A DNA stretch of 64,000 nucleotides from Terriglobia bacterium (GTDB lineage: Bacteria; Acidobacteriota; Terriglobia; UBA7540; JAPUME01), in the NCBI GenBank assembly GCA_965222885.1, contig OZ244973.1, positions 3,141,664 to 3,205,663 on the forward strand, in the 5' to 3' direction. A model generated the notes under the pieces. The model worked only from the letters and a program-made list of their open reading frames with translations. It was not told the origin of the DNA and did not search any database. How positions within the stretch are numbered: the first letter of the stretch is position 1; each line of letters starts with the position of its first letter. Shown one piece after another: positions 1 to 64,000 of the stretch. The position numbers were made by a program, and so were the translations under genes.

Positions 1-128
1 CTCGGGCCGCGCTTTCGAATATCTGGAGGGAATATCGAGTACAGACTTCATCGACATCAGCGAAATGTCGGTTTTATTCGGGTAAGCGGAGGTTTTGGTC
101 GAAGGTCATTGACGAAAAGGAGTGAGTC

Positions 129-3100
129 ATGCTTTATCGTTCCACAAGATTTTTCTGGGTACTGGTTGCTTTTTTGGCGTTTTGCGCCCACCCCGCATGG
201 GGCCAACAGTCCACGACAGCCCAGATTACCGGGCTGGTGACCGACGCCACCGGCGCTTCGGTTCCGGGAGCCGCGGTGGTCGCCATCAATACGGCCACCA
301 ACGTCGAATATCCAACCGAGACGAACGTCGCCGGCGTCTATGTACTCCCCAACATCCTGCCGGGCCCTTACACGGTTACCGTTTCGATCCAGGGATTCAA
401 GACGCAGGTCCGCACGGACCTGGCAGTCAGGGTCGCCGACCGCCTCGGTATCAATTTCGTGTTGGAGCCCGGCGAAATCCGCACGACTGTCGAAATCACG
501 GCTACGGTCGAAGGGATCAATACCAGTGACGCCAGGCTACTCCGACGTGGTGGACAACCAAATGGTCACCGGCCTGCCCCAGCTCTCACGCAGCACGCTG
601 CACCACCTCGCCAAGGTAACTCCGGCCGTGCAGGGTGAAGGCCCTCCGCAACTCGCCACGGATGGCGCCGTTTCCGTGGGGATCCGGGGGACCACCTTTG
701 CCCTGGCCGGCGGGCAGCGGAACGGGACGCTGGTCACCGTCGATGGGGGATACGTTCAGGACACCGAGATCGGCAACACGAACCGCGCCATCCCCACCCC
801 GGATGCAGTGGAGGAGTTCCGGGTCCAAACCGGAGTGCTCCCGGCGGAAGTGGGTCGCTACTCCGGCGGAGTCATTACTATTTCCACCCGCAGCGGCACC
901 AACGAGTTTCATGGCCGGGGGTTCTACTATGGCCGGTGGCAGAACCTAAACTCGAACACCTGGAGGAACAACTCGCTGGGTGTTGATAAAGACCCGTTCC
1001 ACCAGACCAACTACGGGTTCAGCGTCGGCGGTCCGGTCTCGATACCCAAGGTCTATGATGGAAAGAACAAGACATTCTTCTTCTTCGCCGCGGAACGCGA
1101 GCGGACTGCGAATAACTTCCCGGCTCTGAGTTCCGTCCCCACTTTGCGCGAAAGGAGGGGGGATTTCTCCCAGAGCATCATCGCCTACCAGGGAGGGCAG
1201 CCGGTTTTAGCACGCATCTTCGACCCGTTCAATGGTTACAAGGACGATATGGGGAACTTTGTCCGTCCGGAGTTCGAGGGTGCCGTCATTCCTGCCGCGG
1301 ACCAGGCGGCTTTGGCTGCTTACTACATGAACCTGTATCCCGAGCCGAATCGCCCACCCCGCGCCAACCGGTTCAGCAGCACGGAAAACTTCTTGTCCAC
1401 GCAGACCAGGTCGCGGCCCATAGACCGGCAAACCTTGCGATTGGATCACAATTTCAGCGATCGCCACCGCGTGTTCGCGCGGGCCTCCCATTACACGGCG
1501 ATTCAGAGCACTTCCGCGCCCTTCTTACATGCCCCGGGTCAAAAAGATGCCGACACCAACTGGACGGGAACCCTCCAGTACACCTGGCTCCCTTCGCCCA
1601 CCTCGTTGATTGAACTGCGGGTCGGGTTGGCCACCTCCAAGCTCAGGACCTCATCGGGTTCGGCCAGTGATCCGGCGATTGACACCGATGAATGGCCCTT
1701 TGACCCTATCCTGTGGGGAACCGGCCTGCGTTCCGATAAATCCATTCCGCCGGGTCTCTATTCGGGTGGCTTTGGGGGAAATAATTATCATTCCTCTGTC
1801 GGCGGAGAGTTCTTTGACACATTTACGAACAATCTGGGGAATGCCAGCGTGTCCTACACCAGGGTCGTCAATCGCCATACGCTGAAGATGGGCTACCAAC
1901 ATTTCTATGCCGTGTCAAATGAGCAAGGAGGCGATTCCAGCGGCGTGACATACTTACGACCCGGAGGCGGTTCAAACCAATTCTGGAACAACAACGACGG
2001 CTTGACCGGCCACCCACTGGCGGAGATCATGCTGGGCTCGGCCACTTTCTTCAACTGGGGCAATTGGAATATCGCACCCTATGGAGCTCTCCAGGCCGCC
2101 TATATCATGGATGACTGGAAGGTGAATCAAAAGCTTACCTTGAACCTGAGCCTGCGTTACGATCACGAAGACGGACGGAAACCCCGCTATCCGTATGGCG
2201 TGACCTGGGACTCTGACGCACAAAACGTCATCAGCCCCAACCAAGGATGGGACTTCAGCCAGGTGGTGCAGGCAGTCCCGGAGTTGGCTAATTTCCCGCA
2301 GCCCGCTTGGGTGACCGGGGGCATTCACGGTCGGTCGGTTCTTATCGACACCCCGGAGCACCCCGATGGCCGCCTGTTCAGGAGCAAATGGGGGATTCTG
2401 CAGCCGCGCCTGGGCCTCTCTTACCAGCTTGACTCCGCAACCGTATTTCACGCGAGCTACGGCAGGGCTTCAGCGGGCTGCAAACGGAAATCGCCGGGGA
2501 TTTCTATTACGGGACTCCTACCTTCAACTCGATTGCCACCCTCGACGGGCAGGTCTGGGTGAGTGAAATGGGCCTGGACCGCGGGCTGGGGCCTTTCCCA
2601 GTCCAGGCCAATGGCTCTCGCTTGGGGTACTTCCCGCCTCTCAGCACGAACCAGCAGATGTGGAACCAAACCTTAGGGGGTTGTTCAAGCCCCATCGGCC
2701 TCTGCACCCAGGAGCCGGGACTGTTTGACTATCCCTACGAACACACCTGGGGCCTGAGCGTTCAGCGAGAAGTGGGCCAATCCTGGGTGGTGTCGGTGGA
2801 GTACATGGGAATGCGGGGGGTCAACCTGATTACGCCCTCCAGGAATATCGTCAAGTTCACCAACGTGACCTCTGAATATTACGGCCTGGGAGGCAAACTC
2901 CTCGAGCCCGTCCCTAACCCATTTGTCGGCCAATCGCAAAACTTCGTCTCTGACACCGTGCCCCTGCACCAACTCTTGTCCAGTGCTCCTCATTATACGA
3001 ACGCGGGCCCGAACCATCTAACCAACGGCAGGTCGATGTCCCAATTCGTGAACTTCCAGGCGAAAAGCCGGCGTTTTCACGGACTTTCCTTGCTGGCTTC

Positions 3101-3854
3101 GTACTCCATTCGGAAGACTCTCGTCAGCAACGTCGGAAAAGACCTCCGCCTGGGACAAGGGGGGAGGACCTTTCAAAATACCTTTGACCTGGTGAATGAA
3201 GCCTACGGGGTGGCCCTTTACGAGCGCCCCCAGCAGTTCCTGCTAAATTACTTTTACGAGGTGCCGATGGGTTCCGGCCGTACCCTGATGGGGAACGTCG
3301 AAGGTTTGGGTGCGAAGGTCCTCGATGCGGTGTTCGGCGGATGGGGTTTTGCGGGTATCACGCGCTGGTGGCCCAAGGGCGAGCCGATTCCAGGTCCGCG
3401 CGTCAATGCGGCCGTTGGTGCGCCGGGCGCCGGAGTGCGCTGGTCGGTCAACGGCGATTATCGCAATTCCAACGTGGACCACGAACAAGCCTTGGTGGAC
3501 ATCAATGGGAACTTCGTCAGCGGCAATCCCGGAGCCGGAGGCTGTCACGCGAACGGTGTCTTCAACTGCTCTGCCTTCGTGCGTACACCGAACTACACCT
3601 TCGGCAACCTGCCGATTGTGTTTCCCAATATGCGGCAACCGGGATCCTTCGAAACCGATGCGACCTTCTTCAAGAACTTCTATTTCTCGGACGATAAGTC
3701 GCGCTACCTGAATTTCCGCTTGGAGGCCGAGAACATCTTTAACCATCCCAATTTCGGATCCGTCGATTATAATCCTGACTCGGCCACCTTCGGAGGGATA
3801 CTCGGCAAGTCCGGACAACGGGTCATGCAGCTCGGCATGCGGCTCTTCTTCTGA
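129..3854 (+). pseudogene. TonB-dependent receptor with N-terminal carboxypeptidase-regulatory-like domain, interrupted by two frameshifts
   Basis: Three ORFs (129-638, 340-2562, 2559-3854) are colinear with the intact paralog at 28075-31425. Shared elements: a signal peptide, then 'QITGLVTDATGASVPGAAV', plug-like 'GIRGTTFALAGGQRNGTLVTVDGG', and C-terminal '...QLGMRLFF'. The frame switches near 531-535 (..INTSDA / GYSDVVDNQ..) and within 2433-2470 (..FHASYGR / QGFSGLQTEIAGDFYYG..). AAGGAG RBS at 117-122, ATG at 129. Confidence 0.75.
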
Positions 3855-3913
3855 AGCCCGGCCAAGTCGGATCGGACCGGCTCTGTAGGGATGGGTCGCT
3901 GGATGGGAACGGG

Positions 3914-3942
3914 CACGGGGGCATCAGCCCCCGTGTCTTTTT
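3914..3942 (+). terminator. Rho-independent terminator after the frameshifted TonB receptor
   Basis: 9-bp GC-rich stem CACGGGGGC / GCCCCCGTG, loop ATCA, followed by TCTTTTT. Confidence 0.7.
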
Positions 3943-4097
3943 CCCGGCCTCATTGCGCATGCCCGGCCAAAACCGAAGACTGCGCTTGATGCCGGATCAG
4001 AGAAATCCCTGGGGACAATTTCACTTCGCGCGGCTAAGAATCAGGCTTATGAAAGCCCACAGGAACGGTCCGGGCAAATCCCTCTAAATGGGTCTCC

Positions 4098-5852
4098 GTG
4101 GCGCTCTCGTTGATCCAGCGTTCCCAACCAACTTTCTCGTTGCGTCGTTTTATTCCGCTCGCGAGCATCTTGTGTTTCATCGCCAGCCTCTCGGTGGCTC
4201 AGCCCCAGAGCACAGGGGAAACACCGCAACGATTTAGACAACTCCTTCAGCAAGGTTTCCAACTCCATCGTCAACGCGAATATCGCCGCGCGATTCCGAT
4301 CCTGGAACAGGCGCGCGCGATTCAGCCGCACGATTATTCCGTAAATCTGTTACTGGGAATGGATTATCTTCGTTCGGGCGACCCGGAGAAGGCCGTCGGC
4401 TACCTGAACGCAGCCCGGACCCGTGAACTCGACGATGGGACGGCCACGGGATACCTGGGGGAAGCCTATGCGGCCTTGCAGAGGTTCGGGGACGCCGTCC
4501 AGGTGCTGCAGGCGGCCGTCGCAAACCCGAAGGCGACCGCTCAGTCCCGCGCGGCTCTGGTCCAGTTCTATCTGCGACGTTTCCGGCAGGTCATGCTCGA
4601 ACTCCGGGTCTCGCGGCTTGGCTTGGCGTATTCCTATCGCCTCCAGGCTCGGGTGCTCCGTGCTCGCGGGGACGGCAAGGAAAAGGAGATGCTTCACCGC
4701 GTCCAATCGTTCTCGCCCGATTTTCCGGGTCTGGAGAGCGCCTTGGGGTTCGTTCACTTGCGGCAAGGCGAGATCAAAGAGGCCGCGAGCCGCTTTGCAA
4801 AGGCGCGTGAACGGAACCCGAATGATTTGGATGCTTGGGTGGGGAAAGCCATGCTCGCCGTGCGGGCCGGCGATCTGGAGCCGGGGAAAGAGCTTTTTCG
4901 TGAAGTGGCCCGCCGCTCCCCGTATCGACTGGTTACGGCGGTGCGCGACTGGCCCTCTACGGTGGGTTTGCCCTCCCGCCTCAGAGATTGGCTTGCCGTA
5001 CGCAAACCCGCCACCCCTCACGAGATTTCGTTGTCCCCGCAATCGCTCTTTCAGGAACAACGATGGGAAGCCTTGATCGATAGGCTCGGTTCGGGCGAGC
5101 CGACTTCGCGCGAATGGCTTTGGCTGGGTATCGCTCATGCTCAGCTCGAACAGTTCGGTCGGGCGATCCCACCGCTGGAGCGCGCACGGAGCGATGTCAC
5201 CCTACAACTCGAAGCTGCTCACTGGCTGGCCCTGAGCTACGCGCGAGCGGAGGAGCAAGAAGTTCGCCGGCTCCCGCAGGAGGGCCGGGAGGCTGCTCTC
5301 GTGCACTTAGCGAAGGGGGAAATCTTTTTCCTCCTCTCCCGAGACGGGGTGGCCGCGGTTGCCGAATACCAGAAGGCGGTAGATGCCGATCCGCAAAACC
5401 CGACGGCCTGGGCCGGACTGGCCGCTGCCCAAATGATGTCCGGGAACTCGAAGGAAGCTCGACTCTCCGCGCAGAAGGCGCTCCATCTGGATCCGGGACG
5501 TCTTGCGGCTCTCCGCACCTACGCCGAGGCGGCTATGCAGGAACGCGATCACGCGAGCGCCATTCCGGCTCTTCGGCGGGTCCGCGAAGTGATGCCGAAT
5601 GACCTGGTGACGCGAATTTTGCTGGGAACGGCCTATTCGCAGACCGGCCAGTACGCGGAGGCTCTCCCACTCCTTCAGGCCGTGCTCGATCAGGAGTACC
5701 CCGATGAAAAAGGGACGATCCACTATCTGCTCGGGACGGTCCTGCGTCGCCTCGGCCGGCGCGAGGAAGCCAACCAAGCCCTCCAACAGGCTCAGCAGCT
5801 TTCCGACTCGTTTGCCCGCGCGGGGCATCGAGTCGGAAAGGATTCACCGTGA
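4098..5852 (+). CDS. TPR-repeat protein with N-terminal signal/anchor
   Basis: 584-aa ORF with repeated A/L/Y-rich 34-aa TPR-like units (e.g. 'AIPILEQARAIQPHDYSVNLLLGMDYLRSGDPEKA') and a hydrophobic N-terminus 'IPLASILCFIASLSVAQPQ'. The start is GTG at 4098, so the start is uncertain. Confidence 0.75.
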   Translation: MALSLIQRSQPTFSLRRFIPLASILCFIASLSVAQPQSTGETPQRFRQLLQQGFQLHRQREYRRAIPILEQARAIQPHDYSVNLLLGMDYLRSGDPEKAVGYLNAARTRELDDGTATGYLGEAYAALQRFGDAVQVLQAAVANPKATAQSRAALVQFYLRRFRQVMLELRVSRLGLAYSYRLQARVLRARGDGKEKEMLHRVQSFSPDFPGLESALGFVHLRQGEIKEAASRFAKARERNPNDLDAWVGKAMLAVRAGDLEPGKELFREVARRSPYRLVTAVRDWPSTVGLPSRLRDWLAVRKPATPHEISLSPQSLFQEQRWEALIDRLGSGEPTSREWLWLGIAHAQLEQFGRAIPPLERARSDVTLQLEAAHWLALSYARAEEQEVRRLPQEGREAALVHLAKGEIFFLLSRDGVAAVAEYQKAVDADPQNPTAWAGLAAAQMMSGNSKEARLSAQKALHLDPGRLAALRTYAEAAMQERDHASAIPALRRVREVMPNDLVTRILLGTAYSQTGQYAEALPLLQAVLDQEYPDEKGTIHYLLGTVLRRLGRREEANQALQQAQQLSDSFARAGHRVGKDSP

Positions 5853-5939
5853 CCGCAGCAACGCCTGGGCGGGAATAACCCGCGCCGTGGGTAGCCAGCG
5901 TGCCGGCCGTTTTAGAATCGAATATTCAGGAAACCACGT

Positions 5940-7631
5940 ATGCCTGATCCATACTCCAGCCGCCGTCTTGTTGCTTTGGCCTGTATGGCCGCGATCTGCT
6001 TTCTTCTCGCGCGGAGTTTGTTCTCATCCGTCGCGGTGAATACCGGGGGCAGCAACCGAATCCGGTTCGAGGACATAGCGCCTCGGGCGGGGCTCGATTT
6101 CGTTCTTCGCAACGATGCCGCCGGCAGAAAATATCAGGTGGAAACGATGGTGGGAGGTGTCGGCATCATCGATTTCGACGGGGATGGATGGATGGACATC
6201 TTCGTCGCCAACGGCGCATCGTTGCCTTCCTTGGAGAAAACTCAGCCACGATTCTACAACCGGCTCTATCGCAATCAAGGGGATGAGACATTCGCGGACG
6301 TTACCCAAGCGGCGGGTGTCTCCGGCCGGGGTTACTCCATGGGCGTGGCCGTGGGCGATTATGACAACGATGGCTGGGAAGACCTTTACGTGGTCGGGGT
6401 CAACGAGAACATCCTGTACCGCAACAACGGAAAAGGAGCCTTCACCGACGTCACCCAAACCGCGAAGGTTGCAGGTCAGGACCGCAGCGGGAGGAAGTTG
6501 TGGTCAATCGCCGCCGCCTGGCTCGATTACGACAACGATGGCGACCTCGACCTGCTGGTGTCGAATTACTGCGAGTGGATGGCGGCGAGCGACCCGATCT
6601 GCGGCGGTCTGGCTCCTTCAACCCGCACTTATTGCACGCCGGATTCCTACCGCGGCCAGCCCAGCCTCCTTTACCGCAATCAAGGGGATGGGACCTTCAC
6701 GGATGTTTCCCTGGAGAGCGATGTCGGCCATGGGGTCGGAAAGGGGATGGGGATAGCCCTCGCGGATTACGATGACGATGGATTTCTGGATATTTTCGTC
6801 GCCCACGACAACGCGCGGAACCGGCTCTTCCACAACCTGGGAAACGGGAAATTCGAGGAAGTGGGAATCTACGCGGGGGTCGCTTTCAATGGGGACGGAC
6901 GGTCCATCTCCGGCATGGGCACGCATTTCCAGGACTACGACGGCGACGGCCGACCGGACATCATCATGACTGCCCTGAGCCGGGAAACCTACGAGGTCTT
7001 CCGCAACCTCGACGGCCAAGAGTTCATCGATGCCAGCGCAGAAAGCGGCATCCTTCTTCTGAGCCAGCCCTGGAACGGTTGGGGCTGTGGGTTGGTGGAC
7101 CTGGACAACGACGGCTATCTGGACTTTTTCGTGGCCACCGGTGGCCTGGACCTGGATGCCCCGCAACCCAACAGAATCTTCCGCAACCTGGGCACGGGTC
7201 GCTTTACCGACGTATCGGACACCGCCGGACCTGATCTACAGGTCCCCCGCCTCCATCGTGGCACGGCCTTCGCCGACTTCGACAATGACGGCCGTTTGGA
7301 CGTCGTCGTCACCGCCCTCAACGAACGCCTGGAACTCCTCATGAATCGCGGCCCGCGCCGCCATTGGCTGAAGCTGAAGCTGCGAGGAGCCAAGAGCAAT
7401 CGTTCTGCGATCGGCGCCCGCGTGGTTTGCAGGTCCGGCTCGCGACGCCAGGTCACCTGGGTCGCAAACAGCGTCGGCTATGCCTCGACCAGTCATCTGC
7501 TGGTCCACTTCGGATTGGGAGACGACGCAATGGCCGATGAAATCGAAATCAAATGGCCTTCCGGAGTGGTGCAACGGCTGACAGGGGTGCGGTCAAACCA
7601 GACACTGGAAATAAAGGAACCGACCGACTAG
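5940..7631 (+). CDS. FG-GAP/VCBS repeat protein with C-terminal ASPIC/UnbV domain (CRTAC1 family)
   Basis: Repeated 'DFDGDGWMDIFV', 'DYDNDGWEDLYV', 'DYDNDGDLDLLV', 'DYDDDGFLDIFV' and 'DFDNDGRLDVVV' calcium-binding-like repeats. C-terminal 'NRSAIGARVVCRSGSRRQVTWV...EIEIKWPSG' is typical of ASPIC/UnbV. Confidence 0.85.
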   Translation: MPDPYSSRRLVALACMAAICFLLARSLFSSVAVNTGGSNRIRFEDIAPRAGLDFVLRNDAAGRKYQVETMVGGVGIIDFDGDGWMDIFVANGASLPSLEKTQPRFYNRLYRNQGDETFADVTQAAGVSGRGYSMGVAVGDYDNDGWEDLYVVGVNENILYRNNGKGAFTDVTQTAKVAGQDRSGRKLWSIAAAWLDYDNDGDLDLLVSNYCEWMAASDPICGGLAPSTRTYCTPDSYRGQPSLLYRNQGDGTFTDVSLESDVGHGVGKGMGIALADYDDDGFLDIFVAHDNARNRLFHNLGNGKFEEVGIYAGVAFNGDGRSISGMGTHFQDYDGDGRPDIIMTALSRETYEVFRNLDGQEFIDASAESGILLLSQPWNGWGCGLVDLDNDGYLDFFVATGGLDLDAPQPNRIFRNLGTGRFTDVSDTAGPDLQVPRLHRGTAFADFDNDGRLDVVVTALNERLELLMNRGPRRHWLKLKLRGAKSNRSAIGARVVCRSGSRRQVTWVANSVGYASTSHLLVHFGLGDDAMADEIEIKWPSGVVQRLTGVRSNQTLEIKEPTD

Positions 7632-7661
7632 CCGCTGCGCTTCTCTCGGCTTTCGGCTATC

Positions 7662-9104
7662 CTAAGCGATGATTTCTTGGATGACCCGACCTGAAACGTC
7701 CGTAAGCCTGAAATCGCGGCCGCTGTAGCGATAGGTAAGCCTCTCGTGGTCAAGGCCAAGCAAGTAAAGCATCGTGGCGTGAAGATCATGGATGTGGACG
7801 GGGTTTTCAGCCGCCTTGAAGCCGAACTCATCGGTTGAACCGTACGTCGTGCCGCCCTTAACGCCGCCCCCGGCCATCACCACCGTGAAGCCGTATGAAT
7901 TATGGTCACGGCCGTTCTGAATGCGGGAGCGGCCACCCGTTTCGAACACCGGCGTCCGACCGAATTCGCTTCCGATAATGACGAGGGTCTCATCGAGCAG
8001 CCCCCGCCGTTTGAGGTCCCGCAAGAGTGCCGCAATGGGGCGGTCCGCTTCGCCGGCCAGCTTTTGATGCACCATGATGTCCTCGTGGTTGTCCCAAGGC
8101 TGGCTATTGCCGAAGTAGATCTGGACCACCCGCACGCCACTTTCGACCAAGCGACGGGCCATCAGGCACCCACGCGCAAAGTCGCCGTCGCCATATTGTT
8201 CAAGCGTCGCGGAAGTCTCCTGAGAGGGGTCCAATATCTGCGGTGCTTCCACCTGCATCCGAAAGGCGATTTCCATGGACTGAATGCTGGACTCGAGCTG
8301 CGCGTCCTTTTCGCCCTGTCGCTCCATGTGGAGCCGGTTCAGCCTTGCCAGTAGATCCAGTTGCCGACGCTGTTCGCTCGGCCCGAGTTGCTGGTTGCGG
8401 ATGTACTGGATCAACTTCTCCGGATCTCGTTCCTTGTTGGAGATGTACGTGCCTTGATAAACCCCCGGCAGGAAGGTGGAATTCCACAGCGGCGGTCCAA
8501 CGACCGGAGTCCCGGGACACAGGACGACAAAGCCCGGCAGGTTCCGATTCTCGGTTCCGAGTCCGTAAGTCATCCAGGAGCCCATCGACGGTCGGCCCGG
8601 CTGGATATGACCCGTGTTGATCATGAACAGAGACGGTTCGTGATTCGGGACGTCGGTGTGGCACGACCGGATGATACAGAGGTCATCGGCGCATTCGCCC
8701 AAGTGCGGGAAGATTTCGCTGATCTCAAGTCCGCTTTCACCATATCTGCGGAAACGGAAAGGCGAGCGCATCAGGTTGCCCGTCGAGCGCTCTGTGGTGG
8801 GATTGCCGCCCGGAAAAGGCTGGCCATGATACTTGTCCAGTGCCGGCTTAGGGTCGAACGTGTCCACATGCGAAAGGCCGCCGTTCAGAAAGAGAAAAAT
8901 TAAGTTCTTCGCTCGCGGAGCAAAGTGCGGTGCCTTGGAGGCCAGCGGCCCGCCCAGGGCAGGGCTGCTATCCGCCCTCGCCCCCGAACCGCCCAGGAGT
9001 CCCGCCAGACCCACCACCCCAAAGCCGCTTCCCAGCTTCCACAGCGCCTCACGGCGCGTCAGGGAAGGTAAGACTTCCGCGTGTGCCACCTGCATGTTTT
9101 TCAT
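7662..9104 (-). CDS. DUF1501 family protein (sulfatase-like fold), Tat-type signal
   Basis: 'TRREALWKLGSGFGVVGLAG' is twin-arginine-like. 'FLNGGLSHVDTFDPKP' and 'GRDHNSYGF' motifs are present. It is a paralog of 15760-17169 and 54218-55702. It lies 11 nt downstream of the DUF1553 pseudogene. Confidence 0.85.
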   Translation of the reverse strand: MKNMQVAHAEVLPSLTRREALWKLGSGFGVVGLAGLLGGSGARADSSPALGGPLASKAPHFAPRAKNLIFLFLNGGLSHVDTFDPKPALDKYHGQPFPGGNPTTERSTGNLMRSPFRFRRYGESGLEISEIFPHLGECADDLCIIRSCHTDVPNHEPSLFMINTGHIQPGRPSMGSWMTYGLGTENRNLPGFVVLCPGTPVVGPPLWNSTFLPGVYQGTYISNKERDPEKLIQYIRNQQLGPSEQRRQLDLLARLNRLHMERQGEKDAQLESSIQSMEIAFRMQVEAPQILDPSQETSATLEQYGDGDFARGCLMARRLVESGVRVVQIYFGNSQPWDNHEDIMVHQKLAGEADRPIAALLRDLKRRGLLDETLVIIGSEFGRTPVFETGGRSRIQNGRDHNSYGFTVVMAGGGVKGGTTYGSTDEFGFKAAENPVHIHDLHATMLYLLGLDHERLTYRYSGRDFRLTDVSGRVIQEIIA

Positions 9105-9679
9105 TCCGCCGCCTCTTAATTCACGAATAGAAATTCGTTCGAACTCAACAACACCTGCGCGTATTGCTGCCAGGCCGGAGGTTGGGTGCTGGATTCAGGC
9201 CTGGCCTCCCGCAGGAAATCGAGACCCAACTCTACCTCTCGCTCCGTCGCCTCACGTCCGTATATCAGCCGGTAAGCGTGCCGAATTCTCGGCTCGTCGT
9301 TCGGGCCTCCCTCAGCATGGATTCGCTGCGCCAGTCGGTCGGCCTCTCGCCAGACCAGGGTACTATTCATGAAGAAGAGCCACTGCAGAGGGACATTCGT
9401 CACGTTCCGTTTCTCAATCGAGCTGATGGGAGAAGGAAAGTCAAACAGGGCCAGCAGGCGGTTAAGCCGGAATCGGCTGACGCGTCCGTAAACGGTGCGG
9501 CGCACGTTGTCATCATCCAGCGGCGCGGAACTTCCCCCTGCCATCAGATCCAGCGACCCCGCAACATAGAGCAACGAATCCCGCACGGCCTCGATGTCAA
9601 GCCGTCTCCGGTTTGCACGCCACAAGAGCCGATTTTTGGGATCTTTTTCAAAATTCTCGCGAATGAACTCACTGCTCAA

Positions 9680-10970
9680 TGTCCGGGTTCAGATACATGT
9701 GAGACTGTGAGGGTGATGCTGGAGGGAATAGGGATCGATATGCCAACCGTGGCGGGTTTTGGGCGAAGGGAGCGTAGCGAGCGCAGCCCAAATCCCGCCG
9801 CAACCGCGCCTTGAGGGTCCCCTACCCCCTCCCTCACACCCCCAAAAAGCACGACGCCTGGCCCCGAATTCAGGACCAAACGCCGCGCCCGTTCAGGTAG
9901 CCTTTCGTTTCTACCCAGAAACCCAAGGAGCCTGAACCATGCAGATCCAATCTCTGCACATCCCATCTTATCGCACTTGGGCGGTGGATGACACCTGCCC
10001 CCGCCAAGCCATTGAGCGCCTCAAGAAAATCGAACTGTATGACGAGCTACGCCGTGAAGGCTGTTCGGCGCCCACCGCTCTGCGGGCCATCGGCTGGTCG
10101 AGAGCCACCTACTTCCGTTGGGCAGCGCGCTACCGGAATCGTGGCCCGCACGGCTTGGCAGCGATCAGGCGACGCCCGCAACGCACTCGATCCCGGCAAT
10201 GGACGCCAGCCCAGCAGCGCCAAGTCTGGACCTTGCGGCGCCACTATCCCTTCATGGGCAAGCGACCTCTACGGGTTCTGCTCGCCCGCCAGGGCATTCA
10301 TCTCAGTGAATCCACCGTTGGCCGCATCCTCGCCAAAGGGGTGCGGCTCGGTCGTATCCGCCCCTGCGCTTTCTGCCGGGGGCGCGTCAAGCTGAAAAAG
10401 CGCCGCTCCTTCCACCAGGGCCACGCCCAACGCTGGCGCTACGGCACCCGGGCCACCCAACCCGGCCAACTCGTCCAGATCGATCACCTGTCGGTGTCCC
10501 TCGACGGCACCCAACTCAAGGAGTTCCGGGCCGTCTCCCCGGTCGGCAAGCACATGGTGACCCGTGTCTACTCCCGCGCCACCGCTCGCAACGCCCGACG
10601 TTTCCTGCAAGCCGTGATCGAGGACCTGCCCTTCCCCCTCCATTCCGTCCAGGTCGACGGCGGCTCCGAGTTCCGGGCCGAGTTCGAGCAAGCTTGCCAG
10701 CAACTCGACATCCCTCAGTTTGTCCTGCCGCCTCGACGACCGCAGTTCAATGGCTGCGTCGAACGAGCCAACGACAGCGCCCGCGTCGAGTTCTGGAACC
10801 TCTACACCGGCGAACTCACCGTCGCCGCAGCCGGAGCCGCCCTCGCCGACTACCAACACTTCTACAACCACCTCCGACCTCATCGAACCCTGGACATGAG
10901 GACGCCAATGGAGTACCTTGCCACATGGAAGGCCACCTGACTCAAGTCTCATATGTACTGAACCCGCACA
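9680..10970 (+). mobile_element. IS481-family insertion sequence (1291 bp), apparently intact
   Basis: Imperfect terminal inverted repeats of about 30 bp. Left end is TGTCCGGGTTCAGATACATGTGAGACTGTGAG (9680-9711). The reverse complement of the right end is TGTGCGGGTTCAGTACATATGAGACTTGAG (10941-10970). Direct repeat CTCAA(T) flanks the element at 9675-9679 and 10971-10975. It carries a single DDE transposase ORF. Confidence 0.85.
9939..10940 (+). CDS. IS481-family DDE transposase (integrase core domain)
   Basis: 333-aa uninterrupted ORF. N-terminal HTH-like region, 'LVQIDH' (D), 'VQVDGGSEF' (D), 'NGCVERAN' (E) and C-terminal 'YNHLRPHRTL'. Confidence 0.9.
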   Translation: MQIQSLHIPSYRTWAVDDTCPRQAIERLKKIELYDELRREGCSAPTALRAIGWSRATYFRWAARYRNRGPHGLAAIRRRPQRTRSRQWTPAQQRQVWTLRRHYPFMGKRPLRVLLARQGIHLSESTVGRILAKGVRLGRIRPCAFCRGRVKLKKRRSFHQGHAQRWRYGTRATQPGQLVQIDHLSVSLDGTQLKEFRAVSPVGKHMVTRVYSRATARNARRFLQAVIEDLPFPLHSVQVDGGSEFRAEFEQACQQLDIPQFVLPPRRPQFNGCVERANDSARVEFWNLYTGELTVAAAGAALADYQHFYNHLRPHRTLDMRTPMEYLATWKAT

Positions 10971-13387
10971 CTCAATTGATAAGTCGCCGAGAGCATGATT
11001 TCGCGGTGCAGGGCTTTCAGGGACCCGTTGTTTTCGATCAGCCGATTGGCCAGGTATTCGAGCAGTTGGGGATGGCTTGGCCGATCACCCCGTAGGCCGA
11101 AATTGCTCGGAGTCCGCACAAGCCCGCTACCGAAATGGTGCCGCCAGACCCGGTTCACCATCACGCGAATCGCTAACGGATGACGCGCGATGGCTTCGGC
11201 AAGTTCCAGGCGGCCGCTCCCCTCGCGGTACAAAGCGGGCTCGCCTTCGCTCAAAACCTCAAGGAAGCGGCGGGGAACTTCCTCGCCCAAGTTGTACGGA
11301 TTCCCGCGGAGGTGAATCTTCAAGTTGGAGGGATTCCTGGAGTCCGACGCACCGTGCAAGTACGGGTAAGGTGGCGGCGCTGCCTTTTTCAGCGCCTCAA
11401 GCTCCTTGCGCATCGAGTCAAGATGGTCTTTCCACTCCGGAGCCAGAAAGCGCTCCAGCTTCTCCCCGGAATAGTAAAGAATACCACCGGTCTTCCTGTC
11501 GTTGCTTTCTTGATCTTCTCCGTCCATCAAGTCGCGCCAGAACAGGAATTTTTCGCGCGTAATCGCCTTCTTTACAACCCGGCAGCCCGGGCAGTAATCG
11601 GCGTAGGTAGCAAAGCCATTGGGGAGGAACGTCGTCATCCCGACATCTTTCTTCGGCTCGGTCTGGGCCAACAGGAGGCGGTTCTCTTCGTCCGCCGCCT
11701 TCTTCTCCGCAATCACCGCGAGGAGGGTCGCCTGGAACACATCTGCCACGCGCCGAACTTCCTTCAGGTCTCCTCCTTCCCGAAGCAACCGATTCCACTC
11801 GTTCAAGTAGGGGTAATCCTTCTCGGAATTATCGAGGTGCTTGAGCCACCCGTTCCAGGGTCTCCCGGTCCAGCCCCTCGCGTTGAGCCATGACGCGAGG
11901 CGAGACTCCGGGCATCTGGCGGACTTTCCAGGCCGCGACCAGCTAACGCGCCGCCTTCCTGGCCAGGATTTCACTCAGTTGCCGGCTCTGGCTCTTCCGG
12001 AATTCCTGGATGGCCCCCTCAAGTTCCTTGATCTTTTTCTGGTGTTGCCTGTAGGCAGTGACGACTTCATCCGGCACCAGAGAATATTCCCAGTAATTCG
12101 TACTGGCAAAGACTCCCGCCAGCGCGTAATAGTCCTGCATGGAAATCGGATCGTATTTATGGTCGTGGCACCGGGCGCACGCGACGGTGAGGCCCAGGAA
12201 CGCCCGGCCCACCGCGTCGACGCGGTCATCGCGCTCGTCGGCACGCGCTTGTGGCGGTTCGGCAATGTCGTAGTACCACGGACCCAGACCGAGAAAGCCG
12301 AGTCCGCCGAGCGTCTTGTGACGATCACCCTCGACCAAGTCACCCGCGAGCTGCGCCTTGACGAACAGGTCATAGGGGAGGTCTTCATTCAGCGACTGAA
12401 TCACCCAGTCGCGATAGCGCCAAGCGTTCTCATAGGACTCCTGGCTCGTGCCGCGCACATCATCCTCGGCGTAACGGGCCACATCCAGCCAGTAGCGTCC
12501 CCATCGCTCCCCATAGCGCGGCGATTGGAGGAGCTGGTCCACAACCTTCGCGAAAGCATCGCTCGACGGGTCCTGTACAAAGGCCTCGATCGCCGGGGGG
12601 GCGGGAGGAAGTCCGGTCAGGTCGAGATACGCGCGCCGTATCAACGTCCGCTTATCGGCCGGTCTCACCGGCCTCAACCCTTCGGCCTCCAGACGGGCAA
12701 GAACGAAGGTGTCGATCGGTGAGTGAGGCCAGCTCCTGTCATGTACTTCAGGCCGGCCGGGCTTGTATCTCGGCTGGAGCGCCCAATGCGCCCGCTGCTC
12801 TCCGGTAACCACGAATCCGGGGCCCGCAGGCTTCGGTTTTATCGCCTGAGCGCTCTCGGGCCATGGCGCGCCCCTATCGATCCAGAGGGCCAGGTTTCGG
12901 ATCTCCTGTTGCCTCAGCTTCTGGCCACCCATCGGCATTTTCAGACGCGCATGGGTATGCCGCACCGCCTGCATCAGCAGACTACTGGCAGGGTCTCCGG
13001 GGACGATTGCCGCGCCAAGTGCTCCCCCTTTCAGGATAGCCTCCCGCGAATCCAATCGAAGGCCACCGCTGGCAAGATCACCGTGACACGTTAGACATTT
13101 GTCCGCCAGAACCGGTCGGATTTTCTTCTCGAAAAATTCGTCCGGTAGATTGTCTTGGCTCGCTGCCAACCTCAGGGACAAGGCGAGCATCAGGACGGCA
13201 GGCCAGACGTAGAAGCATTTTAGTGGAAAGACTCGAGCCATATTTTATGCGGCTCTCAGGACCGTAGGTAAAATATAAACGCCAGCGTTTGATGAAGTCA
13301 AGGGGCCGTACTTGTTCAGTAGATGAGTGACACTTGGCTGGCCTCTTTAGGAGTAGATAAAGATGGGTGGGCCGGCAGGACTCGAAG

Positions 13388-14530
13388 CTACAAGCCCACG
13401 AAGCGCACGCAGGCTGGAGAGGGGATTTCCAGTTCTTCCCCGGATGGGCTCAGGCGGCCGGTCAACGGGTCGATCCGGAACACGACGACATTATCGGTCT
13501 CTCGATTGGCGGCGAAGAGAAACTTGCCGCTCGGGTCGATTTCGAAATTCCTCGGCTGCTTGCCCTGGGTCGAGACGTGCTCGACGGCAGTAAGATTCCC
13601 GGTCGTATCGTCAATCGAGAAGAGAATGATCGAATTATGCCCGCGATTCGAGCCGTAGAGGAATTTCCCGGACGGATGGACCCGAACCTCAGCGGTCCAG
13701 TTCTCTTCTTCGAACCCTGCGGGCAAAGTCGAAATCGTCTGCAGTGCGCTCAACGCGCCGCGCCGCGTGTCATAACGGAAGGCAGTCACCGTGGACAAAA
13801 GCTCGTTGATCAGGTAGGCGTAGCGTCCCGAAGGATGAAAGGTGAAATGCCTCGGGCCGGAGCCCGGCGCAACCTTCGTGGAGGGAGGATCGTTCCTCTC
13901 GATCGTCGCCTTCGCCGGATCGGCGCGGTAAACGATCACCTTGTCGAGTCCGAGATCCGCGGCCACGAGAAACCGATTATCGAGTGAGAAGTTCACCGAG
14001 TGCGCGTGTGGCCCTTCTTGGCGTCGCGGGTTCACGCTCGATCCCTGATGCTGGATGGAGGACGAGGCTTTGCCCAGTCGGCCACCGGCCTGGACCGGGA
14101 ACGCCGACACGCTCCCGTTGCCGTAGTTGGCCACGGCGAGCATCTTGCCGGTCCGGTCAACGTTGAGGTGGCAGGGGACGCTTCCTTCGGCCGGGACCTT
14201 GTTGAGCAGCGTGAGCCTGCCACTCATCCTGTCGATCCTGAAAGCGCTGACCGCGCCCGCCTCTTCTCCGCCGGTCCCGGAAAGCTCGCTGACGGAGTAC
14301 AGAAAGCGGCCGTTAGGATGGATGGCGAGAAACGAGGGATTCGGCGTTTCGGCAGCGAGGCCGAGTGCGGAGAGTTTACCGCTTGCGGCATTGAACCGAT
14401 AAGCGTAGATCCCCTCGCTTTTGCTTTCGCCGCGCGTGTACGTTCCGAAATAGACCAAGAATTCGTCGGCGGCCTTGGCGGGAACTCCCAAGAACAAAAA
14501 GTAAAGTACAAGAACGGGACAAACATACAT
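13388..14530 (-). CDS. Lactonase-family 7-bladed beta-propeller protein (6-phosphogluconolactonase-like), secreted
   Basis: 'LVYFGTYTRGESKSEGIYAYRFNAASGKL', 'FLAIHPNGRFLYSV', 'GPRHFTFHPSGRYAYLINEL' and 'HPSGKFLYGSNRG' are typical of the YbhE/lactonase family. ATG at 14530 (MYVCPVLVLYFLF... signal peptide) is preferred over the upstream ORF extension to 14752. Confidence 0.8.
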   Translation of the reverse strand: MYVCPVLVLYFLFLGVPAKAADEFLVYFGTYTRGESKSEGIYAYRFNAASGKLSALGLAAETPNPSFLAIHPNGRFLYSVSELSGTGGEEAGAVSAFRIDRMSGRLTLLNKVPAEGSVPCHLNVDRTGKMLAVANYGNGSVSAFPVQAGGRLGKASSSIQHQGSSVNPRRQEGPHAHSVNFSLDNRFLVAADLGLDKVIVYRADPAKATIERNDPPSTKVAPGSGPRHFTFHPSGRYAYLINELLSTVTAFRYDTRRGALSALQTISTLPAGFEEENWTAEVRVHPSGKFLYGSNRGHNSIILFSIDDTTGNLTAVEHVSTQGKQPRNFEIDPSGKFLFAANRETDNVVVFRIDPLTGRLSPSGEELEIPSPACVRFVGL

Positions 14531-14889
14531 GGACCTTACCCAAGCGAAGCGCGGCTTTGATGGCAACTTGCGGCGCCGGGCCTGCAACGGAACTCTCTGA
14601 GAATACGCGTCTCGATTTCTTTGGGCGTCGCTGGTAGCCTTTTGGCCTCTCGCGTTTTGAACTGCGGTCCCTCGAGCGCCTCTCCGATCATCCGCATCAG
14701 ATCGAAAACGAGGGCACGATTGCAGCTTCCGACTCGCAGCAGAGTAAGACATGTTGTTCCCTACGATTTCCCATTTGGGTTGTGTGTCGCCATCAGTTTA
14801 CCTGCACGGCCCGCGGAAAACAATGATTTCGCGCCCTGATAGCGGGGCTGGACCCGTTCGCGCCTCGCCAGTACGTAGCCTTTGGGGAA

Positions 14890-14965
14890 TGGTGGGCCCG
14901 GTAGGACTCGAACCTACAACCGACGGATTATGAGTCCGCTGCTCTAACCATTGAGCTACGGGCCC
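14890..14965 (-). tRNA. tRNA-Met (anticodon CAT), CCA encoded
   Basis: Minus-strand sequence GGGCCCGTAGCTCAATGGTTAGAGCAGCGGACTCATAATCCGTCGGTTGTAGGTTCGAGTCCTACCGGGCCCACCA folds as a cloverleaf: 7-bp acceptor stem, GCGGA/TCCGT anticodon stem, CTCATAA loop, GTAGG/CCTAC T-stem with TTCGAGT loop. It could alternatively be a lysidine-modified tRNA-Ile2. Confidence 0.88.
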
Positions 14966-15573
14966 GCAATGACTTACGGAGGGAACCTCAGGAAGTGTAG
15001 CAGGAACTGTAACGGGTAGCCGTCGTTTTGGGGCCTCCGGCAGCCTACCGGCGGCCTTCTCATTCAGGGCTTCCAACCACTGAAAGGCTCTCTCCATAGC
15101 TTCGGGAGTTGGGTGGCCGTATCGCTGTGAGACGGTCACGTTGCTTTGGCCTGAAATCCTAACAATCGTGAAGACATCGGCCCCATCCTCTCCCAACCCC
15201 GTGAGCATTGTATGGCAAAGGGAGGGGAGAACACAATCCTTCGGCAGCCTGATCGTCGTCCTCGCTTTCCAATGCATAGGGTCCACGGATGTCACCCGGA
15301 GGGGCCGACCCTTCTTGCCTGAAAAGACCCATGAGCTGTCTATCCGGGCGGCTCTGGCCGCAAGCATACTTCTCACCCCAACGGTCAGGCAGAGGTTGCA
15401 CTTGGCGTGCTTGACTTACTCTTCCTCACCTGCAAGTAGCCGTATGACGCGCCGTCAACCGGCTCCAGATGAATGTCTCGCCACGACCCGTTGAGGACAG
15501 TTTCTTGTGCCGGCCAGATGGAGCCGCAAAGCATGACGCCCACCGAGCCAGTCAGGCCTCGCCACCGCAGCAA
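14966..15573 (-). pseudogene. Tyrosine recombinase (phage-type integrase) remnant, N-terminally truncated and frameshifted
   Basis: C-terminal catalytic region 'CHTMLTGLGEDGADVFTIVRISGQSNVTVSQRYGHPTPEAMERAF' is in one frame. The arginine expected in the H-x-x-R box is read as Cys ('SLCHT'). The upstream fragment 'WRDIHLEPVDGASYGYLQVRKSK' (15385-15573) is in another frame. No SAM-like N-terminal domain is present. The ORF only appears long because it reads through the tRNA. Confidence 0.65.
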
Positions 15574-15759
15574 GCTCCTCCCTGATTTCCACCTGCGCCC
15601 AGCCGTCCGTTTACACCCGCATTTCCAGTTTGAAATAGCAGAAGAAACCTTCTGCTAACCTCCAACCCAATATCCATTATCCATTTGGAGGCCAATGAGT
15701 ATATACTACGACTAACAGAGGGCCAAAAAAACGAATCCCGGTTCAAGGTGATTGCAAGC

Positions 15760-17169
15760 ATGCGGCCCAGCCTACAAGAGATAAGCCGACGCGAGTTGCT
15801 CCGGACCCTGGGCAGCGGGTTCGGCATGCTGGGACTGGCGCATCTTCTGGGGCATACGGGTCAGGCCGCCGGCCCGCTGGACGTCAAGCCCACGCACTTC
15901 CCACCCAGGGCCAAGCACGTCATCTTTCTTTTCCTCAATGGCGGTCCGTCGCACATTGATACCTTCGACCACAAGCCCATGCTGGCCAAGTACGACGGGA
16001 AGCCCTATCCGGCTGGATACGTCAAAACCGAATACCCGCCCTTGCACACGAAAGGCAGCCTGATGCGGTCTTCGTTTGCGTTCAAAAAGTATGGTCAAAG
16101 CGGCATCGAGGTCAGCGAGGTCTTTCCAAAACTCGCTGCATGTATCGACGACGTCTGCGTCATCAAGTCGATGCATACCGACCTGCCAGGACACGCGGTG
16201 TCGTTGTTCATGATGAATTGCGGCCAGCGGCTGCCGGGACATCCCTCGATGGGTGCCTGGTTGACCTATGGGCTGGGCACTGAAAATCAGAACCTGCCGG
16301 GTTATATCGTCATGTGCCCCGGCATACCCGTGATCGGCCCCCAGCTATGGTCCTCGGCTTACCTGCCCGGAGCCTACCAGGGCGCCCACATCCACAACAA
16401 TGAATCCGATCCCGAAAAGCTGGTGCCCTACGCCCGCAACCCTCAGTTGGCTCCCCACCAGCAGCGCCGCCAGGTTGAGCTTTTGAGCCGGCTGAACCGC
16501 GCCCATCTGGAGCAGCAGGGCCCAGCACCCCAGCTCGAGGCCACGATTCGTTCCATGGAAGTGGCCTACCGCATGCAGGTCGAGGCCATGGATGCCTTCG
16601 ACATCAGCAAGGAGAGCCCAGCAACGCAGGAGAGCTATGGGGAAGGTGATTTTGCCCGCGGTTGCTTGATCGCCCGGCGTCTGGTCGAGCGAGGAGTCCG
16701 CATGGTTCAGGTGTACTTCGGGGACCGGCAGCCCTGGGACACGCACGAGGACATTCTCGAGCTGCGGAAACTGGGGCGGGAATCGGACCAGCCGATTGCG
16801 GCCCTGATTCGGGATTTGAAATCGAGAGGACTCCTGGAGGAGACCCTGGTCCTGATTGGCGGGGAGTTTGGCCGCACTCCAACCGTCGATGTCAACGCCG
16901 TTCTCAAACTGCACGCCGGCCGCGACCATAACATCGACGGGTTTTCGATGGTTTTAGCCGGTGGCGGCATCCAGGGCGGGATGACCTACGGGAACACGGA
17001 CGAATTCGGCTCCAGGGCGGTAGAAAACCCGGTCCACGTCCACGACCTGCACGCCACGATCCTGCACCTGATGGGACTCGACCATACCCGCCTCACCTAC
17101 CGCCACAGCGGCCGCGATTTCCGGTTGACAGACATAGGCGGGAAAGTGGTTCAAGACATCATCGCTTGA
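15760..17169 (+). CDS. DUF1501 family protein, Tat-type signal (no DUF1553 partner adjacent)
   Basis: 'ISRRELLRTLGSGFGMLGLAHLLG', 'FLNGGPSHIDTFDHKP' and 'GRDHNIDGF'. Colinear with 7662-9104 and 54218-55702. ATG at 15760 is preferred over TTG at 15685. Confidence 0.85.
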   Translation: MRPSLQEISRRELLRTLGSGFGMLGLAHLLGHTGQAAGPLDVKPTHFPPRAKHVIFLFLNGGPSHIDTFDHKPMLAKYDGKPYPAGYVKTEYPPLHTKGSLMRSSFAFKKYGQSGIEVSEVFPKLAACIDDVCVIKSMHTDLPGHAVSLFMMNCGQRLPGHPSMGAWLTYGLGTENQNLPGYIVMCPGIPVIGPQLWSSAYLPGAYQGAHIHNNESDPEKLVPYARNPQLAPHQQRRQVELLSRLNRAHLEQQGPAPQLEATIRSMEVAYRMQVEAMDAFDISKESPATQESYGEGDFARGCLIARRLVERGVRMVQVYFGDRQPWDTHEDILELRKLGRESDQPIAALIRDLKSRGLLEETLVLIGGEFGRTPTVDVNAVLKLHAGRDHNIDGFSMVLAGGGIQGGMTYGNTDEFGSRAVENPVHVHDLHATILHLMGLDHTRLTYRHSGRDFRLTDIGGKVVQDIIA

Positions 17170-17293
17170 GACCCGGCAGAGTAACCCATGTGCAGTTCCG
17201 TGAATCGGGATCTCTTCATCGATACATCCTCCTGTCCTTTCGAGAATCTACCGAATCCCTGACATCAAAATCGGCGAGTTTACAGAGAAGGGC

Positions 17294-17332
17294 TTGACAG
17301 TTCGCCTTTTATTTGCCTAATATGTCTGGCAA
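17294..17332 (+). promoter_or_regulatory. Candidate sigma70-type promoter of lexA with an overlapping palindrome (possible operator)
   Basis: TTGACA (17294-17299), 18-nt spacer, TAATAT (17318-17323). The inverted repeat TTGCC-N10-GGCAA (17313-17332) spans the -10 element. No experimentally defined LexA box for this lineage was available to compare against. Confidence 0.3.
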
Positions 17333-17353
17333 TGCAACAGTGAGGTGAACATC

Positions 17354-18028
17354 ATGGCGCTGACACGTCGGCAAAAACAGGTGCTGGATTTCCTGACCAA
17401 TTTCATAAACAAGAAAGGGTACTCTCCGAGTTTTGAGGAGATTGGAGAAGGCTTAGGGCTAACGTCCTTGGCCACCGTTCACAAACATCTGGACACCTTA
17501 GAAAGAAAGGGATTTATACGCCGAGGTTACCATCAGAGCCGTTCTATCGACGTGGTAGCGGTACCGGGACGGACGCCTTTCCGTAAGACGGCAGTACGAG
17601 TAAGAGCTGCTAGACAGGTCTCGGCGGCCTCTGAGATGACCTCCACCCATCGAACCGAATTTCCTTTGCTGGGCCTGATCGCCGCGGGGCAACCCGTAGA
17701 GGCCATCCCCGACCCGGAGACCGTCTCCTTAACCGATTTTGTGGGTTCGAAGGAAGTCTATGTGCTTCGGGTAAGGGGTGATTCCATGGTGGAGGATCAT
17801 ATTGTGGACGGAGATTTCGTGCTCGTGGAAGGTAAGGAAAGTGCAGAAAATGGAGAGATCGTGGTGGCTTTGACAGGAGGCACCGACGCGACGCTGAAGC
17901 GATTCTTCCGTGAAGGTAGAGGACGGATTCGGCTTCAGCCGGCCAATGCCCAGATGGAACCACTGATCTTGCCCGAAAGGGATGTACGAATTCAGGGCCG
18001 CGTTATTGGAATCCTCAGGAAGTATTAG
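17354..18028 (+). CDS. lexA: LexA repressor (S24 peptidase)
   Basis: wHTH 'SPSFEEIGEGLGLTSLATVHKHLDTLERKGFIRR', Ala-Gly cleavage site in 'LIAAGQPVEAI', catalytic Ser in 'VRGDSM', Lys in 'ATLKRF'. GAGG RBS lies 8 nt upstream of the ATG at 17354. The linker between the domains is about 25 aa longer than in E. coli LexA. Confidence 0.9.
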   Translation: MALTRRQKQVLDFLTNFINKKGYSPSFEEIGEGLGLTSLATVHKHLDTLERKGFIRRGYHQSRSIDVVAVPGRTPFRKTAVRVRAARQVSAASEMTSTHRTEFPLLGLIAAGQPVEAIPDPETVSLTDFVGSKEVYVLRVRGDSMVEDHIVDGDFVLVEGKESAENGEIVVALTGGTDATLKRFFREGRGRIRLQPANAQMEPLILPERDVRIQGRVIGILRKY

Positions 18029-18244
18029 TCCCCCAAGGTCTTTCCCGCGATGGTCCTCAGGTTGGTTACAGCAGTCGGGTTGAGTGTCTTGTGCGGGGTC
18101 GTCCCATGCCTTCGGGCAGAGCGGATCTGACCTACCTCGCGGGGTGACACGTGTGCCGCTTGGTTGCCTTTTCGTGTAAACTAGACGACAGATGGGCGAG
18201 ATGCTCTCCGGAGAGCATCTCGGAAACTCAACAGGGGCTGAGGT

Positions 18245-19414
18245 ATGAGCAAGATACAAGTACTGGTTGGCACACGCAAGGGCGCGTTCGTCCTGACATC
18301 GGACGGCAAGCGAGAACGGTGGGACGTCAATGGCCCCCACTTTGGGGGCTGGGAGATCTTCCATGTCAAGGGATCTCCCGCCGACCCGAACAGGCTGTAT
18401 GCGTCGCAGTCCGGCGACTGGTTCGGACAGATTATTCAGCGCTCCGATGACGGCGGCAAAACATGGCACCAACCCGGGACACCACCCGGTGAACCGACCA
18501 CCACGCCAGACGGCATGCCCAAGGGGGAGAGCAACAAGTTTGTTTACGAGGGCGTCCCTGGCACTCATCAGTGGTACGACGGGACGCTGCACCCCTGGGA
18601 GTTCAAGCGAGTCTGGCATCTTGAACCGTCGCTTACCGATCCGGACACTGTTTACGCCGGGGTTGAAGACGCTGCCTTGTTCCGCTCGACCGACGGCGGC
18701 CAGACGTGGCAGGAGCTCGCCGGACTGCGCAACCATGACTCAGGGCCCCGCTGGCAGCCGGGCGCCGGTGGGCTGTGCCTGCACACGATCCTTCTTGATC
18801 CGAGCGGTCCCGGACGAATCTTCATCGCCATCTCGGCGGCGGGAGCATTCCGGACCGACAACGCCGGCAAGACGTGGCAACCGATCAATCGTGGACTGAG
18901 GTCGGAATACAACCCCGACCCGAGTGCCGAGGTCGGCCATTGCGTTCACCGCATCGCGATGCACCCGTCGCGTCCTAACGTGCTGTTCATGCAGAAACAC
19001 TGGGACGTCATGCGCAGCGATGACGCCGGCGAGTCGTGGCGGGAGGTCAGCGGCAACCTGCCGACCGACTTCGGGTTCCCGATCCAGGTTCATGCGCACG
19101 AGCCGGACACGATCTACGTCGTCCCGATCAAGAGCGACTCCGAGCACTATCCGCCTGAGGGAAAGCTGCGCGTGTACCGCAGCCGGACGGGAGGAAACGA
19201 GTGGGAGGCGCTCACGAAGGGGCTGCCGCAAACCAACTGCTACGTCAACGTGTTGCGCGACTCGATGGCCGTTGACTCGCTCGATCCATGCGGCGTGTAT
19301 TTCGGTACTACCTGCGGTCAGGTGTATGCGTCGGCCGACGCCGGAGACAACTGGGCTCCCATCGTCCGGGATCTCCCGCCCGTGTTGTCTGTTGAAGCCC
19401 AGATGCTGCCATGA
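18245..19414 (+). CDS. BNR/Asp-box repeat beta-propeller protein (sialidase-like fold, function unknown)
   Basis: Six Asp-box-like motifs (S/T-x-D-x-G-x-x-W): 'RSDDGGKTW', 'RSTDGGQTW', 'RTDNAGKTW', 'RSDDAGESW', 'RSRTGGNEW' and 'SADAGDNW'. No signal peptide. GAGG RBS before the ATG. Confidence 0.75.
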
Positions 19415-19707
19415 TCCACGTCGTGCTCCCGGCACATCTGCGGACGCTGGCGCGTGTGGACGGCGACATGGAACTTCAGGTGGAGGGTCCGGTTACGCAG
19501 CGCTCGGTCCTCGACGCGCTCGAGACCCGCCATCCGATGCTGTGCGGGACGATCCGCAACCACGTCACGCAAAAGAGACGACCCTTCTTGCGGTTCTTCG
19601 CCTGCCAGGAGGATCTGTCCCATGAGTCGCCGGATGCCCCGCTGCCCGAAGCAGTCGCGTCGGGGGCGGAACCCTTTTTCGTTGTAGGGGCCATTGCCGG
19701 CGGCTAA
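19411..19707 (+). CDS. MoaD/ThiS-like ubiquitin-fold protein ending in Gly-Gly
   Basis: 98 aa, C-terminus '...[10 protein letters not shown]'. The start ATG overlaps the stop of the upstream gene (ATGA at 19411-19414). Size and terminal GG fit beta-grasp sulfur-carrier/ubiquitin-like proteins. Confidence 0.6.
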
Positions 19708-19928
19708 CCTTGGAATCCCGGGATTGCCCATCCGCGCACTTTCCGTAAATCCGCAAGGCGCATAGGTACATTTACCAACCTGCGATAGAGGTTCATTCCT
19801 GCAAAGATTAGATCATTGGGTCTGCGCGTCAAGATGAAACGGGCATACGAGGGATCTGCTTGTGAACCGGGATCAACGCTACTCCGCGCACATTCATAGG
19901 GGTCGGGGGGTACTATAGGTATGAAAAA

Positions 19929-20017
19929 TGGTGCCCGGGGCCGGGGTCGAACCGGCACGGGCCTTCCGGCCCAAGGGATTTTAAGTCCCTTGCGTCTGCC
20001 AATTCCGCCACCCGGGC
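19929..20017 (-). tRNA. tRNA-Leu (anticodon TAA), type II long variable arm, CCA encoded
   Basis: Minus-strand sequence GCCCGGGTGGCGGAATTGGCAGACGCAAGGGACTTAAAATCCCTTGGGCCGGAAGGCCCGTGCCGGTTCGACCCCGGCCCCGGGCACCA. It has acceptor stem GCCCGGG/CCCGGGC, anticodon stem AGGGA/TCCCT with loop CTTAAAA, and T-stem GCCGG/CCGGC. Confidence 0.9.
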
Positions 20018-20244
20018 GCGTAGAAAAAGGACATGGACTTGCGTTTGCGGCGACCAACTCTTCCAGTTTAGCAGAATCCGTACCAGGTCGTCGGTGTTTT
20101 AGCTCTCGCCGTTTCGCGGGAAGCCGGCTACCACCCGGTCAACCGAGAATTCCAAGGCACCGGACCGCAACGACTTCTCGAAATGATCCGGATTGCAGTG
20201 GGCTGCGCTCATCGGATTTCCTATCTCCTTCCATTCCGGCCGGC

Positions 20245-22044
20245 TTATGGCAACCGCTCCAACCACACCTTGTGGAGCGCCATCAACTCTCGACCGGCGA
20301 TAGACAGCGGCTTGATTTCAAGGCTTGCCGGACCTTTCGCTAATTCCAGGGTTCCGATGGTACGGGGTCGAAATACCTCTCGCCCCGGCGTAGATTCGAC
20401 CCGACCCTCCAGATGCACACTCCCCACCGAAACGCGAAACTTCGATCCTGCATCGGCGGGCGGACAGCCGTAGCTGAGCACCACCTCATATCGGCCGGCT
20501 TGAACCACATCGATCTTCCAACGAACCGAATCCTCCTCCTCGGTCCAATTGTCAACCGTGTCGCGGATATAGCGGTGGTAGGTTGGAAGAACCTTCCGTC
20601 CAACGGGTTCTCCCCAGGTGACGTCCAGCTCCACGGGATTCTCATCCTCCCGTCCCACCTCAATGGCCACCGGCGCGTAATCTTGTTCCGCCGTGACCTC
20701 GGCAAACCACTTTTCGACCTGATCCCGCAGCTCACCTACAATCCCGGGATGTTGGGAGGCGATGTCTTTTGACTCGCCGGGATCATTTTCCAGGTCGAAT
20801 AACTCGAGCTGGGGATTGGAATCTCCCACTGTGTTGGCCATGACCAGTTTGTAGCCTCGAGCGTTGCGCACGGCCCAGTTCGGCCCGAACAGGCGGCGGT
20901 CGTTAGGACCCACCGTGGCCGCCTGAGCCTCTGCCGGCATCAGGAGAGGCCGCACACGGTTCCATTGGTGAAACAGATACGGGTGAGGACTTTTTCCGGC
21001 CCCATTCCTCAGCAGCGAAACAATGCTCTTGCCGTCGATCTTGCGGTCGGAAGGCAACGGCACCCCGATCAGTTCCAGCAGAGTCGGGAACAGGTCGATG
21101 GATTGAGCCATGGCATGAACCTTCGCGCCGGCCGGGAAATGACCGGGCCAACGGGCAAGGAACGGCACCCTTACGCCGCCTTCATAGACCGAGCCCTTCT
21201 GGCCTCGCAGACCCGCCTTGAAGTGCCGGCTGACACCGCCATTGTCGCTCATGAAAATAACCACGGTGTTGTCCAAAAGGCCCAGCTCCGCCACGGCTTT
21301 CAGCAATCGAGAGACGTTTTCGTCGAGGCTCGTGATCATGCCGTAGATGCGCGCCTCACGCAGAGGCAGGCCTTTCTTAAGATACTTTTCAATAAAAGAG
21401 TCGGGCACCAGATAGGGGCTATGGGGGGCATTGAAAGGCAAATACAGCAGGAACGGATGGTGCCGATTGGAGCGGACGAATGTGATCGCCGCGTCGGTCA
21501 GCACGTCGGTGATATAACCGGTGGTGTCGATCGCCTCACGATTATGAAACAGTTCGTCACTGTCGAAATATCGGTTGATGAACCCGTATTGCCAAAACCC
21601 GAGGAACGCCTCGAACCCCTGGTGGTTGGGGTGGTACTTCAGGTAGCGGCCCAGATGCCATTTGCCGAATAGACCTGTCCGGTAACCCTGTTTTTGAAAC
21701 ACCTCACCGAAGGTGATCTCCTCGGACCGCAGCGTATCGCGTCCCATATAAGTGTCGAAAGCACCGGTCCGCTGATAATGACGGCCGGTCATCAAGGTGG
21801 CCCTCGTCGGGGTGCAAACCGGTGAGGCATAAAAGTGGGTGAACTCGACACTCTCGGCGGCAAGCCGGTCCAGCGCGGGTGTTTCGATGTCGGGATTTCC
21901 ATGCGCGCCCATATCCCACCAGCCCTGATCGTCCGTCACAATCAACACAATGTTGGGCTTCTCCTGAGCCGCCAAGCTCGTAATGCCAAGCCCGAAAACA
22001 AATATTCCGAAAAGGTAAAGGGGAGATTTTAAGTACCGCCTCAT
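20245..22044 (-). CDS. Secreted Cys-type sulfatase (arylsulfatase A family) with extra C-terminal beta-rich domain
   Basis: Signal peptide 'LYLFGIFVFGLGITSLAAQ', 'NIVLIVTDDQGWWD', formylglycine motif 'CTPTRATLMTGR', 'GKWHLG'. About 150 additional C-terminal residues. Confidence 0.9.
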   Translation of the reverse strand: MRRYLKSPLYLFGIFVFGLGITSLAAQEKPNIVLIVTDDQGWWDMGAHGNPDIETPALDRLAAESVEFTHFYASPVCTPTRATLMTGRHYQRTGAFDTYMGRDTLRSEEITFGEVFQKQGYRTGLFGKWHLGRYLKYHPNHQGFEAFLGFWQYGFINRYFDSDELFHNREAIDTTGYITDVLTDAAITFVRSNRHHPFLLYLPFNAPHSPYLVPDSFIEKYLKKGLPLREARIYGMITSLDENVSRLLKAVAELGLLDNTVVIFMSDNGGVSRHFKAGLRGQKGSVYEGGVRVPFLARWPGHFPAGAKVHAMAQSIDLFPTLLELIGVPLPSDRKIDGKSIVSLLRNGAGKSPHPYLFHQWNRVRPLLMPAEAQAATVGPNDRRLFGPNWAVRNARGYKLVMANTVGDSNPQLELFDLENDPGESKDIASQHPGIVGELRDQVEKWFAEVTAEQDYAPVAIEVGREDENPVELDVTWGEPVGRKVLPTYHRYIRDTVDNWTEEEDSVRWKIDVVQAGRYEVVLSYGCPPADAGSKFRVSVGSVHLEGRVESTPGREVFRPRTIGTLELAKGPASLEIKPLSIAGRELMALHKVWLERLP

Positions 22045-22408
22045 TGCCGGATTCCTATCCTCTCTTGCAAGAGATAAAGTGGGGACCTCCCTTCACCGGA
22101 AATGATGCAGGAATAAGATACCCACCTTCCCTGCCGGGTACGGTAAAGTTCGGTCACTCTTCGCGAACCCTATATACCTTAACCGGGGGCTGTCAATCCA
22201 GAAATGTGTATCAGGAGTCCGGCCAAGGGGAAGAATCCTCGGCCGATACCCCACGAAGGCGGGGGAATTGTCGCGGTGAACCGATTTGAGGTAAGCTGTG
22301 CGTGCTCACAGCAATAGGAGACGGGAAGAAGGAGACGCACACCGGGGGTGGTGCGCTCCGCCCGCTCCTGGATGGGCATGATTTCCACCGGAGAAGTACA
22401 AGGTAAAC

Positions 22409-23371
22409 GTGGATCGGCGCGATTTCCTGGCATGGGGTTTGGTGGCGGCTGCCGGCGGGCCATGGAGCACAGCCGTGTCTTCCGCATCACCGGACCTTTC
22501 CATGGTCGGAGCCAATACGGCCCTATCCGGCTACGGCCTATATGAGGCCATCAAAACGTTGCGGGAACTGGGATTCCGTACTGTTGAACTGCATCCCATG
22601 GGCGTCCCCGAGCCGACCCCCGGGCAATTTCCCGGCTTTCACTTCGATCGCATTTCCGACACCGAAAAACAGAAAATTCGAAAATTACTGCAGAGCTTTC
22701 GCCACGTCACGACTCACCTCCCTTACGCGGACCTCCATTTTTTCTCTCGTTTTGCGCCCGTGGCCGATTTTTCCATCCAGCAACTTAAAATCGCCATGGA
22801 AGCCACTTCGTTCCTCGGTGCCGAGTTGGGCGTGATTCACGTCACCCCTCCGGCAGGCAGAACTCTAAAAGCGGCTTGGCCGGAAATCATCCAACGATTC
22901 CGGGAGTGGGGCGACATGGCAGCGCGGGGAAATTTCCGCCTGGCCATCGAAACGGGCTATCCTCGCAACGTACGCGACTTTGTGCGTCTGATCCAGGAAA
23001 TTGACCATCACCAGGTAGGCTGCACTATCGACGTCGGCCATCAGAACCGTTACGAGGAATTCCTGGCCCAGGTAGAACCAAAAAAAACAGCCACGGCCGG
23101 CGGCATACGAGCCTATAACGATCTTACGCATGAAATCATCGACCAATTGGGCGCCAAGGTCTTTCACTTTCACATTGACGACATCGATCCGCAAACCTGG
23201 AAGGAACATAAACCGATCGGCACCGGCGTCATCGACTTTCCCCGCTTGATGCAGAAGTTGAATCGTATGAATTACAAGGGTTTGTTGGTCCTTGAAATTG
23301 GAGCTCCGGACATCCGGAAAAGTTTGGCGGATAGCAAGCACCGTTTGGAGCGGTTCCTCGCTGCCGGTTAG
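22409..23371 (+). CDS. Xylose-isomerase-like TIM-barrel protein (sugar phosphate isomerase/epimerase family), Tat signal
   Basis: 'MDRRDFLAWGLVAAAGG' is a twin-arginine signal. 'GFRTVELH', 'LAIETGY', 'TIDVGH' and 'HFHIDD' are metal-ligand-like motifs of the AP-endonuclease-2/TIM family. Confidence 0.75.
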   Translation: MDRRDFLAWGLVAAAGGPWSTAVSSASPDLSMVGANTALSGYGLYEAIKTLRELGFRTVELHPMGVPEPTPGQFPGFHFDRISDTEKQKIRKLLQSFRHVTTHLPYADLHFFSRFAPVADFSIQQLKIAMEATSFLGAELGVIHVTPPAGRTLKAAWPEIIQRFREWGDMAARGNFRLAIETGYPRNVRDFVRLIQEIDHHQVGCTIDVGHQNRYEEFLAQVEPKKTATAGGIRAYNDLTHEIIDQLGAKVFHFHIDDIDPQTWKEHKPIGTGVIDFPRLMQKLNRMNYKGLLVLEIGAPDIRKSLADSKHRLERFLAAG

Positions 23372-23548
23372 GCGCGACCCGGCTGTCAGAACCCAATGAG
23401 CGGACTGGCGGAAAACAACCGAAAATCAGAAAGCGCTGGACCTGAAATTTGACTGTCGGCAGGGTGAGATGCCGGGTGGCAGAGAAGTCCGTCTCCAAAA
23501 AAGAGCCGTCCGCCACCGGGAGATGATGCGGCATCCGCGCAACAGCAT

Positions 23549-24337
23549 TCAAGCCAACTCCTTCAGACAATCGTCGTCGAGCGGATCAAGCGGTGTAAAA
23601 TCGCGGTTGTTATGATGCCAGGCGCGATCCGTGCCGGTGCAGGCGTTGCTGACGGCGTTGTAGATCAAATACATGATCGCCCGCCGCCAGGGAGAGACAT
23701 TATTGGCCGAACCATGCACGACATTGCAGTGGGCAAAACAGACCGACCCGGCCGGCCCTATCAACGCTTCGATACTCTGCTCATCGGCCAGCCGCTGCAG
23801 AGTGGCGCGATCAAGATGATACAAAGCATACCCTTTCGCGTCCTTGTGAAGCTGGATCGAATCGATTAACCCATGACGATGTGAGCCGGGAACGACCAGG
23901 AGAGGCGACTTGACCGCCGTACAGTCGTCGATAAACACGGCTGCCATGATGCATCGCGGCGCATGCATGCCGTCAACCCGTTGCCACGCGGGGTAATCCT
24001 GGTGCCAATCCCATGCCGCGCCCCCGCCGAAGCCCTGTTTGGGATTCAAACGGCTCTGGTGGAGATACACAGCATCCGTTAACAGTTGGCGGGCCGGGCT
24101 CAACAGGCGTGGGAGCAGCGAGAGACGCCGGAATGGTTCGCAATACACATGCGCCCCAAAGACCAGTCTGGCGGCCGTAGGATCTTCTTTCTCGCGTATC
24201 ACTTCCGGTCCCTGGCGATCCAGGAGTTCCGGCATCGCCCTCTGCAGAATTGACGCCTCCGCGGTGTCCAACAAACCGGGGAAAAACAGGAAGCCCTGTT
24301 CCTTAAACTCTGCCATCTGGGCGTCGTTGAGTTTCAT
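23549..24337 (-). CDS. Phytanoyl-CoA dioxygenase (PhyH) family Fe(II)/2-oxoglutarate oxygenase
   Basis: 'AWDWHQDYPAW' (H-x-D) and 'NVVHGSANNVSPWRR' (distal His/Arg). ATG at 24337 is preceded by AAGGAG. The longer ORF to 24511 would overlap the upstream gene and is rejected. Confidence 0.75.
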   Translation of the reverse strand: MKLNDAQMAEFKEQGFLFFPGLLDTAEASILQRAMPELLDRQGPEVIREKEDPTAARLVFGAHVYCEPFRRLSLLPRLLSPARQLLTDAVYLHQSRLNPKQGFGGGAAWDWHQDYPAWQRVDGMHAPRCIMAAVFIDDCTAVKSPLLVVPGSHRHGLIDSIQLHKDAKGYALYHLDRATLQRLADEQSIEALIGPAGSVCFAHCNVVHGSANNVSPWRRAIMYLIYNAVSNACTGTDRAWHHNNRDFTPLDPLDDDCLKELA

Positions 24338-24381
24338 GATATTTTGCTCTCCTTCTTCACACCGCAAGGGGTATTCGCCGG

Positions 24382-25431
24382 CTAGGACACCGACAGGGCT
24401 ATGGGAACTTGACGTTGAATCGATTCCAGAACGGCAAGCACAACGGCAAGCGACCGAGTGCCGTCTCGGGCGTCTACGATCGATTTTTCCTCGTCCCTGA
24501 CCACCCGGCAAAAATGTTCAAGTTGAGATTTCAGCGGATCGGCCTGCGTCACTTGACGGCGTGACTTCTCCATGGGATGTTGCCAGCCCCTTGGATCGTC
24601 ATCCCCATAGCGCCACAACTCCATTCGCGGAAAGGCTAACGACCCCAGGGTGCCGAGAAAGTGATAGCAGCTCTCATCCGTGTGAAAATAATAGGGGTTC
24701 TCATGGGTGGTCGCCTCGTAGGACCAGGGAGAGGGTGTCGTGTCCGACGCCAAAACCGAACCCAGCGCTCCATTCTCAAACGAAAGCGAAATGCTCAAGG
24801 AATCCTCTACGTCAAGTTTTCGTGTCGCTGAGCTTGATTGAGCGTAAACCTGGCGGATTTCGCCACAGATGAAGCGCAGACTGTCGAGGTCGTGAACAAG
24901 ATTGATGAACGTCGGGCCGCCGCCGGGACGTCTGCATCGCCAATCCACGTCATAATAGTCCGCCGGCTTCAACAAGGCCCACAACACGGAAACGGCAACC
25001 AACTCGCCGAGCGCACCACGCTTGACCAGGGAGCGTGCTTCTTGAATGAGTGGACTATGGCGCCGGTGATGGCCAACCAAGACCCGGATTCCGGTGTCCT
25101 CAGCCACTTTAACGATGCGGTGTGCTCCCTGAAGGGTATCCGCAATCGGCTTCTCGATCAGAGCGTGCACGGATCGTTGGGCGCAGATCTCGGCAACAGC
25201 GGCGTTGCATTTATTAGGGGTACAGATAATCGCGCCTTGCGGCCTCTCGCGTTCCAGGAGCTCTTCAAGGTCTTGGTAAAACGGAACTCTGAATTCTTCA
25301 GCGACCGAGCTGCAACCGGAATCAACGTCACAAATGCCTGCGAGTGAGCAAGTGCTATTGGCATGGATAAGTTCTACATGTTTTTTACCGATCAGGCCGG
25401 CGCCTATGACCGACAATCTCACTGGATTCAT
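24382..25431 (-). CDS. Gfo/Idh/MocA family NAD(P)-dependent oxidoreductase
   Basis: N-terminal Rossmann motif 'LSVIGAGLIGKKHVELI', 'EKPIA' motif, and a family-typical C-terminal alpha/beta domain. Confidence 0.85.
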   Translation of the reverse strand: MNPVRLSVIGAGLIGKKHVELIHANSTCSLAGICDVDSGCSSVAEEFRVPFYQDLEELLERERPQGAIICTPNKCNAAVAEICAQRSVHALIEKPIADTLQGAHRIVKVAEDTGIRVLVGHHRRHSPLIQEARSLVKRGALGELVAVSVLWALLKPADYYDVDWRCRRPGGGPTFINLVHDLDSLRFICGEIRQVYAQSSSATRKLDVEDSLSISLSFENGALGSVLASDTTPSPWSYEATTHENPYYFHTDESCYHFLGTLGSLAFPRMELWRYGDDDPRGWQHPMEKSRRQVTQADPLKSQLEHFCRVVRDEEKSIVDARDGTRSLAVVLAVLESIQRQVPIALSVS

Positions 25432-25473
25432 ATCACTGACTTGGTGTGCGTGGTCTAACGGGCTATTTTAACC

Positions 25474-26126
25474 TTACTCTTGCGCAAAATCACCACTCGC
25501 GTACTCGTCCAGTAGATTAGTGACACTTTGCCTGCTGGGAAGGGGATCGTATTGGGGTCCTGTCTGCTGAACAGGTCGGGAGGAAATGATGAGCGGTAAG
25601 GTAGCCGAGAGCTTGGTGAGGGCGGGGAGTTGGAACGAGTCGGGGATGACCTCATAGAACTGCTCGGTATGGGTACGCTGGGCGCGTTCGACCCGGCCAT
25701 TGAGCTTGGGGCGAGCGGGGCGCCATGACCTCAGCGGCTAAAGCCGCCTTCCTGTCGGGACTCTTAGCGGCACGGCTGAAGCCGTGCCCTGACATCAAGG
25801 GGTCTGCATTCTCTGATTCGAGCGCCTCTTTTCCCTCATCTCCCCAAATCGGCGGCTGGCGCAGACCTTTCAGGTCTGCGTCCCATGATCCCCAACTCCC
25901 CCTCATCGCAGACCCAAGGGTCTGCCCCACCCCGTCCGGGAGGAAAAAGCCGGGCTGGCTCGATCTCGGCGGCGAACTCACTGCCGCCATCGACCTGTAT
26001 GTCCGGGACCGGAAACGGCATTCGCGGTTCGAGCGCATGGAGGAACTCGCTCGCCGTGAGGGCGGTAGCCCGCCGATGAGCTTCGACGACGTCCCAGCGA
26101 GACCTGTCTGTCCAGCAGACATGCAA
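25474..26126 (-). pseudogene. Degenerate IS481-like transposase remnant, split by a hairpin-rich insert
   Basis: Fragments 'DIQVDGGSEFAAEIE' (around 25974-25997) and 'ARPKLNGRVERAQRTHTEQFYEV' (around 25640-25713) lie in different frames. These two motifs are about 75 nt apart in the intact copy at 9939-10940 but about 272 nt apart here. The N-terminal half is missing. Confidence 0.6.
25716..25938. repeat. REP/MITE-like cluster of stem-loops ('GTAEAVP'-type hairpin repeat)
   Basis: Hairpins: GCGGCT..AGCCGC (25734-25747), GGCACGGC-TGAA-GCCGTGCC (25769-25788), CGCAGACCT-TTC-AGGTCTGCG (25860-25880), GCAGACCC-AA-GGGTCTGC (25908-25925), plus a further GGGTCTGC at 25800-25807. GGCACGGCTGAAGCCGTGCCC translates as GTAEAVP. 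The opposite strand gives 'SGHGFSRAAK'. From memory, both peptides recur in spurious acidobacterial ORFs. Confidence 0.5.
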
Positions 26127-26157
26127 GGATCAGGCGGGCGAAAGGACCCTGCTTAAG

Positions 26158-27441
26158 TTACCCTTCGATTTTTCTCGATGGCGAGATCCACAACCAAAGT
26201 GCCGCGGCCCCAAGTGCAACCACACTGGCGAAATCCAATGCATGGACCCACCCGAAGTGATGCGCAATGAGAGGGGTAAGAGTGGGCGAAATCACTCCAC
26301 CAAGGTTGCTGCCGGTATTCATAAGGCCGCCGGTGAATCCGGCCGTTCTTCCGGACATTTGGTTGGCGCTGGCCCAATAGGGGCCTTCTACTCCCAGGAT
26401 CAGGCCGGTACATATGGCCAGAATGGCGGCTGCCCAGTATGCGTTTTCAACCCGTGCCCCGATAGTCAGCAAGATAGCCGCACCCACCTGGCACCCCATC
26501 GGGACGATTCGTCTCCCCCAATCGATTCCCAATCCCGTCTTAATGAGTCGATCCGAGAGATAGCCGCACCCTAACGTGGTCAGGGCGGCGAGTATCCAGG
26601 GCACCGTAGTCAGCCAGGCGCTCTCTGCCTGTCCCATATGGCGAACCTGTTTCAGGTACAGGTAAAACCAGAAGACAAAAACATACGCCACATATCCGTC
26701 CAAAGCGTAACTGGCGACCAATCGCCACAAATTGCCGCTGGCTAACTGGGTCTTAATCGAAGGCGGACGGCTTGTCGGTTCGGAATGCAGCACGTCGCCT
26801 GCCTGGATCACATTCAGCTCAGCCGCATTCACGGCCCGATGTTGGGATGGGTAGTCCCGTACGTAAAGCGCCCAGACAACGGCGAGGAGCAGCGAAGACA
26901 CCGAGGCCATGTAAAAAGAACTTTGCCAGCTCCACCGAAGAATCATCCAAGAGACGAGAGGTGGCACTAAAAAAGAACCGATACTAACGCCGGAAAGAAC
27001 TAATCCGTTGGCACGGGCTCGTTCGCTTAATGGGAACCAATTCGTGACCGCGCGGGTGCTCGTGGGAAACATAGGCGCCTGAAAAATTCCAAAGAGGAAT
27101 CGCAGCACCATCAGGGCGTTCAAAACACTGAGTCCGGTCAGCAGGGAAATTCTCCCGATCATGCCGGACAAAAAAGTGAATATACCCCAGGTGGCCACTG
27201 CGCAGCCCAGTACTCTCCTCGGGCCAAAACGGTCGGCCAGCATCCCGCCCGGCACCTGGAAGAGAGTGTAGCCGAGCAAAAATGCGCTGAAAACAGTTCC
27301 CATTTGTGTCTGGGTGAGTTGGAAATCTTTCATGATGGAATCGCCTGCCACCGAGATATTGACGCGCTGAAAGAAGTTCACCATCGCTACAGTACATAGC
27401 AGACCACCCATTTTCCAACGTATCCGGCTCGCAATGCTCAT
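26158..27441 (-). CDS. MFS transporter (anion:cation symporter-like)
   Basis: 427 aa with about 12 hydrophobic segments. 'GGMLADRFGPRRVL' is MFS motif A. 'FFQRVNISVA' is typical of the ACS subfamily N-terminus. Confidence 0.85.
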   Translation of the reverse strand: MSIASRIRWKMGGLLCTVAMVNFFQRVNISVAGDSIMKDFQLTQTQMGTVFSAFLLGYTLFQVPGGMLADRFGPRRVLGCAVATWGIFTFLSGMIGRISLLTGLSVLNALMVLRFLFGIFQAPMFPTSTRAVTNWFPLSERARANGLVLSGVSIGSFLVPPLVSWMILRWSWQSSFYMASVSSLLLAVVWALYVRDYPSQHRAVNAAELNVIQAGDVLHSEPTSRPPSIKTQLASGNLWRLVASYALDGYVAYVFVFWFYLYLKQVRHMGQAESAWLTTVPWILAALTTLGCGYLSDRLIKTGLGIDWGRRIVPMGCQVGAAILLTIGARVENAYWAAAILAICTGLILGVEGPYWASANQMSGRTAGFTGGLMNTGSNLGGVISPTLTPLIAHHFGWVHALDFASVVALGAAALWLWISPSRKIEG

Positions 27442-28074
27442 AAAGTCGGCTCAATAACGGACAATCATCCGGCATGTCCTAGATTTTGGGACGTAAACGA
27501 GAATCTTCGATGTCAACCGTTACTTGGATCAAAATTCTGCACTAGCCGCCCTGTCGCGTCAAGCTCGGATGGCTATGGCCAGATTGCGATTGAGACCGGG
27601 GAGCCATTGGAAGTGCACGCCAAAATGGAAAGCAAGTAGCTCAGATCAAATTAAATCCTGGTACGGTATCTGTGGGTGCATAACCGCCATCAACCCAAGG
27701 TCCAGCCGGTAGAAGTGGAAAGTTGCCCCGATAAGTCCCACTTCCTTTGCACGCCGCATGAACTTTCCGGGGTAATCCATCGGATTACCTCTCAGTCCGC
27801 AGGAAGTCCGCCAATAACTAAACCTAAATCAGCCTGATTTTCTTTCAAAATCGCTAGTACTTCAAGTTTTGGAATTTCAAAAATCGGAGTAAAAGTCCCA
27901 GGGGTCGTCGTCCGATAGCCAGAATATTCGTAACTCCAGGCAGATAAAGTCATTAGCAACTTACTGCCGAGCGTCTTTACTTGGCAACAGAAATGCATAA
28001 TAATAGGTCTAGATAATCCTTATTCAAAAATATATAGCTATAATGGGCATCGGAGCGAAATTTTGGAGGTCGCC

Positions 28075-31000
28075 ATGAGACGCAGAAGTTCGATACTTGG
28101 GATTTCATGTATTTTGTTTGTCGCAACCCTACTTTTTACGACGGTGGGATTGTCGCAAACGACCAGCGGCACATTTAGGGGCACGGTCAACGATACAACC
28201 GGCGCGGTCATTCCCGACGCAGTGGTGCAACTCGCCGATACCGCCACAGGTGTCTCTCGGGATGCGACCACCGATTCTACCGGGCGATACGAATTTCTCA
28301 ATGTAGCTCCCGGTATATACGATTTTGCGGTAACGTTTACGGGATTTCAGACCTTAAGGAACCCCGGAGTGATACTGCGAGTAAACCAAGACGCGATCTT
28401 GGATTTTGTTTTGGAACCGGGCGCCGTCACCGAAGAGGTTACGATAACAAGTCAGGCTCCTTTGATCAATACGACCAACGCGACAGTTGGCACGGTGGTG
28501 GAGGAATCACGGATGACGCAGCTTCCGCTCAACGGCAGGCAGTTCAGTCAACTGATTCTTTTGACCCCGGGAGCTGTTCCTCGGGGTAGCGGCCAGCAGG
28601 GCGTTTTTGAGATTTCCAGTGATTTCGGCGGCATCAGTCCTGCGACCAATGGGCAACGCGGGGACCATAATAATTTCACTATTGACGGAGTGGCGAATAA
28701 TGAGCTGTTTTTCAATTTCTTTGCCATCAGCCCACCCCCGGACGCGATCCAGGAATTTAAGGTCCAGTCCTATATGTCCAGCGGCGCATTTGGCCGGGGC
28801 CCCGGGGCGAACGTCAACATTGCGACGCGTCGCGGCGGAAACCAGTTCCACGGTTCCGCGTGGGAATTCCTGCGAAATGACGTACTCGACGCCGCTGACT
28901 TTTTTGACAACCTGGTCGCTGACCTAAACGAACAGAATGGTCTGCCTCGGAAACCTGTCTTCCGCCAGAATCAGTTTGGGTTTACTGCCGGTGGGCCCAT
29001 CCGCCGGGAGAAAGCCTGGATCTTCGGCTATTATGAAGGGTTTCGGAAAGTATTGGGCAAGACCCAGTTTGGAACTGTTCCCACGGCGGCCCAACTGGGC
29101 GGGGACTTGTCGGGACTTCCGCAGATTTTCAACCCGTTTACCACGAGACAGGTGGGAACGGATCCGCAGGGCAACCCCATTTTTTCCAGAACTCCCTTCC
29201 CGAATAACCAGATTCCCGCAAACTTGCTGAATCCCACTTCGGTGGAATTGGCGAGGCTCTTTTATGGGGCTCCCAACATTCCTGCTGCTCCTGGAGAAGT
29301 TAATTTTCAGACCGCGGAGCCTTTCAGGACGGTTAGTGACCAGTTTGGAGTGCGGGCGGACGGTGTATTTCGTCAAAATACGGTGTACTTCAGCCGCTTT
29401 TCCTTCAGCGATGCGGAGAACGCTGATCCGGGTATTAATCCGGGTCTTCCTCTGAATTTAACCAACATTGCGCGGCAGGCAGTGGTCGGCGTAACGCACA
29501 CTTTCAACCCCACAACAGTACTGGATTTGCACGCTCAGTATCTGCGCACCGACATCCGTTTATTTAATCCCTGTGCTGACCCGAGTTTACTTGTGAGTAC
29601 CGGTCTGGCCCAGGATTTTCCGGCTCAAGTGGGCCTGGATTCTTGCCAACCCGGCATTAGCATGCAGGGTTTCGATGGCATCGCGGGAGGAACCCAGTTT
29701 CCTATCGGGCCGACCAACAGTTGGGAGTATCGGGGCACCTACACGAAGATCAAGGGTAAGCACACGGTTACCGTTGGAGGCTCTGTCACTCGCGAATGGT
29801 CGTATGTAAACGCTGGCTTCGCAAGCGGTAGCTTCGATAGATTCCCAACGAGTGACCCCCAGAACCCCGCCACGACAGGTGCGGGACTCGCTACTTATCT
29901 CTTGGGGCTACCTACAGGTGGCGCCCGACTAGAGGGAGATGCGGGTCAGCAGTTGTTTGGAAACTACTACGGTACGTTTGCAAATGATGAGTGGAAGGTG
30001 ACGCCCAACCTGACCTTAACTCTAGGTTTTCGCTACGACTATCACTCTCCTCTGCAAGAGGAGAGAGGACATATCTCCAGCCTGGATTGGGAAAACACCA
30101 CGCCCGACAACACGATTTGGCTGGTCGTCATCGACAACCCTCTTACCACGAATCCCTCCTATGGGAATCCGGCGAATGTCCGGTCAAGCCTCTTTGAGCC
30201 GGACCGAAATAACTTCGCGCCGCGGGTCTCCTTGGCTTACCGCTTGAGCCCCACTACTTCGCTCCGCGCAGGTTACGGAATCTTCTATGAGTACAATCAG
30301 TCCAATATCCAGAGTCAGGATGATATTATGGGACAGTGGCCCTTTAGCTACAACTTCTTTGCATCGGTAGGCTTAAACGCGCCGACTGCAGCCGATCCGA
30401 CACCGACCAACATTTTCGGTGTTAATTCCTTCCCGCCCCGGACGTTCGACAACGTGCCCCCTGCATCCCCCGGCTTTGCGGGCTGCCGGTTTTGCAAGAC
30501 TCCGTACGTGCAGGCCTGGAATATTGGAATTGAAAAGGCACTTGGGAATGACTGGTCAGTGTCGGTGAGCTATCTGGGTTCGAAGGGGACCAAGCTCGGT
30601 GGGACGCCCCGAATCAACACCGCCTCCACACCAGGACCGGGACCCATCACTCCTCGGCGTAGGCTACCGCAGTTTGATACCATCATACAGACCTCTACAT
30701 GGTTCAATAGCAATTACCACGCAGGGCAACTCAAGGTCGAAAGAAGGTTCTCCCAGGGACTGAACCTCCTCCTATCGTACACTTACAGCAAATCCCTTTC
30801 TGACGGACCCTCGGCTACGCACCAAGGTGGCTGGCAACAAAACGAGTTCGATCGGGCTGCTAATCGGGGGTTTTCCCTGTTTGATCTCACCCATAACCTT
30901 GTATTCAGTTATGTCTATGAGTTGCCAATTGGCCCGGGGAAGCCCTTCCTCAGCACGGGAGGCTGGGCGTCGAAACATCTCCTCGGCGGGTGGCAGATGA

Positions 31001-31425
31001 CGGGGATTTTGAGTCTAAACAACGGATTCCCTTTTCCCATCACGCTCGGGGAGGATAACGCCAATGTAGGCCATACTGATCAGCGGCCTTCTGTAAGCGG
31101 TCCGCTGGTTCCGTCGGGCTTTACACAAACACATGAAGAATGGTTCGACACAAGTGCACTTTACAAGGTACCTTTCACCTATGGCAATCTTGGCAAGAAT
31201 CCCATTCGCGAAGATGGCTATCAGAACTTTGATTTGGGAATTGTAAAACGGACCAGTATAACCGAGAGCAAAATTCTGGAATTTCGAAGTGAGTTCTTCA
31301 ACATCACCAACCGTCCCAATTTTGCTGCTCCAAATGGCAATTTAGTGGGGGGCGGTTTTGGGCAAGTTTTCGCAATGAATGGCAGACCTCGTATTATTCA
31401 GTTTGGCTTGAAGTTTATCTTTTGA
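28075..31425 (+). CDS. TonB-dependent receptor with carboxypeptidase-regulatory-like N-terminal domain (intact)
   Basis: GGAGG RBS at 28065-28069, ATG at 28075. Signal peptide, then 'TSGTFRGTVNDTTGAVIPDAVVQL...GRYEFLNVAPGIYDF', plug 'LNGRQFSQLILLTPGA', 'DGVANN', and terminal '...QFGLKFIF'. TATAAT at 28039-28044. Confidence 0.9.
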   Translation: MRRRSSILGISCILFVATLLFTTVGLSQTTSGTFRGTVNDTTGAVIPDAVVQLADTATGVSRDATTDSTGRYEFLNVAPGIYDFAVTFTGFQTLRNPGVILRVNQDAILDFVLEPGAVTEEVTITSQAPLINTTNATVGTVVEESRMTQLPLNGRQFSQLILLTPGAVPRGSGQQGVFEISSDFGGISPATNGQRGDHNNFTIDGVANNELFFNFFAISPPPDAIQEFKVQSYMSSGAFGRGPGANVNIATRRGGNQFHGSAWEFLRNDVLDAADFFDNLVADLNEQNGLPRKPVFRQNQFGFTAGGPIRREKAWIFGYYEGFRKVLGKTQFGTVPTAAQLGGDLSGLPQIFNPFTTRQVGTDPQGNPIFSRTPFPNNQIPANLLNPTSVELARLFYGAPNIPAAPGEVNFQTAEPFRTVSDQFGVRADGVFRQNTVYFSRFSFSDAENADPGINPGLPLNLTNIARQAVVGVTHTFNPTTVLDLHAQYLRTDIRLFNPCADPSLLVSTGLAQDFPAQVGLDSCQPGISMQGFDGIAGGTQFPIGPTNSWEYRGTYTKIKGKHTVTVGGSVTREWSYVNAGFASGSFDRFPTSDPQNPATTGAGLATYLLGLPTGGARLEGDAGQQLFGNYYGTFANDEWKVTPNLTLTLGFRYDYHSPLQEERGHISSLDWENTTPDNTIWLVVIDNPLTTNPSYGNPANVRSSLFEPDRNNFAPRVSLAYRLSPTTSLRAGYGIFYEYNQSNIQSQDDIMGQWPFSYNFFASVGLNAPTAADPTPTNIFGVNSFPPRTFDNVPPASPGFAGCRFCKTPYVQAWNIGIEKALGNDWSVSVSYLGSKGTKLGGTPRINTASTPGPGPITPRRRLPQFDTIIQTSTWFNSNYHAGQLKVERRFSQGLNLLLSYTYSKSLSDGPSATHQGGWQQNEFDRAANRGFSLFDLTHNLVFSYVYELPIGPGKPFLSTGGWASKHLLGGWQMTGILSLNNGFPFPITLGEDNANVGHTDQRPSVSGPLVPSGFTQTHEEWFDTSALYKVPFTYGNLGKNPIREDGYQNFDLGIVKRTSITESKILEFRSEFFNITNRPNFAAPNGNLVGGGFGQVFAMNGRPRIIQFGLKFIF

Positions 31426-31713
31426 GACACGCCATAGCCGATGCTAAGGCCATGGTGGGGCAGCAGTTCGCCAAGAAGAATCCAACGGAGCCTCCGTCCT
31501 GAGATTAACCTCGGCCGTTCCGGCGGAGATCCATGAGAAGTGGTTGACCGGACGGCGTCCCATTGCCATAAAAACAATTCTGGCACGTTCCTCTCTCGCG
31601 GCTTTTTGCGCTCTTTGCGGTGCTCGCTCGGACGAGTCTGAACCAGAGAATCTGTTAAGTAACTGATAATAAGTTACTAAATGGAATCCCTGGGGCGGCT
31701 TTGGGTATGGGAT

Positions 31714-32068
31714 TGGTGGAGGCGGGGGGAGTCGAACCCCCGTCCGAAAAACACTGCTCTGAGGAGCCTACATACTTATCCAGTTCAAGGCAAATTTTGC
31801 AGGAAACCCAAAAGAACTGGAAAGTGCAGGCTTCCCGCTAGTCTGATAGGTCTCATCCTGAACCCTCAGACGGTGGGTTCAGGACCAGCCCGCTAAACGA
31901 CGCCTCGCATCCGCCCTGCGGGCCGGGCGGAGGAGACGCGCTGCTTTAATTAAGCAGCGAGTGCAAACTGCGTGTTGGCAGTTGTAATTGGTTCCATCCG
32001 CTTACGGGTGGATGGTGCCCGGCATGCCTCCTCAGCACAATGGCTTCCGTCGAATCCGGTACGCCCCC
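31714..32068 (-). ncRNA. ssrA: tmRNA (SsrA), tag peptide ANTQFALAA
   Basis: 5' end GGGGGCGTACCGGATTCGACGG..., 3' end ...GGGGGTTCGACTCCCCCCGCCTCCACCA. The acceptor stem has a G3-U pair. The tag reading frame GCC AAC ACG CAG TTT GCA CTC GCT GCT TAA (31950-31979) ends in the canonical ALAA, and the stop codon sits in the hairpin CGCTGCTT-AATT-AAAGCAGCG. Length 355 nt. Confidence 0.92.
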
Positions 32069-33134
32069 TTGTCTTCAGCCTACCTTCCTCCCTGAATCGT
32101 GTCAACCTGATGCACTCGTTCAGTACACCTCGCACACCTCACCTCCTTTCGTGATAGCGAAGATAGACTCCATTCAAGCTCCTGGGAGGACAGGTTGCTC
32201 AAGGAGGGTGGATCCGACCCCGTCCCAGCGTGAGACCAGGTCCTTTCCCGTAAAGTGTTGCAGCACCCCTGCCGGCAGGGGCCGCACCTCCAGGATGTTG
32301 ATCTCCACTCCGTCTCCCGGCTTCAAAACCGGTCGGATTGCGGATCGCATCGGGACGTTTCCGGGGATGTTTGCGCGCCCAGACCCCCGGAGGCAACGGC
32401 GGTTGTCTCCGCCCATCCGCCGCCCTCCATCACGCCACGGAGCGGAGAGGTCCGCAGCGTCCGTTCCGTTTTCTCGCCACCACTCCTTCATCGCCAAGCG
32501 TCTGCCGCGGCGACTTCCTTCTTACTACGATGCCAGTATGCGCAAGACGGTTACACGGTTGTCAAGAAAAAACGACCGAAAACCAGGACATGCACAACAT
32601 CTAGCACTTTTTTTCATTTAAGGCCGGTTTCCGGCGCGCGACGACACCTCCAGAACGCTAAACGAACAACTCCGCGCCGACCCCGACCCGCGACCGCTTC
32701 CCGGACTTGGGCATTACCCTGGCGCGGACCCGCATCGTGGAGCCAGCCTATCGTCTGAATCTCGATCTCTGCGCTCTCCTGACAGGTGCACGGCATCTAT
32801 CGGGACGAGTTCAAGCTGAGTTCAGCAATCCGGCTGCTGACGAACTGGAGCCGAGCCAAACTCTTTGTCACCGCGTCAGTTTACTACCAAAGTGCGCCTT
32901 GCCGCTTTGTCCGCAGCGTCTAGGAAGCGCCGAGCCTCTTTCCGTTCCCTCACCGGAAGAACCACACAAAGGCAGGGGGCAAAACATTCACTAAGATCAA
33001 AACCTGTAGATATTTGTCGGATAGTAGGGCTTGGCGAGATCTGATCGGGTCGAAGGGGCATCGCCCGGACCCCATTCTGAGGCTTTGGAGACCCACCGCC
33101 GCAGGGAAAAAGCTCTACTCCTGGCAGGAGCGGC

Positions 33135-34001
33135 CTATTTTTTCACCTGATCTACCCATGGGTCGTAGGCTTCCATCAGGCTCTGGAATCCCGCAGAAAA
33201 CGCTGCCAAGCCATCCAGAAGCGGATTGGCCCGGTTGAACCGAGGAGGGGTACCCGATCGTGTTTTCGCCAGCCCTCCGCCGGCGGTTACCAGCGCCACC
33301 CCTGCGGCGACGTCCCATTCGTGCTTGGGAACCAGGGTCCAAGTAGCATCGGCCAGCCCTCCGGCCACACAAGCCAATTTGTAGGCCACTGACCCGACCG
33401 GACGGATGTTAAATCCCTCTGCCCGGAACCGTTCCCATTCGCCACGATTGACTTCACTGCGGCTGGCAAGAATCAGGGCCTTTTTCGGATCTTTCAATTG
33501 CCGTCCATGCACGGGCTTGCCGTTCAACGTGACTCCGGTTTCCAGAGAACCCAGAAAGGTCTCTCCCGTGACGGGATTGCAAACCCCACCGGCCACCGCT
33601 TCTCCCGCCTCCACAAGTCCCACCGAAAAGCACCATTCGGGAATGCCGGCAACAAATTCGCGGGTTCCGTCCAAAGGGTCCACAATCCACACGCGTTGCT
33701 TTTCGAGCCTTCCGGAATCATCGGCGGTCTCCTCCGAAAACCAACCCTCACCCTCCCGAGCCAGGAGGTTGTGCAAACATTCGTTAACCGCGTGGTCGAG
33801 GGCCGTCACGGGGTCGTCCTTTCCCTTGAATTGCACGGTCACCGGGGTGGGAGCGAGACGATGGAAAATTTCCACGGCGGCTTCCAGTGACGCGGCGATG
33901 CGGCTGAGGTCGTCTTGCCGCCTCATTACCTGATTGCCGGTTTTATAGAGGGTCACGATAAGCTCTGATGGAAGATCCAAACCGAAGGAAACTTGCCTCA
34001 C
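33135..34001 (-). CDS. Inositol monophosphatase family protein, CysQ-like 3'(2'),5'-bisphosphate nucleotidase
   Basis: 'WFSEETADD', 'WIVDPLDGTREF' and 'WDVAAGVALV' motifs of the IMPase/CysQ family. It lies directly downstream of the PAPS synthase gene. An alternative start is ATG at 33926. Confidence 0.75.
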   Translation of the reverse strand: MRQVSFGLDLPSELIVTLYKTGNQVMRRQDDLSRIAASLEAAVEIFHRLAPTPVTVQFKGKDDPVTALDHAVNECLHNLLAREGEGWFSEETADDSGRLEKQRVWIVDPLDGTREFVAGIPEWCFSVGLVEAGEAVAGGVCNPVTGETFLGSLETGVTLNGKPVHGRQLKDPKKALILASRSEVNRGEWERFRAEGFNIRPVGSVAYKLACVAGGLADATWTLVPKHEWDVAAGVALVTAGGGLAKTRSGTPPRFNRANPLLDGLAAFSAGFQSLMEAYDPWVDQVKK

Positions 34002-34023
34002 CGTGAACGGCGCTTTAGAACTT

Positions 34024-35820
34024 TCACGCTGCCGACTCGCCGTCGGCAGCGATGAACCCTTCCCGCTCCAAGTGAAGAATCAACTGTTGGGCGGCCTCCT
34101 CCGGCGTCAATTCGGTGGCGTCAAGGACGACCTCGGCATCTTCGGGGGCCTCGTAGGGGTCCGAGACGCCCGTAAATTGCTGCAGGAGCCCGGCCCTAGC
34201 CTTCGCGTACAAACCCTTCCGGTCCCGCTGCTCGCAAATCCCCAGGGGCGTGGAGACATAAACCAACAAAAATCCTCCTACGCTCGCCACGACCTCACGC
34301 ACGTCCTTGCGGACGGTATCATAAGGAGCGATGGGTGCGCAGATGGCAATCCCTCCGTTCTTGGTGATCTCCGAGGCGACGAATCCGATGCGGCGGATAT
34401 TGATGTCGCGGTGCTCTTTGGAAAAACCTAGCTCGGAGGAGAGGTTTTTGCGCACAATATCTCCGTCCAAGAGGGTCACCGGGCGGCCTCCCATCTCGAG
34501 CAGCTTCACCCGAAGCGCCTTGGCAATCGTAGATTTGCCCGCGCCTGAAAGGCCGGTAAAAAACACTGTGAAGCCCTGCCGGTGCCGGGGAGGATGCGTC
34601 TTCCGCAACTCCCGCACAACCTCCGGGTAGGTAAACCACTTGGGAATCTCCCGGCCCTCGGCCAGACGGCGGCGCAACTCGGTCCCCGAGATATTGAGAA
34701 CGCGGGTCCCCGAGGGAACTTCATCCTCAGGAACGTAGCCGTCCAGGTCCTCCACATACACCATCATCTTAAAAGGAACCATGCCCACGCCAATTTCCTC
34801 CTCGTACTTGCGCAGCAGCTCCTGGGCGTCGTAGGGGCCGTAGAACGGTTTACCGGAGGAATCACTGCCGGGGCCGGCGTGGTCCCGGCCTACAATCAGA
34901 TGCGTGCAACCGTAGTTCTTGCGAATAATCGCATGCCAAACTGCCTCGCGCGGCCCACCCATGCGCATGGCCAACGGCAGAAGGGCCAGCTTGGCGGTGT
35001 TCTTCGGATAGTGTGGAAGCAGCTCTTGATAGCACCGGACGCGTGTATAGTGGTCCACGTCGCCGGGTTTCGTCATCCCAACCACAGGATGAATCAACAA
35101 GTTGGCTTCAATTCCTTTGGCGGCCCGGAGCGTCAGCTCCACATGGGCCCGGTGCATGGGATTTCGCGTCTGAAACGCGACAATCCTTCGCCACCCAAGA
35201 CGGGTAAATTCCGACCGCAACTCGGCCGGAGTCAGGCGCTGGAATCGAAAGTCATAATGAGCCGGAAGCTGCACACCCTCGAGCGAGCCGCCGACGTACC
35301 AGGGCTGTGTTTTCGCCAGCAGGTAGGCAACACCGGGATGCTCCCGGTGGGTGGTCCCGAAAACCGTCTCGGTCTCGGCCTCCAAGTTGGGCTGCCAGAG
35401 ATCATCCACCCGCAAGGCAGCGAGCATCACTCCCTCCAGGTCCCGGAGGGCCACCGAATCTCCCGGTTTCAGGCGGCGGGCCAGCTCCTCGGTTATGTCC
35501 AACACGACGGGAATGGGCCAAATCAGCCCCCCCCGCAGACGCATCGAAGAACACACCGAATCGTAGTCCGCCCGATCCATAAAACCGCGAAGCGGAGAAA
35601 AACCGCCGTTCAATAACAATTCAACGTCGCAAATCTGACGTGGGGTCAGGTCCCAGGAAGGCCAATTTCGGGAGGCGTCCTGGAGCTCCCCGGCCCGGTC
35701 TGGGTCCACCACCAGGTTGGCCAACTCTCCCCCATGGGGCAAAATCAGATGCGTCGATCTCTCTTTTTTCTGAAAAGAACTCTCTTGTTCGCGACTTCCG
35801 CTCCCTGTCGCAGTTTTCAT
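34024..35820 (-). CDS. Bifunctional sulfate adenylyltransferase (ATP sulfurylase) / adenylylsulfate kinase (PAPS synthase)
   Basis: Sat part: 'VAFQTRNPMHRAHVELT' and 'LIVGRDHAGPG'. APS kinase part: 'GFTVFFTGLSGAGKSTIAKAL' (P-loop) and 'LDGDIVRKNL'. 598 aa. Confidence 0.9.
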   Translation of the reverse strand: MKTATGSGSREQESSFQKKERSTHLILPHGGELANLVVDPDRAGELQDASRNWPSWDLTPRQICDVELLLNGGFSPLRGFMDRADYDSVCSSMRLRGGLIWPIPVVLDITEELARRLKPGDSVALRDLEGVMLAALRVDDLWQPNLEAETETVFGTTHREHPGVAYLLAKTQPWYVGGSLEGVQLPAHYDFRFQRLTPAELRSEFTRLGWRRIVAFQTRNPMHRAHVELTLRAAKGIEANLLIHPVVGMTKPGDVDHYTRVRCYQELLPHYPKNTAKLALLPLAMRMGGPREAVWHAIIRKNYGCTHLIVGRDHAGPGSDSSGKPFYGPYDAQELLRKYEEEIGVGMVPFKMMVYVEDLDGYVPEDEVPSGTRVLNISGTELRRRLAEGREIPKWFTYPEVVRELRKTHPPRHRQGFTVFFTGLSGAGKSTIAKALRVKLLEMGGRPVTLLDGDIVRKNLSSELGFSKEHRDINIRRIGFVASEITKNGGIAICAPIAPYDTVRKDVREVVASVGGFLLVYVSTPLGICEQRDRKGLYAKARAGLLQQFTGVSDPYEAPEDAEVVLDATELTPEEAAQQLILHLEREGFIAADGESAA

Positions 35821-36057
35821 GAGCTTGATCCCTCGAATCGGGTCACATTGCCCCCTGTTCTGATGCCTTGCGGGAATTCGTCGTCAGCAGGAGCCGGCAA
35901 TCCGAAGCTTGCCGGCCCGGTAAATCAGGCAAGTACCCCTTGGCAGTCGCTCGGAAGCGTTCAATGCGGGAACCGCTTTCTCCCTCACATTCTCAGAATA
36001 ACATAAAGCGACCCGAGCCGCCGCACTGCTTTCCCCAAGACCTTGGAGCTATCGAGT

Positions 36058-36879
36058 CTAAATCACGACCTTGAAGGGACGTCGCAATGCAAAGGCGAAA
36101 GCCACTGAGAGGACAAAATAGGGCACCATCCAGTGCACACGGAAACCGAAGCAGGCCAGTCGGAGCGCAGGATACCTTACCTCAATGGATGCCACCGGAG
36201 CTCCATCGGGCAACACAGATTCCGCCGGATAAAACACTCCCTCCAGCCATCCGGAAACACGGCGAGGAGAGCGTGCCAGGATACGGTTGCCGACTTGAAC
36301 TTTTTTGGGGAACGTTTCTTCCCCTGCCACCACTTGGAGCTGGTAGGTTCCTGCCTGCTCGGGCCGGATACGCCAATCGACTTCGTGAGCGCTGGGGATA
36401 CGAAGCGGTGGGGTTTCAACGCGCAGTCCCGCGGGGCTCTTCAATTGAAGAGCCCGCGAATCGAACCGAACCCCGGATGCCAACCGGACTCGGACCAGGG
36501 CAGCCTGCCCCGGTCGAAGGCTCTGGTACCCGTAACGGAGGTCGAGTTGGATGAGAATGAGCCCAATCGGCAGGATCATCCAGGCCAAAGGTTTCAGTGT
36601 ATGCCGTAGGTAGATCAGGTTGTACCGGAGAACATCCTTTTGGGCGGAAACAAGAGCCCGCAGGTCATTCTGGAACAGCCGCATCTCGAAAAATCCAGCA
36701 TGGATTCTCCGTTTCGCTTCTTGAAGAGCCTTCTGGTTGGAGGTCTTTCGGAAAACCCAAAGCATGAAGACAGACGTCAGAGCCGCCATCACCACCAGCC
36801 CCACCCAGGGAGATAATTCCGCAAATGGGTAGAGCAGCAACCGGAAGAATCCATTCAACAGATTATGGAAGAAGGTCAT
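36058..36879 (-). CDS. Polytopic membrane protein of unknown function with a central soluble beta-rich segment
   Basis: 273 aa. TM 'WVGLVVMAALTSVFMLWVF' is followed by the basic helix 'KTSNQKALQEAKRRIHAGFFEMRLF', TM 'LAWMILPIGLILIQL', a non-hydrophobic segment of about 140 aa, and terminal TM 'WMVPYFVLSVAFAFAL'. No family was confidently recognised. Confidence 0.6.
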   Translation of the reverse strand: MTFFHNLLNGFFRLLLYPFAELSPWVGLVVMAALTSVFMLWVFRKTSNQKALQEAKRRIHAGFFEMRLFQNDLRALVSAQKDVLRYNLIYLRHTLKPLAWMILPIGLILIQLDLRYGYQSLRPGQAALVRVRLASGVRFDSRALQLKSPAGLRVETPPLRIPSAHEVDWRIRPEQAGTYQLQVVAGEETFPKKVQVGNRILARSPRRVSGWLEGVFYPAESVLPDGAPVASIEVRYPALRLACFGFRVHWMVPYFVLSVAFAFALRRPFKVVI

Positions 36880-36923
36880 TTCGGGCCCATTCAGGATCGC
36901 AAGGCTGGAGAGGAATTTTCCGA

Positions 36924-37115
36924 TTACTCAATATAGCCGAGCCCCTGCAAACGCTTCTTGAGTTGCTCCTCGGATTCGGCTTCCTCCATCTTGGCGATCT
37001 CTTTTTCCACCAGATGGGAGACGAATTCCTCCACCGAGGAGTATCCGGCCTCCTCGGCGCGCGCCTTGACTTTTTCCAACAGGGCCTTATCGATTTTTAT
37101 CTTCGGCTCAAACAT
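36924..37115 (-). CDS. 63-aa acidic protein, ribbon-helix-helix-like
   Basis: 'KIKIDKALLEKVKARAEEAGYSSVEEFVSHLVEKEI' fits a strand-helix-helix (CopG/Arc) pattern, followed by an acidic tail and 'LKKRLQGLGYIE'. It sits between the AP paralogs and the membrane protein, with 44- and 49-nt gaps. Confidence 0.5.
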   Translation of the reverse strand: MFEPKIKIDKALLEKVKARAEEAGYSSVEEFVSHLVEKEIAKMEEAESEEQLKKRLQGLGYIE

Positions 37116-37164
37116 CTATTCTCCTCACTCCTCGAGTCTGATGAGTCTCCTCTTCGTCCACGTT

Positions 37165-39144
37165 CTACCAAACCGGCCGGCCCTCCAGAGAGGAATTCGA
37201 CCGAATTCCGAACTCCGCCAGGATGCTGGGCGCCAAGTCCACCAATTGCGGCTCGGTTGCCTGCAGCTTCCGGTTGCTCAGAAGGATTCCAGGCACCTGA
37301 TCCGCGGCCATGCAATGGTCGCCACTCCACTTGTCGAGATTATCCACCAGCACATCGCGCGGAACCCGACCCGTGCTCGACTCATTGGAGTTCCGGTAGC
37401 CACGGTGGAAGCCGACGATCAGATCCGGAGCCAGATGCAAAGCCGAGCCGGAGAAGATTTCCGAACTCTTGTAAACGCGGGCGATGACGGGCCGACGGTT
37501 TTCCGGGTCGCGGTAGGCGAGCAGCCCGTTCGCAATTTCCTCTTCCAGTGCTTCGCGCTCGGAGAAGGGGACAATGCCGGTCGATTCACGTCCCAATAGA
37601 TTGAGGTACAACGCATTGATCCCCAATCCGTAGGCTCGTGTGCGGGACCAGTCCACGTTGGTCAAAAATGCCGTCTCCCCCTGTAAGCCAGGATCGCGCA
37701 GAACCAGATAACCCTGATCCTTCAGCCACGTGTTCAGATGAAAAGCTCGGTACCAGGGAGCAAAGCCGTGATCGGAGAGCACCAGAACGGCCGTGTCGTC
37801 TCCCATCTTCTTGAGAGTCTTCCCCAGCAGCGTGTCCATTTGCCGATAAACCTTTGCAATGGCATCCCGCCGGGGCGCGTCGGCCACCGGATCGTGGGCG
37901 GGATGATCCGGGTCCATGGTCCGCCACATAACATGGGATATCTGGTCCAAGCTGGAAAAGTAAAAGAATAATACCCCGCTCGCAAACCGTTCCAGGAAAT
38001 ATTCATACATCCGCCTGCGCTCCCGGAATACCACCTCGGCTTGGCGGAGAAAGTCCTGATCCCGGAAGATGCCATCGGTGAGTGCTTTGGTGTCTTCCGG
38101 CATGCCCTGGGTGTAATACGGCCCCACCGCTTCGGCGATGCGGCTCGCAAACTCTGGAGGACTTGAGATCGGCAAGGCGGCCGAGGCTGGGTCCAGGTTC
38201 ATCGGGCTCACATAAAGCTGAAAATCCGGGCGCACCTGCTGGAGATAGAAGCGGCAAATACCCGTCACGCTCTGAAAATAAGGAATCAGGGGAAATTCGA
38301 CCCGCACCCAATCACTCCACTCTCCCTGTTGAAGAAGGACCTCTTCTTCTCCCACCCGAATCTTGGCAAGAGGGTTTTCCGGATCGATATATACGGCGAA
38401 CTCCGCGGTGGCCCTCGGACGCTCCTTCCGGAAGGTATTCGTCGGGCCGGTAAGGACGGCGTGAATGATGTGATCCTCCGGGGTGACCTGCTTGATCTCA
38501 CCTCCCGACAGATCGGTGCCGAAGCGTTCGACGTCGGTGGTGAAGAAGCTGAAGCGTCCGTAGGTGCCCTGAAGATCCGGGGTACCCATTCCGGAAAGGA
38601 TACGCCCCGGCTGGCCTGTAGGGGGAAAGTTGGCAGGGATCTTTATGACGGTGGCCGGGATACCGTTCTCCTCCAAGGTCACCCACCAGGGCGTTCCTTT
38701 GCGGAGTTGAACCGCTTCCCCTCCCGAGAGGGGGATCACCCACTTGCCGACCGAGAAGGTAAGCCCAGGTCCCTCCACTCGCGAGGTGGAAAGAAAGGGC
38801 AACATAGTGTCCGGGTCACGATGAATAAAATCGAAGATACCCGTCTGCCCGGGATTCATTCCCGTAATGAAGCTTGACCAGGCTACGGGACTCTGCGGAG
38901 GTATGGTCGTTGCCAGCGGAACCAGAGTTCCTTGCTGGGCCACGGACTGAAAGTGGGGCATCTTACCTTCCGCCATCAGACTCCGCAGGAGGCCATAATC
39001 CATGCCGTCGATGGCCAGGACTAAAAGCCTTTTGGCCGTCACCGGCTGGCTGCGGCAGGCGCCCATAAATAAGCTCACGGCCAGGACTGCCCCGAGGAGG
39101 GCGATTCCGGCAAATCTTGCCAAACTGCGGCTCTCGAATTTCAT
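37165..39144 (-). CDS. Alkaline-phosphatase-superfamily protein (type I phosphodiesterase/nucleotide pyrophosphatase family), lipoprotein
   Basis: Lipobox 'LFMGAC'. Motifs 'LVLAIDGMDYG', 'PPQSPVAWSSFITGMNPGQTGIFDF', 'VLSDHGF' and 'WSGDHCM' are present. ATG at 39144 overlaps the stop of the upstream paralog (ATGA). The longer ORF to 39327 is rejected. Confidence 0.8.
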   Translation of the reverse strand: MKFESRSLARFAGIALLGAVLAVSLFMGACRSQPVTAKRLLVLAIDGMDYGLLRSLMAEGKMPHFQSVAQQGTLVPLATTIPPQSPVAWSSFITGMNPGQTGIFDFIHRDPDTMLPFLSTSRVEGPGLTFSVGKWVIPLSGGEAVQLRKGTPWWVTLEENGIPATVIKIPANFPPTGQPGRILSGMGTPDLQGTYGRFSFFTTDVERFGTDLSGGEIKQVTPEDHIIHAVLTGPTNTFRKERPRATAEFAVYIDPENPLAKIRVGEEEVLLQQGEWSDWVRVEFPLIPYFQSVTGICRFYLQQVRPDFQLYVSPMNLDPASAALPISSPPEFASRIAEAVGPYYTQGMPEDTKALTDGIFRDQDFLRQAEVVFRERRRMYEYFLERFASGVLFFYFSSLDQISHVMWRTMDPDHPAHDPVADAPRRDAIAKVYRQMDTLLGKTLKKMGDDTAVLVLSDHGFAPWYRAFHLNTWLKDQGYLVLRDPGLQGETAFLTNVDWSRTRAYGLGINALYLNLLGRESTGIVPFSEREALEEEIANGLLAYRDPENRRPVIARVYKSSEIFSGSALHLAPDLIVGFHRGYRNSNESSTGRVPRDVLVDNLDKWSGDHCMAADQVPGILLSNRKLQATEPQLVDLAPSILAEFGIRSNSSLEGRPVW

Positions 39145-41261
39145 TGCGTCTGCACTGGTTCTCCAAGCAGGGATTTTCCATCCATATAGGCGGGCGCGGG
39201 AACGCCAAAAAGCTCCAGGATGGTGGGAGCCAAGTCCATCAACGCGGGACGGTGGGCGGACAGACTGCGGTTGCTGAAAAGAATACCCGGCACCGCCCGT
39301 GGGTCCACGGAGTGATCCCCGCTCCAAGCCTTCACGTTGTCCTCAAAGAGGGTATCATTCACCACGCCGGTCGCGCCCTTCCACGAGATCCGATAACCCA
39401 CGTTGTAGCCGACAATCAGATCAGGAGCATTCTCCGCATAGGGTCCCTGGTATAGCCGCGCCGAATCGAAGACTTTATTGACGGCGACCTTCCCCTTGGC
39501 TTCGTCCCTCAGGCCGTCCAGTTTGCTGATGATTTCCTGCTTGAGTTCCCGAGCCTCGGCCCCCGGCGCAACGATCCCTTGTGCCTCCCGCCCTCGGATG
39601 TTGAGAAATATGCCTGCCAGCCCCATGGCATAGGCCCGGGTGCGTGACCAATCCACCTCGCGCAGCCAATCGCCGCTGGAATCGACGCCCTTCTTGAGTG
39701 CCAGATAGCCGTTGTTCCGGAGCCAGACATTGGGATTCACCCCGCGCTGGAAGCTCTTGAATCCGTGGTCAGAGATAATCAGCAGGACGTCCCGATCACC
39801 CAACCGGCCCATAACGCGCCCCACCAGCTCGTCCATGCGCCGGTACAGGTTCGGAATGGCGTCGCGGAATTCTTCGTTCCGGCTGCCGCGACGCGCCGGA
39901 TGATCCGGCTCCAGAAAACGCCAGAACATGTGCTGAAGGCGATCGGTAATATCGAACACACAGACCAGGGCACCCTCGCGCAGCTTCTCCAAGGCACCGA
40001 AAAACATCCGTTCCCGCTCTTCATGGATGTCATAAGCCTGCTCCAGAAAAGCCCCGTCATCCAGGGCACCTTCATTCAAGGCCCAGGTATCTTCGGCCAG
40101 CCCCAAGGTGGCGTAAGGGCCGATCAACTTGGCCAGATAGGTGGCGTAGTAGCCGGGATGCGAAATCGGCATGGCCGGACTTTCCGGGTCGATGTGGATC
40201 GGCGAAACGTAAAGACGAAAGGGAGTCTGCTTTCCGTTGTTCACTTCCCGCAAGTAAAAACGCGCCAGACCTCGGACCTTCAGCCCCAGACCCGTCGGGA
40301 AGCTCAGGCGAATCCAGTCGCTGAATTCACGCGACCGCAAAGTGAAGGCCGCCCCTCCGACCGTTAGCCGAGCCAAGCCCTTTGCCGGGTCCAGCGCAAC
40401 GCTAAGCGGCAAACGCATTTCTGGATTGCCTTCCCGAAGAGGATTCGCCGGCCCCACCAAGTGGGACTCCACCCGGTTGTCCCGCAGCTCGACCCTGACC
40501 CGAATGCCTCCCTCCTCGATGGGTTCCGCCTTGGCCTCGGTAGTGTAGAGGGTGAATGTCCCCTGGGTGCCGCGCAGGTCCGGTACGCACATGGCACTGA
40601 GCTGTGCTCCATAGAATGGCTCCGGAGGAAACGTAATGGGAACCCGCAGAATGGTGCTCCACAGTCCGTATTCTCCCAGTACGGTCCAGAAGGGCTTGCT
40701 CTTCCGAAGCAGCCGAAGCTCGGGCTTGGAAATCGGAATCTGAAATCTGCCCAGCTTCCAGACCCGGGGCGAGCCGATCACGGCAGAAGAGAGAACCGGC
40801 AGATAGGTACGAAGGTCGCGGTCCAGAAAGTCGAAAATATTATGCCGGCCGGGCTGAGATCCAGTGGCAAACGAAGACCACGCGACCGGGGACACGGCCG
40901 GGAAAGTGGTCTCCAGTCGAGAGTAGCATCCCTGCTCTCGCAGCCGCTGAAGATTCGGCAACCAACCTCGCTGCAAGTAGTCTTCCGTCAGATCAGGTTC
41001 CATGCCGTCCAGACCCACCACAATCACCCGATCGACGTCGGAGGGCCTTCGGGAACGCCGCTTCATCCTCTGGATGAAAGAACGTACGGGCCAAGTAAGA
41101 ATCGACAAGAAAGCCACCCAGATGGTGACGAATAGGACGAGAAAGGACGTCAGGAAGGCAAACCCGGCCCCCGGGCCAACGTAGGCCTGCCCGACAGTCG
41201 GCAAGGTAAAAACCGCTACCATCACGAGCCGTAAATGCCGGACTGAAAATACTTGCCTCAT
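39141..41261 (-). CDS. Alkaline-phosphatase-superfamily protein (same family), N-terminal membrane anchor
   Basis: 'AYVGPGAGFAFLTSFLVLFVTIWVAFLSIL' is the anchor. Motifs 'VIVVGLDGMEPD', 'FPAVSPVAWSSFATGSQPGRHNIFDF', 'IISDHGF' and 'WSGDHSV' are present. It is colinear with 37165-39144 over its whole length. Confidence 0.8.
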   Translation of the reverse strand: MRQVFSVRHLRLVMVAVFTLPTVGQAYVGPGAGFAFLTSFLVLFVTIWVAFLSILTWPVRSFIQRMKRRSRRPSDVDRVIVVGLDGMEPDLTEDYLQRGWLPNLQRLREQGCYSRLETTFPAVSPVAWSSFATGSQPGRHNIFDFLDRDLRTYLPVLSSAVIGSPRVWKLGRFQIPISKPELRLLRKSKPFWTVLGEYGLWSTILRVPITFPPEPFYGAQLSAMCVPDLRGTQGTFTLYTTEAKAEPIEEGGIRVRVELRDNRVESHLVGPANPLREGNPEMRLPLSVALDPAKGLARLTVGGAAFTLRSREFSDWIRLSFPTGLGLKVRGLARFYLREVNNGKQTPFRLYVSPIHIDPESPAMPISHPGYYATYLAKLIGPYATLGLAEDTWALNEGALDDGAFLEQAYDIHEERERMFFGALEKLREGALVCVFDITDRLQHMFWRFLEPDHPARRGSRNEEFRDAIPNLYRRMDELVGRVMGRLGDRDVLLIISDHGFKSFQRGVNPNVWLRNNGYLALKKGVDSSGDWLREVDWSRTRAYAMGLAGIFLNIRGREAQGIVAPGAEARELKQEIISKLDGLRDEAKGKVAVNKVFDSARLYQGPYAENAPDLIVGYNVGYRISWKGATGVVNDTLFEDNVKAWSGDHSVDPRAVPGILFSNRSLSAHRPALMDLAPTILELFGVPAPAYMDGKSLLGEPVQTQ

Positions 41262-41406
41262 ACTCTGCGCTCCGTCAGCGTTCCCATAGGCGATGGTAAC
41301 AGGAATTTACCGACCCTCGGTCGGCTCCAGGCTTCTTCTCCGACGAACCGCTTCGTTCGGGGACCCCCCGGGGACCGCATTCCATTCCACACCGCAGGAT
41401 GGTCGA

Positions 41407-43005
41407 TTACTCACTCCAATTTTTGAATCTTTCCCGCAGCTCCCTTTTCTTGAATTTCCCGGCAGAAGTTCGTGGAATTGCATCGACAAAGACGAATCCA
41501 TCCGGAATTTGCCACTTGGCAAAGTTCGAGGAGAGGAAAGCGCGGAACTCCTCTGCGTTGGGGCGGGCATCTCCGTTGGGAACCACGACAGCCAAGGGTC
41601 GTTCCTGCCACTGCGGGTGAGGAACCGCCACCACGGCCGCCTCCCGGACCGCCGGATGCGCCATCAGGGCATTCTCCAGCTCCACGGAACTGATCCATTC
41701 CCCTCCCGACCGGATCAGGTCCTGAGTCCGATCCACGATCTTGATGTAGCCTTCCGGGTCGATGGTCACTAGATCGCCGGTGGAAAACCATCCATCGCCG
41801 CTCCACCGTTCACGGCTTTCGGGCAGGTTAAAATAGCTTTCGGCGACCCACGGCCCGCGTGCCTGAAGTTCCCCAATCGTCTTGCCGTCCCATGGCGCCT
41901 CGCTCCCTTCACCCATAGCTCGCAATTCGAGCAACGGACCCGGTAATCCTTGCTTCGCAAGCACCGCGTATCTGTCCTGTTCACTCCAGGCTTTCATGTG
42001 CGGCTTGAGTCGGCTTACGGTCGAAAGCGGCGCGATTTCCGTCATTCCCCATCCGTGAATCACCTGGATGCCTTGCCGGTGAAATCCGCGGATCATGGCC
42101 TCCGGCGGTGCCGCGCCCGCCACGGCCAAGCGAAATCCCTCTGCGAGCTTCCAGCGGCCCGGGTTCTTCTCCAGCGCTTCCAGAACTTGAAACCAGACCG
42201 TGGGAACCCCACAGGAGAGAGTAACCCGTTCGGCTTCGAATCGATCCAGCATATCTTCCGGACGTAAATTGGAACCGACGAAGACCTGTTTTGCTCCTAC
42301 CATCGTAGCTGCAAAGGGGACTCCCCAGGCGGCAGCATGAAACAGCGGCACAACCGAGAGCACAACATCTTCTTGCCGGATGGCCAGCGAATCCGCCAGA
42401 CCCAGCGCCAGCGCCCCCAGGACGAAGGAACGATGAGAGTACATCACCCCTTTGGGCCCTCCGGTCGTTCCCGAGGTGTAACACATTCCTGCCGGCTCGC
42501 TCTCCCTCAAGTCCGGATAAGTGAAATCTCCTCGAGCTCTCCCTAACAGCGCCTCATAATCTTCGTATCCTTCCGCTCCCGTCTTTCCTCGCGAGGAAAC
42601 CACGATGACCCGATCCAGCTTGATTTGGTCCCGGAACTGTTCGTAGAGCGGCAGAAGAGCGTCATCCACAATCAGGAAGCGATCCCCAGCGTGGTTCACA
42701 ATGTAGGCCAGTTCGGTAGGGTGAAGTCTCAGATTCAGCGTGTGCAACACTCCACCCGCCACCGGAATGCCGAAATAGGCCTCCAGATGGACGTAGTGGT
42801 TCCACATCAGTGTCCCTACCCGATCCCCGCGCTTGAGTCCGGCTTTTTGCAGCGCCTCCGCCAGCGCTCGAACCCGCCGGGTGAAATCCGTGTAGGTGTA
42901 GCGGTGAAGCGTGGCATCCGGCAGGCGCGAAACAATCTCGACTTTGCCGAATAACTTTGCCGCCCGCTCCAGGATCCCAACCAGGGTAAGCGGATAGTCC
43001 ATCAT
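41407..43005 (-). CDS. AMP-dependent synthetase/ligase (medium/long-chain fatty acid-CoA ligase-like)
   Basis: 'MCYTSGTTGGPKGVMYSH', 'HGWGMTE', 'WFSTGDLVTIDPEGYIKIVDRTQDLIRSGGEWISS' and 'PRTSAGKFKKRELR'. The start is taken at 'MMDYPLTL' (43005). The upstream ORF extension to 43260 would overlap gmhA and is rejected. Confidence 0.85.
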   Translation of the reverse strand: MMDYPLTLVGILERAAKLFGKVEIVSRLPDATLHRYTYTDFTRRVRALAEALQKAGLKRGDRVGTLMWNHYVHLEAYFGIPVAGGVLHTLNLRLHPTELAYIVNHAGDRFLIVDDALLPLYEQFRDQIKLDRVIVVSSRGKTGAEGYEDYEALLGRARGDFTYPDLRESEPAGMCYTSGTTGGPKGVMYSHRSFVLGALALGLADSLAIRQEDVVLSVVPLFHAAAWGVPFAATMVGAKQVFVGSNLRPEDMLDRFEAERVTLSCGVPTVWFQVLEALEKNPGRWKLAEGFRLAVAGAAPPEAMIRGFHRQGIQVIHGWGMTEIAPLSTVSRLKPHMKAWSEQDRYAVLAKQGLPGPLLELRAMGEGSEAPWDGKTIGELQARGPWVAESYFNLPESRERWSGDGWFSTGDLVTIDPEGYIKIVDRTQDLIRSGGEWISSVELENALMAHPAVREAAVVAVPHPQWQERPLAVVVPNGDARPNAEEFRAFLSSNFAKWQIPDGFVFVDAIPRTSAGKFKKRELRERFKNWSE

Positions 43006-43235
43006 GCTCCCGATTATAACCGGCCCGGTTCGAATGTAGTCGAATCTTTCCCTTGGGCACATCCGGCGGAAACCAGAACACACCCCGCCAAGAGTACCCA
43101 GGCACCGGAGAGCCACGTTGACCGTGCCTGGGGATTCTGTTAGCTTGATGAAGCTTTGAGGGCCGAAAAGGGAACCCATCAAAGCCGGGTCTTGATCTTT
43201 CCCAAGATCAGCGGTGATTTCCGAAAGGGAGAAGA

Positions 43236-43868
43236 ATGGGCATTTCCAGAGAAAAGGCAATCGAGCTGATCCGCCAACAGGTGGGAGAGAGTTGCGAGGT
43301 CAAGCGAAGTTTCTCTCCGGAGCTGATTGAGGCCGTCTGGACACTCGCTTCACGAACCGCCGCAGCCTACCGAAGCGAGCGTAAAGTTCTGCTGATGGGA
43401 AACGGCGGCAGCGCCGCGGACGCGCAGCATATTGCAGCGGAATTGGTGGGCCGGTTTCGTCGCTCGCGAAAAGCCTTACCCGCCCTGGCCCTGACAACGA
43501 ACAGTTCCATCCTGACCGCGGTTTCCAACGATTCCCATTTCGAAAATGCCTTCACCCGCCAACTGGAGGCATTCGCCAAGGCCGGCGACGTGGTTGTGGC
43601 CATCAGCACCAGCGGGCGTTCGGTGAACGTTGTCCGAGGAATCGAGCTGGCTCGCGACCTGGGATGCTATACCGCGGCTCTGACGGGACGTACGGGAGGC
43701 GACCTGCCGGGTCGAGTGGACCTTTTGCTGGCGGCACCCTCCGACGACACTCCGCGCATTCAGGAAGCCCACAGCTTGCTGGGCCACCTATACTGCGACC
43801 TGGTGGAACGGCTTCTTTTCGGCGAACCGGCCCGACCCGGGTCCGGCCATCCGGGCGGGAATGAATGA
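43236..43868 (+). CDS. gmhA: Phosphoheptose isomerase (SIS domain, GmhA)
   Basis: 'LLMGNGGSAADAQHIAAELVGRF', 'ALTTNSSILTAVSNDSHFENAF', 'VVAISTSGRSVNV' and 'RIQEAHSLLGH'. Confidence 0.85.
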   Translation: MGISREKAIELIRQQVGESCEVKRSFSPELIEAVWTLASRTAAAYRSERKVLLMGNGGSAADAQHIAAELVGRFRRSRKALPALALTTNSSILTAVSNDSHFENAFTRQLEAFAKAGDVVVAISTSGRSVNVVRGIELARDLGCYTAALTGRTGGDLPGRVDLLLAAPSDDTPRIQEAHSLLGHLYCDLVERLLFGEPARPGSGHPGGNE

Positions 43869-43927
43869 GGACCTGGACTATATTGGACTACCTATGAGGA
43901 ACAATCTTAGAATTTTCCCCGCGTGGC

Positions 43928-45292
43928 ATGGATGAAGGGAGTTCGATGGAATCCTCCAACCCCGGCCAAAACCATGCACTGAGCGTCTTTGGGTTGGGGT
44001 ATGTGGGTACGGTGTGCGCTGCGTGTTTGGCTGAAAAAGGCAATCCTGTGGTGGGAGTGGACATCAACCCGGCCAAAGTGGAGCTATTGGGGTCGGGCCG
44101 TAGCCCCATCGTTGAGAAGGATATTGAAAAGTTCGTTGCCGGCAATCACCGTGCCTGCCGACTCCGCGCCACCACGGACGCCGTCGAGGCCGTCCAACAG
44201 TCGGCAATTTCTTTCGTCTGTGTGGGCACGCCCGGCTTGAGCACCGGTGAGATCGATCTGAACAGCATTCGAGGTGTCTGCCGGGAACTGGGCCGGGCTA
44301 TCCGCCAAAAGAGCTCCTTTCATCAGGTGGTGCTGCGAAGCACGCTTCTGCCAGGCACTACCGAATCCATAGTGATTCCGACCTTGGAAGACGAGAGTGG
44401 CAAGCGTGCCGGCAAGGACTTCGCGGTTTGTGTCAATCCGGAATTCATGCGTGAAGGGAGCGCCGTGGCCGATTTCTTTCACCCGCCGTTCACGGTGCTG
44501 GGCGCGGCCGATCCGAGCCACATCGGCCTCTTGCGAGAGCTCTATCACTGGGTGCCCGGACGCATCTTTGAGACCAGTCTGAACGTGGCCGAAATGGTGA
44601 AGTATGCCTGCAATGCCTTTCACGGCTTCAAGGTAGCGTTTGGGAACGAACTGGGAAGTCTTTGCAAAAATCTTTCCGTGGATACCGAAAAGGTAATGGA
44701 GATTTTCACCTCCGACACCAACCTGAATATCTCCCCCGCGTATCTCAAGCCGGGGTTCGCCTTCGGCGGGTCTTGCCTCTCCAAGGACCTCCGGGCACTC
44801 CTCCATCGCGGGCGGGAGCTTGAACTCCGGCTGCCGTTGCTCGAGTCGGCCTTGCCCAGTAATGCGGAGCATCTCGAAAGAGCCGTTCAGACGATTTTGC
44901 GTACTCGAAAGAAAAAAGTGGGGCTGGTGGGCCTGAGCTTTAAGGCCAGGACCGACGACCTGCGCGAAAGCCCTCTGGTCCAACTGGTGCGACGGCTTCT
45001 CGATGAAAGTCGTGAGGTCCGGATCTGGGACGAATGTGTTTCGACCCACACGCTGATCGGAACCAACCGGCAATTTTTCGAGAAAACTCTTCCTGAATTG
45101 CCCTCCCTTCTTTGCGCCAGTCTCGACGAAGTGGTCCAAAAGGCCGAGGTTCTGGTGGTGGGGACGAGCGCCGTCGCGAAAGAGAATTTGACTTCACGCC
45201 TGCGGTCCGGGCAGATCATTGTCGATCTGGTCCATCTGGAGAAGGCCGGTCGCCCCGACGCGGTGGGGAGCTATATAGGCATCTGCTGGTAA
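43928..45292 (+). CDS. Nucleotide-sugar 6-dehydrogenase (GDP-mannose dehydrogenase-like branch of the UDPG/MGDP dehydrogenase family)
   Basis: 'LSVFGLGYVGTVCAACLAEKGNPVVGVDINPAKVELLGSGRSPIVE' resembles the AlgD-type N-terminus. The catalytic Cys is in 'AFGGSCLSKDLRAL'. C-terminal 'GLSFKARTDDLRESP'. The start could be 43946. Confidence 0.85.
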   Translation: MDEGSSMESSNPGQNHALSVFGLGYVGTVCAACLAEKGNPVVGVDINPAKVELLGSGRSPIVEKDIEKFVAGNHRACRLRATTDAVEAVQQSAISFVCVGTPGLSTGEIDLNSIRGVCRELGRAIRQKSSFHQVVLRSTLLPGTTESIVIPTLEDESGKRAGKDFAVCVNPEFMREGSAVADFFHPPFTVLGAADPSHIGLLRELYHWVPGRIFETSLNVAEMVKYACNAFHGFKVAFGNELGSLCKNLSVDTEKVMEIFTSDTNLNISPAYLKPGFAFGGSCLSKDLRALLHRGRELELRLPLLESALPSNAEHLERAVQTILRTRKKKVGLVGLSFKARTDDLRESPLVQLVRRLLDESREVRIWDECVSTHTLIGTNRQFFEKTLPELPSLLCASLDEVVQKAEVLVVGTSAVAKENLTSRLRSGQIIVDLVHLEKAGRPDAVGSYIGICW

Positions 45293-45325
45293 AACCGATG
45301 CCGAGAAATTCAAAAGAGGACATGT

Positions 45326-46282
45326 ATGACGGATTCCTACCCGGCCTTGGTAACAGGTGGAGCCGGATTTATCGGGTCCAATTTGGTAAGGGAACTCCTG
45401 CGCCGAGGCTGGCAAGTCCGAATTTTAGATAATTATCTGACGGGAAAACAGGAACGTCTGCAGGAGATTCCTTCCGGTCAATTCGAGCTTCTGGAAGGCG
45501 ACATCCGGAATTTCGAGGACTGTGAACGAGCCTGCCGGGGAAGGCAGATTGTATTTCATCAGGCGGCGTTGCGATCCGTTCCCCGATCGGTTGACGATCC
45601 CCGGACGACCCATGACATCAACATTACGGGAACGCTCAATATGCTGCAAGCGGCTTTCCAGGCCGGTGTGCGCCGCTTTGTTTATGCCTCTTCGTCTTCG
45701 GTCTATGGGGACACCGATCTTATGCCTCAGGAGGAGAATCAGCTTCCCGATCCGGTTTCGCCCTACGCGGTATCGAAGCTCGCCGGCGAGCACTACTGTC
45801 GTAGCTTTACGAAAAATGTGGGGCTGGAAACAGTCAGTCTTCGCTACTTCAATGTTTACGGTCCCCGCCAGGACCCGGAGTCGAAATATTCCGCTCTCCT
45901 TCCCGCTTTTCTCTCCCAGGCGGGGCGCGGCGAACCCTTTGAAGTGCACTGGGACGGCTTGCAAGCGAGGGATTTTACCTTTGTCGAGGACGTGATTCAG
46001 GCCAACCTGAAGGCAGCGTTGGTCCCGAACGTAGCAGGAGAGGTTTTCAATGTCGCCGGAGGAAAGAGCATCACCGTGTTGGATGTGGCTGAGGCCATCG
46101 TGAAGGTCCTCGGAAAAGACCCGGGAAGGCGATACACGGATCGCCGGCAGGGAGATGTCCGTACCACCTGGGCCAGCATCAGCCAGGCCCAGAAGCTGCT
46201 CGATTATCGACCTTCGGTGGAATTCGAGGAAGGGTTGCGCCGTACCGTGGAATACTTTCGGTGCATCGGCTTAGTCAGTTGA
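45326..46282 (+). CDS. NAD-dependent nucleotide-sugar 4-epimerase (extended SDR; WbpP/TviC-like)
   Basis: 'LVTGGAGFIGSNLVRELL', 'HQAALRSVPRS', 'YAVSKLAGEHY' (YxxxK) and 'LRYFNVYGPRQDP'. Confidence 0.85.
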   Translation: MTDSYPALVTGGAGFIGSNLVRELLRRGWQVRILDNYLTGKQERLQEIPSGQFELLEGDIRNFEDCERACRGRQIVFHQAALRSVPRSVDDPRTTHDINITGTLNMLQAAFQAGVRRFVYASSSSVYGDTDLMPQEENQLPDPVSPYAVSKLAGEHYCRSFTKNVGLETVSLRYFNVYGPRQDPESKYSALLPAFLSQAGRGEPFEVHWDGLQARDFTFVEDVIQANLKAALVPNVAGEVFNVAGGKSITVLDVAEAIVKVLGKDPGRRYTDRRQGDVRTTWASISQAQKLLDYRPSVEFEEGLRRTVEYFRCIGLVS

Positions 46283-46397
46283 GCTTGCTTTCTGTGCCGG
46301 CACCTGCTCGTTGTTCGGAACGGCAACGGGTAGCAAAAAACGAAATCGGACGACCGCAGATGCGTGACCAACCGTACTCTACGCCGATGAGGAAACC

Positions 46398-47756
46398 ATG
46401 AACATCGCTGTTATGGGAGCAGGGCGAGTGGGGCTGGTAGTGGCGGCGGGCCTCGCGGACTTCGGTCTCAACGTTTTTGCCGTGGACTCCGACCCGTCCA
46501 AAATAGATCGCCTGCAAAACGGTGAGTTGCCCTTTTATGAGCCCGGCCTTCGTGAACTGGTAGAAAAGAATCGGTCTGCGTCGCGATTACACTTCACGGT
46601 GGATCCAGCCGCTGCGATCCATAAATCCTTGGTCTTGTATATTGCCGTCGGCACCGAAGAGATGACTTCCGGAAAGCCGAATCTAGGTCCTCTGTTTGAG
46701 GTTTCCCGGGCCGTGGGAAAGCTGGCCAAAGAATATAAGGTGATAGCCATTAAGAGTACCGTCCCGATAGGGACCGCCGCGCGCGTTATCGCCGAACTGC
46801 GCAAGACCACCCAGATTCCTTGCGATGTCGTCTCGAACCCGGAGTTTCTCCGTGAAGGGTCCGCCATCGAGAATTTTCTGCGGCCCGAGAGGGTTATCCT
46901 GGGCGGAGACTCTCAACGGGCCCTTGCCATCATGCGCGACATATACCGCCCTCTCTATCTGGTGGATACCCCGATCCTTGCCACCGATCACGCCACCGCG
47001 GAGCTGATCAAATATGCCACCAATGCCTTCCTCGCCACGAAAATAACCTTCATCAATGAGATGGCAAACCTTTGCGACGTTATCGGCGCAGACGTTCACA
47101 TGATCTCCAAGGGCCTTGGCCTTGACCGGAGAATCGGGCCTAAGTTCCTGCATCCGGGTCCCGGATACGGGGGCTCCTGCTTGCCCAAGGATACGCGGAC
47201 TCTTTTGGATATGGCCCAAGAACGCGGACTCAAAATGAACGTAGTGGAAGCAGCCATCCAGGCCAACGACGCCATAAGCAGCTACCTGGTGGGCCGCCTT
47301 AAGCAGATGCTCGGCAATCTGCAAGGGAAAACAATCGGTGTTTTGGGACTTTCCTATAAACCCTTTACGGACGACATTCGGGAGTCTCCCGCCATCAAGT
47401 TCGTCCAGGCCCTGATCGCGGAAGGCGCACAGGTCCAGGCCCACGACCCGATGGCCACGGACGAAGCCGTGAAGGTTCTCGGCAAAAATTCCGCCCGGTT
47501 TTGCCCCAATCCATTCGCCGCGGCCACCGATGCCCATGCGGTCGCCGTTCTTACGGAGTGGAACGAATTCCGCAATTTGGATTTAGCCGAAGTGCGCCGC
47601 GTCATGAAAGGAGCCATCCTCCTCGATACACGGAACATCTACGAACCTAGGGCCGCAGTAGCGCAGGGATTTCGTTACGTAGGGCGCGGACGGGGCTCGA
47701 CTTCGAGTCGTGCTTTGGGAGCGTCCAGTATCCCTGAGGAACCGGCTGCATGGTGA
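46398..47756 (+). CDS. ugd: UDP-glucose 6-dehydrogenase
   Basis: 'MNIAVMGAGRVGLVVAAGLADFG', 'NPEFLREGSAI', 'GYGGSCLPKDTRTL' and 'GLSYKPFTDDIRESPA'. The 3' tail overlaps the convergent thiD by 82 nt. Confidence 0.9.
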   Translation: MNIAVMGAGRVGLVVAAGLADFGLNVFAVDSDPSKIDRLQNGELPFYEPGLRELVEKNRSASRLHFTVDPAAAIHKSLVLYIAVGTEEMTSGKPNLGPLFEVSRAVGKLAKEYKVIAIKSTVPIGTAARVIAELRKTTQIPCDVVSNPEFLREGSAIENFLRPERVILGGDSQRALAIMRDIYRPLYLVDTPILATDHATAELIKYATNAFLATKITFINEMANLCDVIGADVHMISKGLGLDRRIGPKFLHPGPGYGGSCLPKDTRTLLDMAQERGLKMNVVEAAIQANDAISSYLVGRLKQMLGNLQGKTIGVLGLSYKPFTDDIRESPAIKFVQALIAEGAQVQAHDPMATDEAVKVLGKNSARFCPNPFAAATDAHAVAVLTEWNEFRNLDLAEVRRVMKGAILLDTRNIYEPRAAVAQGFRYVGRGRGSTSSRALGASSIPEEPAAW

Positions 47757-48517
47757 TTGACCGGTCCGCAACCCTTGCCCAAGCCGGGGTTGGTGACAAT
47801 GGCCGCTGTAATGAATCGCTTGGCCACGTGCACCGCTTCTGCAAGTTCCTGGCCTTTTGCCAAGCCTGCCGTGATGGCCGCCGAGTAGGTGCAGCCGGTG
47901 CCGTGAGTGTTTTTTGTCGGTTCACGCCGGGCGACCAACCTCTGGAATTCACCTCGGTAATAGAGTAGATCCACCGCATCCCGGTCCAGGTGACCTCCCT
48001 TCACCAGGACTGCTTTCGGGCCTGTCGCGGAAATTCGCCGCGCCGCCGCTGCCATCGACTTCTCATCTTGAACCGGGAAGCCCGCCAGTTCGGCCGCCTC
48101 GTAAAGATTCGGGGTGATTAAAAAGGTCTCCGGCAGAAGAGAGGACAGGAGCGCCTCACGGGCATCGTCGACGATCAACGGTGCCCCGTGTTTGCTGATC
48201 ATTACCGGATCAACCACCAGTGGGAAGGACCAGCTTCGGGCGCATCCGGCAACGACCCGGATAATTTCCGCGGTACCCAAGGCACCCGTCTTCGCGGCCT
48301 GGGGAAGAATGTCCTCGATGACAGCCTCCAGTTGCTCGCCTACCAGACTCGCAGGCATGGGCTCGACGGTACTCACGCGCCGGGTGTTCTGCACCGTGAC
48401 GAGCGTCACCGCACTCATGCCATAAACACCGAATTGATGAAAGGTTTTCAGGTCCGCCTGAAGTCCGGCGCCCCCGGAAGGATCCGAGCCGGCGATGGTA
48501 AGCGCTACGGGGATCAT
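47675..48517 (-). CDS. thiD: Hydroxymethylpyrimidine/phosphomethylpyrimidine kinase
   Basis: 'ALTIAGSDPSGGAGLQADLKTF', 'KTGALG' and 'HGTGCTYSAAITAGLA'. The ATG overlaps the tenA stop (ATGA at 48514-48517). Confidence 0.9.
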   Translation of the reverse strand: MIPVALTIAGSDPSGGAGLQADLKTFHQFGVYGMSAVTLVTVQNTRRVSTVEPMPASLVGEQLEAVIEDILPQAAKTGALGTAEIIRVVAGCARSWSFPLVVDPVMISKHGAPLIVDDAREALLSSLLPETFLITPNLYEAAELAGFPVQDEKSMAAAARRISATGPKAVLVKGGHLDRDAVDLLYYRGEFQRLVARREPTKNTHGTGCTYSAAITAGLAKGQELAEAVHVAKRFITAAIVTNPGLGKGCGPVNHHAAGSSGILDAPKARLEVEPRPRPT

Positions 48518-49137
48518 CGAGGCTTCTCCATCGCATCGGAAAAGAAATCGAACTCACACTGCATAGCGTAACGATAGCAGGTCCGCACGGCAGGGGCATC
48601 CGTCGCCAGCCGATCCAGGAGGCCCTCCACACGGGAAGCCAACTCCATGAACTCCCCGCTGCTGTAGGCGGCAATCCAGCGCCGATAAGGGTGGCCATCG
48701 CTCGCAGCCGAGGCCAGCTCGGCACCCAGATAAGCATAAAGGCGCATGCATGGGGTTATCGCCGCCAACGTTTCCGCCGGTGAGGTGTGCCATGCGGTGT
48801 GTAAAAGAAAGTCCGTGTAGGATTCACAAGCGTGGTTCGGAATCACATCCCCCAGCTCAATCCCCAATTCCACCGCATAGGCTCGATGCATCTCCAACTC
48901 CTCCAGGACTCCACTCATCAAAGCGTGAAGATCACACTGGGCCGCAGCATCCTTCGTCCGGGCCAGCGCCAGCGAGTAAGCCTTGAGAAAGGCGCGCAGG
49001 AAAAAGGCATCTTGGGCCACATAACCGGAAAACAAGCCGGCCTCCAAGGTTCCGCCGCGCAGGGCCGAAACAAACGGATGCCTCAGGCAGGAGGCTGCCA
49101 AATCCTGATTCGAGGTCCAGAGTTTTTCATGGAGCAT
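48514..49137 (-). CDS. tenA: TenA-family aminopyrimidine aminohydrolase (thiaminase II), Cys-containing type
   Basis: 'HPFVSALRGGTLEAGLFSGYVAQDAFFL'. The segment 'LAAITPCMRLYAYLG' aligns with B. subtilis TenA 'LAALLPCYWLYYEVG', which contains the catalytic Cys135. Confidence 0.85.
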   Translation of the reverse strand: MLHEKLWTSNQDLAASCLRHPFVSALRGGTLEAGLFSGYVAQDAFFLRAFLKAYSLALARTKDAAAQCDLHALMSGVLEELEMHRAYAVELGIELGDVIPNHACESYTDFLLHTAWHTSPAETLAAITPCMRLYAYLGAELASAASDGHPYRRWIAAYSSGEFMELASRVEGLLDRLATDAPAVRTCYRYAMQCEFDFFSDAMEKPR

Positions 49138-49755
49138 TCAGCCCTCCCACGTCATCTTCCAGAAGTCGCGCTCGTGCCGTAGGACAGAATCGAAGGCCCT
49201 TTGTGCTCCCTCGTGCGGGTATCTTGCGGACAGAGCACCCAGCGCTGATACGTACTCGGCAAAGGCCGGATTCGACCACCGTTCAATGAACTCAGCGTAA
49301 GGTCCCTTTGCCTCCAGCCCACTCCAGGCCGCCAGATAGGAGACCTCCACGCCGAACAATATCGCCAGCAGCACCGGATAGGGTTCTCCGTAGGCGGACC
49401 GGACCAGAAAATCAATGTAGCTGCGGCAGGTCGGATGGGGCAGCACGTCAAGCTCGATTTTCCGGTGGCGCGAATGCGTCTCAAACCAATCCATTTCGCT
49501 ATCCAACGCGATAAGCCCGGAAATCAGGGGCTTGTGGCAATCACGAGGCGCCTTGGAAAGAAGGATGGCCTGGAAAGTCGTCAAGCCCTTCGCAAACAGG
49601 TAGTCCTGCGAGAGCCAGCAGTGGAAAGCATTCTCCGCAAGGCTTCCTTCGGCCAGTGCATCGAGAAAGGGTGAGCGGGTCGCCTCCTGCCACAATGCAC
49701 CGGCCGCCCGAATGAGATAGGAGTCATCCCATGAACGCTTTACCGTCTTCTGCAT
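49138..49755 (-). CDS. TenA-family protein lacking the catalytic Cys (TenA_E-like)
   Basis: 'SPFLDALAEGSLAENAFHCWLSQDYLFA' has the same fold signature. The segment equivalent to the Cys loop reads 'LLAILFGVEVSYLAAW' (F-G instead of P-C). It abuts the downstream tenA with no gap. Confidence 0.8.
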   Translation of the reverse strand: MQKTVKRSWDDSYLIRAAGALWQEATRSPFLDALAEGSLAENAFHCWLSQDYLFAKGLTTFQAILLSKAPRDCHKPLISGLIALDSEMDWFETHSRHRKIELDVLPHPTCRSYIDFLVRSAYGEPYPVLLAILFGVEVSYLAAWSGLEAKGPYAEFIERWSNPAFAEYVSALGALSARYPHEGAQRAFDSVLRHERDFWKMTWEG

Positions 49756-49879
49756 GTCTATGACCTCGAGGTGATGTTACCGCCAGAGCAAAACAGACCT
49801 ACCTTGCAGCAGCGATCCGACAAAGGACAAGCTTATTATCATCCCGGAAAGGCTCTGGTTTCCACCTTCTTTCCTGATG

Positions 49880-50073
49880 CCATCCCCTGTCTTGCTAAAA
49901 CGTATCCCTCTACCGGAAGCGTTTGGCGGCACGATTGTATTGTACTTGTCGTCATCGATGAAGTGCGTGATCTTGCGAACTGAGTCTCGCCGGGACCGGA
50001 ACGATCCGCGCCAGATGGCCTGTCGAGTCAAGATGCTGAGCCAGAGTTCGATCTGATTGAACCAAAGAAGCAC
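49880..50073 (-). pseudogene. IS630-family transposase C-terminal remnant
   Basis: 'WFNQIELWLSILTRQAIWRGSFRSRRDSVRKITHFID' matches the conserved C-terminal block of IS630/DDE_3 transposases (WLNQIE.WFS.L.R..lrrgsF.S...L...I..FI). The N-terminal roughly 250 aa are absent. Confidence 0.6.
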
Positions 50074-50097
50074 ATGTTATGATATACAGTTAGCCCA

Positions 50098-50745
50098 ATG
50101 TATGACATTGGGCTAGCGAGGGGGTTGGCCCCCTTCGATCCCCGCACCGACATCCACCCGATCGGTATGAAGATTTATGCGGACGGGGACTTCCTGGTGA
50201 GCTTTCACGCCATAGGCTCCCGCAATTTTCCCTATGCCGCGGGAGTGACGCGGATGGGGCCGGACGGCGAACCGCGCTGGACCCGGTTCGACTACAGCCA
50301 CCATTGGCCGACGCTCGACGCGGACGGGACCGCCTATGTCCCCGGGCTCAAGATTGGCGATGAGCCTCTCCCTTCCATTGGAGAGAGATGGGCGCACAGC
50401 CTCAACCTGCCGTGCGACAGTGGACGTCCTATTCTCGACACCGTCCAGGTAATCGACGGCGACGGCCGCCTGATCGAGGAGATCGAGCTGATGCCGATCC
50501 TCCTGCGATCGAACCGGGTCGAACTGGTGCGGCAGTCCGAGAGGGGCTGCGATCCGTTGCACTTGAACTATATCGACATTGTCGGCGCCGACGCCGGGCC
50601 GGGCCTCGTTGCGGGCGATCTGGTGCTTTCGTTGCGCAACCTGTCGCGTTTCGCCATCCTCGATCCGCGGACACGCCGCATCAAGCGCGTGGTGGGCGGC
50701 ACGGTAGCCGTAGCGGCGATCTTCTGGCTGGCGAGGCGCCGTTGA
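50098..50745 (+). pseudogene. Internal fragment of an arylsulfotransferase (ASST)-like beta-propeller gene
   Basis: 'DYSHHWPTLDADGTAYVP', 'CDPLHLNYIDIV' and 'GDLVLSLRNLSRFAILDPRTRRIKRVVGG' resemble ASST-family proteins. At about 215 aa it has no signal peptide or N-terminal region, and the C-terminal third is missing. Confidence 0.45.
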
Positions 50746-51044
50746 CGGACCTTAAGGCCAACTACTCCGTCATCGACCGCTTGGTGCACAACCTGGCCAT
50801 GGGTCAGACCGAGACACAGATATTGCTGTCCCGGATCGAGGACGGGCGTTTCAACAGGGACCATGCAGATATAACGGCGAACGCGCCGGTCTTCATTACC
50901 TCGCTGCCGCGGGCCGGCACCACGTTGTTGCTTGAGCTCGTCGCCGGCACGCAGGACTTCGCCGCCCACACCTACCGCGACATGCCCTTTCCGCTATGCC
51001 CGCTGACGTGGGACCGTCTCGCGCGGCGGGGCTGGCGGCCCTAG
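50742..51044 (+). pseudogene. N-terminal fragment (about 100 aa) of a sulfotransferase-family gene
   Basis: 'VIDRLVHNLAMG...' followed by the PAPS 5'-phosphosulfate-binding loop 'PVFITSLPRAGTTLLLELV' and 'YRDMPFPLCPLTW'. It ends prematurely at 51042-51044. The downstream sequence is unrelated. Confidence 0.5.
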
Positions 51045-51209
51045 AAACCCGCATCGGGGCGGCGGCGGGCAGTCTCACGGCGCAGGCCGCGCGCATCCGC
51101 GCCGCGCCCGCACACGGGCCGGCAACGGATATCGCCGCCGGCCGTGTCCGCCGGCTGGAAGAAATACGAGCGCAACTCAATGCCCGCGCGAGACCGTCAA
51201 CGTTAAATT

Positions 51210-51243
51210 AAGCCCGATAAAGCCGCTTATCGGGCTTTTCTCT
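51210..51243 (+). terminator. Rho-independent terminator
   Basis: Perfect 11-bp stem AAGCCCGATAA / TTATCGGGCTT, loop AGCCGC, followed by a T-rich TTCTCT run. Confidence 0.65.
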
Positions 51244-51652
51244 CCCTCTGTGGTTCTTGTCTGGCGGGCATGGGAGAATAGGGCATGCAGCGTAAACGGG
51301 ACAGCTTAGTTCCCATCAGGAGAGTCTTCAGCAACCTGGGCGGCCCGGTGAAAGCGCTCCGCTCCCTCCGCACCAGACGCGCACACCTCCCCCGGACTTC
51401 ATCGGGACCGGTCCCATCCGTCGCCCCGGACCAGTCTCACATGTATTGGGATCCGGACAGTATGTTTATGTTACGGAGCACTCGGAACAGATTCTTCGGC
51501 CTTCTAAGGTTGTCCGCTCGAAGTTAACAGGGAGGTTAAAACAGGTGGGGAAGCTATGGATTATCGAGGCCCATATTGAATTTCGCAGTCTTTTTGAGTA
51601 AGGTCTTAAAAAGCATATCGGAAATAATTCTTATTGATCTGGGGATTTGGAA

Positions 51653-54199
51653 ATGAGCGGTCGGGGCACACTGCATAATTGTTTATCACTGGCTGGAATC
51701 TGGATTCTCACCATCGAGATGGCACCCGCGCAGTCGCCGGTCAGCTTTCATAGGCAGGTGCGACCCATCTTGGAGCAGCGCTGTCAAATGTGCCACGCAG
51801 CCGAACAAGGACAGGCCAACCTGGCGCTGACCAGTTACCAGGGTCTGCAAAAAGGAGGCAGGAGCGGCCCTGTCGTGGTGCCGGGAAGTCCCGAAGAGAG
51901 CCTGCTGATCCAACAGATCAGCGGTGAGCAACCCGCCATGCCGCAAGTCGGTGACCCCCTCAATCCAATCGAGGTGGGATTAATCGCCCGCTGGATTGCG
52001 GAGGGCGCCAAGGACGATACACCTGCGGCGCGGGGAACGGAAACCCCCAAGTGGTGGTCGCTGCAGCCGCTAAAGCACCCCCCTTTGCCGGAGGAAGACT
52101 CAAGCTGGATACGGACTCCGATCGATTTATTCATCCTGGCCAAGTTGAAGGAGAAGGGACTTGCGCCCTCCCCGGAAGCCGATCGGCGGACCTTGATTCG
52201 CCGGCTCAGCTATGACCTCCACGGTCTGCCGCCCAACCCCAACCAGGTCGATGCTTTCGTCAACGACCCTTCGACCGATGCATACGAAAAGCTGGTCGAG
52301 CGCCTGCTGGCCTCGCCGCGCTATGGTGAGCGCTGGGGGAGACACTGGCTGGACGTCGTCCACTACGGCGAATCGCACGGATACGACAAAGACAAACCAC
52401 GCCGCCATGCCTGGCCCTATCGTGATTACGTGATTCGGTCCTTGAATGAAGACAAGCCCTATGCTCGGTTCGTCGAAGAGCAACTGGCAGGTGACGTCCT
52501 CTTTCCCGATGATCCGCAGGGCGTGGTGGCTACCGGGTTTATCGCCGCCGGCCCCTGGGACTATGTCGGACACGCGGAGTTGCGCGAGGGCACCAAGGAC
52601 AAGAAAATCGCACGGCTCCTCGACCGTGATGACATGCTGACGGCGACCATGTCCACGTTCGTGAGCTTGACCGCCCATTGCGCCCGCTGCCACGACCACA
52701 AGTTCGATCCCATCCAACAGGAAGACTACTACAGCTTGCAGGCCGTGTTCGCGGGTGTGGACCGCGCTGACCGCCCTTATGACCCGGACCCCGAAACGTA
52801 CCAACAGCGTCGTGGACTGCTCAAGCAGAAACGCGAAATCCAAGCCGGCATCCAACCCTTTTCGGACGCCGTCGCCAAGCTTTCGAGCCCGGAAATCGAA
52901 GCTCTCGATCAACAGATGGATCTGCTGCGGGACCAACGAGTCCACCTGAACCATGCCAAAACAGCCGGAAAGACGCCGGAAGAACGTGCCCAAAACGAGG
53001 TACTCGACCAGCAGCTCAAGGCTGCGAAGGAAAAGCTCGACAAGGCCAAAGAACGTCGCCGGGAGTTGACCTACGCATTGCTCGACGAGGACGACCAAAG
53101 GAAACTAGCGACACTGCAGGAACAGCTCGTCCGGGTGCAGGAGAAACTGGCCGAATTTCCCAAGCCCCACATCGTCTATGCTGCGGCCAACCATTTCGAA
53201 ACTTACGGTAATTTCCGTCCCGCCTGGACTCCGCGCCCGGTACACCTGCTGGGCCGCGGCAGCGTGGAAGCTCCCGGCAAGCGGATGGGTCCTGGAGCCG
53301 TCTCAGCGGTCGAAGGCTTGCCTTCCCGGTTCAAGATCGAAGATCCGAACGACGAAGGCAAGCGACGCGCCGCTCTGGCGAAATGGATTATCGATGCGCT
53401 GAATCCCCTGACGTGGCGTTCCATCGTCAACCGCATTTGGCACTATCACTTCGGCAAAGGGATCGTGGACACCCCGAACGATTTCGGACGAATGGGCTCG
53501 CAGCCCACGCATCCGGAGCTACTGGACTGGCTGGCTGTGGAGTTCCAAAAGAACGGCGGTTCCTTCAAGGACCTGCATCGATTGATCCTTACGAGCGCCG
53601 TTTACCGCCAATCATCCCACGAGAATCCCCAGTACGCCAAGATTGACTCCGGCAACCGGTATCTGTGGCGGATGAACCGCTTGCGTCTTGACGCCGAGTC
53701 CGTTCGCGACTCGGTTCTGTACATCACCGGCAAGCTCGACCTGACGATGGGAGGGCCTTCGGTGGAGCAGTTCTTCTTCAAGGACGATCACTCTCCGGTT
53801 TACGATTACACCCGGTTTGATCTCGATAGTCCCACGAGTTACCGGAGAAGTATCTATCGTTTTCTCGTGCGCAGCGTCCCTGACCCTTTCATGGAGAGTC
53901 TTGACTGTCCCGATCCCTCGCTGCTGACTCCCAAGCGAAACAGTACGCTTACGGCCATCCAAGCGCTGGCGCTGCTCAATGACCCCCTCATCGTGAAGCA
54001 GGCGGAGCACTTCGCCGCCCGGCTGCGAAAGGCCGGTAACGATTTACCGAACCAGATCGAGGCGGCCTACCATCTGGCGCTGGGCCGAGCCCCCCGTACC
54101 GATGAGTCCCGGATGCTCGCCGTCTATGCGGAGACGCACGGGCTTGAGAACCTGTGCCGACTGATTTTCAACAGCAACGAGTTTATGTTTGTGGATTGA
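51653..54199 (+). CDS. PSCyt1/DUF1549/DUF1553 protein (intact)
   Basis: 'CQMCHAAE' (CxxCH), 'SPRYGERWGRHWLDVVHYGESHGYDKD', 'CARCHDHKFDPIQQEDYY', a coiled-coil middle region, and a PSD1-type C-terminus 'LIFNSNEFMFVD'. ATG at 51653 is preferred over TTG at 51647. Confidence 0.9.
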   Translation: MSGRGTLHNCLSLAGIWILTIEMAPAQSPVSFHRQVRPILEQRCQMCHAAEQGQANLALTSYQGLQKGGRSGPVVVPGSPEESLLIQQISGEQPAMPQVGDPLNPIEVGLIARWIAEGAKDDTPAARGTETPKWWSLQPLKHPPLPEEDSSWIRTPIDLFILAKLKEKGLAPSPEADRRTLIRRLSYDLHGLPPNPNQVDAFVNDPSTDAYEKLVERLLASPRYGERWGRHWLDVVHYGESHGYDKDKPRRHAWPYRDYVIRSLNEDKPYARFVEEQLAGDVLFPDDPQGVVATGFIAAGPWDYVGHAELREGTKDKKIARLLDRDDMLTATMSTFVSLTAHCARCHDHKFDPIQQEDYYSLQAVFAGVDRADRPYDPDPETYQQRRGLLKQKREIQAGIQPFSDAVAKLSSPEIEALDQQMDLLRDQRVHLNHAKTAGKTPEERAQNEVLDQQLKAAKEKLDKAKERRRELTYALLDEDDQRKLATLQEQLVRVQEKLAEFPKPHIVYAAANHFETYGNFRPAWTPRPVHLLGRGSVEAPGKRMGPGAVSAVEGLPSRFKIEDPNDEGKRRAALAKWIIDALNPLTWRSIVNRIWHYHFGKGIVDTPNDFGRMGSQPTHPELLDWLAVEFQKNGGSFKDLHRLILTSAVYRQSSHENPQYAKIDSGNRYLWRMNRLRLDAESVRDSVLYITGKLDLTMGGPSVEQFFFKDDHSPVYDYTRFDLDSPTSYRRSIYRFLVRSVPDPFMESLDCPDPSLLTPKRNSTLTAIQALALLNDPLIVKQAEHFAARLRKAGNDLPNQIEAAYHLALGRAPRTDESRMLAVYAETHGLENLCRLIFNSNEFMFVD

Positions 54200-54217
54200 A
54201 AGGGAGGGAGAACCAAA

Positions 54218-55702
54218 ATGAGAAGTGACGGCCCGCACGGTTGTAGCTCCCAGCAATCGCCCATCGGCGACGAAACCGCCGTTCTCCCCACCATCAGTCG
54301 TCGGGAATTCCTGTGGAACTGGGGCGGCGGACTCGGCGGGATCGCGCTGGCGCACCTGCTGGCGGGAACCTCTGCGGCCAAGTCTCGCCCTGAGTTCAAC
54401 GGCGGCCTGCACCACCACGCCAAAGCGAAGCGGGTCGTTCAGCTATTCATGTCGGGTGCGGCCAGTCAGGTGGACACCTTCGATTACAAGCCGGAAGTGA
54501 TCAAGCGGAGCGGAGAGAAATTCGACCCCGGCGAAAAAGTGGAACTGTTTCAGAGCGAACCGGGTCCGGTTATGAAAAGCCCCTGGGACTGGAAGCAGCA
54601 CGGAGAATGCGGCAAATGGGTAAGCAGCTTGGTGCCCCAACTGGCGAGCTGCGTCGATGAGATTGCCTTTTTCCACTCGATGATTTCCAAATCGAACGTC
54701 CATGGCCCCGCTACGTTCATGCAGAACACCGGCTATGTGCTTCCGGGATTCCCCAGCGTGGGGGCTTGGCTATCTTACGGGCTGGGCAGCATGAACGACA
54801 ATCTGCCTACTTTCGTTGTGCTCCCGGATGTGCGTGGTTTCCCGCCCAACGGTCCGGGCAACTGGGTGGCCGGCTTTCTACCCGCATCGCACCAGGGGAC
54901 CATGATTCGCGTGGGACGCCCCAATCCCATCCACGACCTTTTCCCGCCCGAATCCGCGCAATACATCACCGCTTCGGGCGAGGCCGACACTCTCAAGATA
55001 TTACAGAAACTGAACCGCGCTCATCAGGAGGAGCGGGGCGCCGACTCACGGCTGGAAGCGCGCATCCGTTCCTACGAGATGGCCGCCAAGCTCCAGCTCA
55101 GCGCTCCCGAAGTCATGAACATCTCGGGAGAGTCCACCAACACCCGGAAACTGTACGGAGTGGATGAGCCGGCCACCCGGGATTTCGGGACTCGCTGCCT
55201 GGTCGCGCGCCGGCTTCTCGAAAAAGGAGTCCGCTTCGTTCAGGTTTGGAGCGGGGCCGATAACGGCTTCCCGAGAAGGAATTGGGACAGTCACGAAAAT
55301 ATTGAAAAGGACCACGGCGACATGGCCGCGGAAATGGATCGGCCGGCCGCCGCGATGATCAAAGACCTCAAGTCTCGCGGTTTGCTGGAGGACACCATCG
55401 TCTATTGGACGACCGAGTTCGGCCGCATGCCCTGCAGTCAGGGGAGCAAAGGGCGGGACCATAACCCGTTCACCTTCACCTGTTGGCTCGCAGGCGGCGG
55501 TGTGAAAGGCGGCGTGACCTACGGAACCAGCGATGATTGGTCCTACAAAGCCGCGGAAAATCCCCTCTACTGCTATGACCTGCATGCCACAGTCTTGGAA
55601 CGGCTCGGAATCGATCACGAGAAATTGACCTTCCGACACAACGGCATCGACCGCCGCCTGACCGACGTTCACGGGCGGGTCATCCAGGAGGTTCTCGCTT
55701 AA
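54218..55702 (+). CDS. DUF1501 family protein, Tat-type signal
   Basis: GGGAGGGAG RBS lies 7 nt upstream. 'ISRREFLWNWGGGLGGIALAHLLAG', 'FMSGAASQVDTFDYKP' and 'GRDHNPFTF'. It lies 18 nt after the DUF1553 gene. Confidence 0.9.
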   Translation: MRSDGPHGCSSQQSPIGDETAVLPTISRREFLWNWGGGLGGIALAHLLAGTSAAKSRPEFNGGLHHHAKAKRVVQLFMSGAASQVDTFDYKPEVIKRSGEKFDPGEKVELFQSEPGPVMKSPWDWKQHGECGKWVSSLVPQLASCVDEIAFFHSMISKSNVHGPATFMQNTGYVLPGFPSVGAWLSYGLGSMNDNLPTFVVLPDVRGFPPNGPGNWVAGFLPASHQGTMIRVGRPNPIHDLFPPESAQYITASGEADTLKILQKLNRAHQEERGADSRLEARIRSYEMAAKLQLSAPEVMNISGESTNTRKLYGVDEPATRDFGTRCLVARRLLEKGVRFVQVWSGADNGFPRRNWDSHENIEKDHGDMAAEMDRPAAAMIKDLKSRGLLEDTIVYWTTEFGRMPCSQGSKGRDHNPFTFTCWLAGGGVKGGVTYGTSDDWSYKAAENPLYCYDLHATVLERLGIDHEKLTFRHNGIDRRLTDVHGRVIQEVLA

Positions 55703-56046
55703 AACCCCCGACTCAATCAGGACCCCCTCCGGTAGCGGATTCAAACTACGCTCGCGAGGACCTGTCCGCAGGTTTCGAGTCGAATATCAGGTTCAGGGCG
55801 GTCGATTTTTCTCGACCGGATGCATCGGCTCTCCCGCAAGCGGCTATCTTGCCGATCTGGATATAGCCTCCCGTTCACCGCTTGAGCCTTGACATTACCT
55901 CAAGGTGACCGCTAACTTATTGTTTTTAGACCCGGATGTACGTCGAATGCCGGCCCTAAATTTGCACCCGTCAATTTATCCCAGGTGTCTGTTGGGGTTC
56001 GGCGGCCTGCTTCTACTGCCAACAAGCAAGGGGAAATTTACCTCGG

Positions 56047-57594
56047 ATGGATGTCGGAAAAGTCTTCGCACAAAATGAGATTCTACTGACCGGGGGAAAC
56101 GGCTTCCTGGGAAAAGTGGTCCTGGGACTGTTGTTGGACCGTTACCCCCATTGCAAGCATCTCCATCTGCTTGTCCGCCCTCATGCAAATCAGTCCGCGA
56201 CCGAGCGGTTCACGGAGGAGACCCTACGGTCCCCCGCCTTGATCTCTCTCGCCGAAAAGCACGGCCAGGAATTCCTGCGCCAGAAAATCACCGTTTGGTC
56301 CGGCGATGTCGGGTTGCCGAATTGTGGTCTGAAGGGAGCCGAACGAAAACAGTTGGCGGTGCGGGTAAGCTTGATTCTAAACTGCGCTGGCTTGGTGGAG
56401 TTTTTCCCACCCCTAGACGACTCTTTTTACTCGAACGTCGGAGGAGTCGAAAATCTCATTGCCCTGGCCAAACAGTTCGGCGCCAAGCTGCTCCATGTCT
56501 CCACCAGCTACGTTTGCGGGTCCGCCGATGGGCTCATTGAAGAGACCGACCCCATCCTGGGATATTATCCGCGCCGGCAGGGCCCGGAAGACCAAAGCTT
56601 TATCCACTCCGAGGAGATCCGTGCCTGCCGGGAACGAGTCCAGGAGATTTATGATTCGGAGGTGACTCTCGGTAAAAGGGGCAGAAAAGCCGGCCGAGCA
56701 CGGCGGTCCAAGGACGTGGCCGAGCGGCTGGCCGAGCTGGGCCGCCAGCGGGCCGAGCGCTGGGGGTGGGTCAATACCTACACTTTTGCCAAAAGCCTGG
56801 GCGAACAACTCCTAGCCGCTGATGCGGAGCTGGAATATGCTATCGTTCGCCCGGCCATTATCGAGAGCGCTCTGCGGTTTCCTTTTCCCGGTTGGATCGA
56901 AGGAGGTCGCACTTCCGCACCGTTGGTTCTGATGGCGCTGGGCGGGATGAAAGATTGGCCGGTCCGCAAGGATGCCCCTCTGGAAGTCGTGCCGGTGGAC
57001 CTGGTTGCTTCGGCCCTCTTGGTAGTGAGCGCCTTGCTTCTGGAGGGCCGCCATCAGCCCGTTTATCAGTTGGGGACAGCAGACGTCAATCCCGTCTCGA
57101 TGGGTGCCCTGGTCAAGCTGCTCGACGCCGCATCCCGGACGCGGCTACAAAATAACGGGCAAGGGTGGAAAAAAAGCCCTCTCAGTCGCCGAGGAAAAAT
57201 CCGCTTCCTCTCAGCCGAGGACGCACGCGCCCGGCGGCAACGTCAGCGGACAAGAATCAAGCGAGTCCAGTCCCTGGTGAGCCACCTGGAAAAGTTCCTC
57301 GAGTCTGCGCATCTGTCCGGCTGGGCTTACTCTTTAAGAATCAAAGAGCTACAGGCTTCATTTCGGGAGCAGACGCTCGATCAGTACCTTCCTTTTGTGC
57401 TGAACAACCGTTACGTATTCGAGTCGGAAAATATCCGCTCGGCCTTGTCCCTGCTTTCCGAAAAGGACCGCACGTTACTTCCCTGGGACCCGGAGCGGAT
57501 CGACTGGAAGCATTACTGGGTTCACCATCAAGTTCCCGGAATCGAAAAATGGGTGCAACCTGAGGTTGTGAAAGACTGGTCGTTTAAGATATAG
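56047..57594 (+). CDS. Fatty acyl-CoA/ACP reductase (male-sterility/NAD_binding_4 type SDR)
   Basis: 'ILLTGGNGFLGKVVLGLLLDRY', 'HLLVRP', 'TNTYTFAKSLGEQL' (YxxxK), then a C-terminal extension of about 200 aa as in FAR proteins. Confidence 0.8.
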   Translation: MDVGKVFAQNEILLTGGNGFLGKVVLGLLLDRYPHCKHLHLLVRPHANQSATERFTEETLRSPALISLAEKHGQEFLRQKITVWSGDVGLPNCGLKGAERKQLAVRVSLILNCAGLVEFFPPLDDSFYSNVGGVENLIALAKQFGAKLLHVSTSYVCGSADGLIEETDPILGYYPRRQGPEDQSFIHSEEIRACRERVQEIYDSEVTLGKRGRKAGRARRSKDVAERLAELGRQRAERWGWVNTYTFAKSLGEQLLAADAELEYAIVRPAIIESALRFPFPGWIEGGRTSAPLVLMALGGMKDWPVRKDAPLEVVPVDLVASALLVVSALLLEGRHQPVYQLGTADVNPVSMGALVKLLDAASRTRLQNNGQGWKKSPLSRRGKIRFLSAEDARARRQRQRTRIKRVQSLVSHLEKFLESAHLSGWAYSLRIKELQASFREQTLDQYLPFVLNNRYVFESENIRSALSLLSEKDRTLLPWDPERIDWKHYWVHHQVPGIEKWVQPEVVKDWSFKI

Positions 57595-57754
57595 GCGTCT
57601 GCTGCGAGGCGCTGGTGGCCAACCTGGGGCACCTTGGGGGTACCCTGGGAGCCCACGAAAGTTTATTCTGGCAGCCCCCCTGTCCAATTCACTCAAGAGT
57701 CTCCCCTGGATTGGATTCGGAGGTACGGTAGCGACACAAGAAATACACTCTTAC

Positions 57755-60544
57755 ATGAAAACAGCCACCCCCCAGATCAGAGCCGGTGTCGCCGAGGAAC
57801 AAATGCTTGCGATTGTCCGGGAATTGCTGACGGAACTCGGCTCCCGGAAAGTCGCCGAGGCCGTCTCCCTTAACTCCTCCTTCGATCGGGACCTGGGTCT
57901 GGGAAGCCTGGAACGGGTGGAACTGCTGGTGCGGTGCGAGGCCCGGTTCAACACCCGACTGCGTGACGGCATTGCGCAACAGTCGGAAACCCCGGCTGAT
58001 TGGGTGCGCGCGATGCTCGAAGGGGAGAAGGCGACGGGTCCGAAGTCGGGTTACCGTATCGTTCAGCCCGACCAACTTCCCCCTCCCCCTCCACGATCGG
58101 TCACGACAATCGCCGAGGTGCTTCGCCGCCACACGGAGCTTGTCCCCGCCCGCGTGCATATCCATCTACTCGAAGAGGTCGGGGGCCAGGACATTACCTA
58201 CGGTCAATTGCTCGAAACCGCTCTGGGCGTAGCGGCAGGGCTGGCCGCCTCGGGCCTCCGGCGCGATGAAACGGTGGCCATTATGCTGCCCACCTGCTCC
58301 GACTTCTTTTACGCCTTTTTTGGAGTGATGTTGGCCGGCGGCATCGCCGTCCCCATCTATCCCCCGGCGCGTCCAGACAAAGTGGAAGAGTATGTGAAAC
58401 GCCAGATAGCCATTCTTCGCAATGCCGAAGTTCGTTTCCTCATCAGCTTCAAGCAAGCAAACCCTGTCTCAAAAATCATGCGTCTCGGCCTTCCCAGCCT
58501 GGTCGAGGTGACGACCGTCCAAAGTCTCAGGGAAAGGGGCGCCCATTCTCCGCTGCCCGCGGTCGTGCCCTCCGATACCGCTTTCATCCAGTACACTTCC
58601 GGTAGCACGGGCGACCCCAAGGGCGTGGTGCTCTCGCAGGCGAATATTCTGGCAAACGTCCGGGGCATCGGCTGGGCCGTAAAGGTGCATCCGCGGGATG
58701 TGGTGGTCAGTTGGTTGCCCCTTTATCACGATATGGGATTGATCGGCTCCTGGCTCTTCAGCGTGTTTTACGCTCTGCCGATCACGATCTTCTCGCCCTT
58801 GGCCTTTCTCAGCCGGCCCGAGCGCTGGCTGTGGGCGCTCCATGATTCGGGTGGGACGCTCTGCCCCGCGCCTAATTTTTCCTATGAGCTGTGCGCCCGG
58901 AAGACCCCCGAATCGGCTCTGGAAGGGCTTGACTTAAGCGCCTGGCGGGTGGCGATCAATGCCGGAGAGGCAGTGCTGCCCGATACACTGTCCCGCTTCG
59001 AGCAACGTTTTCGCCCCTATGGGTTCCGTCCAGAAAGCTATGTGCCGTGCTACGGACTGGCGGAGTCTTCTGTCGCCTTGGTCTTTCCGTCCATGAACCG
59101 GAGACCTGTGATCGATACGATCCACCGTGGCCGATTTGAAAATGAGGGCGTGGCGGAACCAGCCGGGCCCGAGGAACCCGACCGGATGCGTTTCGTCGCC
59201 AACGGCAGTGCCCTTCCCGATCATGAAGTGCGCATCGTGGACGGCGAGGGCCGCGAGGCCGGCGAACGGACCCAGGGCCGCATCTTCTTCCGAGGACCCT
59301 CCATGACCTCCGGCTACTACCGGAACCCGGAGGCGACGGCGGCCGTTACCACCGAGGACGGATGGATGGACTCGGGCGACCTCGGCTATTGGGCTGACGG
59401 AGAGCTGTACATCACTGGCCGTGTTAAGGATTGCATTATCAAATCGGGACGCAACATCAGTCCCCTGGAAGTGGAAACCGTCACCGCCGAGGTTCCCGGT
59501 GTACGTCCCGGTTGCATCGCAGCCTTCGGCACGGTGGATGAAATCACCGGGACCGAGCGGCTTATCGTAGCCGCCGAGACGCGCTCGACCCTCCAGGAAG
59601 AACTCAGTCGCATCAGAGCCGAAATCGTTAAGCGCGTAGAGGCGACCTTGGGCATCCCGCCCGACAGGGTCTTGCTTCTCGAGCCCCATAGTATTCCGAA
59701 GACTTCCAGCGGGAAAATCCGCCGGAATGAGACCCGTGTCCTCTATGAAACGGAGCGTCTCTACTCCCGTAAAGCTGCGCCTTGGGTCCAAATCGTTCGT
59801 CTTTGGTGGCAGAACCTGCAGGCTTGGCGTGACTTGGTTCTCCGTCAAATACGAACGCAAGCCAGCGCCCTGTACAACCATGCAATCCTGAATTGGGGGG
59901 GGATTTCCTGCGGGTTGCTGGTTCGCGCAATGCCCGGCGGGAAACGAAAGGCGAAGGTTGTTCAGGGAGCTACACGATTTCTTTGCAGGATTCACGGGCG
60001 GGGAGTGACGGTTCAAGGCGACGAAACCTCCCTCGGTGGAACCGCCTCGGTCTTGGTTGCCAACCGGCAGTGTTCCCTGGACCCTTTCCTGCTGTCAGCG
60101 GTCTTCCGTTCCCCTACCAAGCTGGCCGATGGTAACGCACTGGCGGACCTTCCCTTCGCAGTGGCGTTCCTGCTGTCCCCTTTGGTAATTCCGCCGCTTG
60201 AAGAAGCCTTGGTACCTCCGGGTGGGACCCCACGGCAGAGGATTCGGGCCGCATTGGAAGAGGGTTTTTCCGTCATCTCTTTTCCCGATGGGCCGGTGGG
60301 CATGCCCGGACATCAGAGCCGGTTCCGCCTCGATGGGTTCCATGCGGCCCTGGAACTGTCTCTTCCGGTTTTTCCCATCGGAATTCGGGAGACGCAGAGC
60401 TTCCTTCGACCCGGGAATGTGTCCGAGAAACAGGAGAGTCCGAATATTTCCATAGGCGAACCCATCCGGGTTGAGCCGGGGAAAAGCGTAAGGCCGCAGG
60501 ATGTACGTGAAAAGGTGAGAGAAGCCCTAAGGAACTTGTGTTGA
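57755..60544 (+). CDS. Tri-domain protein: acyl carrier domain - fatty acyl-AMP ligase (FAAL) - lysophospholipid acyltransferase-like domain
   Basis: ACP: 'FDRDLGLGSLERVELL'. FAAL: 'FIQYTSGSTGDPKGVVLSQANI', 'WLPLYHDMGLIGS', 'FLSRPERWL', 'GDLGYWADGELYITGRVKDCII' and 'KTSSGKIRR'. Acyltransferase-like: 'VLVANRQCSLDPFLL' (the H of HX4D is read as R) and 'SFPDGP'. Confidence 0.85.
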   Translation: MKTATPQIRAGVAEEQMLAIVRELLTELGSRKVAEAVSLNSSFDRDLGLGSLERVELLVRCEARFNTRLRDGIAQQSETPADWVRAMLEGEKATGPKSGYRIVQPDQLPPPPPRSVTTIAEVLRRHTELVPARVHIHLLEEVGGQDITYGQLLETALGVAAGLAASGLRRDETVAIMLPTCSDFFYAFFGVMLAGGIAVPIYPPARPDKVEEYVKRQIAILRNAEVRFLISFKQANPVSKIMRLGLPSLVEVTTVQSLRERGAHSPLPAVVPSDTAFIQYTSGSTGDPKGVVLSQANILANVRGIGWAVKVHPRDVVVSWLPLYHDMGLIGSWLFSVFYALPITIFSPLAFLSRPERWLWALHDSGGTLCPAPNFSYELCARKTPESALEGLDLSAWRVAINAGEAVLPDTLSRFEQRFRPYGFRPESYVPCYGLAESSVALVFPSMNRRPVIDTIHRGRFENEGVAEPAGPEEPDRMRFVANGSALPDHEVRIVDGEGREAGERTQGRIFFRGPSMTSGYYRNPEATAAVTTEDGWMDSGDLGYWADGELYITGRVKDCIIKSGRNISPLEVETVTAEVPGVRPGCIAAFGTVDEITGTERLIVAAETRSTLQEELSRIRAEIVKRVEATLGIPPDRVLLLEPHSIPKTSSGKIRRNETRVLYETERLYSRKAAPWVQIVRLWWQNLQAWRDLVLRQIRTQASALYNHAILNWGGISCGLLVRAMPGGKRKAKVVQGATRFLCRIHGRGVTVQGDETSLGGTASVLVANRQCSLDPFLLSAVFRSPTKLADGNALADLPFAVAFLLSPLVIPPLEEALVPPGGTPRQRIRAALEEGFSVISFPDGPVGMPGHQSRFRLDGFHAALELSLPVFPIGIRETQSFLRPGNVSEKQESPNISIGEPIRVEPGKSVRPQDVREKVREALRNLC

Positions 60545-60620
60545 AAATGCTGCCGGATTCCGGGTCCGGCTCCGGTGCCGTTTTCCATGGCACCCTTTTG
60601 TCGAGAAGAACAATCTTCCC

Positions 60621-61211
60621 ATGCTAGAAAACATCGCCGAATTCATTCCGAAGATCCCGCTATGCTTCCTGGTGGGCTCAATTCCCTTTGCCGTCGTGGC
60701 CATGGCCGGCTCGGGCATCGATATCCGAAAGGTAGGCTCCGGCAACCCGGGCTTCAACAATGTCCTGCGGGTCAGCAAGCCGCGGGCCGTGATCTGTCTG
60801 GTCGGGGATATGGGCAAGGCCTACTTGGCGGTATGGCTCTTCTATCCATCAGGAGACAACGTGGCTTTGGGATGGCTCTACGGGTTTGCGGTCGTTTTGG
60901 GGCATTGCTTTTCGCCTTTCTTGAAGTTCAAAGGCGGAAAAGGCATCGCCACCTCCAGCGGGGTGATGCTGGTTCTTTATCCCCAATGGGCCGCCCTCTC
61001 CCTGGCCGCTTTCTTCCTGATCCGCGTCACCGGGAGCCGGATGAAATGGAGAGAGGCCGGGGCACTTGCTTCCCTGGGCGCGTGGGTGGTCTTTGTGTTG
61101 TTCCTGTTGGTGTTCCTGGATAGGGCGGATGTCGCCTACGCAGCCCTCATGACGCTGTTTCTGGCGTGGCGACACAAGAAGAATTTCCAGAATCTGCTGA
61201 CTACGGCCTGA
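60621..61211 (+). CDS. plsY: PlsY-family acyl-phosphate:glycerol-3-phosphate acyltransferase (divergent motif)
   Basis: 196 aa with five hydrophobic segments. 'GSIPFAVV', 'GSGNPGFNNVLR' (canonical GSGN.GATNV) and 'FKGGKGIATS'. Confidence 0.75.
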   Translation: MLENIAEFIPKIPLCFLVGSIPFAVVAMAGSGIDIRKVGSGNPGFNNVLRVSKPRAVICLVGDMGKAYLAVWLFYPSGDNVALGWLYGFAVVLGHCFSPFLKFKGGKGIATSSGVMLVLYPQWAALSLAAFFLIRVTGSRMKWREAGALASLGAWVVFVLFLLVFLDRADVAYAALMTLFLAWRHKKNFQNLLTTA

Positions 61212-61244
61212 CGTACTCCCAGCATATTCGAAAGATGCCCACTC

Positions 61245-61976
61245 ATGGAAAGCGCACCGGTGCTGATGATGAAACCCCCTGTTCGGATGGCCTTCTACGA
61301 TTTCGACGGCACGCTCGCCTCCTCGAACGTCGTTACCCGCTACGCCTACTATGCCCGAAAGCTTCCTTCCCGGCTTCGAGCCGCGGCGAAATACACCCAG
61401 TTACTGGTTACGGTTCCGCTTTGGATCGGACTCAATCTCTATTCCCGCCGACTCTTCAATGAAATTTTCTACCGTCAATATCGCGGCCTGGAAAGGGATT
61501 GGCTGCGCAAGCTGGGCGAACCCTTGTTCGAAAAAGTCATTCGCCCGACGATCTTCCCCGGGGCGCGAGCCTTGCTCGAGGCTGACCGCGCCGCGGGCTT
61601 CCGCCTGGTAATGGTAAGCGGCGGGCTCGACTTCGCTCTGGAACCCGTGGTACGGTACTTCAGCTTCGACGATGTAATCTGTAATACTCTTGTCTATAAC
61701 CAGGGGGCAGCCACGGGGGAGATTTCCCCGCCCCTGATTGCCGAACAAGAGAAAGTAGCGGCGATCATCCGACTCTGTCGGGAGGCGAACGCCGAGGTCG
61801 GCGACTCGAAAGCCTATTCCGACAGCTCCTCAGACCTGCCGATGCTGGAAGCCATCGGGCACCCGGCGGCCGTCCATCCCGACCGGAGACTGAGGCTTAC
61901 GGCCCGCAAGCGCGGCTGGCCGGTTCTGGACCTGAAAAGAGGTGACCATGTCCACTGGAGCGAAATTGACCGGTGA
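61245..61976 (+). CDS. HAD-IB subfamily hydrolase (SerB-like phosphatase family)
   Basis: 'AFYDFDGTL' (DxDxT), 'LVMVSGGLDF', and 'KAYSDSSSDLPMLEAIGHPAAVHP' (the K...DS.sD motif of HAD-IB). Confidence 0.8.
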   Translation: MESAPVLMMKPPVRMAFYDFDGTLASSNVVTRYAYYARKLPSRLRAAAKYTQLLVTVPLWIGLNLYSRRLFNEIFYRQYRGLERDWLRKLGEPLFEKVIRPTIFPGARALLEADRAAGFRLVMVSGGLDFALEPVVRYFSFDDVICNTLVYNQGAATGEISPPLIAEQEKVAAIIRLCREANAEVGDSKAYSDSSSDLPMLEAIGHPAAVHPDRRLRLTARKRGWPVLDLKRGDHVHWSEIDR

Positions 61977-63639
61977 ACCCGTAACGCTTGATTACGAGTT
62001 TTCCGACCCCACTCCCAACGCCGTCGGCCGGCAGGCGCTGGTTTCCCACGACGGATGCGTGGTTTACCTGGAGCGGGACGCCGCTCCCCGGCTTCTGTGG
62101 TATGGCGAAGATCTGCTGAGCGTGAAGATGCCCGAACAGACCCGGGAGGTGTATCCGAATCCCACGATTCCCGGCCTGCGCGACCGGGACACAGCCATCC
62201 GCTACGCGATCAAACATCCGGAACAGATGGATCCGCTGGCCTCGTTGCTCCGGTCGGAAATGAAAATCACCCTCGTCATCGACGATATTTCGAAACCGCT
62301 GCCCATCATGCCCCGGCCCGACATCCGCGAGTCGGTCCTGACTCACGTACTGAAGCTGCTGGGTGAAAAGGGCATCGACGATATCCACATTATTATCGCC
62401 GCCGCGTTTCACCGGAAAATGGCGCCCTTTGAAATTCGGCATGCGGTAGGACCGCAAATTTTCCGGCAGTATTACCCGGACCGGCTCTACGACCATGACG
62501 CCGAGGCGCCAGATGGCATGGTGGAGCTGGGCGTCACCGAGCTGGGCGAGCGGGTGCGCATCAACCGGCGTGCGGCCGAATCGGACCTGATCATCTATGT
62601 CAGCATCAACTTGGTTCCCATGGGCGGCGGGCACAGTTCGCTGGCCGTGGGCCTGGGAGACTATGGAACCATTCAATCCCATCACAATCCGGAAACCATC
62701 CGGAAATGCGACTCCTATTTCGACAATAGGCGAACGGCGCTGGGCGATTCCACCGACCGCATCGGCCAAGTCATCAATCAGCATCTGAAAGTCTTCCATA
62801 TCGAGACGGTCATGAACAATGCGATGTTCCATCCGCTGTTACCCTTCTTTATGAAGAACGAGGACCGTTTTTCCATCCTGGACCGCGCTTCGTTTCGGAC
62901 CACCAAGTGGGCCCTAGGCAAACTTTCACGCCCGACAAAAAGAAAACTTCTGTTTTCCTTTCCGGCGGCCTACCAACCCATTTCCATCCAAGCCGGAGCC
63001 ACCGAGCCCACCCATGCAAAATCCCTGGCCTATTGCTATGCCCAGTATTGCGTGCCGGTCCAGGGGCAGTCGGACGTGGTCGTGTTCGGCATTCCTTTCA
63101 TCTCGCCTTATAACGTCAACTCCATCCTGAATCCCATACTGGTACAGGTGATGGCACTGGGATATTTCCATAATATGTATCGGCACATGCCGGTAGTGAA
63201 GAAAAACGGGGTCATGATCCTCACTCACCCGCTTTACGACGAGTTTGACCCTTTGCACCACCCCTCCTACATTGAGTTCTTCCACCGTGTGCTGCCCGAG
63301 TCGCGGGACGCATTGGAATTGCAACGGAAATACGAAGCTGAATTCGCGCACAACCCCGACTACATCCGAATGTATCGCACCGGGAACGCCTATCACGGTG
63401 TCCATCCGTTCTATATGTGGTACTGGGGAGAGAACGGTCGGGCACAGGTCGGAAAAGTCATTGTGGTCGGAGCCGAGGACCCCCGCGTGGCGCGAACACT
63501 GGGTTGGGAGTGCGCCGCCGGCATGGAAGAAGCCCTCGAAATGGCACAGTCTCATCTAGGGCGGCGTCCCAGCGTGACACTCATGCACATCCCTCCCATC
63601 AGCATGGCGGACATGCTCGGCACCCCGGAGAGTGTCTAG
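61942..63639 (+). CDS. DUF2088 / LarA-like (lactate-racemase N-terminal domain) protein
   Basis: 'KITLVIDDISKPLPIMPRPDIRESVLTHVLKLL' and 'IHIIIAAAFHRKM' resemble the LarA N-domain (..vaIvvsDiTRp.P....lp.ll..L / ..ATG.HR..). 565 aa, longer than LarA. It overlaps the HAD gene by 35 nt. Confidence 0.65.
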   Translation: MTMSTGAKLTGEPVTLDYEFSDPTPNAVGRQALVSHDGCVVYLERDAAPRLLWYGEDLLSVKMPEQTREVYPNPTIPGLRDRDTAIRYAIKHPEQMDPLASLLRSEMKITLVIDDISKPLPIMPRPDIRESVLTHVLKLLGEKGIDDIHIIIAAAFHRKMAPFEIRHAVGPQIFRQYYPDRLYDHDAEAPDGMVELGVTELGERVRINRRAAESDLIIYVSINLVPMGGGHSSLAVGLGDYGTIQSHHNPETIRKCDSYFDNRRTALGDSTDRIGQVINQHLKVFHIETVMNNAMFHPLLPFFMKNEDRFSILDRASFRTTKWALGKLSRPTKRKLLFSFPAAYQPISIQAGATEPTHAKSLAYCYAQYCVPVQGQSDVVVFGIPFISPYNVNSILNPILVQVMALGYFHNMYRHMPVVKKNGVMILTHPLYDEFDPLHHPSYIEFFHRVLPESRDALELQRKYEAEFAHNPDYIRMYRTGNAYHGVHPFYMWYWGENGRAQVGKVIVVGAEDPRVARTLGWECAAGMEEALEMAQSHLGRRPSVTLMHIPPISMADMLGTPESV

Positions 63640-63645
63640 CCTTTC

Positions 63646-64000
63646 ATGAAATCGATTCTGATCACCGGCGGCACGGGCTTTCTCGGTCAACATTTGATCC
63701 GTCGATTGCGCCGCGTTCAGGGCACCCACACTCTCCGGGTTCTCTCCCGCGGTGCCTCCCGGTGGGACCAGGACTCGGAAGTGGAAGTGGTCCAGGGCGA
63801 CGTGACCTCACCGGAGGATGTGCTGAGGGCTGCCGAAGGCGCCCAGGAAATCTATCACCTTGCCGGCATGGTAGCTCGTGAGCCGCAAGATGCTTGGCGG
63901 CTGTACCAGACTCACATCGAAGGTACGCGGAACATTTGCGAAGCTGCCCGGCGGTTCCAAGCGGAAAAAGTGGTGGTGGTCTCCTCCTCAGGGACGTTCG
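63646..64000 (+). CDS. NAD-dependent epimerase/dehydratase family SDR (5' part; runs off the window)
   Basis: Own translation from ATG 63646: MKSILITGGTGFLGQHLIRRLRRVQGTHTLRVLSRGAS...VVQGDVTSPEDVLRAAEGAQEIYHLAGMVAREPQDAWRLYQTHIEGTRNICEAARRFQAEKVVVVSSSGTF. It has the GxxGxxG Rossmann motif and is open to the window end. It is absent from the ORF table because no stop is reached. Confidence 0.75.
   Translation, partial: MKSILITGGTGFLGQHLIRRLRRVQGTHTLRVLSRGASRWDQDSEVEVVQGDVTSPEDVLRAAEGAQEIYHLAGMVAREPQDAWRLYQTHIEGTRNICEAARRFQAEKVVVVSSSGTF

Follow-up and report, generated by a model that had tools for sequence, protein, structure and literature searches.

A set of four adjacent genes, encoding two paralogous enzymes of the alkaline phosphatase (AP) superfamily, here called AP1 and AP2, a protein of 63 amino acids, and a membrane protein of 273 amino acids, constitutes a membrane cassette that is widespread across phyla and previously unstudied. 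In the genome of a Terriglobia bacterium, this cassette is part of a 10-kb array that also includes genes for the synthesis of PAPS, and both gene neighborhoods and phylogenetic profiles support the proposal, made in the initial annotation of this DNA, that the function of the AP pair is linked to PAPS and to sulfotransfer. The reading that we favor, while placing it slightly below an even chance, is that the cassette forms a processing line, working on both sides of the membrane, for an envelope precursor that is membrane-associated and receives sulfate from PAPS.

Organization of the array

The window, i.e., the whole stretch of 64,000 nucleotides that was analyzed, contains seven co-directional genes within positions 33135–43005, all on the minus strand (Table 1). 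An ORF scan, combined with Pfam and NCBIfam searches, confirmed the layout first described, including the ATGA at 39141–39144 shared by the AP1 stop and the AP2 start, and the gaps of 237 and 145 nt. The acyl-CoA ligase scores 547 bits against NF004837 (cut-off 476), and its ATG at 43005 is preceded by GGGAG. Regarding the gaps, the 145-nt one has no convincing terminator or promoter, with consensus sites at chance level, while the 237-nt one has only a weak terminator-like hairpin (36022–36007) and yielded no element in an Rfam search; it may hold a separate promoter for sat-cysC. The corresponding gap in three relatives spans 131–1150 nt. The window was also confirmed to be without cysH, cysI, and cysJ, and without an intact sulfotransferase: no gene with the 5'-PSB and 3'-PB motifs is present in 33135–43260, and the only sulfotransferase trace in the window is a truncated N-terminal fragment near 50886–51032.

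Table 1. Genes and intergenic gaps of the array (positions in the window)
Feature	Positions	Strand	Basis or remarks
AMP-binding acyl-CoA ligase (long-chain fatty acid type), 532 aa	41407–43005	-	PF00501 + PF13193; NF004837
Gap between ligase and AP1, 145 nt	41262–41406	-	
AP1, NPP/PhnA-like AP-superfamily enzyme (predicted), 706 aa	39141–41261	-	PF01663
AP2, paralog of AP1, 659 aa	37165–39144	-	PF01663
63-aa protein	36924–37115	-	RHH-like N-terminal half, LGYI tail
Oxa1-superfamily membrane protein (predicted), 273 aa	36058–36879	-	Ortholog profile and model
Gap between cassette and sat-cysC, 237 nt	35821–36057	-	
Sat-CysC, bifunctional ATP sulfurylase/APS kinase, 598 aa	34024–35820	-	NF004040
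IMPase-family, CysQ-like putative PAP phosphatase, 288 aa	33135–34001	-	PF00459

Conservation of the cassette

The array had been regarded as one unit, a view that the comparison of genomes does not sustain, because the conserved core consists of AP1, AP2, the 63-aa protein, and the 273-aa protein, and the other genes are linked to it less widely. The array is instead a composite, lineage-specific join of three parts, namely the acyl-CoA ligase, the four-gene cassette, and the genes for PAPS supply and clean-up. The order AP1–AP2–63 aa–273 aa is kept in 80 loci from Acidobacteriota, Gemmatimonadota, Binatia, and others, with AP1 identities of 55–72%. The ligase is linked to the cassette in three close relatives only (L002, L003, and L071) and is a lineage-specific neighbor that lies outside the conserved cassette.

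An APS-kinase domain is found within 10 kb of the cassette in 20 of the 80 loci, and the order of the PAPS genes at cassette loci varies, with Sat-CysC placed downstream, upstream, or convergent, or with a standalone CysC upstream. The CysQ-like gene directly adjoins sat-cysC in 14 related loci. The annotated recurrent neighbor families of the cassette include a sulfotransferase, sulfatase-family enzymes, an M16 peptidase, and a methyltransferase, with no Pho or Pst genes among them. At 21 of 74 loci, the cassette also has as neighbors PF00884 envelope enzymes with a Thr nucleophile and an LGYI tail.

PAPS supply and assimilation

The Sat-CysC fusion scores 929 bits against NF004040 (cut-off 669) and retains the QTRNPMHRAH, GRDHAG, GLSGAGKST, and LDGD motifs. 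As the genome has a single PF01747 match, Sat-CysC is its only ATP sulfurylase; it must therefore also feed assimilation, and its position near the cassette could be partly incidental. The protein earlier called CysQ-like does belong to the IMPase family (PF00459) and does adjoin sat-cysC, but falls below the CysQ equivalog cut-offs, with 104 bits against TIGR01331 (cut-off 229) and 72 against NF008182 (cut-off 379), and a HisN model scores nearly as high as TIGR01331. Its role as a PAP phosphatase is putative, being based on membership of the IMPase family and on the conserved adjacency to sat-cysC.

The only CysH of the genome (P0005) carries iron–sulfur motifs of the CC...CxxC kind, read as E-C-C-G-I-R-K and S-I-G-C-E-P-C-T, and the CysH proteins of three relatives have the same CC and CxxC motifs. 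In all four genomes, CysH is predicted to be of the APS-reductase type, in which case neither the kinase domain nor CysQ would be needed for assimilation. These motifs lend support to the initial suggestion that PAPS serves as a sulfuryl donor rather than as an intermediate of assimilation.

Co-occurrence with sulfation genes

A sulfotransferase of ~195 amino acids, recognized by a GLPRSGTS motif (Sulfotransfer_3/1), is encoded in the operon of the cassette or adjacent to it in 35 of the 74 cassette loci with enough upstream DNA, and it is predicted to be a small, cytoplasmic, PAPS-type enzyme and a dedicated partner of the cassette. Phylogenetic profiling, already envisaged in the initial annotation, points in the same direction. 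The cassette occurs in 85 of the 301 genomes of the phylum; this sulfotransferase is encoded by 57 of these 85 carriers, as a rule adjacent to the cassette, vs 12 of the 216 other genomes, and APS kinase by 82 of the carriers vs 119 of the others (201 of 301 overall), counts that overstate the independence of the data because the genomes are kin. At the family level, among the 30 families listed, eight have both the cassette and the sulfotransferase, two the cassette only, two the sulfotransferase only, and 18 neither (Fisher p = 3e-4), and the corresponding distribution of APS kinase is 10 of 10 vs 13 of 20 (p = 0.06). One 99%-complete carrier, G230, has neither APS kinase nor the ~195-aa sulfotransferase.

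These profiles bear on an alternative, namely that Sat-CysC and the CysQ-like enzyme work in general sulfur metabolism under their own transcription, and that the AP cassette, unrelated to PAPS, is their neighbor by chance. Such an arrangement would fit the need of a sole ATP sulfurylase for assimilation, the 237-nt gap with its weak hairpin before sat-cysC, the 60 of 80 cassette loci that have no APS-kinase domain within 10 kb, and the frequency of APS kinase in the phylum. We consider it unlikely, although it deserves some weight, as PAPS genes are found near the cassette repeatedly, in distant lineages and in several different arrangements, APS kinase is more frequent among carriers, and the putatively dedicated sulfotransferase, located beside or inside the operon, tracks the cassette; in addition, with a CysH of the APS type, assimilation would have no need of the kinase domain and CysQ.

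The usual ~195-aa sulfotransferase was not found in this genome or in its three relatives, and, subject to genome completeness, the relatives have no PF00685, PF13469, or PF17784 match. Searches with PF09037 and PF03567 gave no match in any control genome and are hence uninformative on those families. Given the absence of the usual sulfotransferase and the APS-type CysH, no PAPS consumer is recognized in the clade of this genome. Elsewhere in this genome, there are two other sulfotransferase-like genes.

AP1 and AP2, paralogs predicted on opposite faces of the membrane

From sequence and modeled structure, AP1 and AP2 are assigned to the NPP/PhnA branch of the AP superfamily, with a predicted phosphodiesterase or pyrophosphatase activity. 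They match PF01663 with 104 and 117 bits, respectively (cut-off 23), and align with 40% identity over 629 residues, with just nine gaps. In Foldseek, the modeled fold matched PhnA, Xac NPP, PafA, and ENPP1 with E values from 1e-9 to 1e-7 (1.6e-9 to 1e-7 and probability 1.00 for 3szy, 1ei6, 7n1s, and 5tj3; model pLDDT 77.5). The ligands of the two-metal site (D; D..H; DH; H) and the Ser/Thr nucleophile are invariant or nearly so in the orthologs; in AP1 these sites are D85, S124, D440, H444, D498, H499, and H650, and in AP2 they are D46, S85, D400, H404, D458, H459, and H610. The expectation that both paralogs are catalytically intact agrees with the DG, S-P-V-A-W-S (nucleophile segment), D..H, SDHG, and (G)DH motifs, which both keep and which are invariant in 36 AP1 and 29 AP2 orthologs, so that both are predicted to be active. 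The mean column identity of AP1 across phyla is 69%. An assignment of the pair to the formylglycine sulfatases (PF00884, C/S-x-P-x-R) was rejected, as they have S-P-V-A-W-S instead and no PF00884 match.

The pair has the PF01663 core fold in common with Xanthomonas NPP (2gsn/7n1s), PhnA (1ei6/3szy), PafA (5tj3), and ENPP1, and its metal ligands and Ser/Thr nucleophile come in the same order as in the NPP/PhnA enzymes. However, its identity to the solved members is ~11%, an insertion of ~300 residues, modeled largely as beta strands, separates the nucleophile from D..H, and it travels with a microprotein and an Oxa1-type protein, and AP1 is tethered by a procoat-like anchor and predicted to face the cytoplasm.

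This anchor is seen in 79 AP1 orthologs, in which the N-terminus has AxA, then Y[IV]GPGAG, and then a 24-aa transmembrane (TM) segment, followed by 24 residues with 7.9 K/R and 0.13 D/E. The anchor is procoat-like in its AxA site, invariant Y-x-GPGAG, single TM helix, and basic stretch and, by the positive-inside rule, the catalytic domain of AP1 probably faces the cytoplasm. AP2 of the window has a signal peptide with the lipobox L-F-M-G-A-C, whose Cys is found in nearly all AP2 orthologs and is replaced by a plain signal peptide in four that were examined, and it is a predicted periplasmic lipoprotein. The view that both paralogs are ectoenzymes is thus not supported for AP1, and the two enzymes are predicted to lie on opposite faces of the inner membrane.

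The predicted location of AP1 also argues against a role of the pair in phosphate starvation, in which Pho-regulated phosphodiesterases would free phosphate from organic esters. The placement of the paralogs in PF01663 agrees with this role, as does an LGYI-tailed PF00884 enzyme, encoded elsewhere, that adjoins a PhoD-like phosphatase, but with an AP1 predicted to face the cytoplasm, no Pho or Pst among the annotated recurrent neighbor families, and the strong association with the sulfotransferase and PAPS, we regard it as highly improbable.

In the clade where the sulfotransferase is missing, AP1 itself might consume PAPS (or APS), in which case its Ser nucleophile would accept a sulfuryl or 3'-phosphoadenylyl group, to be handed on to a membrane acceptor. 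AP-superfamily enzymes form covalent Ser/Thr/FGly intermediates for phosphoryl and sulfuryl groups, and eukaryotic NPPs hydrolyze PAPS. Further points in its favor are that in this clade the cassette is followed immediately by the genes for the PAPS synthase and the CysQ-like protein, that the usual sulfotransferase was not found here or in three relatives, which are also without a match to the three Pfam families above, that CysH is of the APS type, and that PAPS is made in the cytoplasm, the predicted location of the catalytic domain. Nevertheless, two-thirds of the carriers have a canonical sulfotransferase, with AP1 equally conserved whether it is present or not, the genome has the two other sulfotransferase-like genes, and the absence in the relatives is conditional on genome completeness and on the families searched, all of which makes this role of AP1 quite unlikely.

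The Oxa1-type membrane protein

The 273-aa protein, initially described as a polytopic membrane protein, is indeed a membrane protein with three TM helices, and profile and structure matches refine this description to a DUF106/Ylp1/EMC3/TMCO1-type member of the Oxa1 superfamily, with a predicted insertase or scramblase activity. The profile of its orthologs matches MJ0480 (5c8j) with E = 4.8e-10; the match covers TM1, the coiled coil, and TM2, and is weak at TM3. PF01956 is matched by five of 35 orthologs (best E 3e-4) and, at E ≤ 1, not by the protein of the window. The AF2 model (pLDDT 92), with helices at 24–46, 49–68/73–116, and 251–265, suggests that the protein has three TM helices and a coiled coil on the cytosolic side, with an Ig-like insert in the periplasm at about residues 120–250. 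Structurally, it is closest to 7tut chain 8 (Z 11.6 over residues 18–273). This chain, of 177 residues, belongs to the ribosome-bound multipass translocon, and we take it to be TMCO1; the match to YidC (3wo7) has Z 7.3.

The protein is accordingly related to Ylp1/MJ0480 (DUF106, PF01956) and to TMCO1/EMC3/GET1, but differs from the Ylp1/TMCO1 clade in being bacterial, in its ~130-residue Ig-like insert, predicted to be periplasmic, and in having its gene always beside the AP pair. PMC5868721 and bioRxiv 10.1101/2020.12.20.422553 describe this clade from archaea and eukaryotes only, and YidC is described both as an insertase and as a lipid scramblase (PMC11997395).

Another possible function would be nucleotide housekeeping, with AP1 and AP2 degrading PAP, PAPS, APS, or other nucleotides inside and outside the cell, and with the Oxa1-like protein acting only as the insertase of the AP1 anchor. 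The nearest folds are of the NPP/PhnA type, the cassette is linked to PAPS genes, and the AP1 anchor has a signal-like segment, a short loop, a TM helix, and a basic tail, which is the layout of M13 procoat, a YidC-only substrate. We judge this function very unlikely, since a putative CysQ-like PAP phosphatase is already there, YidC, present in every bacterium, would already serve such anchors, and the 69% column identity, the tethering, the fixed microprotein, and a paralog predicted on the opposite face are hard to square with scavenging.

The 63-residue protein and the LGYI tail

The N-terminal half of the 63-aa protein is RHH-like. The protein has no signal peptide, contains an invariant A-G-Y-S-S, and carries K-[RK]-L-x-G-L-G-Y-I-[SE] as its C-terminal tail. 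It is conserved in 71 loci, 63 of which end in LGYIS, with a mean column identity across phyla of 76%, and its only RHH match is a weak one to the N-terminal region of NikR (NF001884; E 0.0027, 17.8 bits vs a cut-off of 119). Among the real genes of this genome, the LGYI tail ends only this protein and two PF00884 (sulfatase-family) enzymes, which have Thr at the nucleophile site and no Arg. One of these tailed enzymes, elsewhere in the genome, adjoins a PhoD-like phosphatase.

Modeling suggests that the 63-aa protein probably docks on AP1. The ipSAE was 0.50 vs 0.00 for the best control, a result rated as weak support, and fell to 0.00 when AP1 was replaced; the runs had a contact agreement of at least 94% and a partner pLDDT of at least 70. 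In the calibration, 58 of 80 solved complexes and two of 110 mismatched pairs reached the mark, and scores of 0.60 or less were given by only seven of the 80 solved complexes and by both passing mismatches.

The system could instead be centered on this protein, either as an RHH regulator whose LGYI tail docks on AP-superfamily enzymes or as a protein whose conserved Tyr is sulfated. The weak similarity to the RHH domain of NikR, the invariant G-Y of both A-G-Y-S-S and L-G-Y-I, the restriction of the tail to three proteins of the genome, and the AP1 dependence of the modeled docking (weak support) are in line with this. Nonetheless, a column identity of 76% across phyla would be unusual for a repressor that co-evolves with its operators, and no change in the protein or its tail accompanies the lack of the ~195-aa sulfotransferase, so that we find this alternative highly unlikely.

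Proposed function and relation to known systems

In the processing line that we favor, the precursor would be a lipid or a lipid-linked glycan, an envelope lipid or glycan being the hypothesized substrate. At the cytoplasmic face, AP1, probably with the 63-aa protein docked on it, would make or trim a phosphodiester-linked intermediate, and a sulfotransferase would add sulfate to the precursor, with the PAP by-product removed by the CysQ-like enzyme. The Oxa1-like protein would either insert the AP1 anchor or pass a polar head group across the membrane, its Ig-like domain may hold a periplasmic partner, and AP2 would carry out the matching reaction outside. Against this processing line stand the 237-nt gap between Sat-CysC and the cassette, the presence of PAPS genes within 10 kb in only about one-quarter of the cassette loci, the commonness of APS kinase in the phylum anyway, the possibly incidental position of a sole ATP sulfurylase, and the carrier G230, which has neither APS kinase nor the sulfotransferase.

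Known loci for PAPS-dependent envelope sulfation include rhizobial NodPQ/NodH and LpsS, and the mycobacterial CysDNC/Stf0 sulfolipid pathway. As in these, envelope genes form a cluster with a PAPS synthase, a putative PAP phosphatase, and a small sulfotransferase, the last in most carriers, and the organisms assimilate through an APS reductase, as predicted here from CysH. Unlike in these, no such sulfotransferase was found in the clade of this genome, and we know of no NPP-type paralogs, Oxa1-type protein, or tailed microprotein at those loci.

A second parallel is offered by the lipoteichoic-acid-type lines, which combine cytoplasmic synthesis of a precursor, a flippase, and LtaS, an extracellular AP-superfamily transferase that moves a phospho-head-group from a lipid carrier; EptA and OpgB are further enzymes of this kind. 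The likeness lies in this logic, and the cassette often has secreted Thr-nucleophile PF00884 enzymes as neighbors. AP1 and AP2, however, are of the NPP branch, and one of them is predicted to be inside the cell; the parallel is an analogy and not a membership.

Finally, in the clade of this genome, the cassette itself could consume PAPS, with AP1 loading the group from PAPS on a membrane carrier, the Oxa1-type protein passing the carrier across, and AP2 delivering the group to an envelope acceptor, a scheme that we consider quite unlikely. If true, it would add a new, non-canonical class to the known ways of transferring groups from PAPS across a membrane, and would give a bacterial homolog of the archaeal-type Oxa1 proteins its first assigned function.

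Composition and Conservation of the Array

The seven-gene array on the minus strand of the window is a composite. Its co-directional layout, claimed in the initial annotation, was borne out by an ORF scan together with Pfam and NCBIfam scans, and the ATGA overlap at 39141–39144 between AP1 and AP2, the two paralogous enzymes of the alkaline-phosphatase (AP) superfamily, as well as the gaps at 41262–41406 and 35821–36057, are as described there. The idea of a single coupled 10-kb unit is not borne out as first stated: the order of four of the genes is conserved, but the acyl-CoA ligase is not linked to them in general. From a one-genome-per-species scan that gave more than 565 AP1 relatives, the best 80 loci, across which AP1 identity is 55–72%, were compared by tblastn with all seven window proteins. 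In essentially every sufficiently long locus the order is AP1, AP2, the 63-residue protein, and the 273-residue membrane protein, and this four-gene cassette was found in Acidobacteriota, Gemmatimonadota, Binatia, and single Gammaproteobacteria and Bacteroidota MAGs. The ligase adjoins it in just three loci, those of the close Terriglobia relatives L002, L003, and L071, which have the whole gene order of the window in common. The fused ATP sulfurylase/APS kinase (Sat-CysC, a PAPS synthase) and the CysQ-like protein, a putative PAP phosphatase, are placed downstream in these three relatives, upstream on the same strand in eleven loci, and convergently in one (L041); a standalone APS kinase occurs at five more, so that in total 20 of the 80 loci encode an APS-kinase domain no more than 10 kb from the cassette.

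Features of the array and LGYI-tailed enzymes encoded elsewhere in the same genome (G000)
Feature	Position	Strand	Remarks
Acyl-CoA ligase	41407–43005	minus	GGGAG ahead of ATG; NF004837 score above cut-off
AP1, 706 aa	39141–41261	minus	PF01663
AP2, 659 aa	37165–39144	minus	PF01663
63-aa protein	36924–37115	minus	no family assigned
273-aa membrane protein	36058–36879	minus	window's own protein has no Pfam family
Bifunctional Sat-CysC	34024–35820	minus	NF004040, 929 bits vs cut-off of 669
CysQ-like protein	33135–34001	minus	IMPase family; scores below CysQ equivalog cut-offs
tmRNA gene	31714–32068	minus	tag ANTQFALAA; directly downstream of array
LGYI-tailed PF00884 enzyme, 467 aa	G000:C1:1217393–1218805 (L093:2001–3404)	minus	ends L-R-T-L-G-Y-I-D
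LGYI-tailed PF00884 enzyme, 826 aa	G000:C1:2785545–2788076 (L094:2001–4481)	minus	ends L-K-A-L-G-Y-I-Q

Promoter-like sites (2 vs 3.0 expected in the promoter scan) and terminator-like sites (15 vs 13.7 expected in the terminator scan) are at chance level, and an Rfam search of 31500–43500 returned the tmRNA only, placing neither a leader nor a riboswitch in the two gaps. Between the tmRNA and the stop of the CysQ-like gene lies about 1 kb (32069–33134) with no convincing gene. Divergent from the ligase, at 43236–47756 on the plus strand, are nucleotide-sugar genes, namely those of a SIS-domain protein, two members of the UDP-glucose/GDP-mannose dehydrogenase family, and an NAD-dependent epimerase; the epimerase gene also lies near the array in all three close relatives, and in L003 the SIS gene does so too.

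Association with Sulfation

All flanking ORFs of the loci were clustered and the recurrent clusters annotated. The commonest neighbor of the cassette is a sulfotransferase of ~195 residues with the motifs GLPRSGTS and FMRR..EVLASQ (Sulfotransfer_3/1) and no signal peptide, present in 35 of the 74 loci whose DNA extends 1.5 kb or more beyond the AP1 start and usually divergent from AP1. The phylum of the window was then sampled evenly, and of the 301 genomes taken, 85 carry the cassette and 216 do not; this sulfotransferase is found in 57 of the carriers versus 12 of the others, and APS kinase in 82 versus 119, tallies that are made of related genomes and hence not of independent data points. 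One unpublished genome (G049) adds a single count to every tally, and no conclusion hangs on it. Coordinates from the same sample place the sulfotransferase directly after the Oxa1-like (273-residue) gene in many genomes. Among the 30 families listed, 8 have both cassette and sulfotransferase, 2 the cassette only, 2 the sulfotransferase only, and 18 neither (p = 3e-4); APS kinase, present in 10/10 cassette families and 13/20 of the others, discriminates more weakly.

The link between the cassette and sulfation is real at the comparative level. The tie between the AP pair and the PAPS genes proposed in the initial annotation is upheld by gene neighborhoods and by the genome profiles; loci with an APS-kinase domain nearby are a minority. 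This scarcity would suit the view that the PAPS genes adjoin the cassette by chance; weighed with the profiles and with the recurrence of the adjacency in several gene orders, that view is unlikely. Phosphate scavenging, which membership of the AP superfamily would accommodate, is highly improbable beside the association with a sulfotransferase.

PAPS in the Window's Clade

Sat-CysC is the sole ATP sulfurylase of the 4.04-Mb, 99%-complete genome to which the window belongs, and its APS kinase motifs are intact. The only PF01507 gene of this genome encodes a 244-residue CysH with the CC and CxxC iron–sulfur motifs of APS reductases, and a sulfite reductase was found as well, so that neither the kinase domain nor the PAP phosphatase is needed for assimilation; an APS-type CysH is also present in all three close relatives. 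The CysH gene (G000:C1:2618805–2619335; L088:1417–2151, minus) directly adjoins a gene of the TauE/SafE sulfite-exporter family.

The usual sulfotransferase of the cassette was not found in the window's genome, where two other sulfotransferase-like genes lie far from the array. In the three relatives, assemblies whose completeness is not established, neither this enzyme nor Sulfotransfer_1, _3, or _4 gave a match. Searches with PF09037 (Stf0) and PF03567 were also blank, which is uninformative because the control genomes gave no match either. Among the genes searched, no consumer of the PAPS of this clade was recognized, and the finding is that in this clade the PAPS genes directly follow the cassette, while its relatives have no recognized sulfotransferase. 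AP1 might itself be the PAPS user in such a clade, a reading that this arrangement invites; the sulfotransferase that accompanies the cassette elsewhere speaks for a dedicated enzyme, and the role is rather unlikely for AP1.

Two candidates were set aside. The Sulfotransfer_1 gene of the genome (L001) was rejected as the shared partner of the clade, since that query did not find it in the three relatives. A truncated N-terminal sulfotransferase fragment lies 8 kb upstream of the array, at ~50886–51032 on the plus strand (PF13469 positions 1–49, 21 bits); this fragment at ~50.9 kb is of a different, longer type (S-L-P-R-A-G-T-T) and was rejected as a remnant of the cassette partner.

The Paralogous Enzymes AP1 and AP2

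AP1 and AP2 are collinear paralogues with 40% identity over 629 residues. Their catalytic motifs are kept, as the initial annotation had it, with the metal ligands and Ser nucleophile invariant in the orthologue alignments, and judging from these motifs both enzymes are apparently active. Across 79 orthologues, AP1 opens with a basic n-region, and the hydrophobic segment that comes next finishes in AxA. An invariant Y-[IV]-G-P-G-A-G leads from there into a TM helix of 24 residues, beyond which 24 further residues include on average 7.9 Lys/Arg and 0.13 Asp/Glu; applied to this pattern, the positive-inside rule predicts a cytoplasmic catalytic domain. M13 procoat, a classical YidC-dependent hairpin, has this layout. 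Nearly all AP2 orthologues have a signal peptide and a lipobox Cys, which predict a periplasmic location.

The AP1 model (pLDDT 77.5) shares the core fold of the solved NPP/PhnA enzymes, being closest to PhnA, Xac NPP, PafA, and ENPP1; an additional ~300 residues, modeled mostly as beta strands, separate its nucleophile from the D..H motif. Such kinship could point to a role in nucleotide housekeeping, with a private insertase for AP1; as a CysQ-like putative PAP phosphatase is already present, this role is quite unlikely. The invariant Asn141 of AP1 was dropped as a candidate for the catalytic Asn of NPPs, as it falls on the Gly of H-G in the PhnA alignment; both AP1 and AP2 have Phe where NPPs have their canonical Asn. 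Beside the nucleophile segment, H-N invariably precedes I-F-D-F in AP1 orthologues, where most AP2 orthologues have H-G and the window's AP2 has T-G. A third, shorter AP1 relative, with 30–33% identity in two stretches, lies at G000:C1:576178–577563 (plus), inside a 488-aa open frame.

The Oxa1-like Protein

The 273-residue product, previously labeled a polytopic membrane protein, is indeed a membrane protein with three TM segments, and the label can be sharpened to Oxa1-type because its orthologue profile matches the archaeal YidC-like MJ0480 (E 4.8e-10); PF01956 is touched by 5 of 35 orthologues. Its AF2 model (pLDDT 92) consists of TM1, a cytosolic coiled coil, TM2, an Ig-like domain of ~130 residues, and TM3. 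In a structural search covering 48,161 chains, the top match, well clear of the rest, was a 177-residue subunit of the ribosome-bound multipass translocon (Z 11.6), whereas bacterial YidC scored lower (Z 7.3). Foldseek with the whole model returned Ig-like domains only, because the Ig-like insert dominated the search. At E <= 1e-30 the family comprises 1,226 representative clusters (50% identity).

PMC5868721 and bioRxiv 10.1101/2020.12.20.422553 describe the DUF106/Ylp1 clade from archaea and eukaryotes only, and the latter treats PF01956 as archaeal plus EMC3/TMCO1. YidC itself is presented as an insertase as well as a lipid scramblase (PMC11997395).

The 63-Residue Protein and the LGYI Tail

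The 63-residue protein has a mean column identity of 76%, no signal peptide, an invariant A-G-Y-S-S, and the ending K-[RK]-L-x-G-L-G-Y-I-[SE]; a sequence search against the PDB gave nothing meaningful. Secreted PF00884 (sulfatase-family) enzymes neighbor the cassette in 21 of the 74 loci, and the motif also closes 24 of the 30 proteins of this cluster, as L-[RK]-x-L-G-Y-[IVL]-x. A scan of the window's genome took in every stop-to-stop frame of 50 aa or more (45,545 in total) and found the tail pattern in 4, the three real genes among them being that of the 63-residue protein and those of two PF00884 enzymes, both predicted to be secreted, with Thr at the nucleophile position and the formylglycine signature absent. 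The smaller of these adjoins a PhoD-like phosphatase, and the larger has a beta-rich N-terminal domain of ~330 aa. The C-terminus of Sat-CysC, ...L-E-R-E-G-F-I-A plus 8 residues, loosely resembles a degenerate LGYI tail.

A three-chain model was built in which the 63-residue protein was the partner of AP1's cytosolic domain and the Oxa1-like protein. Its docking score was 0.50 against 0.00 in all controls, including one swapping AP1 alone. In calibration, 58 of 80 solved complexes passed the mark, as did 2 of 110 mismatches, and only 7 of those 80 complexes, plus both passing mismatches, scored 0.60 or less. The runs agreed in at least 94% of contacts, with a partner pLDDT of at least 70. This modeling lends weak support to docking of the 63-residue protein on AP1, and in our reading the small protein would supply to AP1 in trans the tail that other AP-superfamily enzymes bear in cis. 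A protein-centered role for it, which could draw on the same model, is very unlikely.

A Proposed Two-Sided Processing Line

The core of the array is an undescribed system made of known superfamilies, and a literature search found no paper treating PF01663 together with a sulfotransferase. What was observed is a conserved cassette, paralogues with opposite predicted topology, and an Oxa1-type partner, coupled statistically and by position to PAPS synthesis and to a dedicated sulfotransferase. On this base we tentatively favor, at slightly less than even confidence, a processing line that works from both sides of the membrane on a membrane-bound envelope precursor, with PAPS as the source of its sulfate. 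The steps inside would fall to AP1, the sulfotransferase, and the CysQ-like enzyme; the Oxa1-like protein would either insert the AP1 anchor or aid the passage of a polar head group across the membrane; and AP2 would act outside. The observation from which the analysis started is confirmed, and the interpretation first attached to it is supported in part only.

The window's clade is a good test case: its PAPS genes come immediately after the cassette, but the usual sulfotransferase was not found. The question bears on the role of bacterial PAPS where sulfur assimilation runs through APS, on how and where the DUF106/EMC3/TMCO1 branch of the Oxa1 superfamily evolved, and on the function of the very common LGYI-tailed proteins of the AP superfamily. 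If the processing line is real, many soil and marine bacteria, Acidobacteriota and Gemmatimonadota among them, would possess an unrecognized membrane machine that couples sulfate activation to envelope chemistry, combining a related enzyme pair on opposite membrane faces with a homologue of an insertase that the papers cited above describe only from archaea and the eukaryotic ER.

Follow-up and report, generated by a model that had tools for sequence, protein, structure and literature searches.

The cluster of six genes that closes the 64-kb stretch of DNA analysed here (the window) is likely to be a Terriglobia/Bryobacterales-type version of the elb (ether lipid biosynthesis) cluster of Myxococcus xanthus, judging from its gene content and domain architecture, and would be expected to direct the formation of alkyl-acyl glycerolipids. 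The enzymology of bacterial non-isoprenoid ether lipids, including the acidobacterial ones behind brGDGT palaeoclimate proxies, is incomplete, and what the locus contributes is an elb cluster form widespread among soil acidobacteria. Profile matches and pairwise identity with the M. xanthus operon (L085) pair four of its six genes with elbB, elbC, elbE and the part of elbD that encodes the fatty acyl reductase (FAR) domain. This agreement supports the central claim of the first-pass annotation, which had placed an ElbD-like module in a candidate ether-glycerolipid locus.

The six genes lie co-directionally on the + strand from position 56047 to the window end, and the ORF listing of the window confirmed their number, coordinates and spacing as first annotated (in order, gaps of 160, 76 and 33 nt, a 35-nt overlap and a gap of 6 nt; Table 1), while the initial domain assignments of all six were borne out by Pfam and NCBIfam profiles. 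The overlap joins the HAD and LarA-like genes and shortens to 29 nt if the latter starts at ATG 61948 (563 aa, the gene callers' choice) rather than at GTG 61942 (565 aa). A DUF1501 gene (54218-55702) directly precedes the intergenic region upstream of the FAR gene; a sigma-70 scan called no site in this region, an Rfam search of 55000–64000 that included it gave no match, and a promoter/terminator scan of 55000–64000 returned nothing beyond chance expectation. Terminator-like sites, among them a hairpin located in the gap before the PlsY-like gene, are no more common in the region than in shuffled sequence. The window end cuts the SDR gene after the first 118 aa of its product, and the cluster extends beyond it: on a longer contig carrying the same locus (L001), the gene for the full 330-aa SDR is followed by one for a YegS-type lipid kinase and then, on the opposite strand, by one for a CDP-alcohol phosphatidyltransferase. 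The host organism is represented by metagenome assemblies only, and the nearest named MAGs, with 70–74% identity in the LarA-like protein, are labelled Terriglobia or Bryobacterales.

Table 1. Features of the candidate ether-lipid cluster and its upstream border, in window coordinates
Feature	Coordinates	Strand	Basis
Presumed promoter region	55703..56046	+	344-nt intergenic, upstream of FAR gene
Fatty acyl reductase (FAR), stand-alone, 515 aa	56047..57594	+	NAD_binding_4 (1e-50) and Sterile
Carrier-FAAL-acyltransferase-like fusion, 929 aa	57755..60544	+	Pfam, NCBIfam, PDB
Phosphopantetheine carrier domain, aa 33-86	57851..58012	+	PP-binding 27 bits, cutoff 20.8
FAAL-type adenylation domain	58166..59755	+	NCBIfam PRK09192 best match, 425 bits
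PlsC/AGPAT-like domain, aa 751-877	60005..60385	+	Weak Pfam Acyltransferase match, 25 bits, cutoff 23
8-bp hairpin and T-rich tract	60574..60594	+	Terminator-like scan; within 76-nt gap before PlsY-like gene
PlsY-family membrane acyltransferase, 196 aa	60621..61211	+	G3P_acyltransf 3.5e-40
HAD-IB hydrolase, ElbB ortholog, 243 aa	61245..61976	+	TIGR01490 116.5 bits, cutoff 98.3
LarA-like protein (LarAH14/15/16), ElbC ortholog	61942..63639	+	Lar_N 2e-34; NF052592 762, cutoff 740
Extended SDR (Epimerase/3Beta_HSD; HpnA-like/3-beta-HSD type), ElbE ortholog	63646..64000	+	Pfam, NCBIfam

A synteny check found the six-gene order kept in other Terriglobia/Bryobacterales contigs at ~60-75% protein identity, and because the same order recurs in relatives with different flanking genes, the arrangement goes beyond chance. 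Gene by gene, the comparison with M. xanthus elbABCDE (MXAN_1531-MXAN_1527; MIBiG BGC0000871) gave identities of 33% for the FAR, 41% for the HAD protein, 55% for the LarA-like protein and 41% for the SDR. The FAR, in which GxxGxxG and YxxxK motifs were found, aligns over all 515 aa with the N-terminal domain of ElbD at 33-34% identity (E 7e-85 for M. xanthus and 2e-87 for Corallococcus, whose locus has the same five-gene layout) and is, by this alignment, the counterpart of that domain. The HAD protein carries the motifs DxDGT and DSSSD and shares with ElbB a score above the TIGR01490 cutoff; the match of the LarA-like protein to ElbC (MXAN_1529) is gap-free over 528 aa, with both proteins above the NF052592 cutoff; and the full-length SDR is closer to ElbE than to ElbA (29% identity), it and ElbE matching the same HpnA-like profile. 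The HAD gene immediately precedes the LarA-like gene in both organisms, and the initial suggestion that HAD-type and epimerase-type genes flank elbD in Myxococcus proved correct (PMC9131029, PMC13012113 and the loci fetched here). Unlike M. xanthus elb, the window cluster is without ElbA and adds the PlsY, lipid kinase and CDP-alcohol transferase genes. In M. xanthus, alkyl and vinyl ether lipids have been found by genetics to require elbD and probably elbE, and a fatty aldehyde was detected; even there, neither the FAR nor the acyltransferase activity of ElbD was shown in vitro and the ether-forming step of the elb pathway is unknown (PMC9131029).

The "split ElbD" initially proposed for the first two genes is an oversimplification. 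Both systems have an acyl-activating enzyme, a carrier domain and a PlsC-like domain, but M. xanthus ElbD fuses FAR, adenylation, carrier and AGPAT domains in 1470 aa, with the order adenylation–carrier–acyltransferase and an adenylation domain of the CoA-ligase/Aas type that matches Aas models, whereas in the window the FAR is separate and the second protein runs carrier–FAAL–acyltransferase, with an adenylation domain of FAAL type that is only 26-27% identical to that of ElbD (best PDB match for the protein, the FAAL 3pbk, 9e-91). Its carrier attachment residue, Ser51 in LGLGSLERVEL (codon 57905-57907), is kept in 237 of 238 aligned family members and is Thr in the other. Homologs of this protein number in the thousands in Terriglobia at ~60% identity, its ~930-aa architecture persists down to 35% identity, and no ~1450-aa fused forms appeared among the top 150 matches when a representative library was searched with it. 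One long match, P0384, was considered as a fused ElbD and rejected as a di-adenylation protein. Taken by domain content, the gene 2 product is probably a functional analogue of the activation and carrier parts of ElbD and unlikely to be their ortholog.

The first-pass annotation had also credited this protein with an AGPAT-like acyltransferase, and there a weak Pfam domain is indeed present but the catalytic His is not: the motif NRQCSLD (60062-60082) has Arg in its place within HX4D, where ElbD reads NHSSHLD. Arg occupies this position in 118 of 238 members of the carrier-FAAL-acyltransferase family, and among the aligned closest homologs, drawn from 120 listed matches, only 4 retain the His, so that Arg characterises the close clade as a whole. 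Canonical acyl transfer by the domain in the window is therefore improbable.

Fused ElbD loci were found by a genome scan seeded with the LarA-like alignment, which covered 80 genomes from about eight phyla and included 51 loci with complete flanking sequence. NHxxxxD is found in every one of the 36 fused ElbD loci and PlsY in none of them, while PlsY accompanies each of the 11 carrier-FAAL-acyltransferase genome loci, 9 of which have Arg in the motif; the PlsY-like gene is adjacent solely in acidobacterial loci whose acyltransferase domain is His-less or absent. In the window, the PlsY-like protein carries GSGNPG and GHCFSPFLKFKGGKGIAT and scores 128.9 against TIGR00023, just under the cutoff of 137.2. 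At the level of sequence, then, a non-orthologous carrier-FAAL protein takes the place of the acyl-activation and transfer part of ElbD, in company with a PlsY-family gene. An acyltransferase domain with a His-to-Arg change that moves together with PlsY is a clear case of module replacement in a lipid pathway.

The most constant component of the system is the HAD–LarA-like pair, which is present in 75 of the 80 loci, with the HAD gene directly upstream in 50 of the 51 that have full flanks; 34 of these 51 also carry a FAR or ElbD gene no more than 10 kb from the pair. The minimal conserved core isolated in this way is the pair itself, usually with FAR and SDR. We weighed the possibility that the genes are chance neighbours belonging to two modules and make no ether bond: one for lipid salvage or remodelling (the Aas-like carrier-FAAL-acyltransferase protein, PlsY, the YegS kinase and the CDP-alcohol transferase) and one for soluble hydroxy acids or sugar phosphates (the HAD protein, the LarA-like isomerase and the SDR). 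Such a division would suit the facts that every characterised LarA homolog acts on soluble 2-hydroxy acids (PMC7583248, PMC11770544), that the closest solved LarA structures were proposed to serve carbohydrate metabolism (bioRxiv 10.1101/2025.08.19.671153), that the HAD–LarA-like pair is on its own in some Bryobacterales, and that in one locus (L017) the FAAL-PlsY part sits ~5 kb away from the HAD–LarA-like part. However, the pair is followed directly by FAR or ElbD in Myxococcota, Binataceae, Thermodesulfobacteriota, Gemmatimonadales and others, an adjacency that chance would not keep across so many phyla, and the M. xanthus genes form one operon that is genetically tied to ether lipids (PMC9131029), so that we regard two unrelated modules as quite unlikely. 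Carriers of the LarA-like family include known producers of ether lipids and plasmalogens among the Myxococcota and relatives of Leptospira (genome scan; PMC9131029).

Reading the window locus as an elb cluster directs attention to its LarA-like protein, because ElbC has no assigned function in the literature searched and the accessible text of the papers on elb-like clusters of sponge symbionts and SD4 Acidobacteria makes no mention of a LarA-like gene. By sequence, ElbC belongs to the LarA (lactate racemase, nickel-pincer) superfamily and, by its residue pattern, to a single-histidine subgroup of it; the best PDB match of the window protein, 9q2u (7e-36), spans both domains. LarA positions were mapped through the 9q2u alignment, with L. 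plantarum LarA as reference and His108, His174, Lys184 and His200 placed by what we take to be its residue spacing. On this mapping, the window protein has H157, V225, S232 and H248: the equivalents of His108 (H157) and of the nickel ligand His200 (H248) occur in all 81 sequences, Val replaces the second catalytic His at the His174 position (V225) in 80 of 81, and the cofactor tether Lys184, kept as Lys in 79 of the 81, corresponds to Ser (S232) in the window protein. A crude regex screen of the window, 10-kb flanks and all loci for LarB-, LarC- and LarE-like motifs yielded nothing credible and cannot show absence, and an AlphaFold model of the protein built from a 21-sequence alignment was uninformative (mean pLDDT 51, C-terminal half disordered). 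A gluconate 2-epimerase role for the ElbC family was considered on account of the shared name LarAH15 and rejected: the LarAH15 of Phytophthora described in a 2024 JBC paper is a gluconate 2-epimerase with a GntE-like catalytic pocket, and because LarAH groups 14 and 15 of the 2020 numbering are without His174, we do not extend that function to ElbC.

As racemases and epimerases make up the LarA superfamily (PMC7583248) and the M. xanthus neutral lipid TG-1 is written "rac" (PMC9131029), ElbC might be thought to invert a glycerol-derived stereocentre, for example in glycerol phosphate or a 2-hydroxy lipid, and so give glycerolipids of unusual stereochemistry. We consider this highly improbable, since the second catalytic His required for racemisation is the residue replaced by Val; the LarAH groups that lack this second His are themselves uncharacterised, one member having been inactive on the tested 2-hydroxy acids (PMC7583248; bioRxiv 10.1101/2025.08.19.671153). 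We tentatively propose, as a speculative and rather doubtful possibility, that ElbC and its window ortholog are a nickel-pincer-cofactor family performing the missing ether-forming step of the aerobic elb pathway. Having a single catalytic His, ElbC would not racemise its substrate; it would abstract a hydride at the C2 hydroxyl of a lipid intermediate derived from glycerol phosphate and the keto form would be held during joining of the alkyl chain from FAR, in analogy to AGPS acting on acyl-DHAP; the hydride could then return to the substrate or pass to an adjacent position, and ElbE would complete the reduction.

For the elb-type cluster as a whole, we envisage a start at the FAAL domain, which would activate a free fatty acid by adenylation and transfer it to the protein's own N-terminal carrier; reduction of the thioester by the stand-alone FAR would then yield a fatty aldehyde or alcohol. 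The LarA-like protein and the SDR would carry out the redox steps that join this chain to glycerol phosphate or dihydroxyacetone phosphate as a 1-O-alkyl ether, the PlsY-family enzyme would perform the acylation done by the AGPAT domain in fused ElbD, and the HAD phosphatase, the YegS-type kinase and the CDP-alcohol phosphatidyltransferase would manage the phosphate and the head group of the resulting alkyl-acyl glycerolipids. The alcohol-forming architecture of the FAR (NAD_binding_4 and Sterile), a HAD phosphatase that could free a neutral glycerolipid and the formation of the neutral alkyl-diacylglycerol TG-1 by the M. xanthus elb pathway as well (PMC9131029) would also be compatible with fatty-alcohol-derived neutral or storage lipids (wax-ester-like or alkyl-diacylglycerol) or free alcohols and aldehydes as products in place of membrane ether phospholipids. 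Yet the locus contains no wax synthase/DGAT gene, and the nearby lipid kinase and CDP-alcohol phosphatidyltransferase point to attachment of a phospholipid head group, which makes this outcome improbable in our assessment.

The enzyme that makes the ether bond of the elb route is unknown, and ElbC is a candidate for this missing step that would bring a possible nickel and cofactor requirement with it. Were ElbC indeed the ether-forming enzyme, nickel and larBCE would be needed for ether lipids in Myxococcota, many Acidobacteriota and several other phyla. The same comparison ties lipid biochemistry to LarA research in a testable manner, since the orphan single-histidine subgroup now has a genetic setting and, in M. 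xanthus, a host amenable to experiment.

The acidobacterial link to elb is itself not new. Later papers (bioRxiv 10.64898/2026.06.23.733905, PMC13159169, PMC10087280) credit Sinninghe Damste et al. 2018 with elb clusters in SD4 Acidobacteria and with a split form of elbD; the first of these papers describes elbD split between the reductase and adenylation domains in soil SD4 and in sponge-symbiont Acidobacteriota and Poribacteria, with neighbouring genes for a glycerol-3-phosphate acyltransferase, a DAG kinase and a CDP-alcohol phosphatidyltransferase. Because elb-like clusters, split ones included, were thus already reported in Acidobacteria, the window locus joins a known type. The window comes from a Terriglobia/Bryobacterales-like lineage, as opposed to SD4 or SD6, and the split elbD of those clusters is compared here by its published description. 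Several observations tell against an ether-lipid role for the window locus: the bryobacteral brGDGT producer Solibacter usitatus has been reported without ElbD (PMC10087280), Pontiella has ElbD homologs with no ether lipids detected (PMC11868695), and several Bryobacterales loci have no FAR within 10 kb or contain the HAD–LarA-like pair alone amid unrelated genes. The Ser at the cofactor-tether position of the window's LarA-like protein and the negative outcome of the crude screen for LarB-, LarC- and LarE-like motifs count on the same side.

With the peroxisomal-type pathway (FAR1, GNPAT, AGPS and acyl/alkyl-DHAP reductase; MXAN_1676-1674), the window cluster has in common a FAR-supplied alkyl chain, an acyltransferase and an SDR-type reductase acting on the glycerol backbone, and a later phosphatase and CDP-alcohol transferase. 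A profile search of the locus found no AGPS/FAD-linked oxidase domain among the cluster proteins, and where the peroxisomal-type pathway has AGPS, the LarA-like protein is the only core elb component without an assigned step. The second protein resembles Aas (2-acyl-GPE acyltransferase / acyl-ACP synthetase) in the fusion of an adenylating domain to a PlsC-type domain, but in Aas the acyltransferase comes first, has its catalytic His and works with free ACP, whereas the window protein has a built-in carrier and a FAAL-type domain and is without that His. The closest solved relatives of the LarA-like protein are LarA_Sp and LarA_Bw (PDB 9Q2U, 9Q3K, 9Q3J; E 7e-36 and 1e-30), whose substrate is likewise unknown and which share with the ElbC family the first catalytic His and the Ni-binding His as well as the loss of the second (bioRxiv 10.1101/2025.08.19.671153). 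At the His174 position, they have Asn where the ElbC family has Val, and their genes neighbour glycolytic or sugar-phosphate genes, whereas those of the ElbC family neighbour lipid genes.

The cluster at the end of the window comprises six forward-strand genes whose positions and spacing, as proposed in the first-pass annotation, are borne out by ORF calls, and profile searches agree with all of its domain assignments (see table). A fatty acyl reductase (FAR) gene is followed by a gene for a fusion of carrier, fatty acyl-AMP ligase (FAAL) and PlsC/AGPAT-like acyltransferase (AT) domains, of which the adenylation domain has PRK09192 as its top NCBIfam match and for which the FAAL 3pbk is the closest solved relative (9e-91). 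PlsY-like, HAD, LarA-like and SDR genes come next, with the LarA-like protein scoring 762 bits on its NCBIfam model (cutoff 740). On L001, a longer contig with the identical locus, the cluster extends past the window end: the full SDR has 330 amino acids, a YegS/Rv2252-type lipid kinase gene is next, and the opposite strand encodes a CDP-alcohol phosphatidyltransferase and a classical SDR. The phosphatidyltransferase reaches 144 and 121 bits on its two best-scoring synthase models, both below cutoff, which hints at an inositol-phosphate head group. A hairpin in the 76-nt gap between the fusion and PlsY-like genes could be an internal attenuator; across the whole scan, hairpin-type sites showed no excess over shuffled sequence.

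Features of the cluster, its surroundings and selected homologous loci (window coordinates unless a locus is named)
Feature	Position	Strand	Assignment
ATP-sulfurylase/APS-kinase fusion	34024-35820	-	
Type I phosphodiesterase-family genes	37165-41261	-	two in tandem
Second AMP-binding gene	41407-43260	-	stand-alone, acyl-CoA-synthetase-like
Two UDP-glucose/GDP-mannose dehydrogenase paralogs and an NAD-dependent epimerase/dehydratase gene	43928-47756		epimerase/dehydratase gene between the paralogs
ThiD and TenA genes	47675-49755		ThiD, Phos_pyr_kin
Two overlapping ORFs	50098-51044		weak sulfotransferase/arylsulfotransferase matches (E about 1e-3)
PSCyt1/PSCyt2/PSD1 gene and DUF1501 gene	51647-55702		DUF1549/DUF1553 (first gene); directly upstream of cluster
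FAR gene	56047-57594	+	NAD_binding_4 plus Sterile (profile search)
Carrier-adenylation-acyltransferase fusion gene	57755-60544	+	adenylation domain FAAL-type (profile search)
Hairpin	60574-60594		8 bp, GC-rich, then CTTTTG
PlsY-family gene	60621-61211	+	slightly below equivalog cutoff (profile search)
HAD-IB hydrolase gene	61245-61976	+	TIGR01490 (profile search)
LarA-like gene	61942-63639, or from 61948 with ATG start	+	LarAH14/15/16 model
Extended SDR gene	63646 to window end (incomplete there)	+	profile search
CDP-alcohol phosphatidyltransferase gene	L001 10134-10733	-	best-scoring models archaetidylinositol-phosphate / phosphatidylinositol-phosphate synthase
IS3-type transposase pair	L002 1-5043		HTH_Tnp_1 plus rve, three tandem copies
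ThiD gene	L002 7348-8130		immediately upstream of FAR
HAD-LarA-like pair	L026 9118-11626		

Judging from identities to Myxococcus xanthus proteins, the locus is almost certainly a homolog of the ether lipid biosynthesis operon elbABCDE. This operon (MXAN_1531 to MXAN_1527) encodes two NAD-epimerase family proteins (ElbA and ElbE), a HAD hydrolase (ElbB), a product annotated as of unknown function (ElbC) and the FAR-acyl-CoA-synthetase-ACP-AGPAT multidomain protein ElbD (PMC9131029, PMC13012113), and a paper of March 2026 still leaves ElbC without assigned function. Compared gene by gene, the window's LarA-like protein is 55% identical to ElbC (over 528 residues, no gaps), its HAD protein 41% to ElbB, its SDR 41% to ElbE and 29% to ElbA, and its FAR 33% to the N-terminal domain of ElbD (full length, E 7e-85). 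These identities and the operon layout also bear out the statement in the first-pass annotation that HAD- and epimerase-type genes neighbor elbD. In Corallococcus exercitus, the order is SDR / HAD-IB / LarA-like / FAR-A-PP-AT (1476 aa) / HpnA-like SDR, with the LarA-like protein (838 bits on NF052592) at the elbC position. Used as a query, this protein finds MXAN_1529, a "hypothetical protein" of M. xanthus DK 1622, at 92% identity, and the M. xanthus elb locus has the same five genes; match and shared layout together indicate that ElbC is a LarA-like protein.

Functional residues were mapped across 81 ElbC-family sequences by alignment to the best solved relatives, the single-histidine LarA_Sp and LarA_Bw (9Q2U, 9Q3K, 9Q3J; E 7e-36), and by the known spacing of His108, His174, Lys184 and His200 in L. 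plantarum LarA. Catalytic His108 corresponds to H157 and the nickel ligand His200 to H248, both present in 81/81 sequences, while the second catalytic histidine, His174, is V225 (Val in 80/81) and the cofactor tether Lys184 falls on position 232, a lysine in 79/81 and a serine in the window protein, where the loop reads GGGHSS against a consensus of DGGSKS. Of the aligned homologs, just two others depart from Lys here: P0122, which shares GGGHSS at 78% identity, and P0240, which has Gln. LarA_Sp and LarA_Bw have been described as without known substrate (bioRxiv 10.1101/2025.08.19.671153). The valine fits the published absence of His174 in LarAH groups 14 and 15, and the residue pattern fits the idea that a one-histidine LarA homolog might shift a hydride within one enantiomer without racemising; a Frankia group-14 protein showed no activity on the hydroxy acids tested (PMC7583248). 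LarA homologs occur in 80-100% of Myxococcota according to a study that draws no lipid link (PMC11770544), and the literature searched yielded no paper naming both "lactate racemase" and "ether lipid". The placement of ElbC in the single-histidine LarA subgroup appears new against that literature.

The LarA-like protein (70-78% identity) is better conserved than the carrier-FAAL-AT protein, whose homologs in Terriglobia/Acidobacteria metagenomes number in the thousands at ~60% identity. Two homologous contigs retain the order FAR / carrier-FAAL-AT / PlsY / HAD / LarA-like / SDR between flanking genes that differ from the window's, which argues that the arrangement is selected and not accidental. 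A scan of one genome per species with the LarA-like alignment matched at least 600 stretches, with 598 confirmed relatives, of which we analyzed the best 80 loci. These comprise Bryobacterales/Terriglobia members at 59-74% LarA-like identity and, at 48-57%, Myxococcaceae (Corallococcus, Pyxidicoccus, Archangium), Binataceae, Planctomycetota, Gemmatimonadales, Thermodesulfobacteriota, Leptonemataceae and Dehalococcoidia. The LarA-like gene is immediately preceded by a HAD gene at 75 of the 80 loci. Among the 51 loci with full flanks (at least 6 kb on either side), 50 show this arrangement, 34 have a FAR gene within 10 kb and 25 an ElbE-like SDR gene within the same distance. The HAD-LarA-like pair is the constant core of the system, which also appears new relative to the literature searched. 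At locus L026, the pair has only housekeeping genes as neighbors (gltX, zinc alcohol dehydrogenase, ammonium transporter, glnD; one locus annotated), and it is likewise isolated in L023, L027, L028, L031 and L044 of a Bryobacterales subgroup (59-63% LarA-like identity), with no FAR, SDR or PlsY gene within 10 kb at any of these six loci. Both L071, from a Leptonemataceae relative of Leptospira, and L077, from a Dehalococcoidia MAG, have the LarA-like gene near a FAR and a His-bearing acyltransferase gene, with HAD directly upstream in the former and ~3.6 kb downstream in the latter; outside myxobacteria, CarF has been reported only in Leptospira (PMC9131029).

In M. xanthus, elbD and probably elbE are needed for alkyl and vinyl ether lipids, a fatty aldehyde is formed, and the adenylation and carrier activities of ElbD work in vitro; its reductase and acyltransferase functions, like the step that makes the ether bond, have been described as undefined (PMC9131029). 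Given the domain content, gene-by-gene elb homology, conserved synteny and motif states observed in this analysis, we consider it reasonably likely that the locus is an elb-type ether-lipid cluster acting in five steps. The FAAL domain would load a fatty acid onto its own carrier, the stand-alone FAR would reduce the carrier-bound chain, the LarA-like enzyme and the SDR would perform redox chemistry that leaves a 1-O-alkyl chain on a backbone of glycerol phosphate or DHAP, PlsY would acylate, and the HAD phosphatase, lipid kinase and CDP-alcohol transferase would process phosphate and head group. Speaking against this reading are ElbD homologs in organisms without detected ether lipids (PMC11868695), the reported lack of ElbD in the brGDGT producer Solibacter usitatus (PMC10087280), loci where FAR is unlinked to the cluster, and a crude screen that saw no larB/larC/larE-type cofactor genes near the cluster. 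That ElbC carries out the missing ether-forming step with a nickel-pincer cofactor is a tentative proposal that we regard as rather unlikely.

A 344-nt gap separates the FAR gene from unrelated PSCyt/DUF1553 and DUF1501 genes, and at L003 a comparable pair follows downstream of the cluster homolog, on the other strand. ThiD and TenA genes are found ~6 kb upstream of FAR. At the homologous locus L002, where IS3-type transposase genes also lie upstream of the cluster, ThiD adjoins FAR, which suggests that the lineage of the window acquired the sulfotransferase-like ORFs and the PSCyt/DUF1501 pair by insertion. The sulfotransferase-like ORFs could form a sulfation-related neighborhood together with the ATP-sulfurylase/APS-kinase and phosphodiesterase genes. 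The epimerase/dehydratase gene and its flanking paralogs look like a sugar-nucleotide modification set separate from the lipid cluster, and the second AMP-binding gene lies ~13 kb upstream of the cluster.

The first-pass annotation had read the first two genes as a split ElbD, which holds for the FAR and is too simple for the second protein as the remainder of ElbD. Its FAAL-type adenylation domain belongs to a different subfamily from the CoA-ligase/Aas-type domain of ElbD and is only 26-27% identical to it, its carrier domain lies N-terminal and not C-terminal to the adenylation domain, and its PlsC-like motif, with Arg771, reads NRQCSLD instead of NHSSHLD. In an alignment of proteins with the same architecture, the His position of the HX4D motif is Arg in 118/238 and His in 110/238, and only 4 aligned closest homologs among the 120 matches listed retain the His. 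Since this residue is the catalytic base of glycerolipid acyltransferases, the Arg-bearing domain is unlikely to be a conventional acyltransferase. A PlsY-family gene accompanies the cluster at all 11 genome loci with the carrier-FAAL-AT form (Arg in 9, His in 1, unclear in 1) and at 8 further acidobacterial loci, and fused, His-bearing ElbD at none of 36. We infer that PlsY may supply the acylation done elsewhere by the AGPAT domain; this coupling of a His-to-Arg acyltransferase domain to PlsY appears new against the literature searched. A third acidobacterial layout (L024, L025, L029) runs HAD / LarA-like / FAR / SDR / lipid kinase / PlsY (opposite strand), with no adenylating enzyme. Earlier annotation-level descriptions cover acidobacterial elb clusters, the split elbD form and neighboring genes for a glycerol-3-phosphate acyltransferase, a DAG kinase and a CDP-alcohol transferase (bioRxiv 10.64898/2026.06.23.733905, PMC13159169, PMC9426513).
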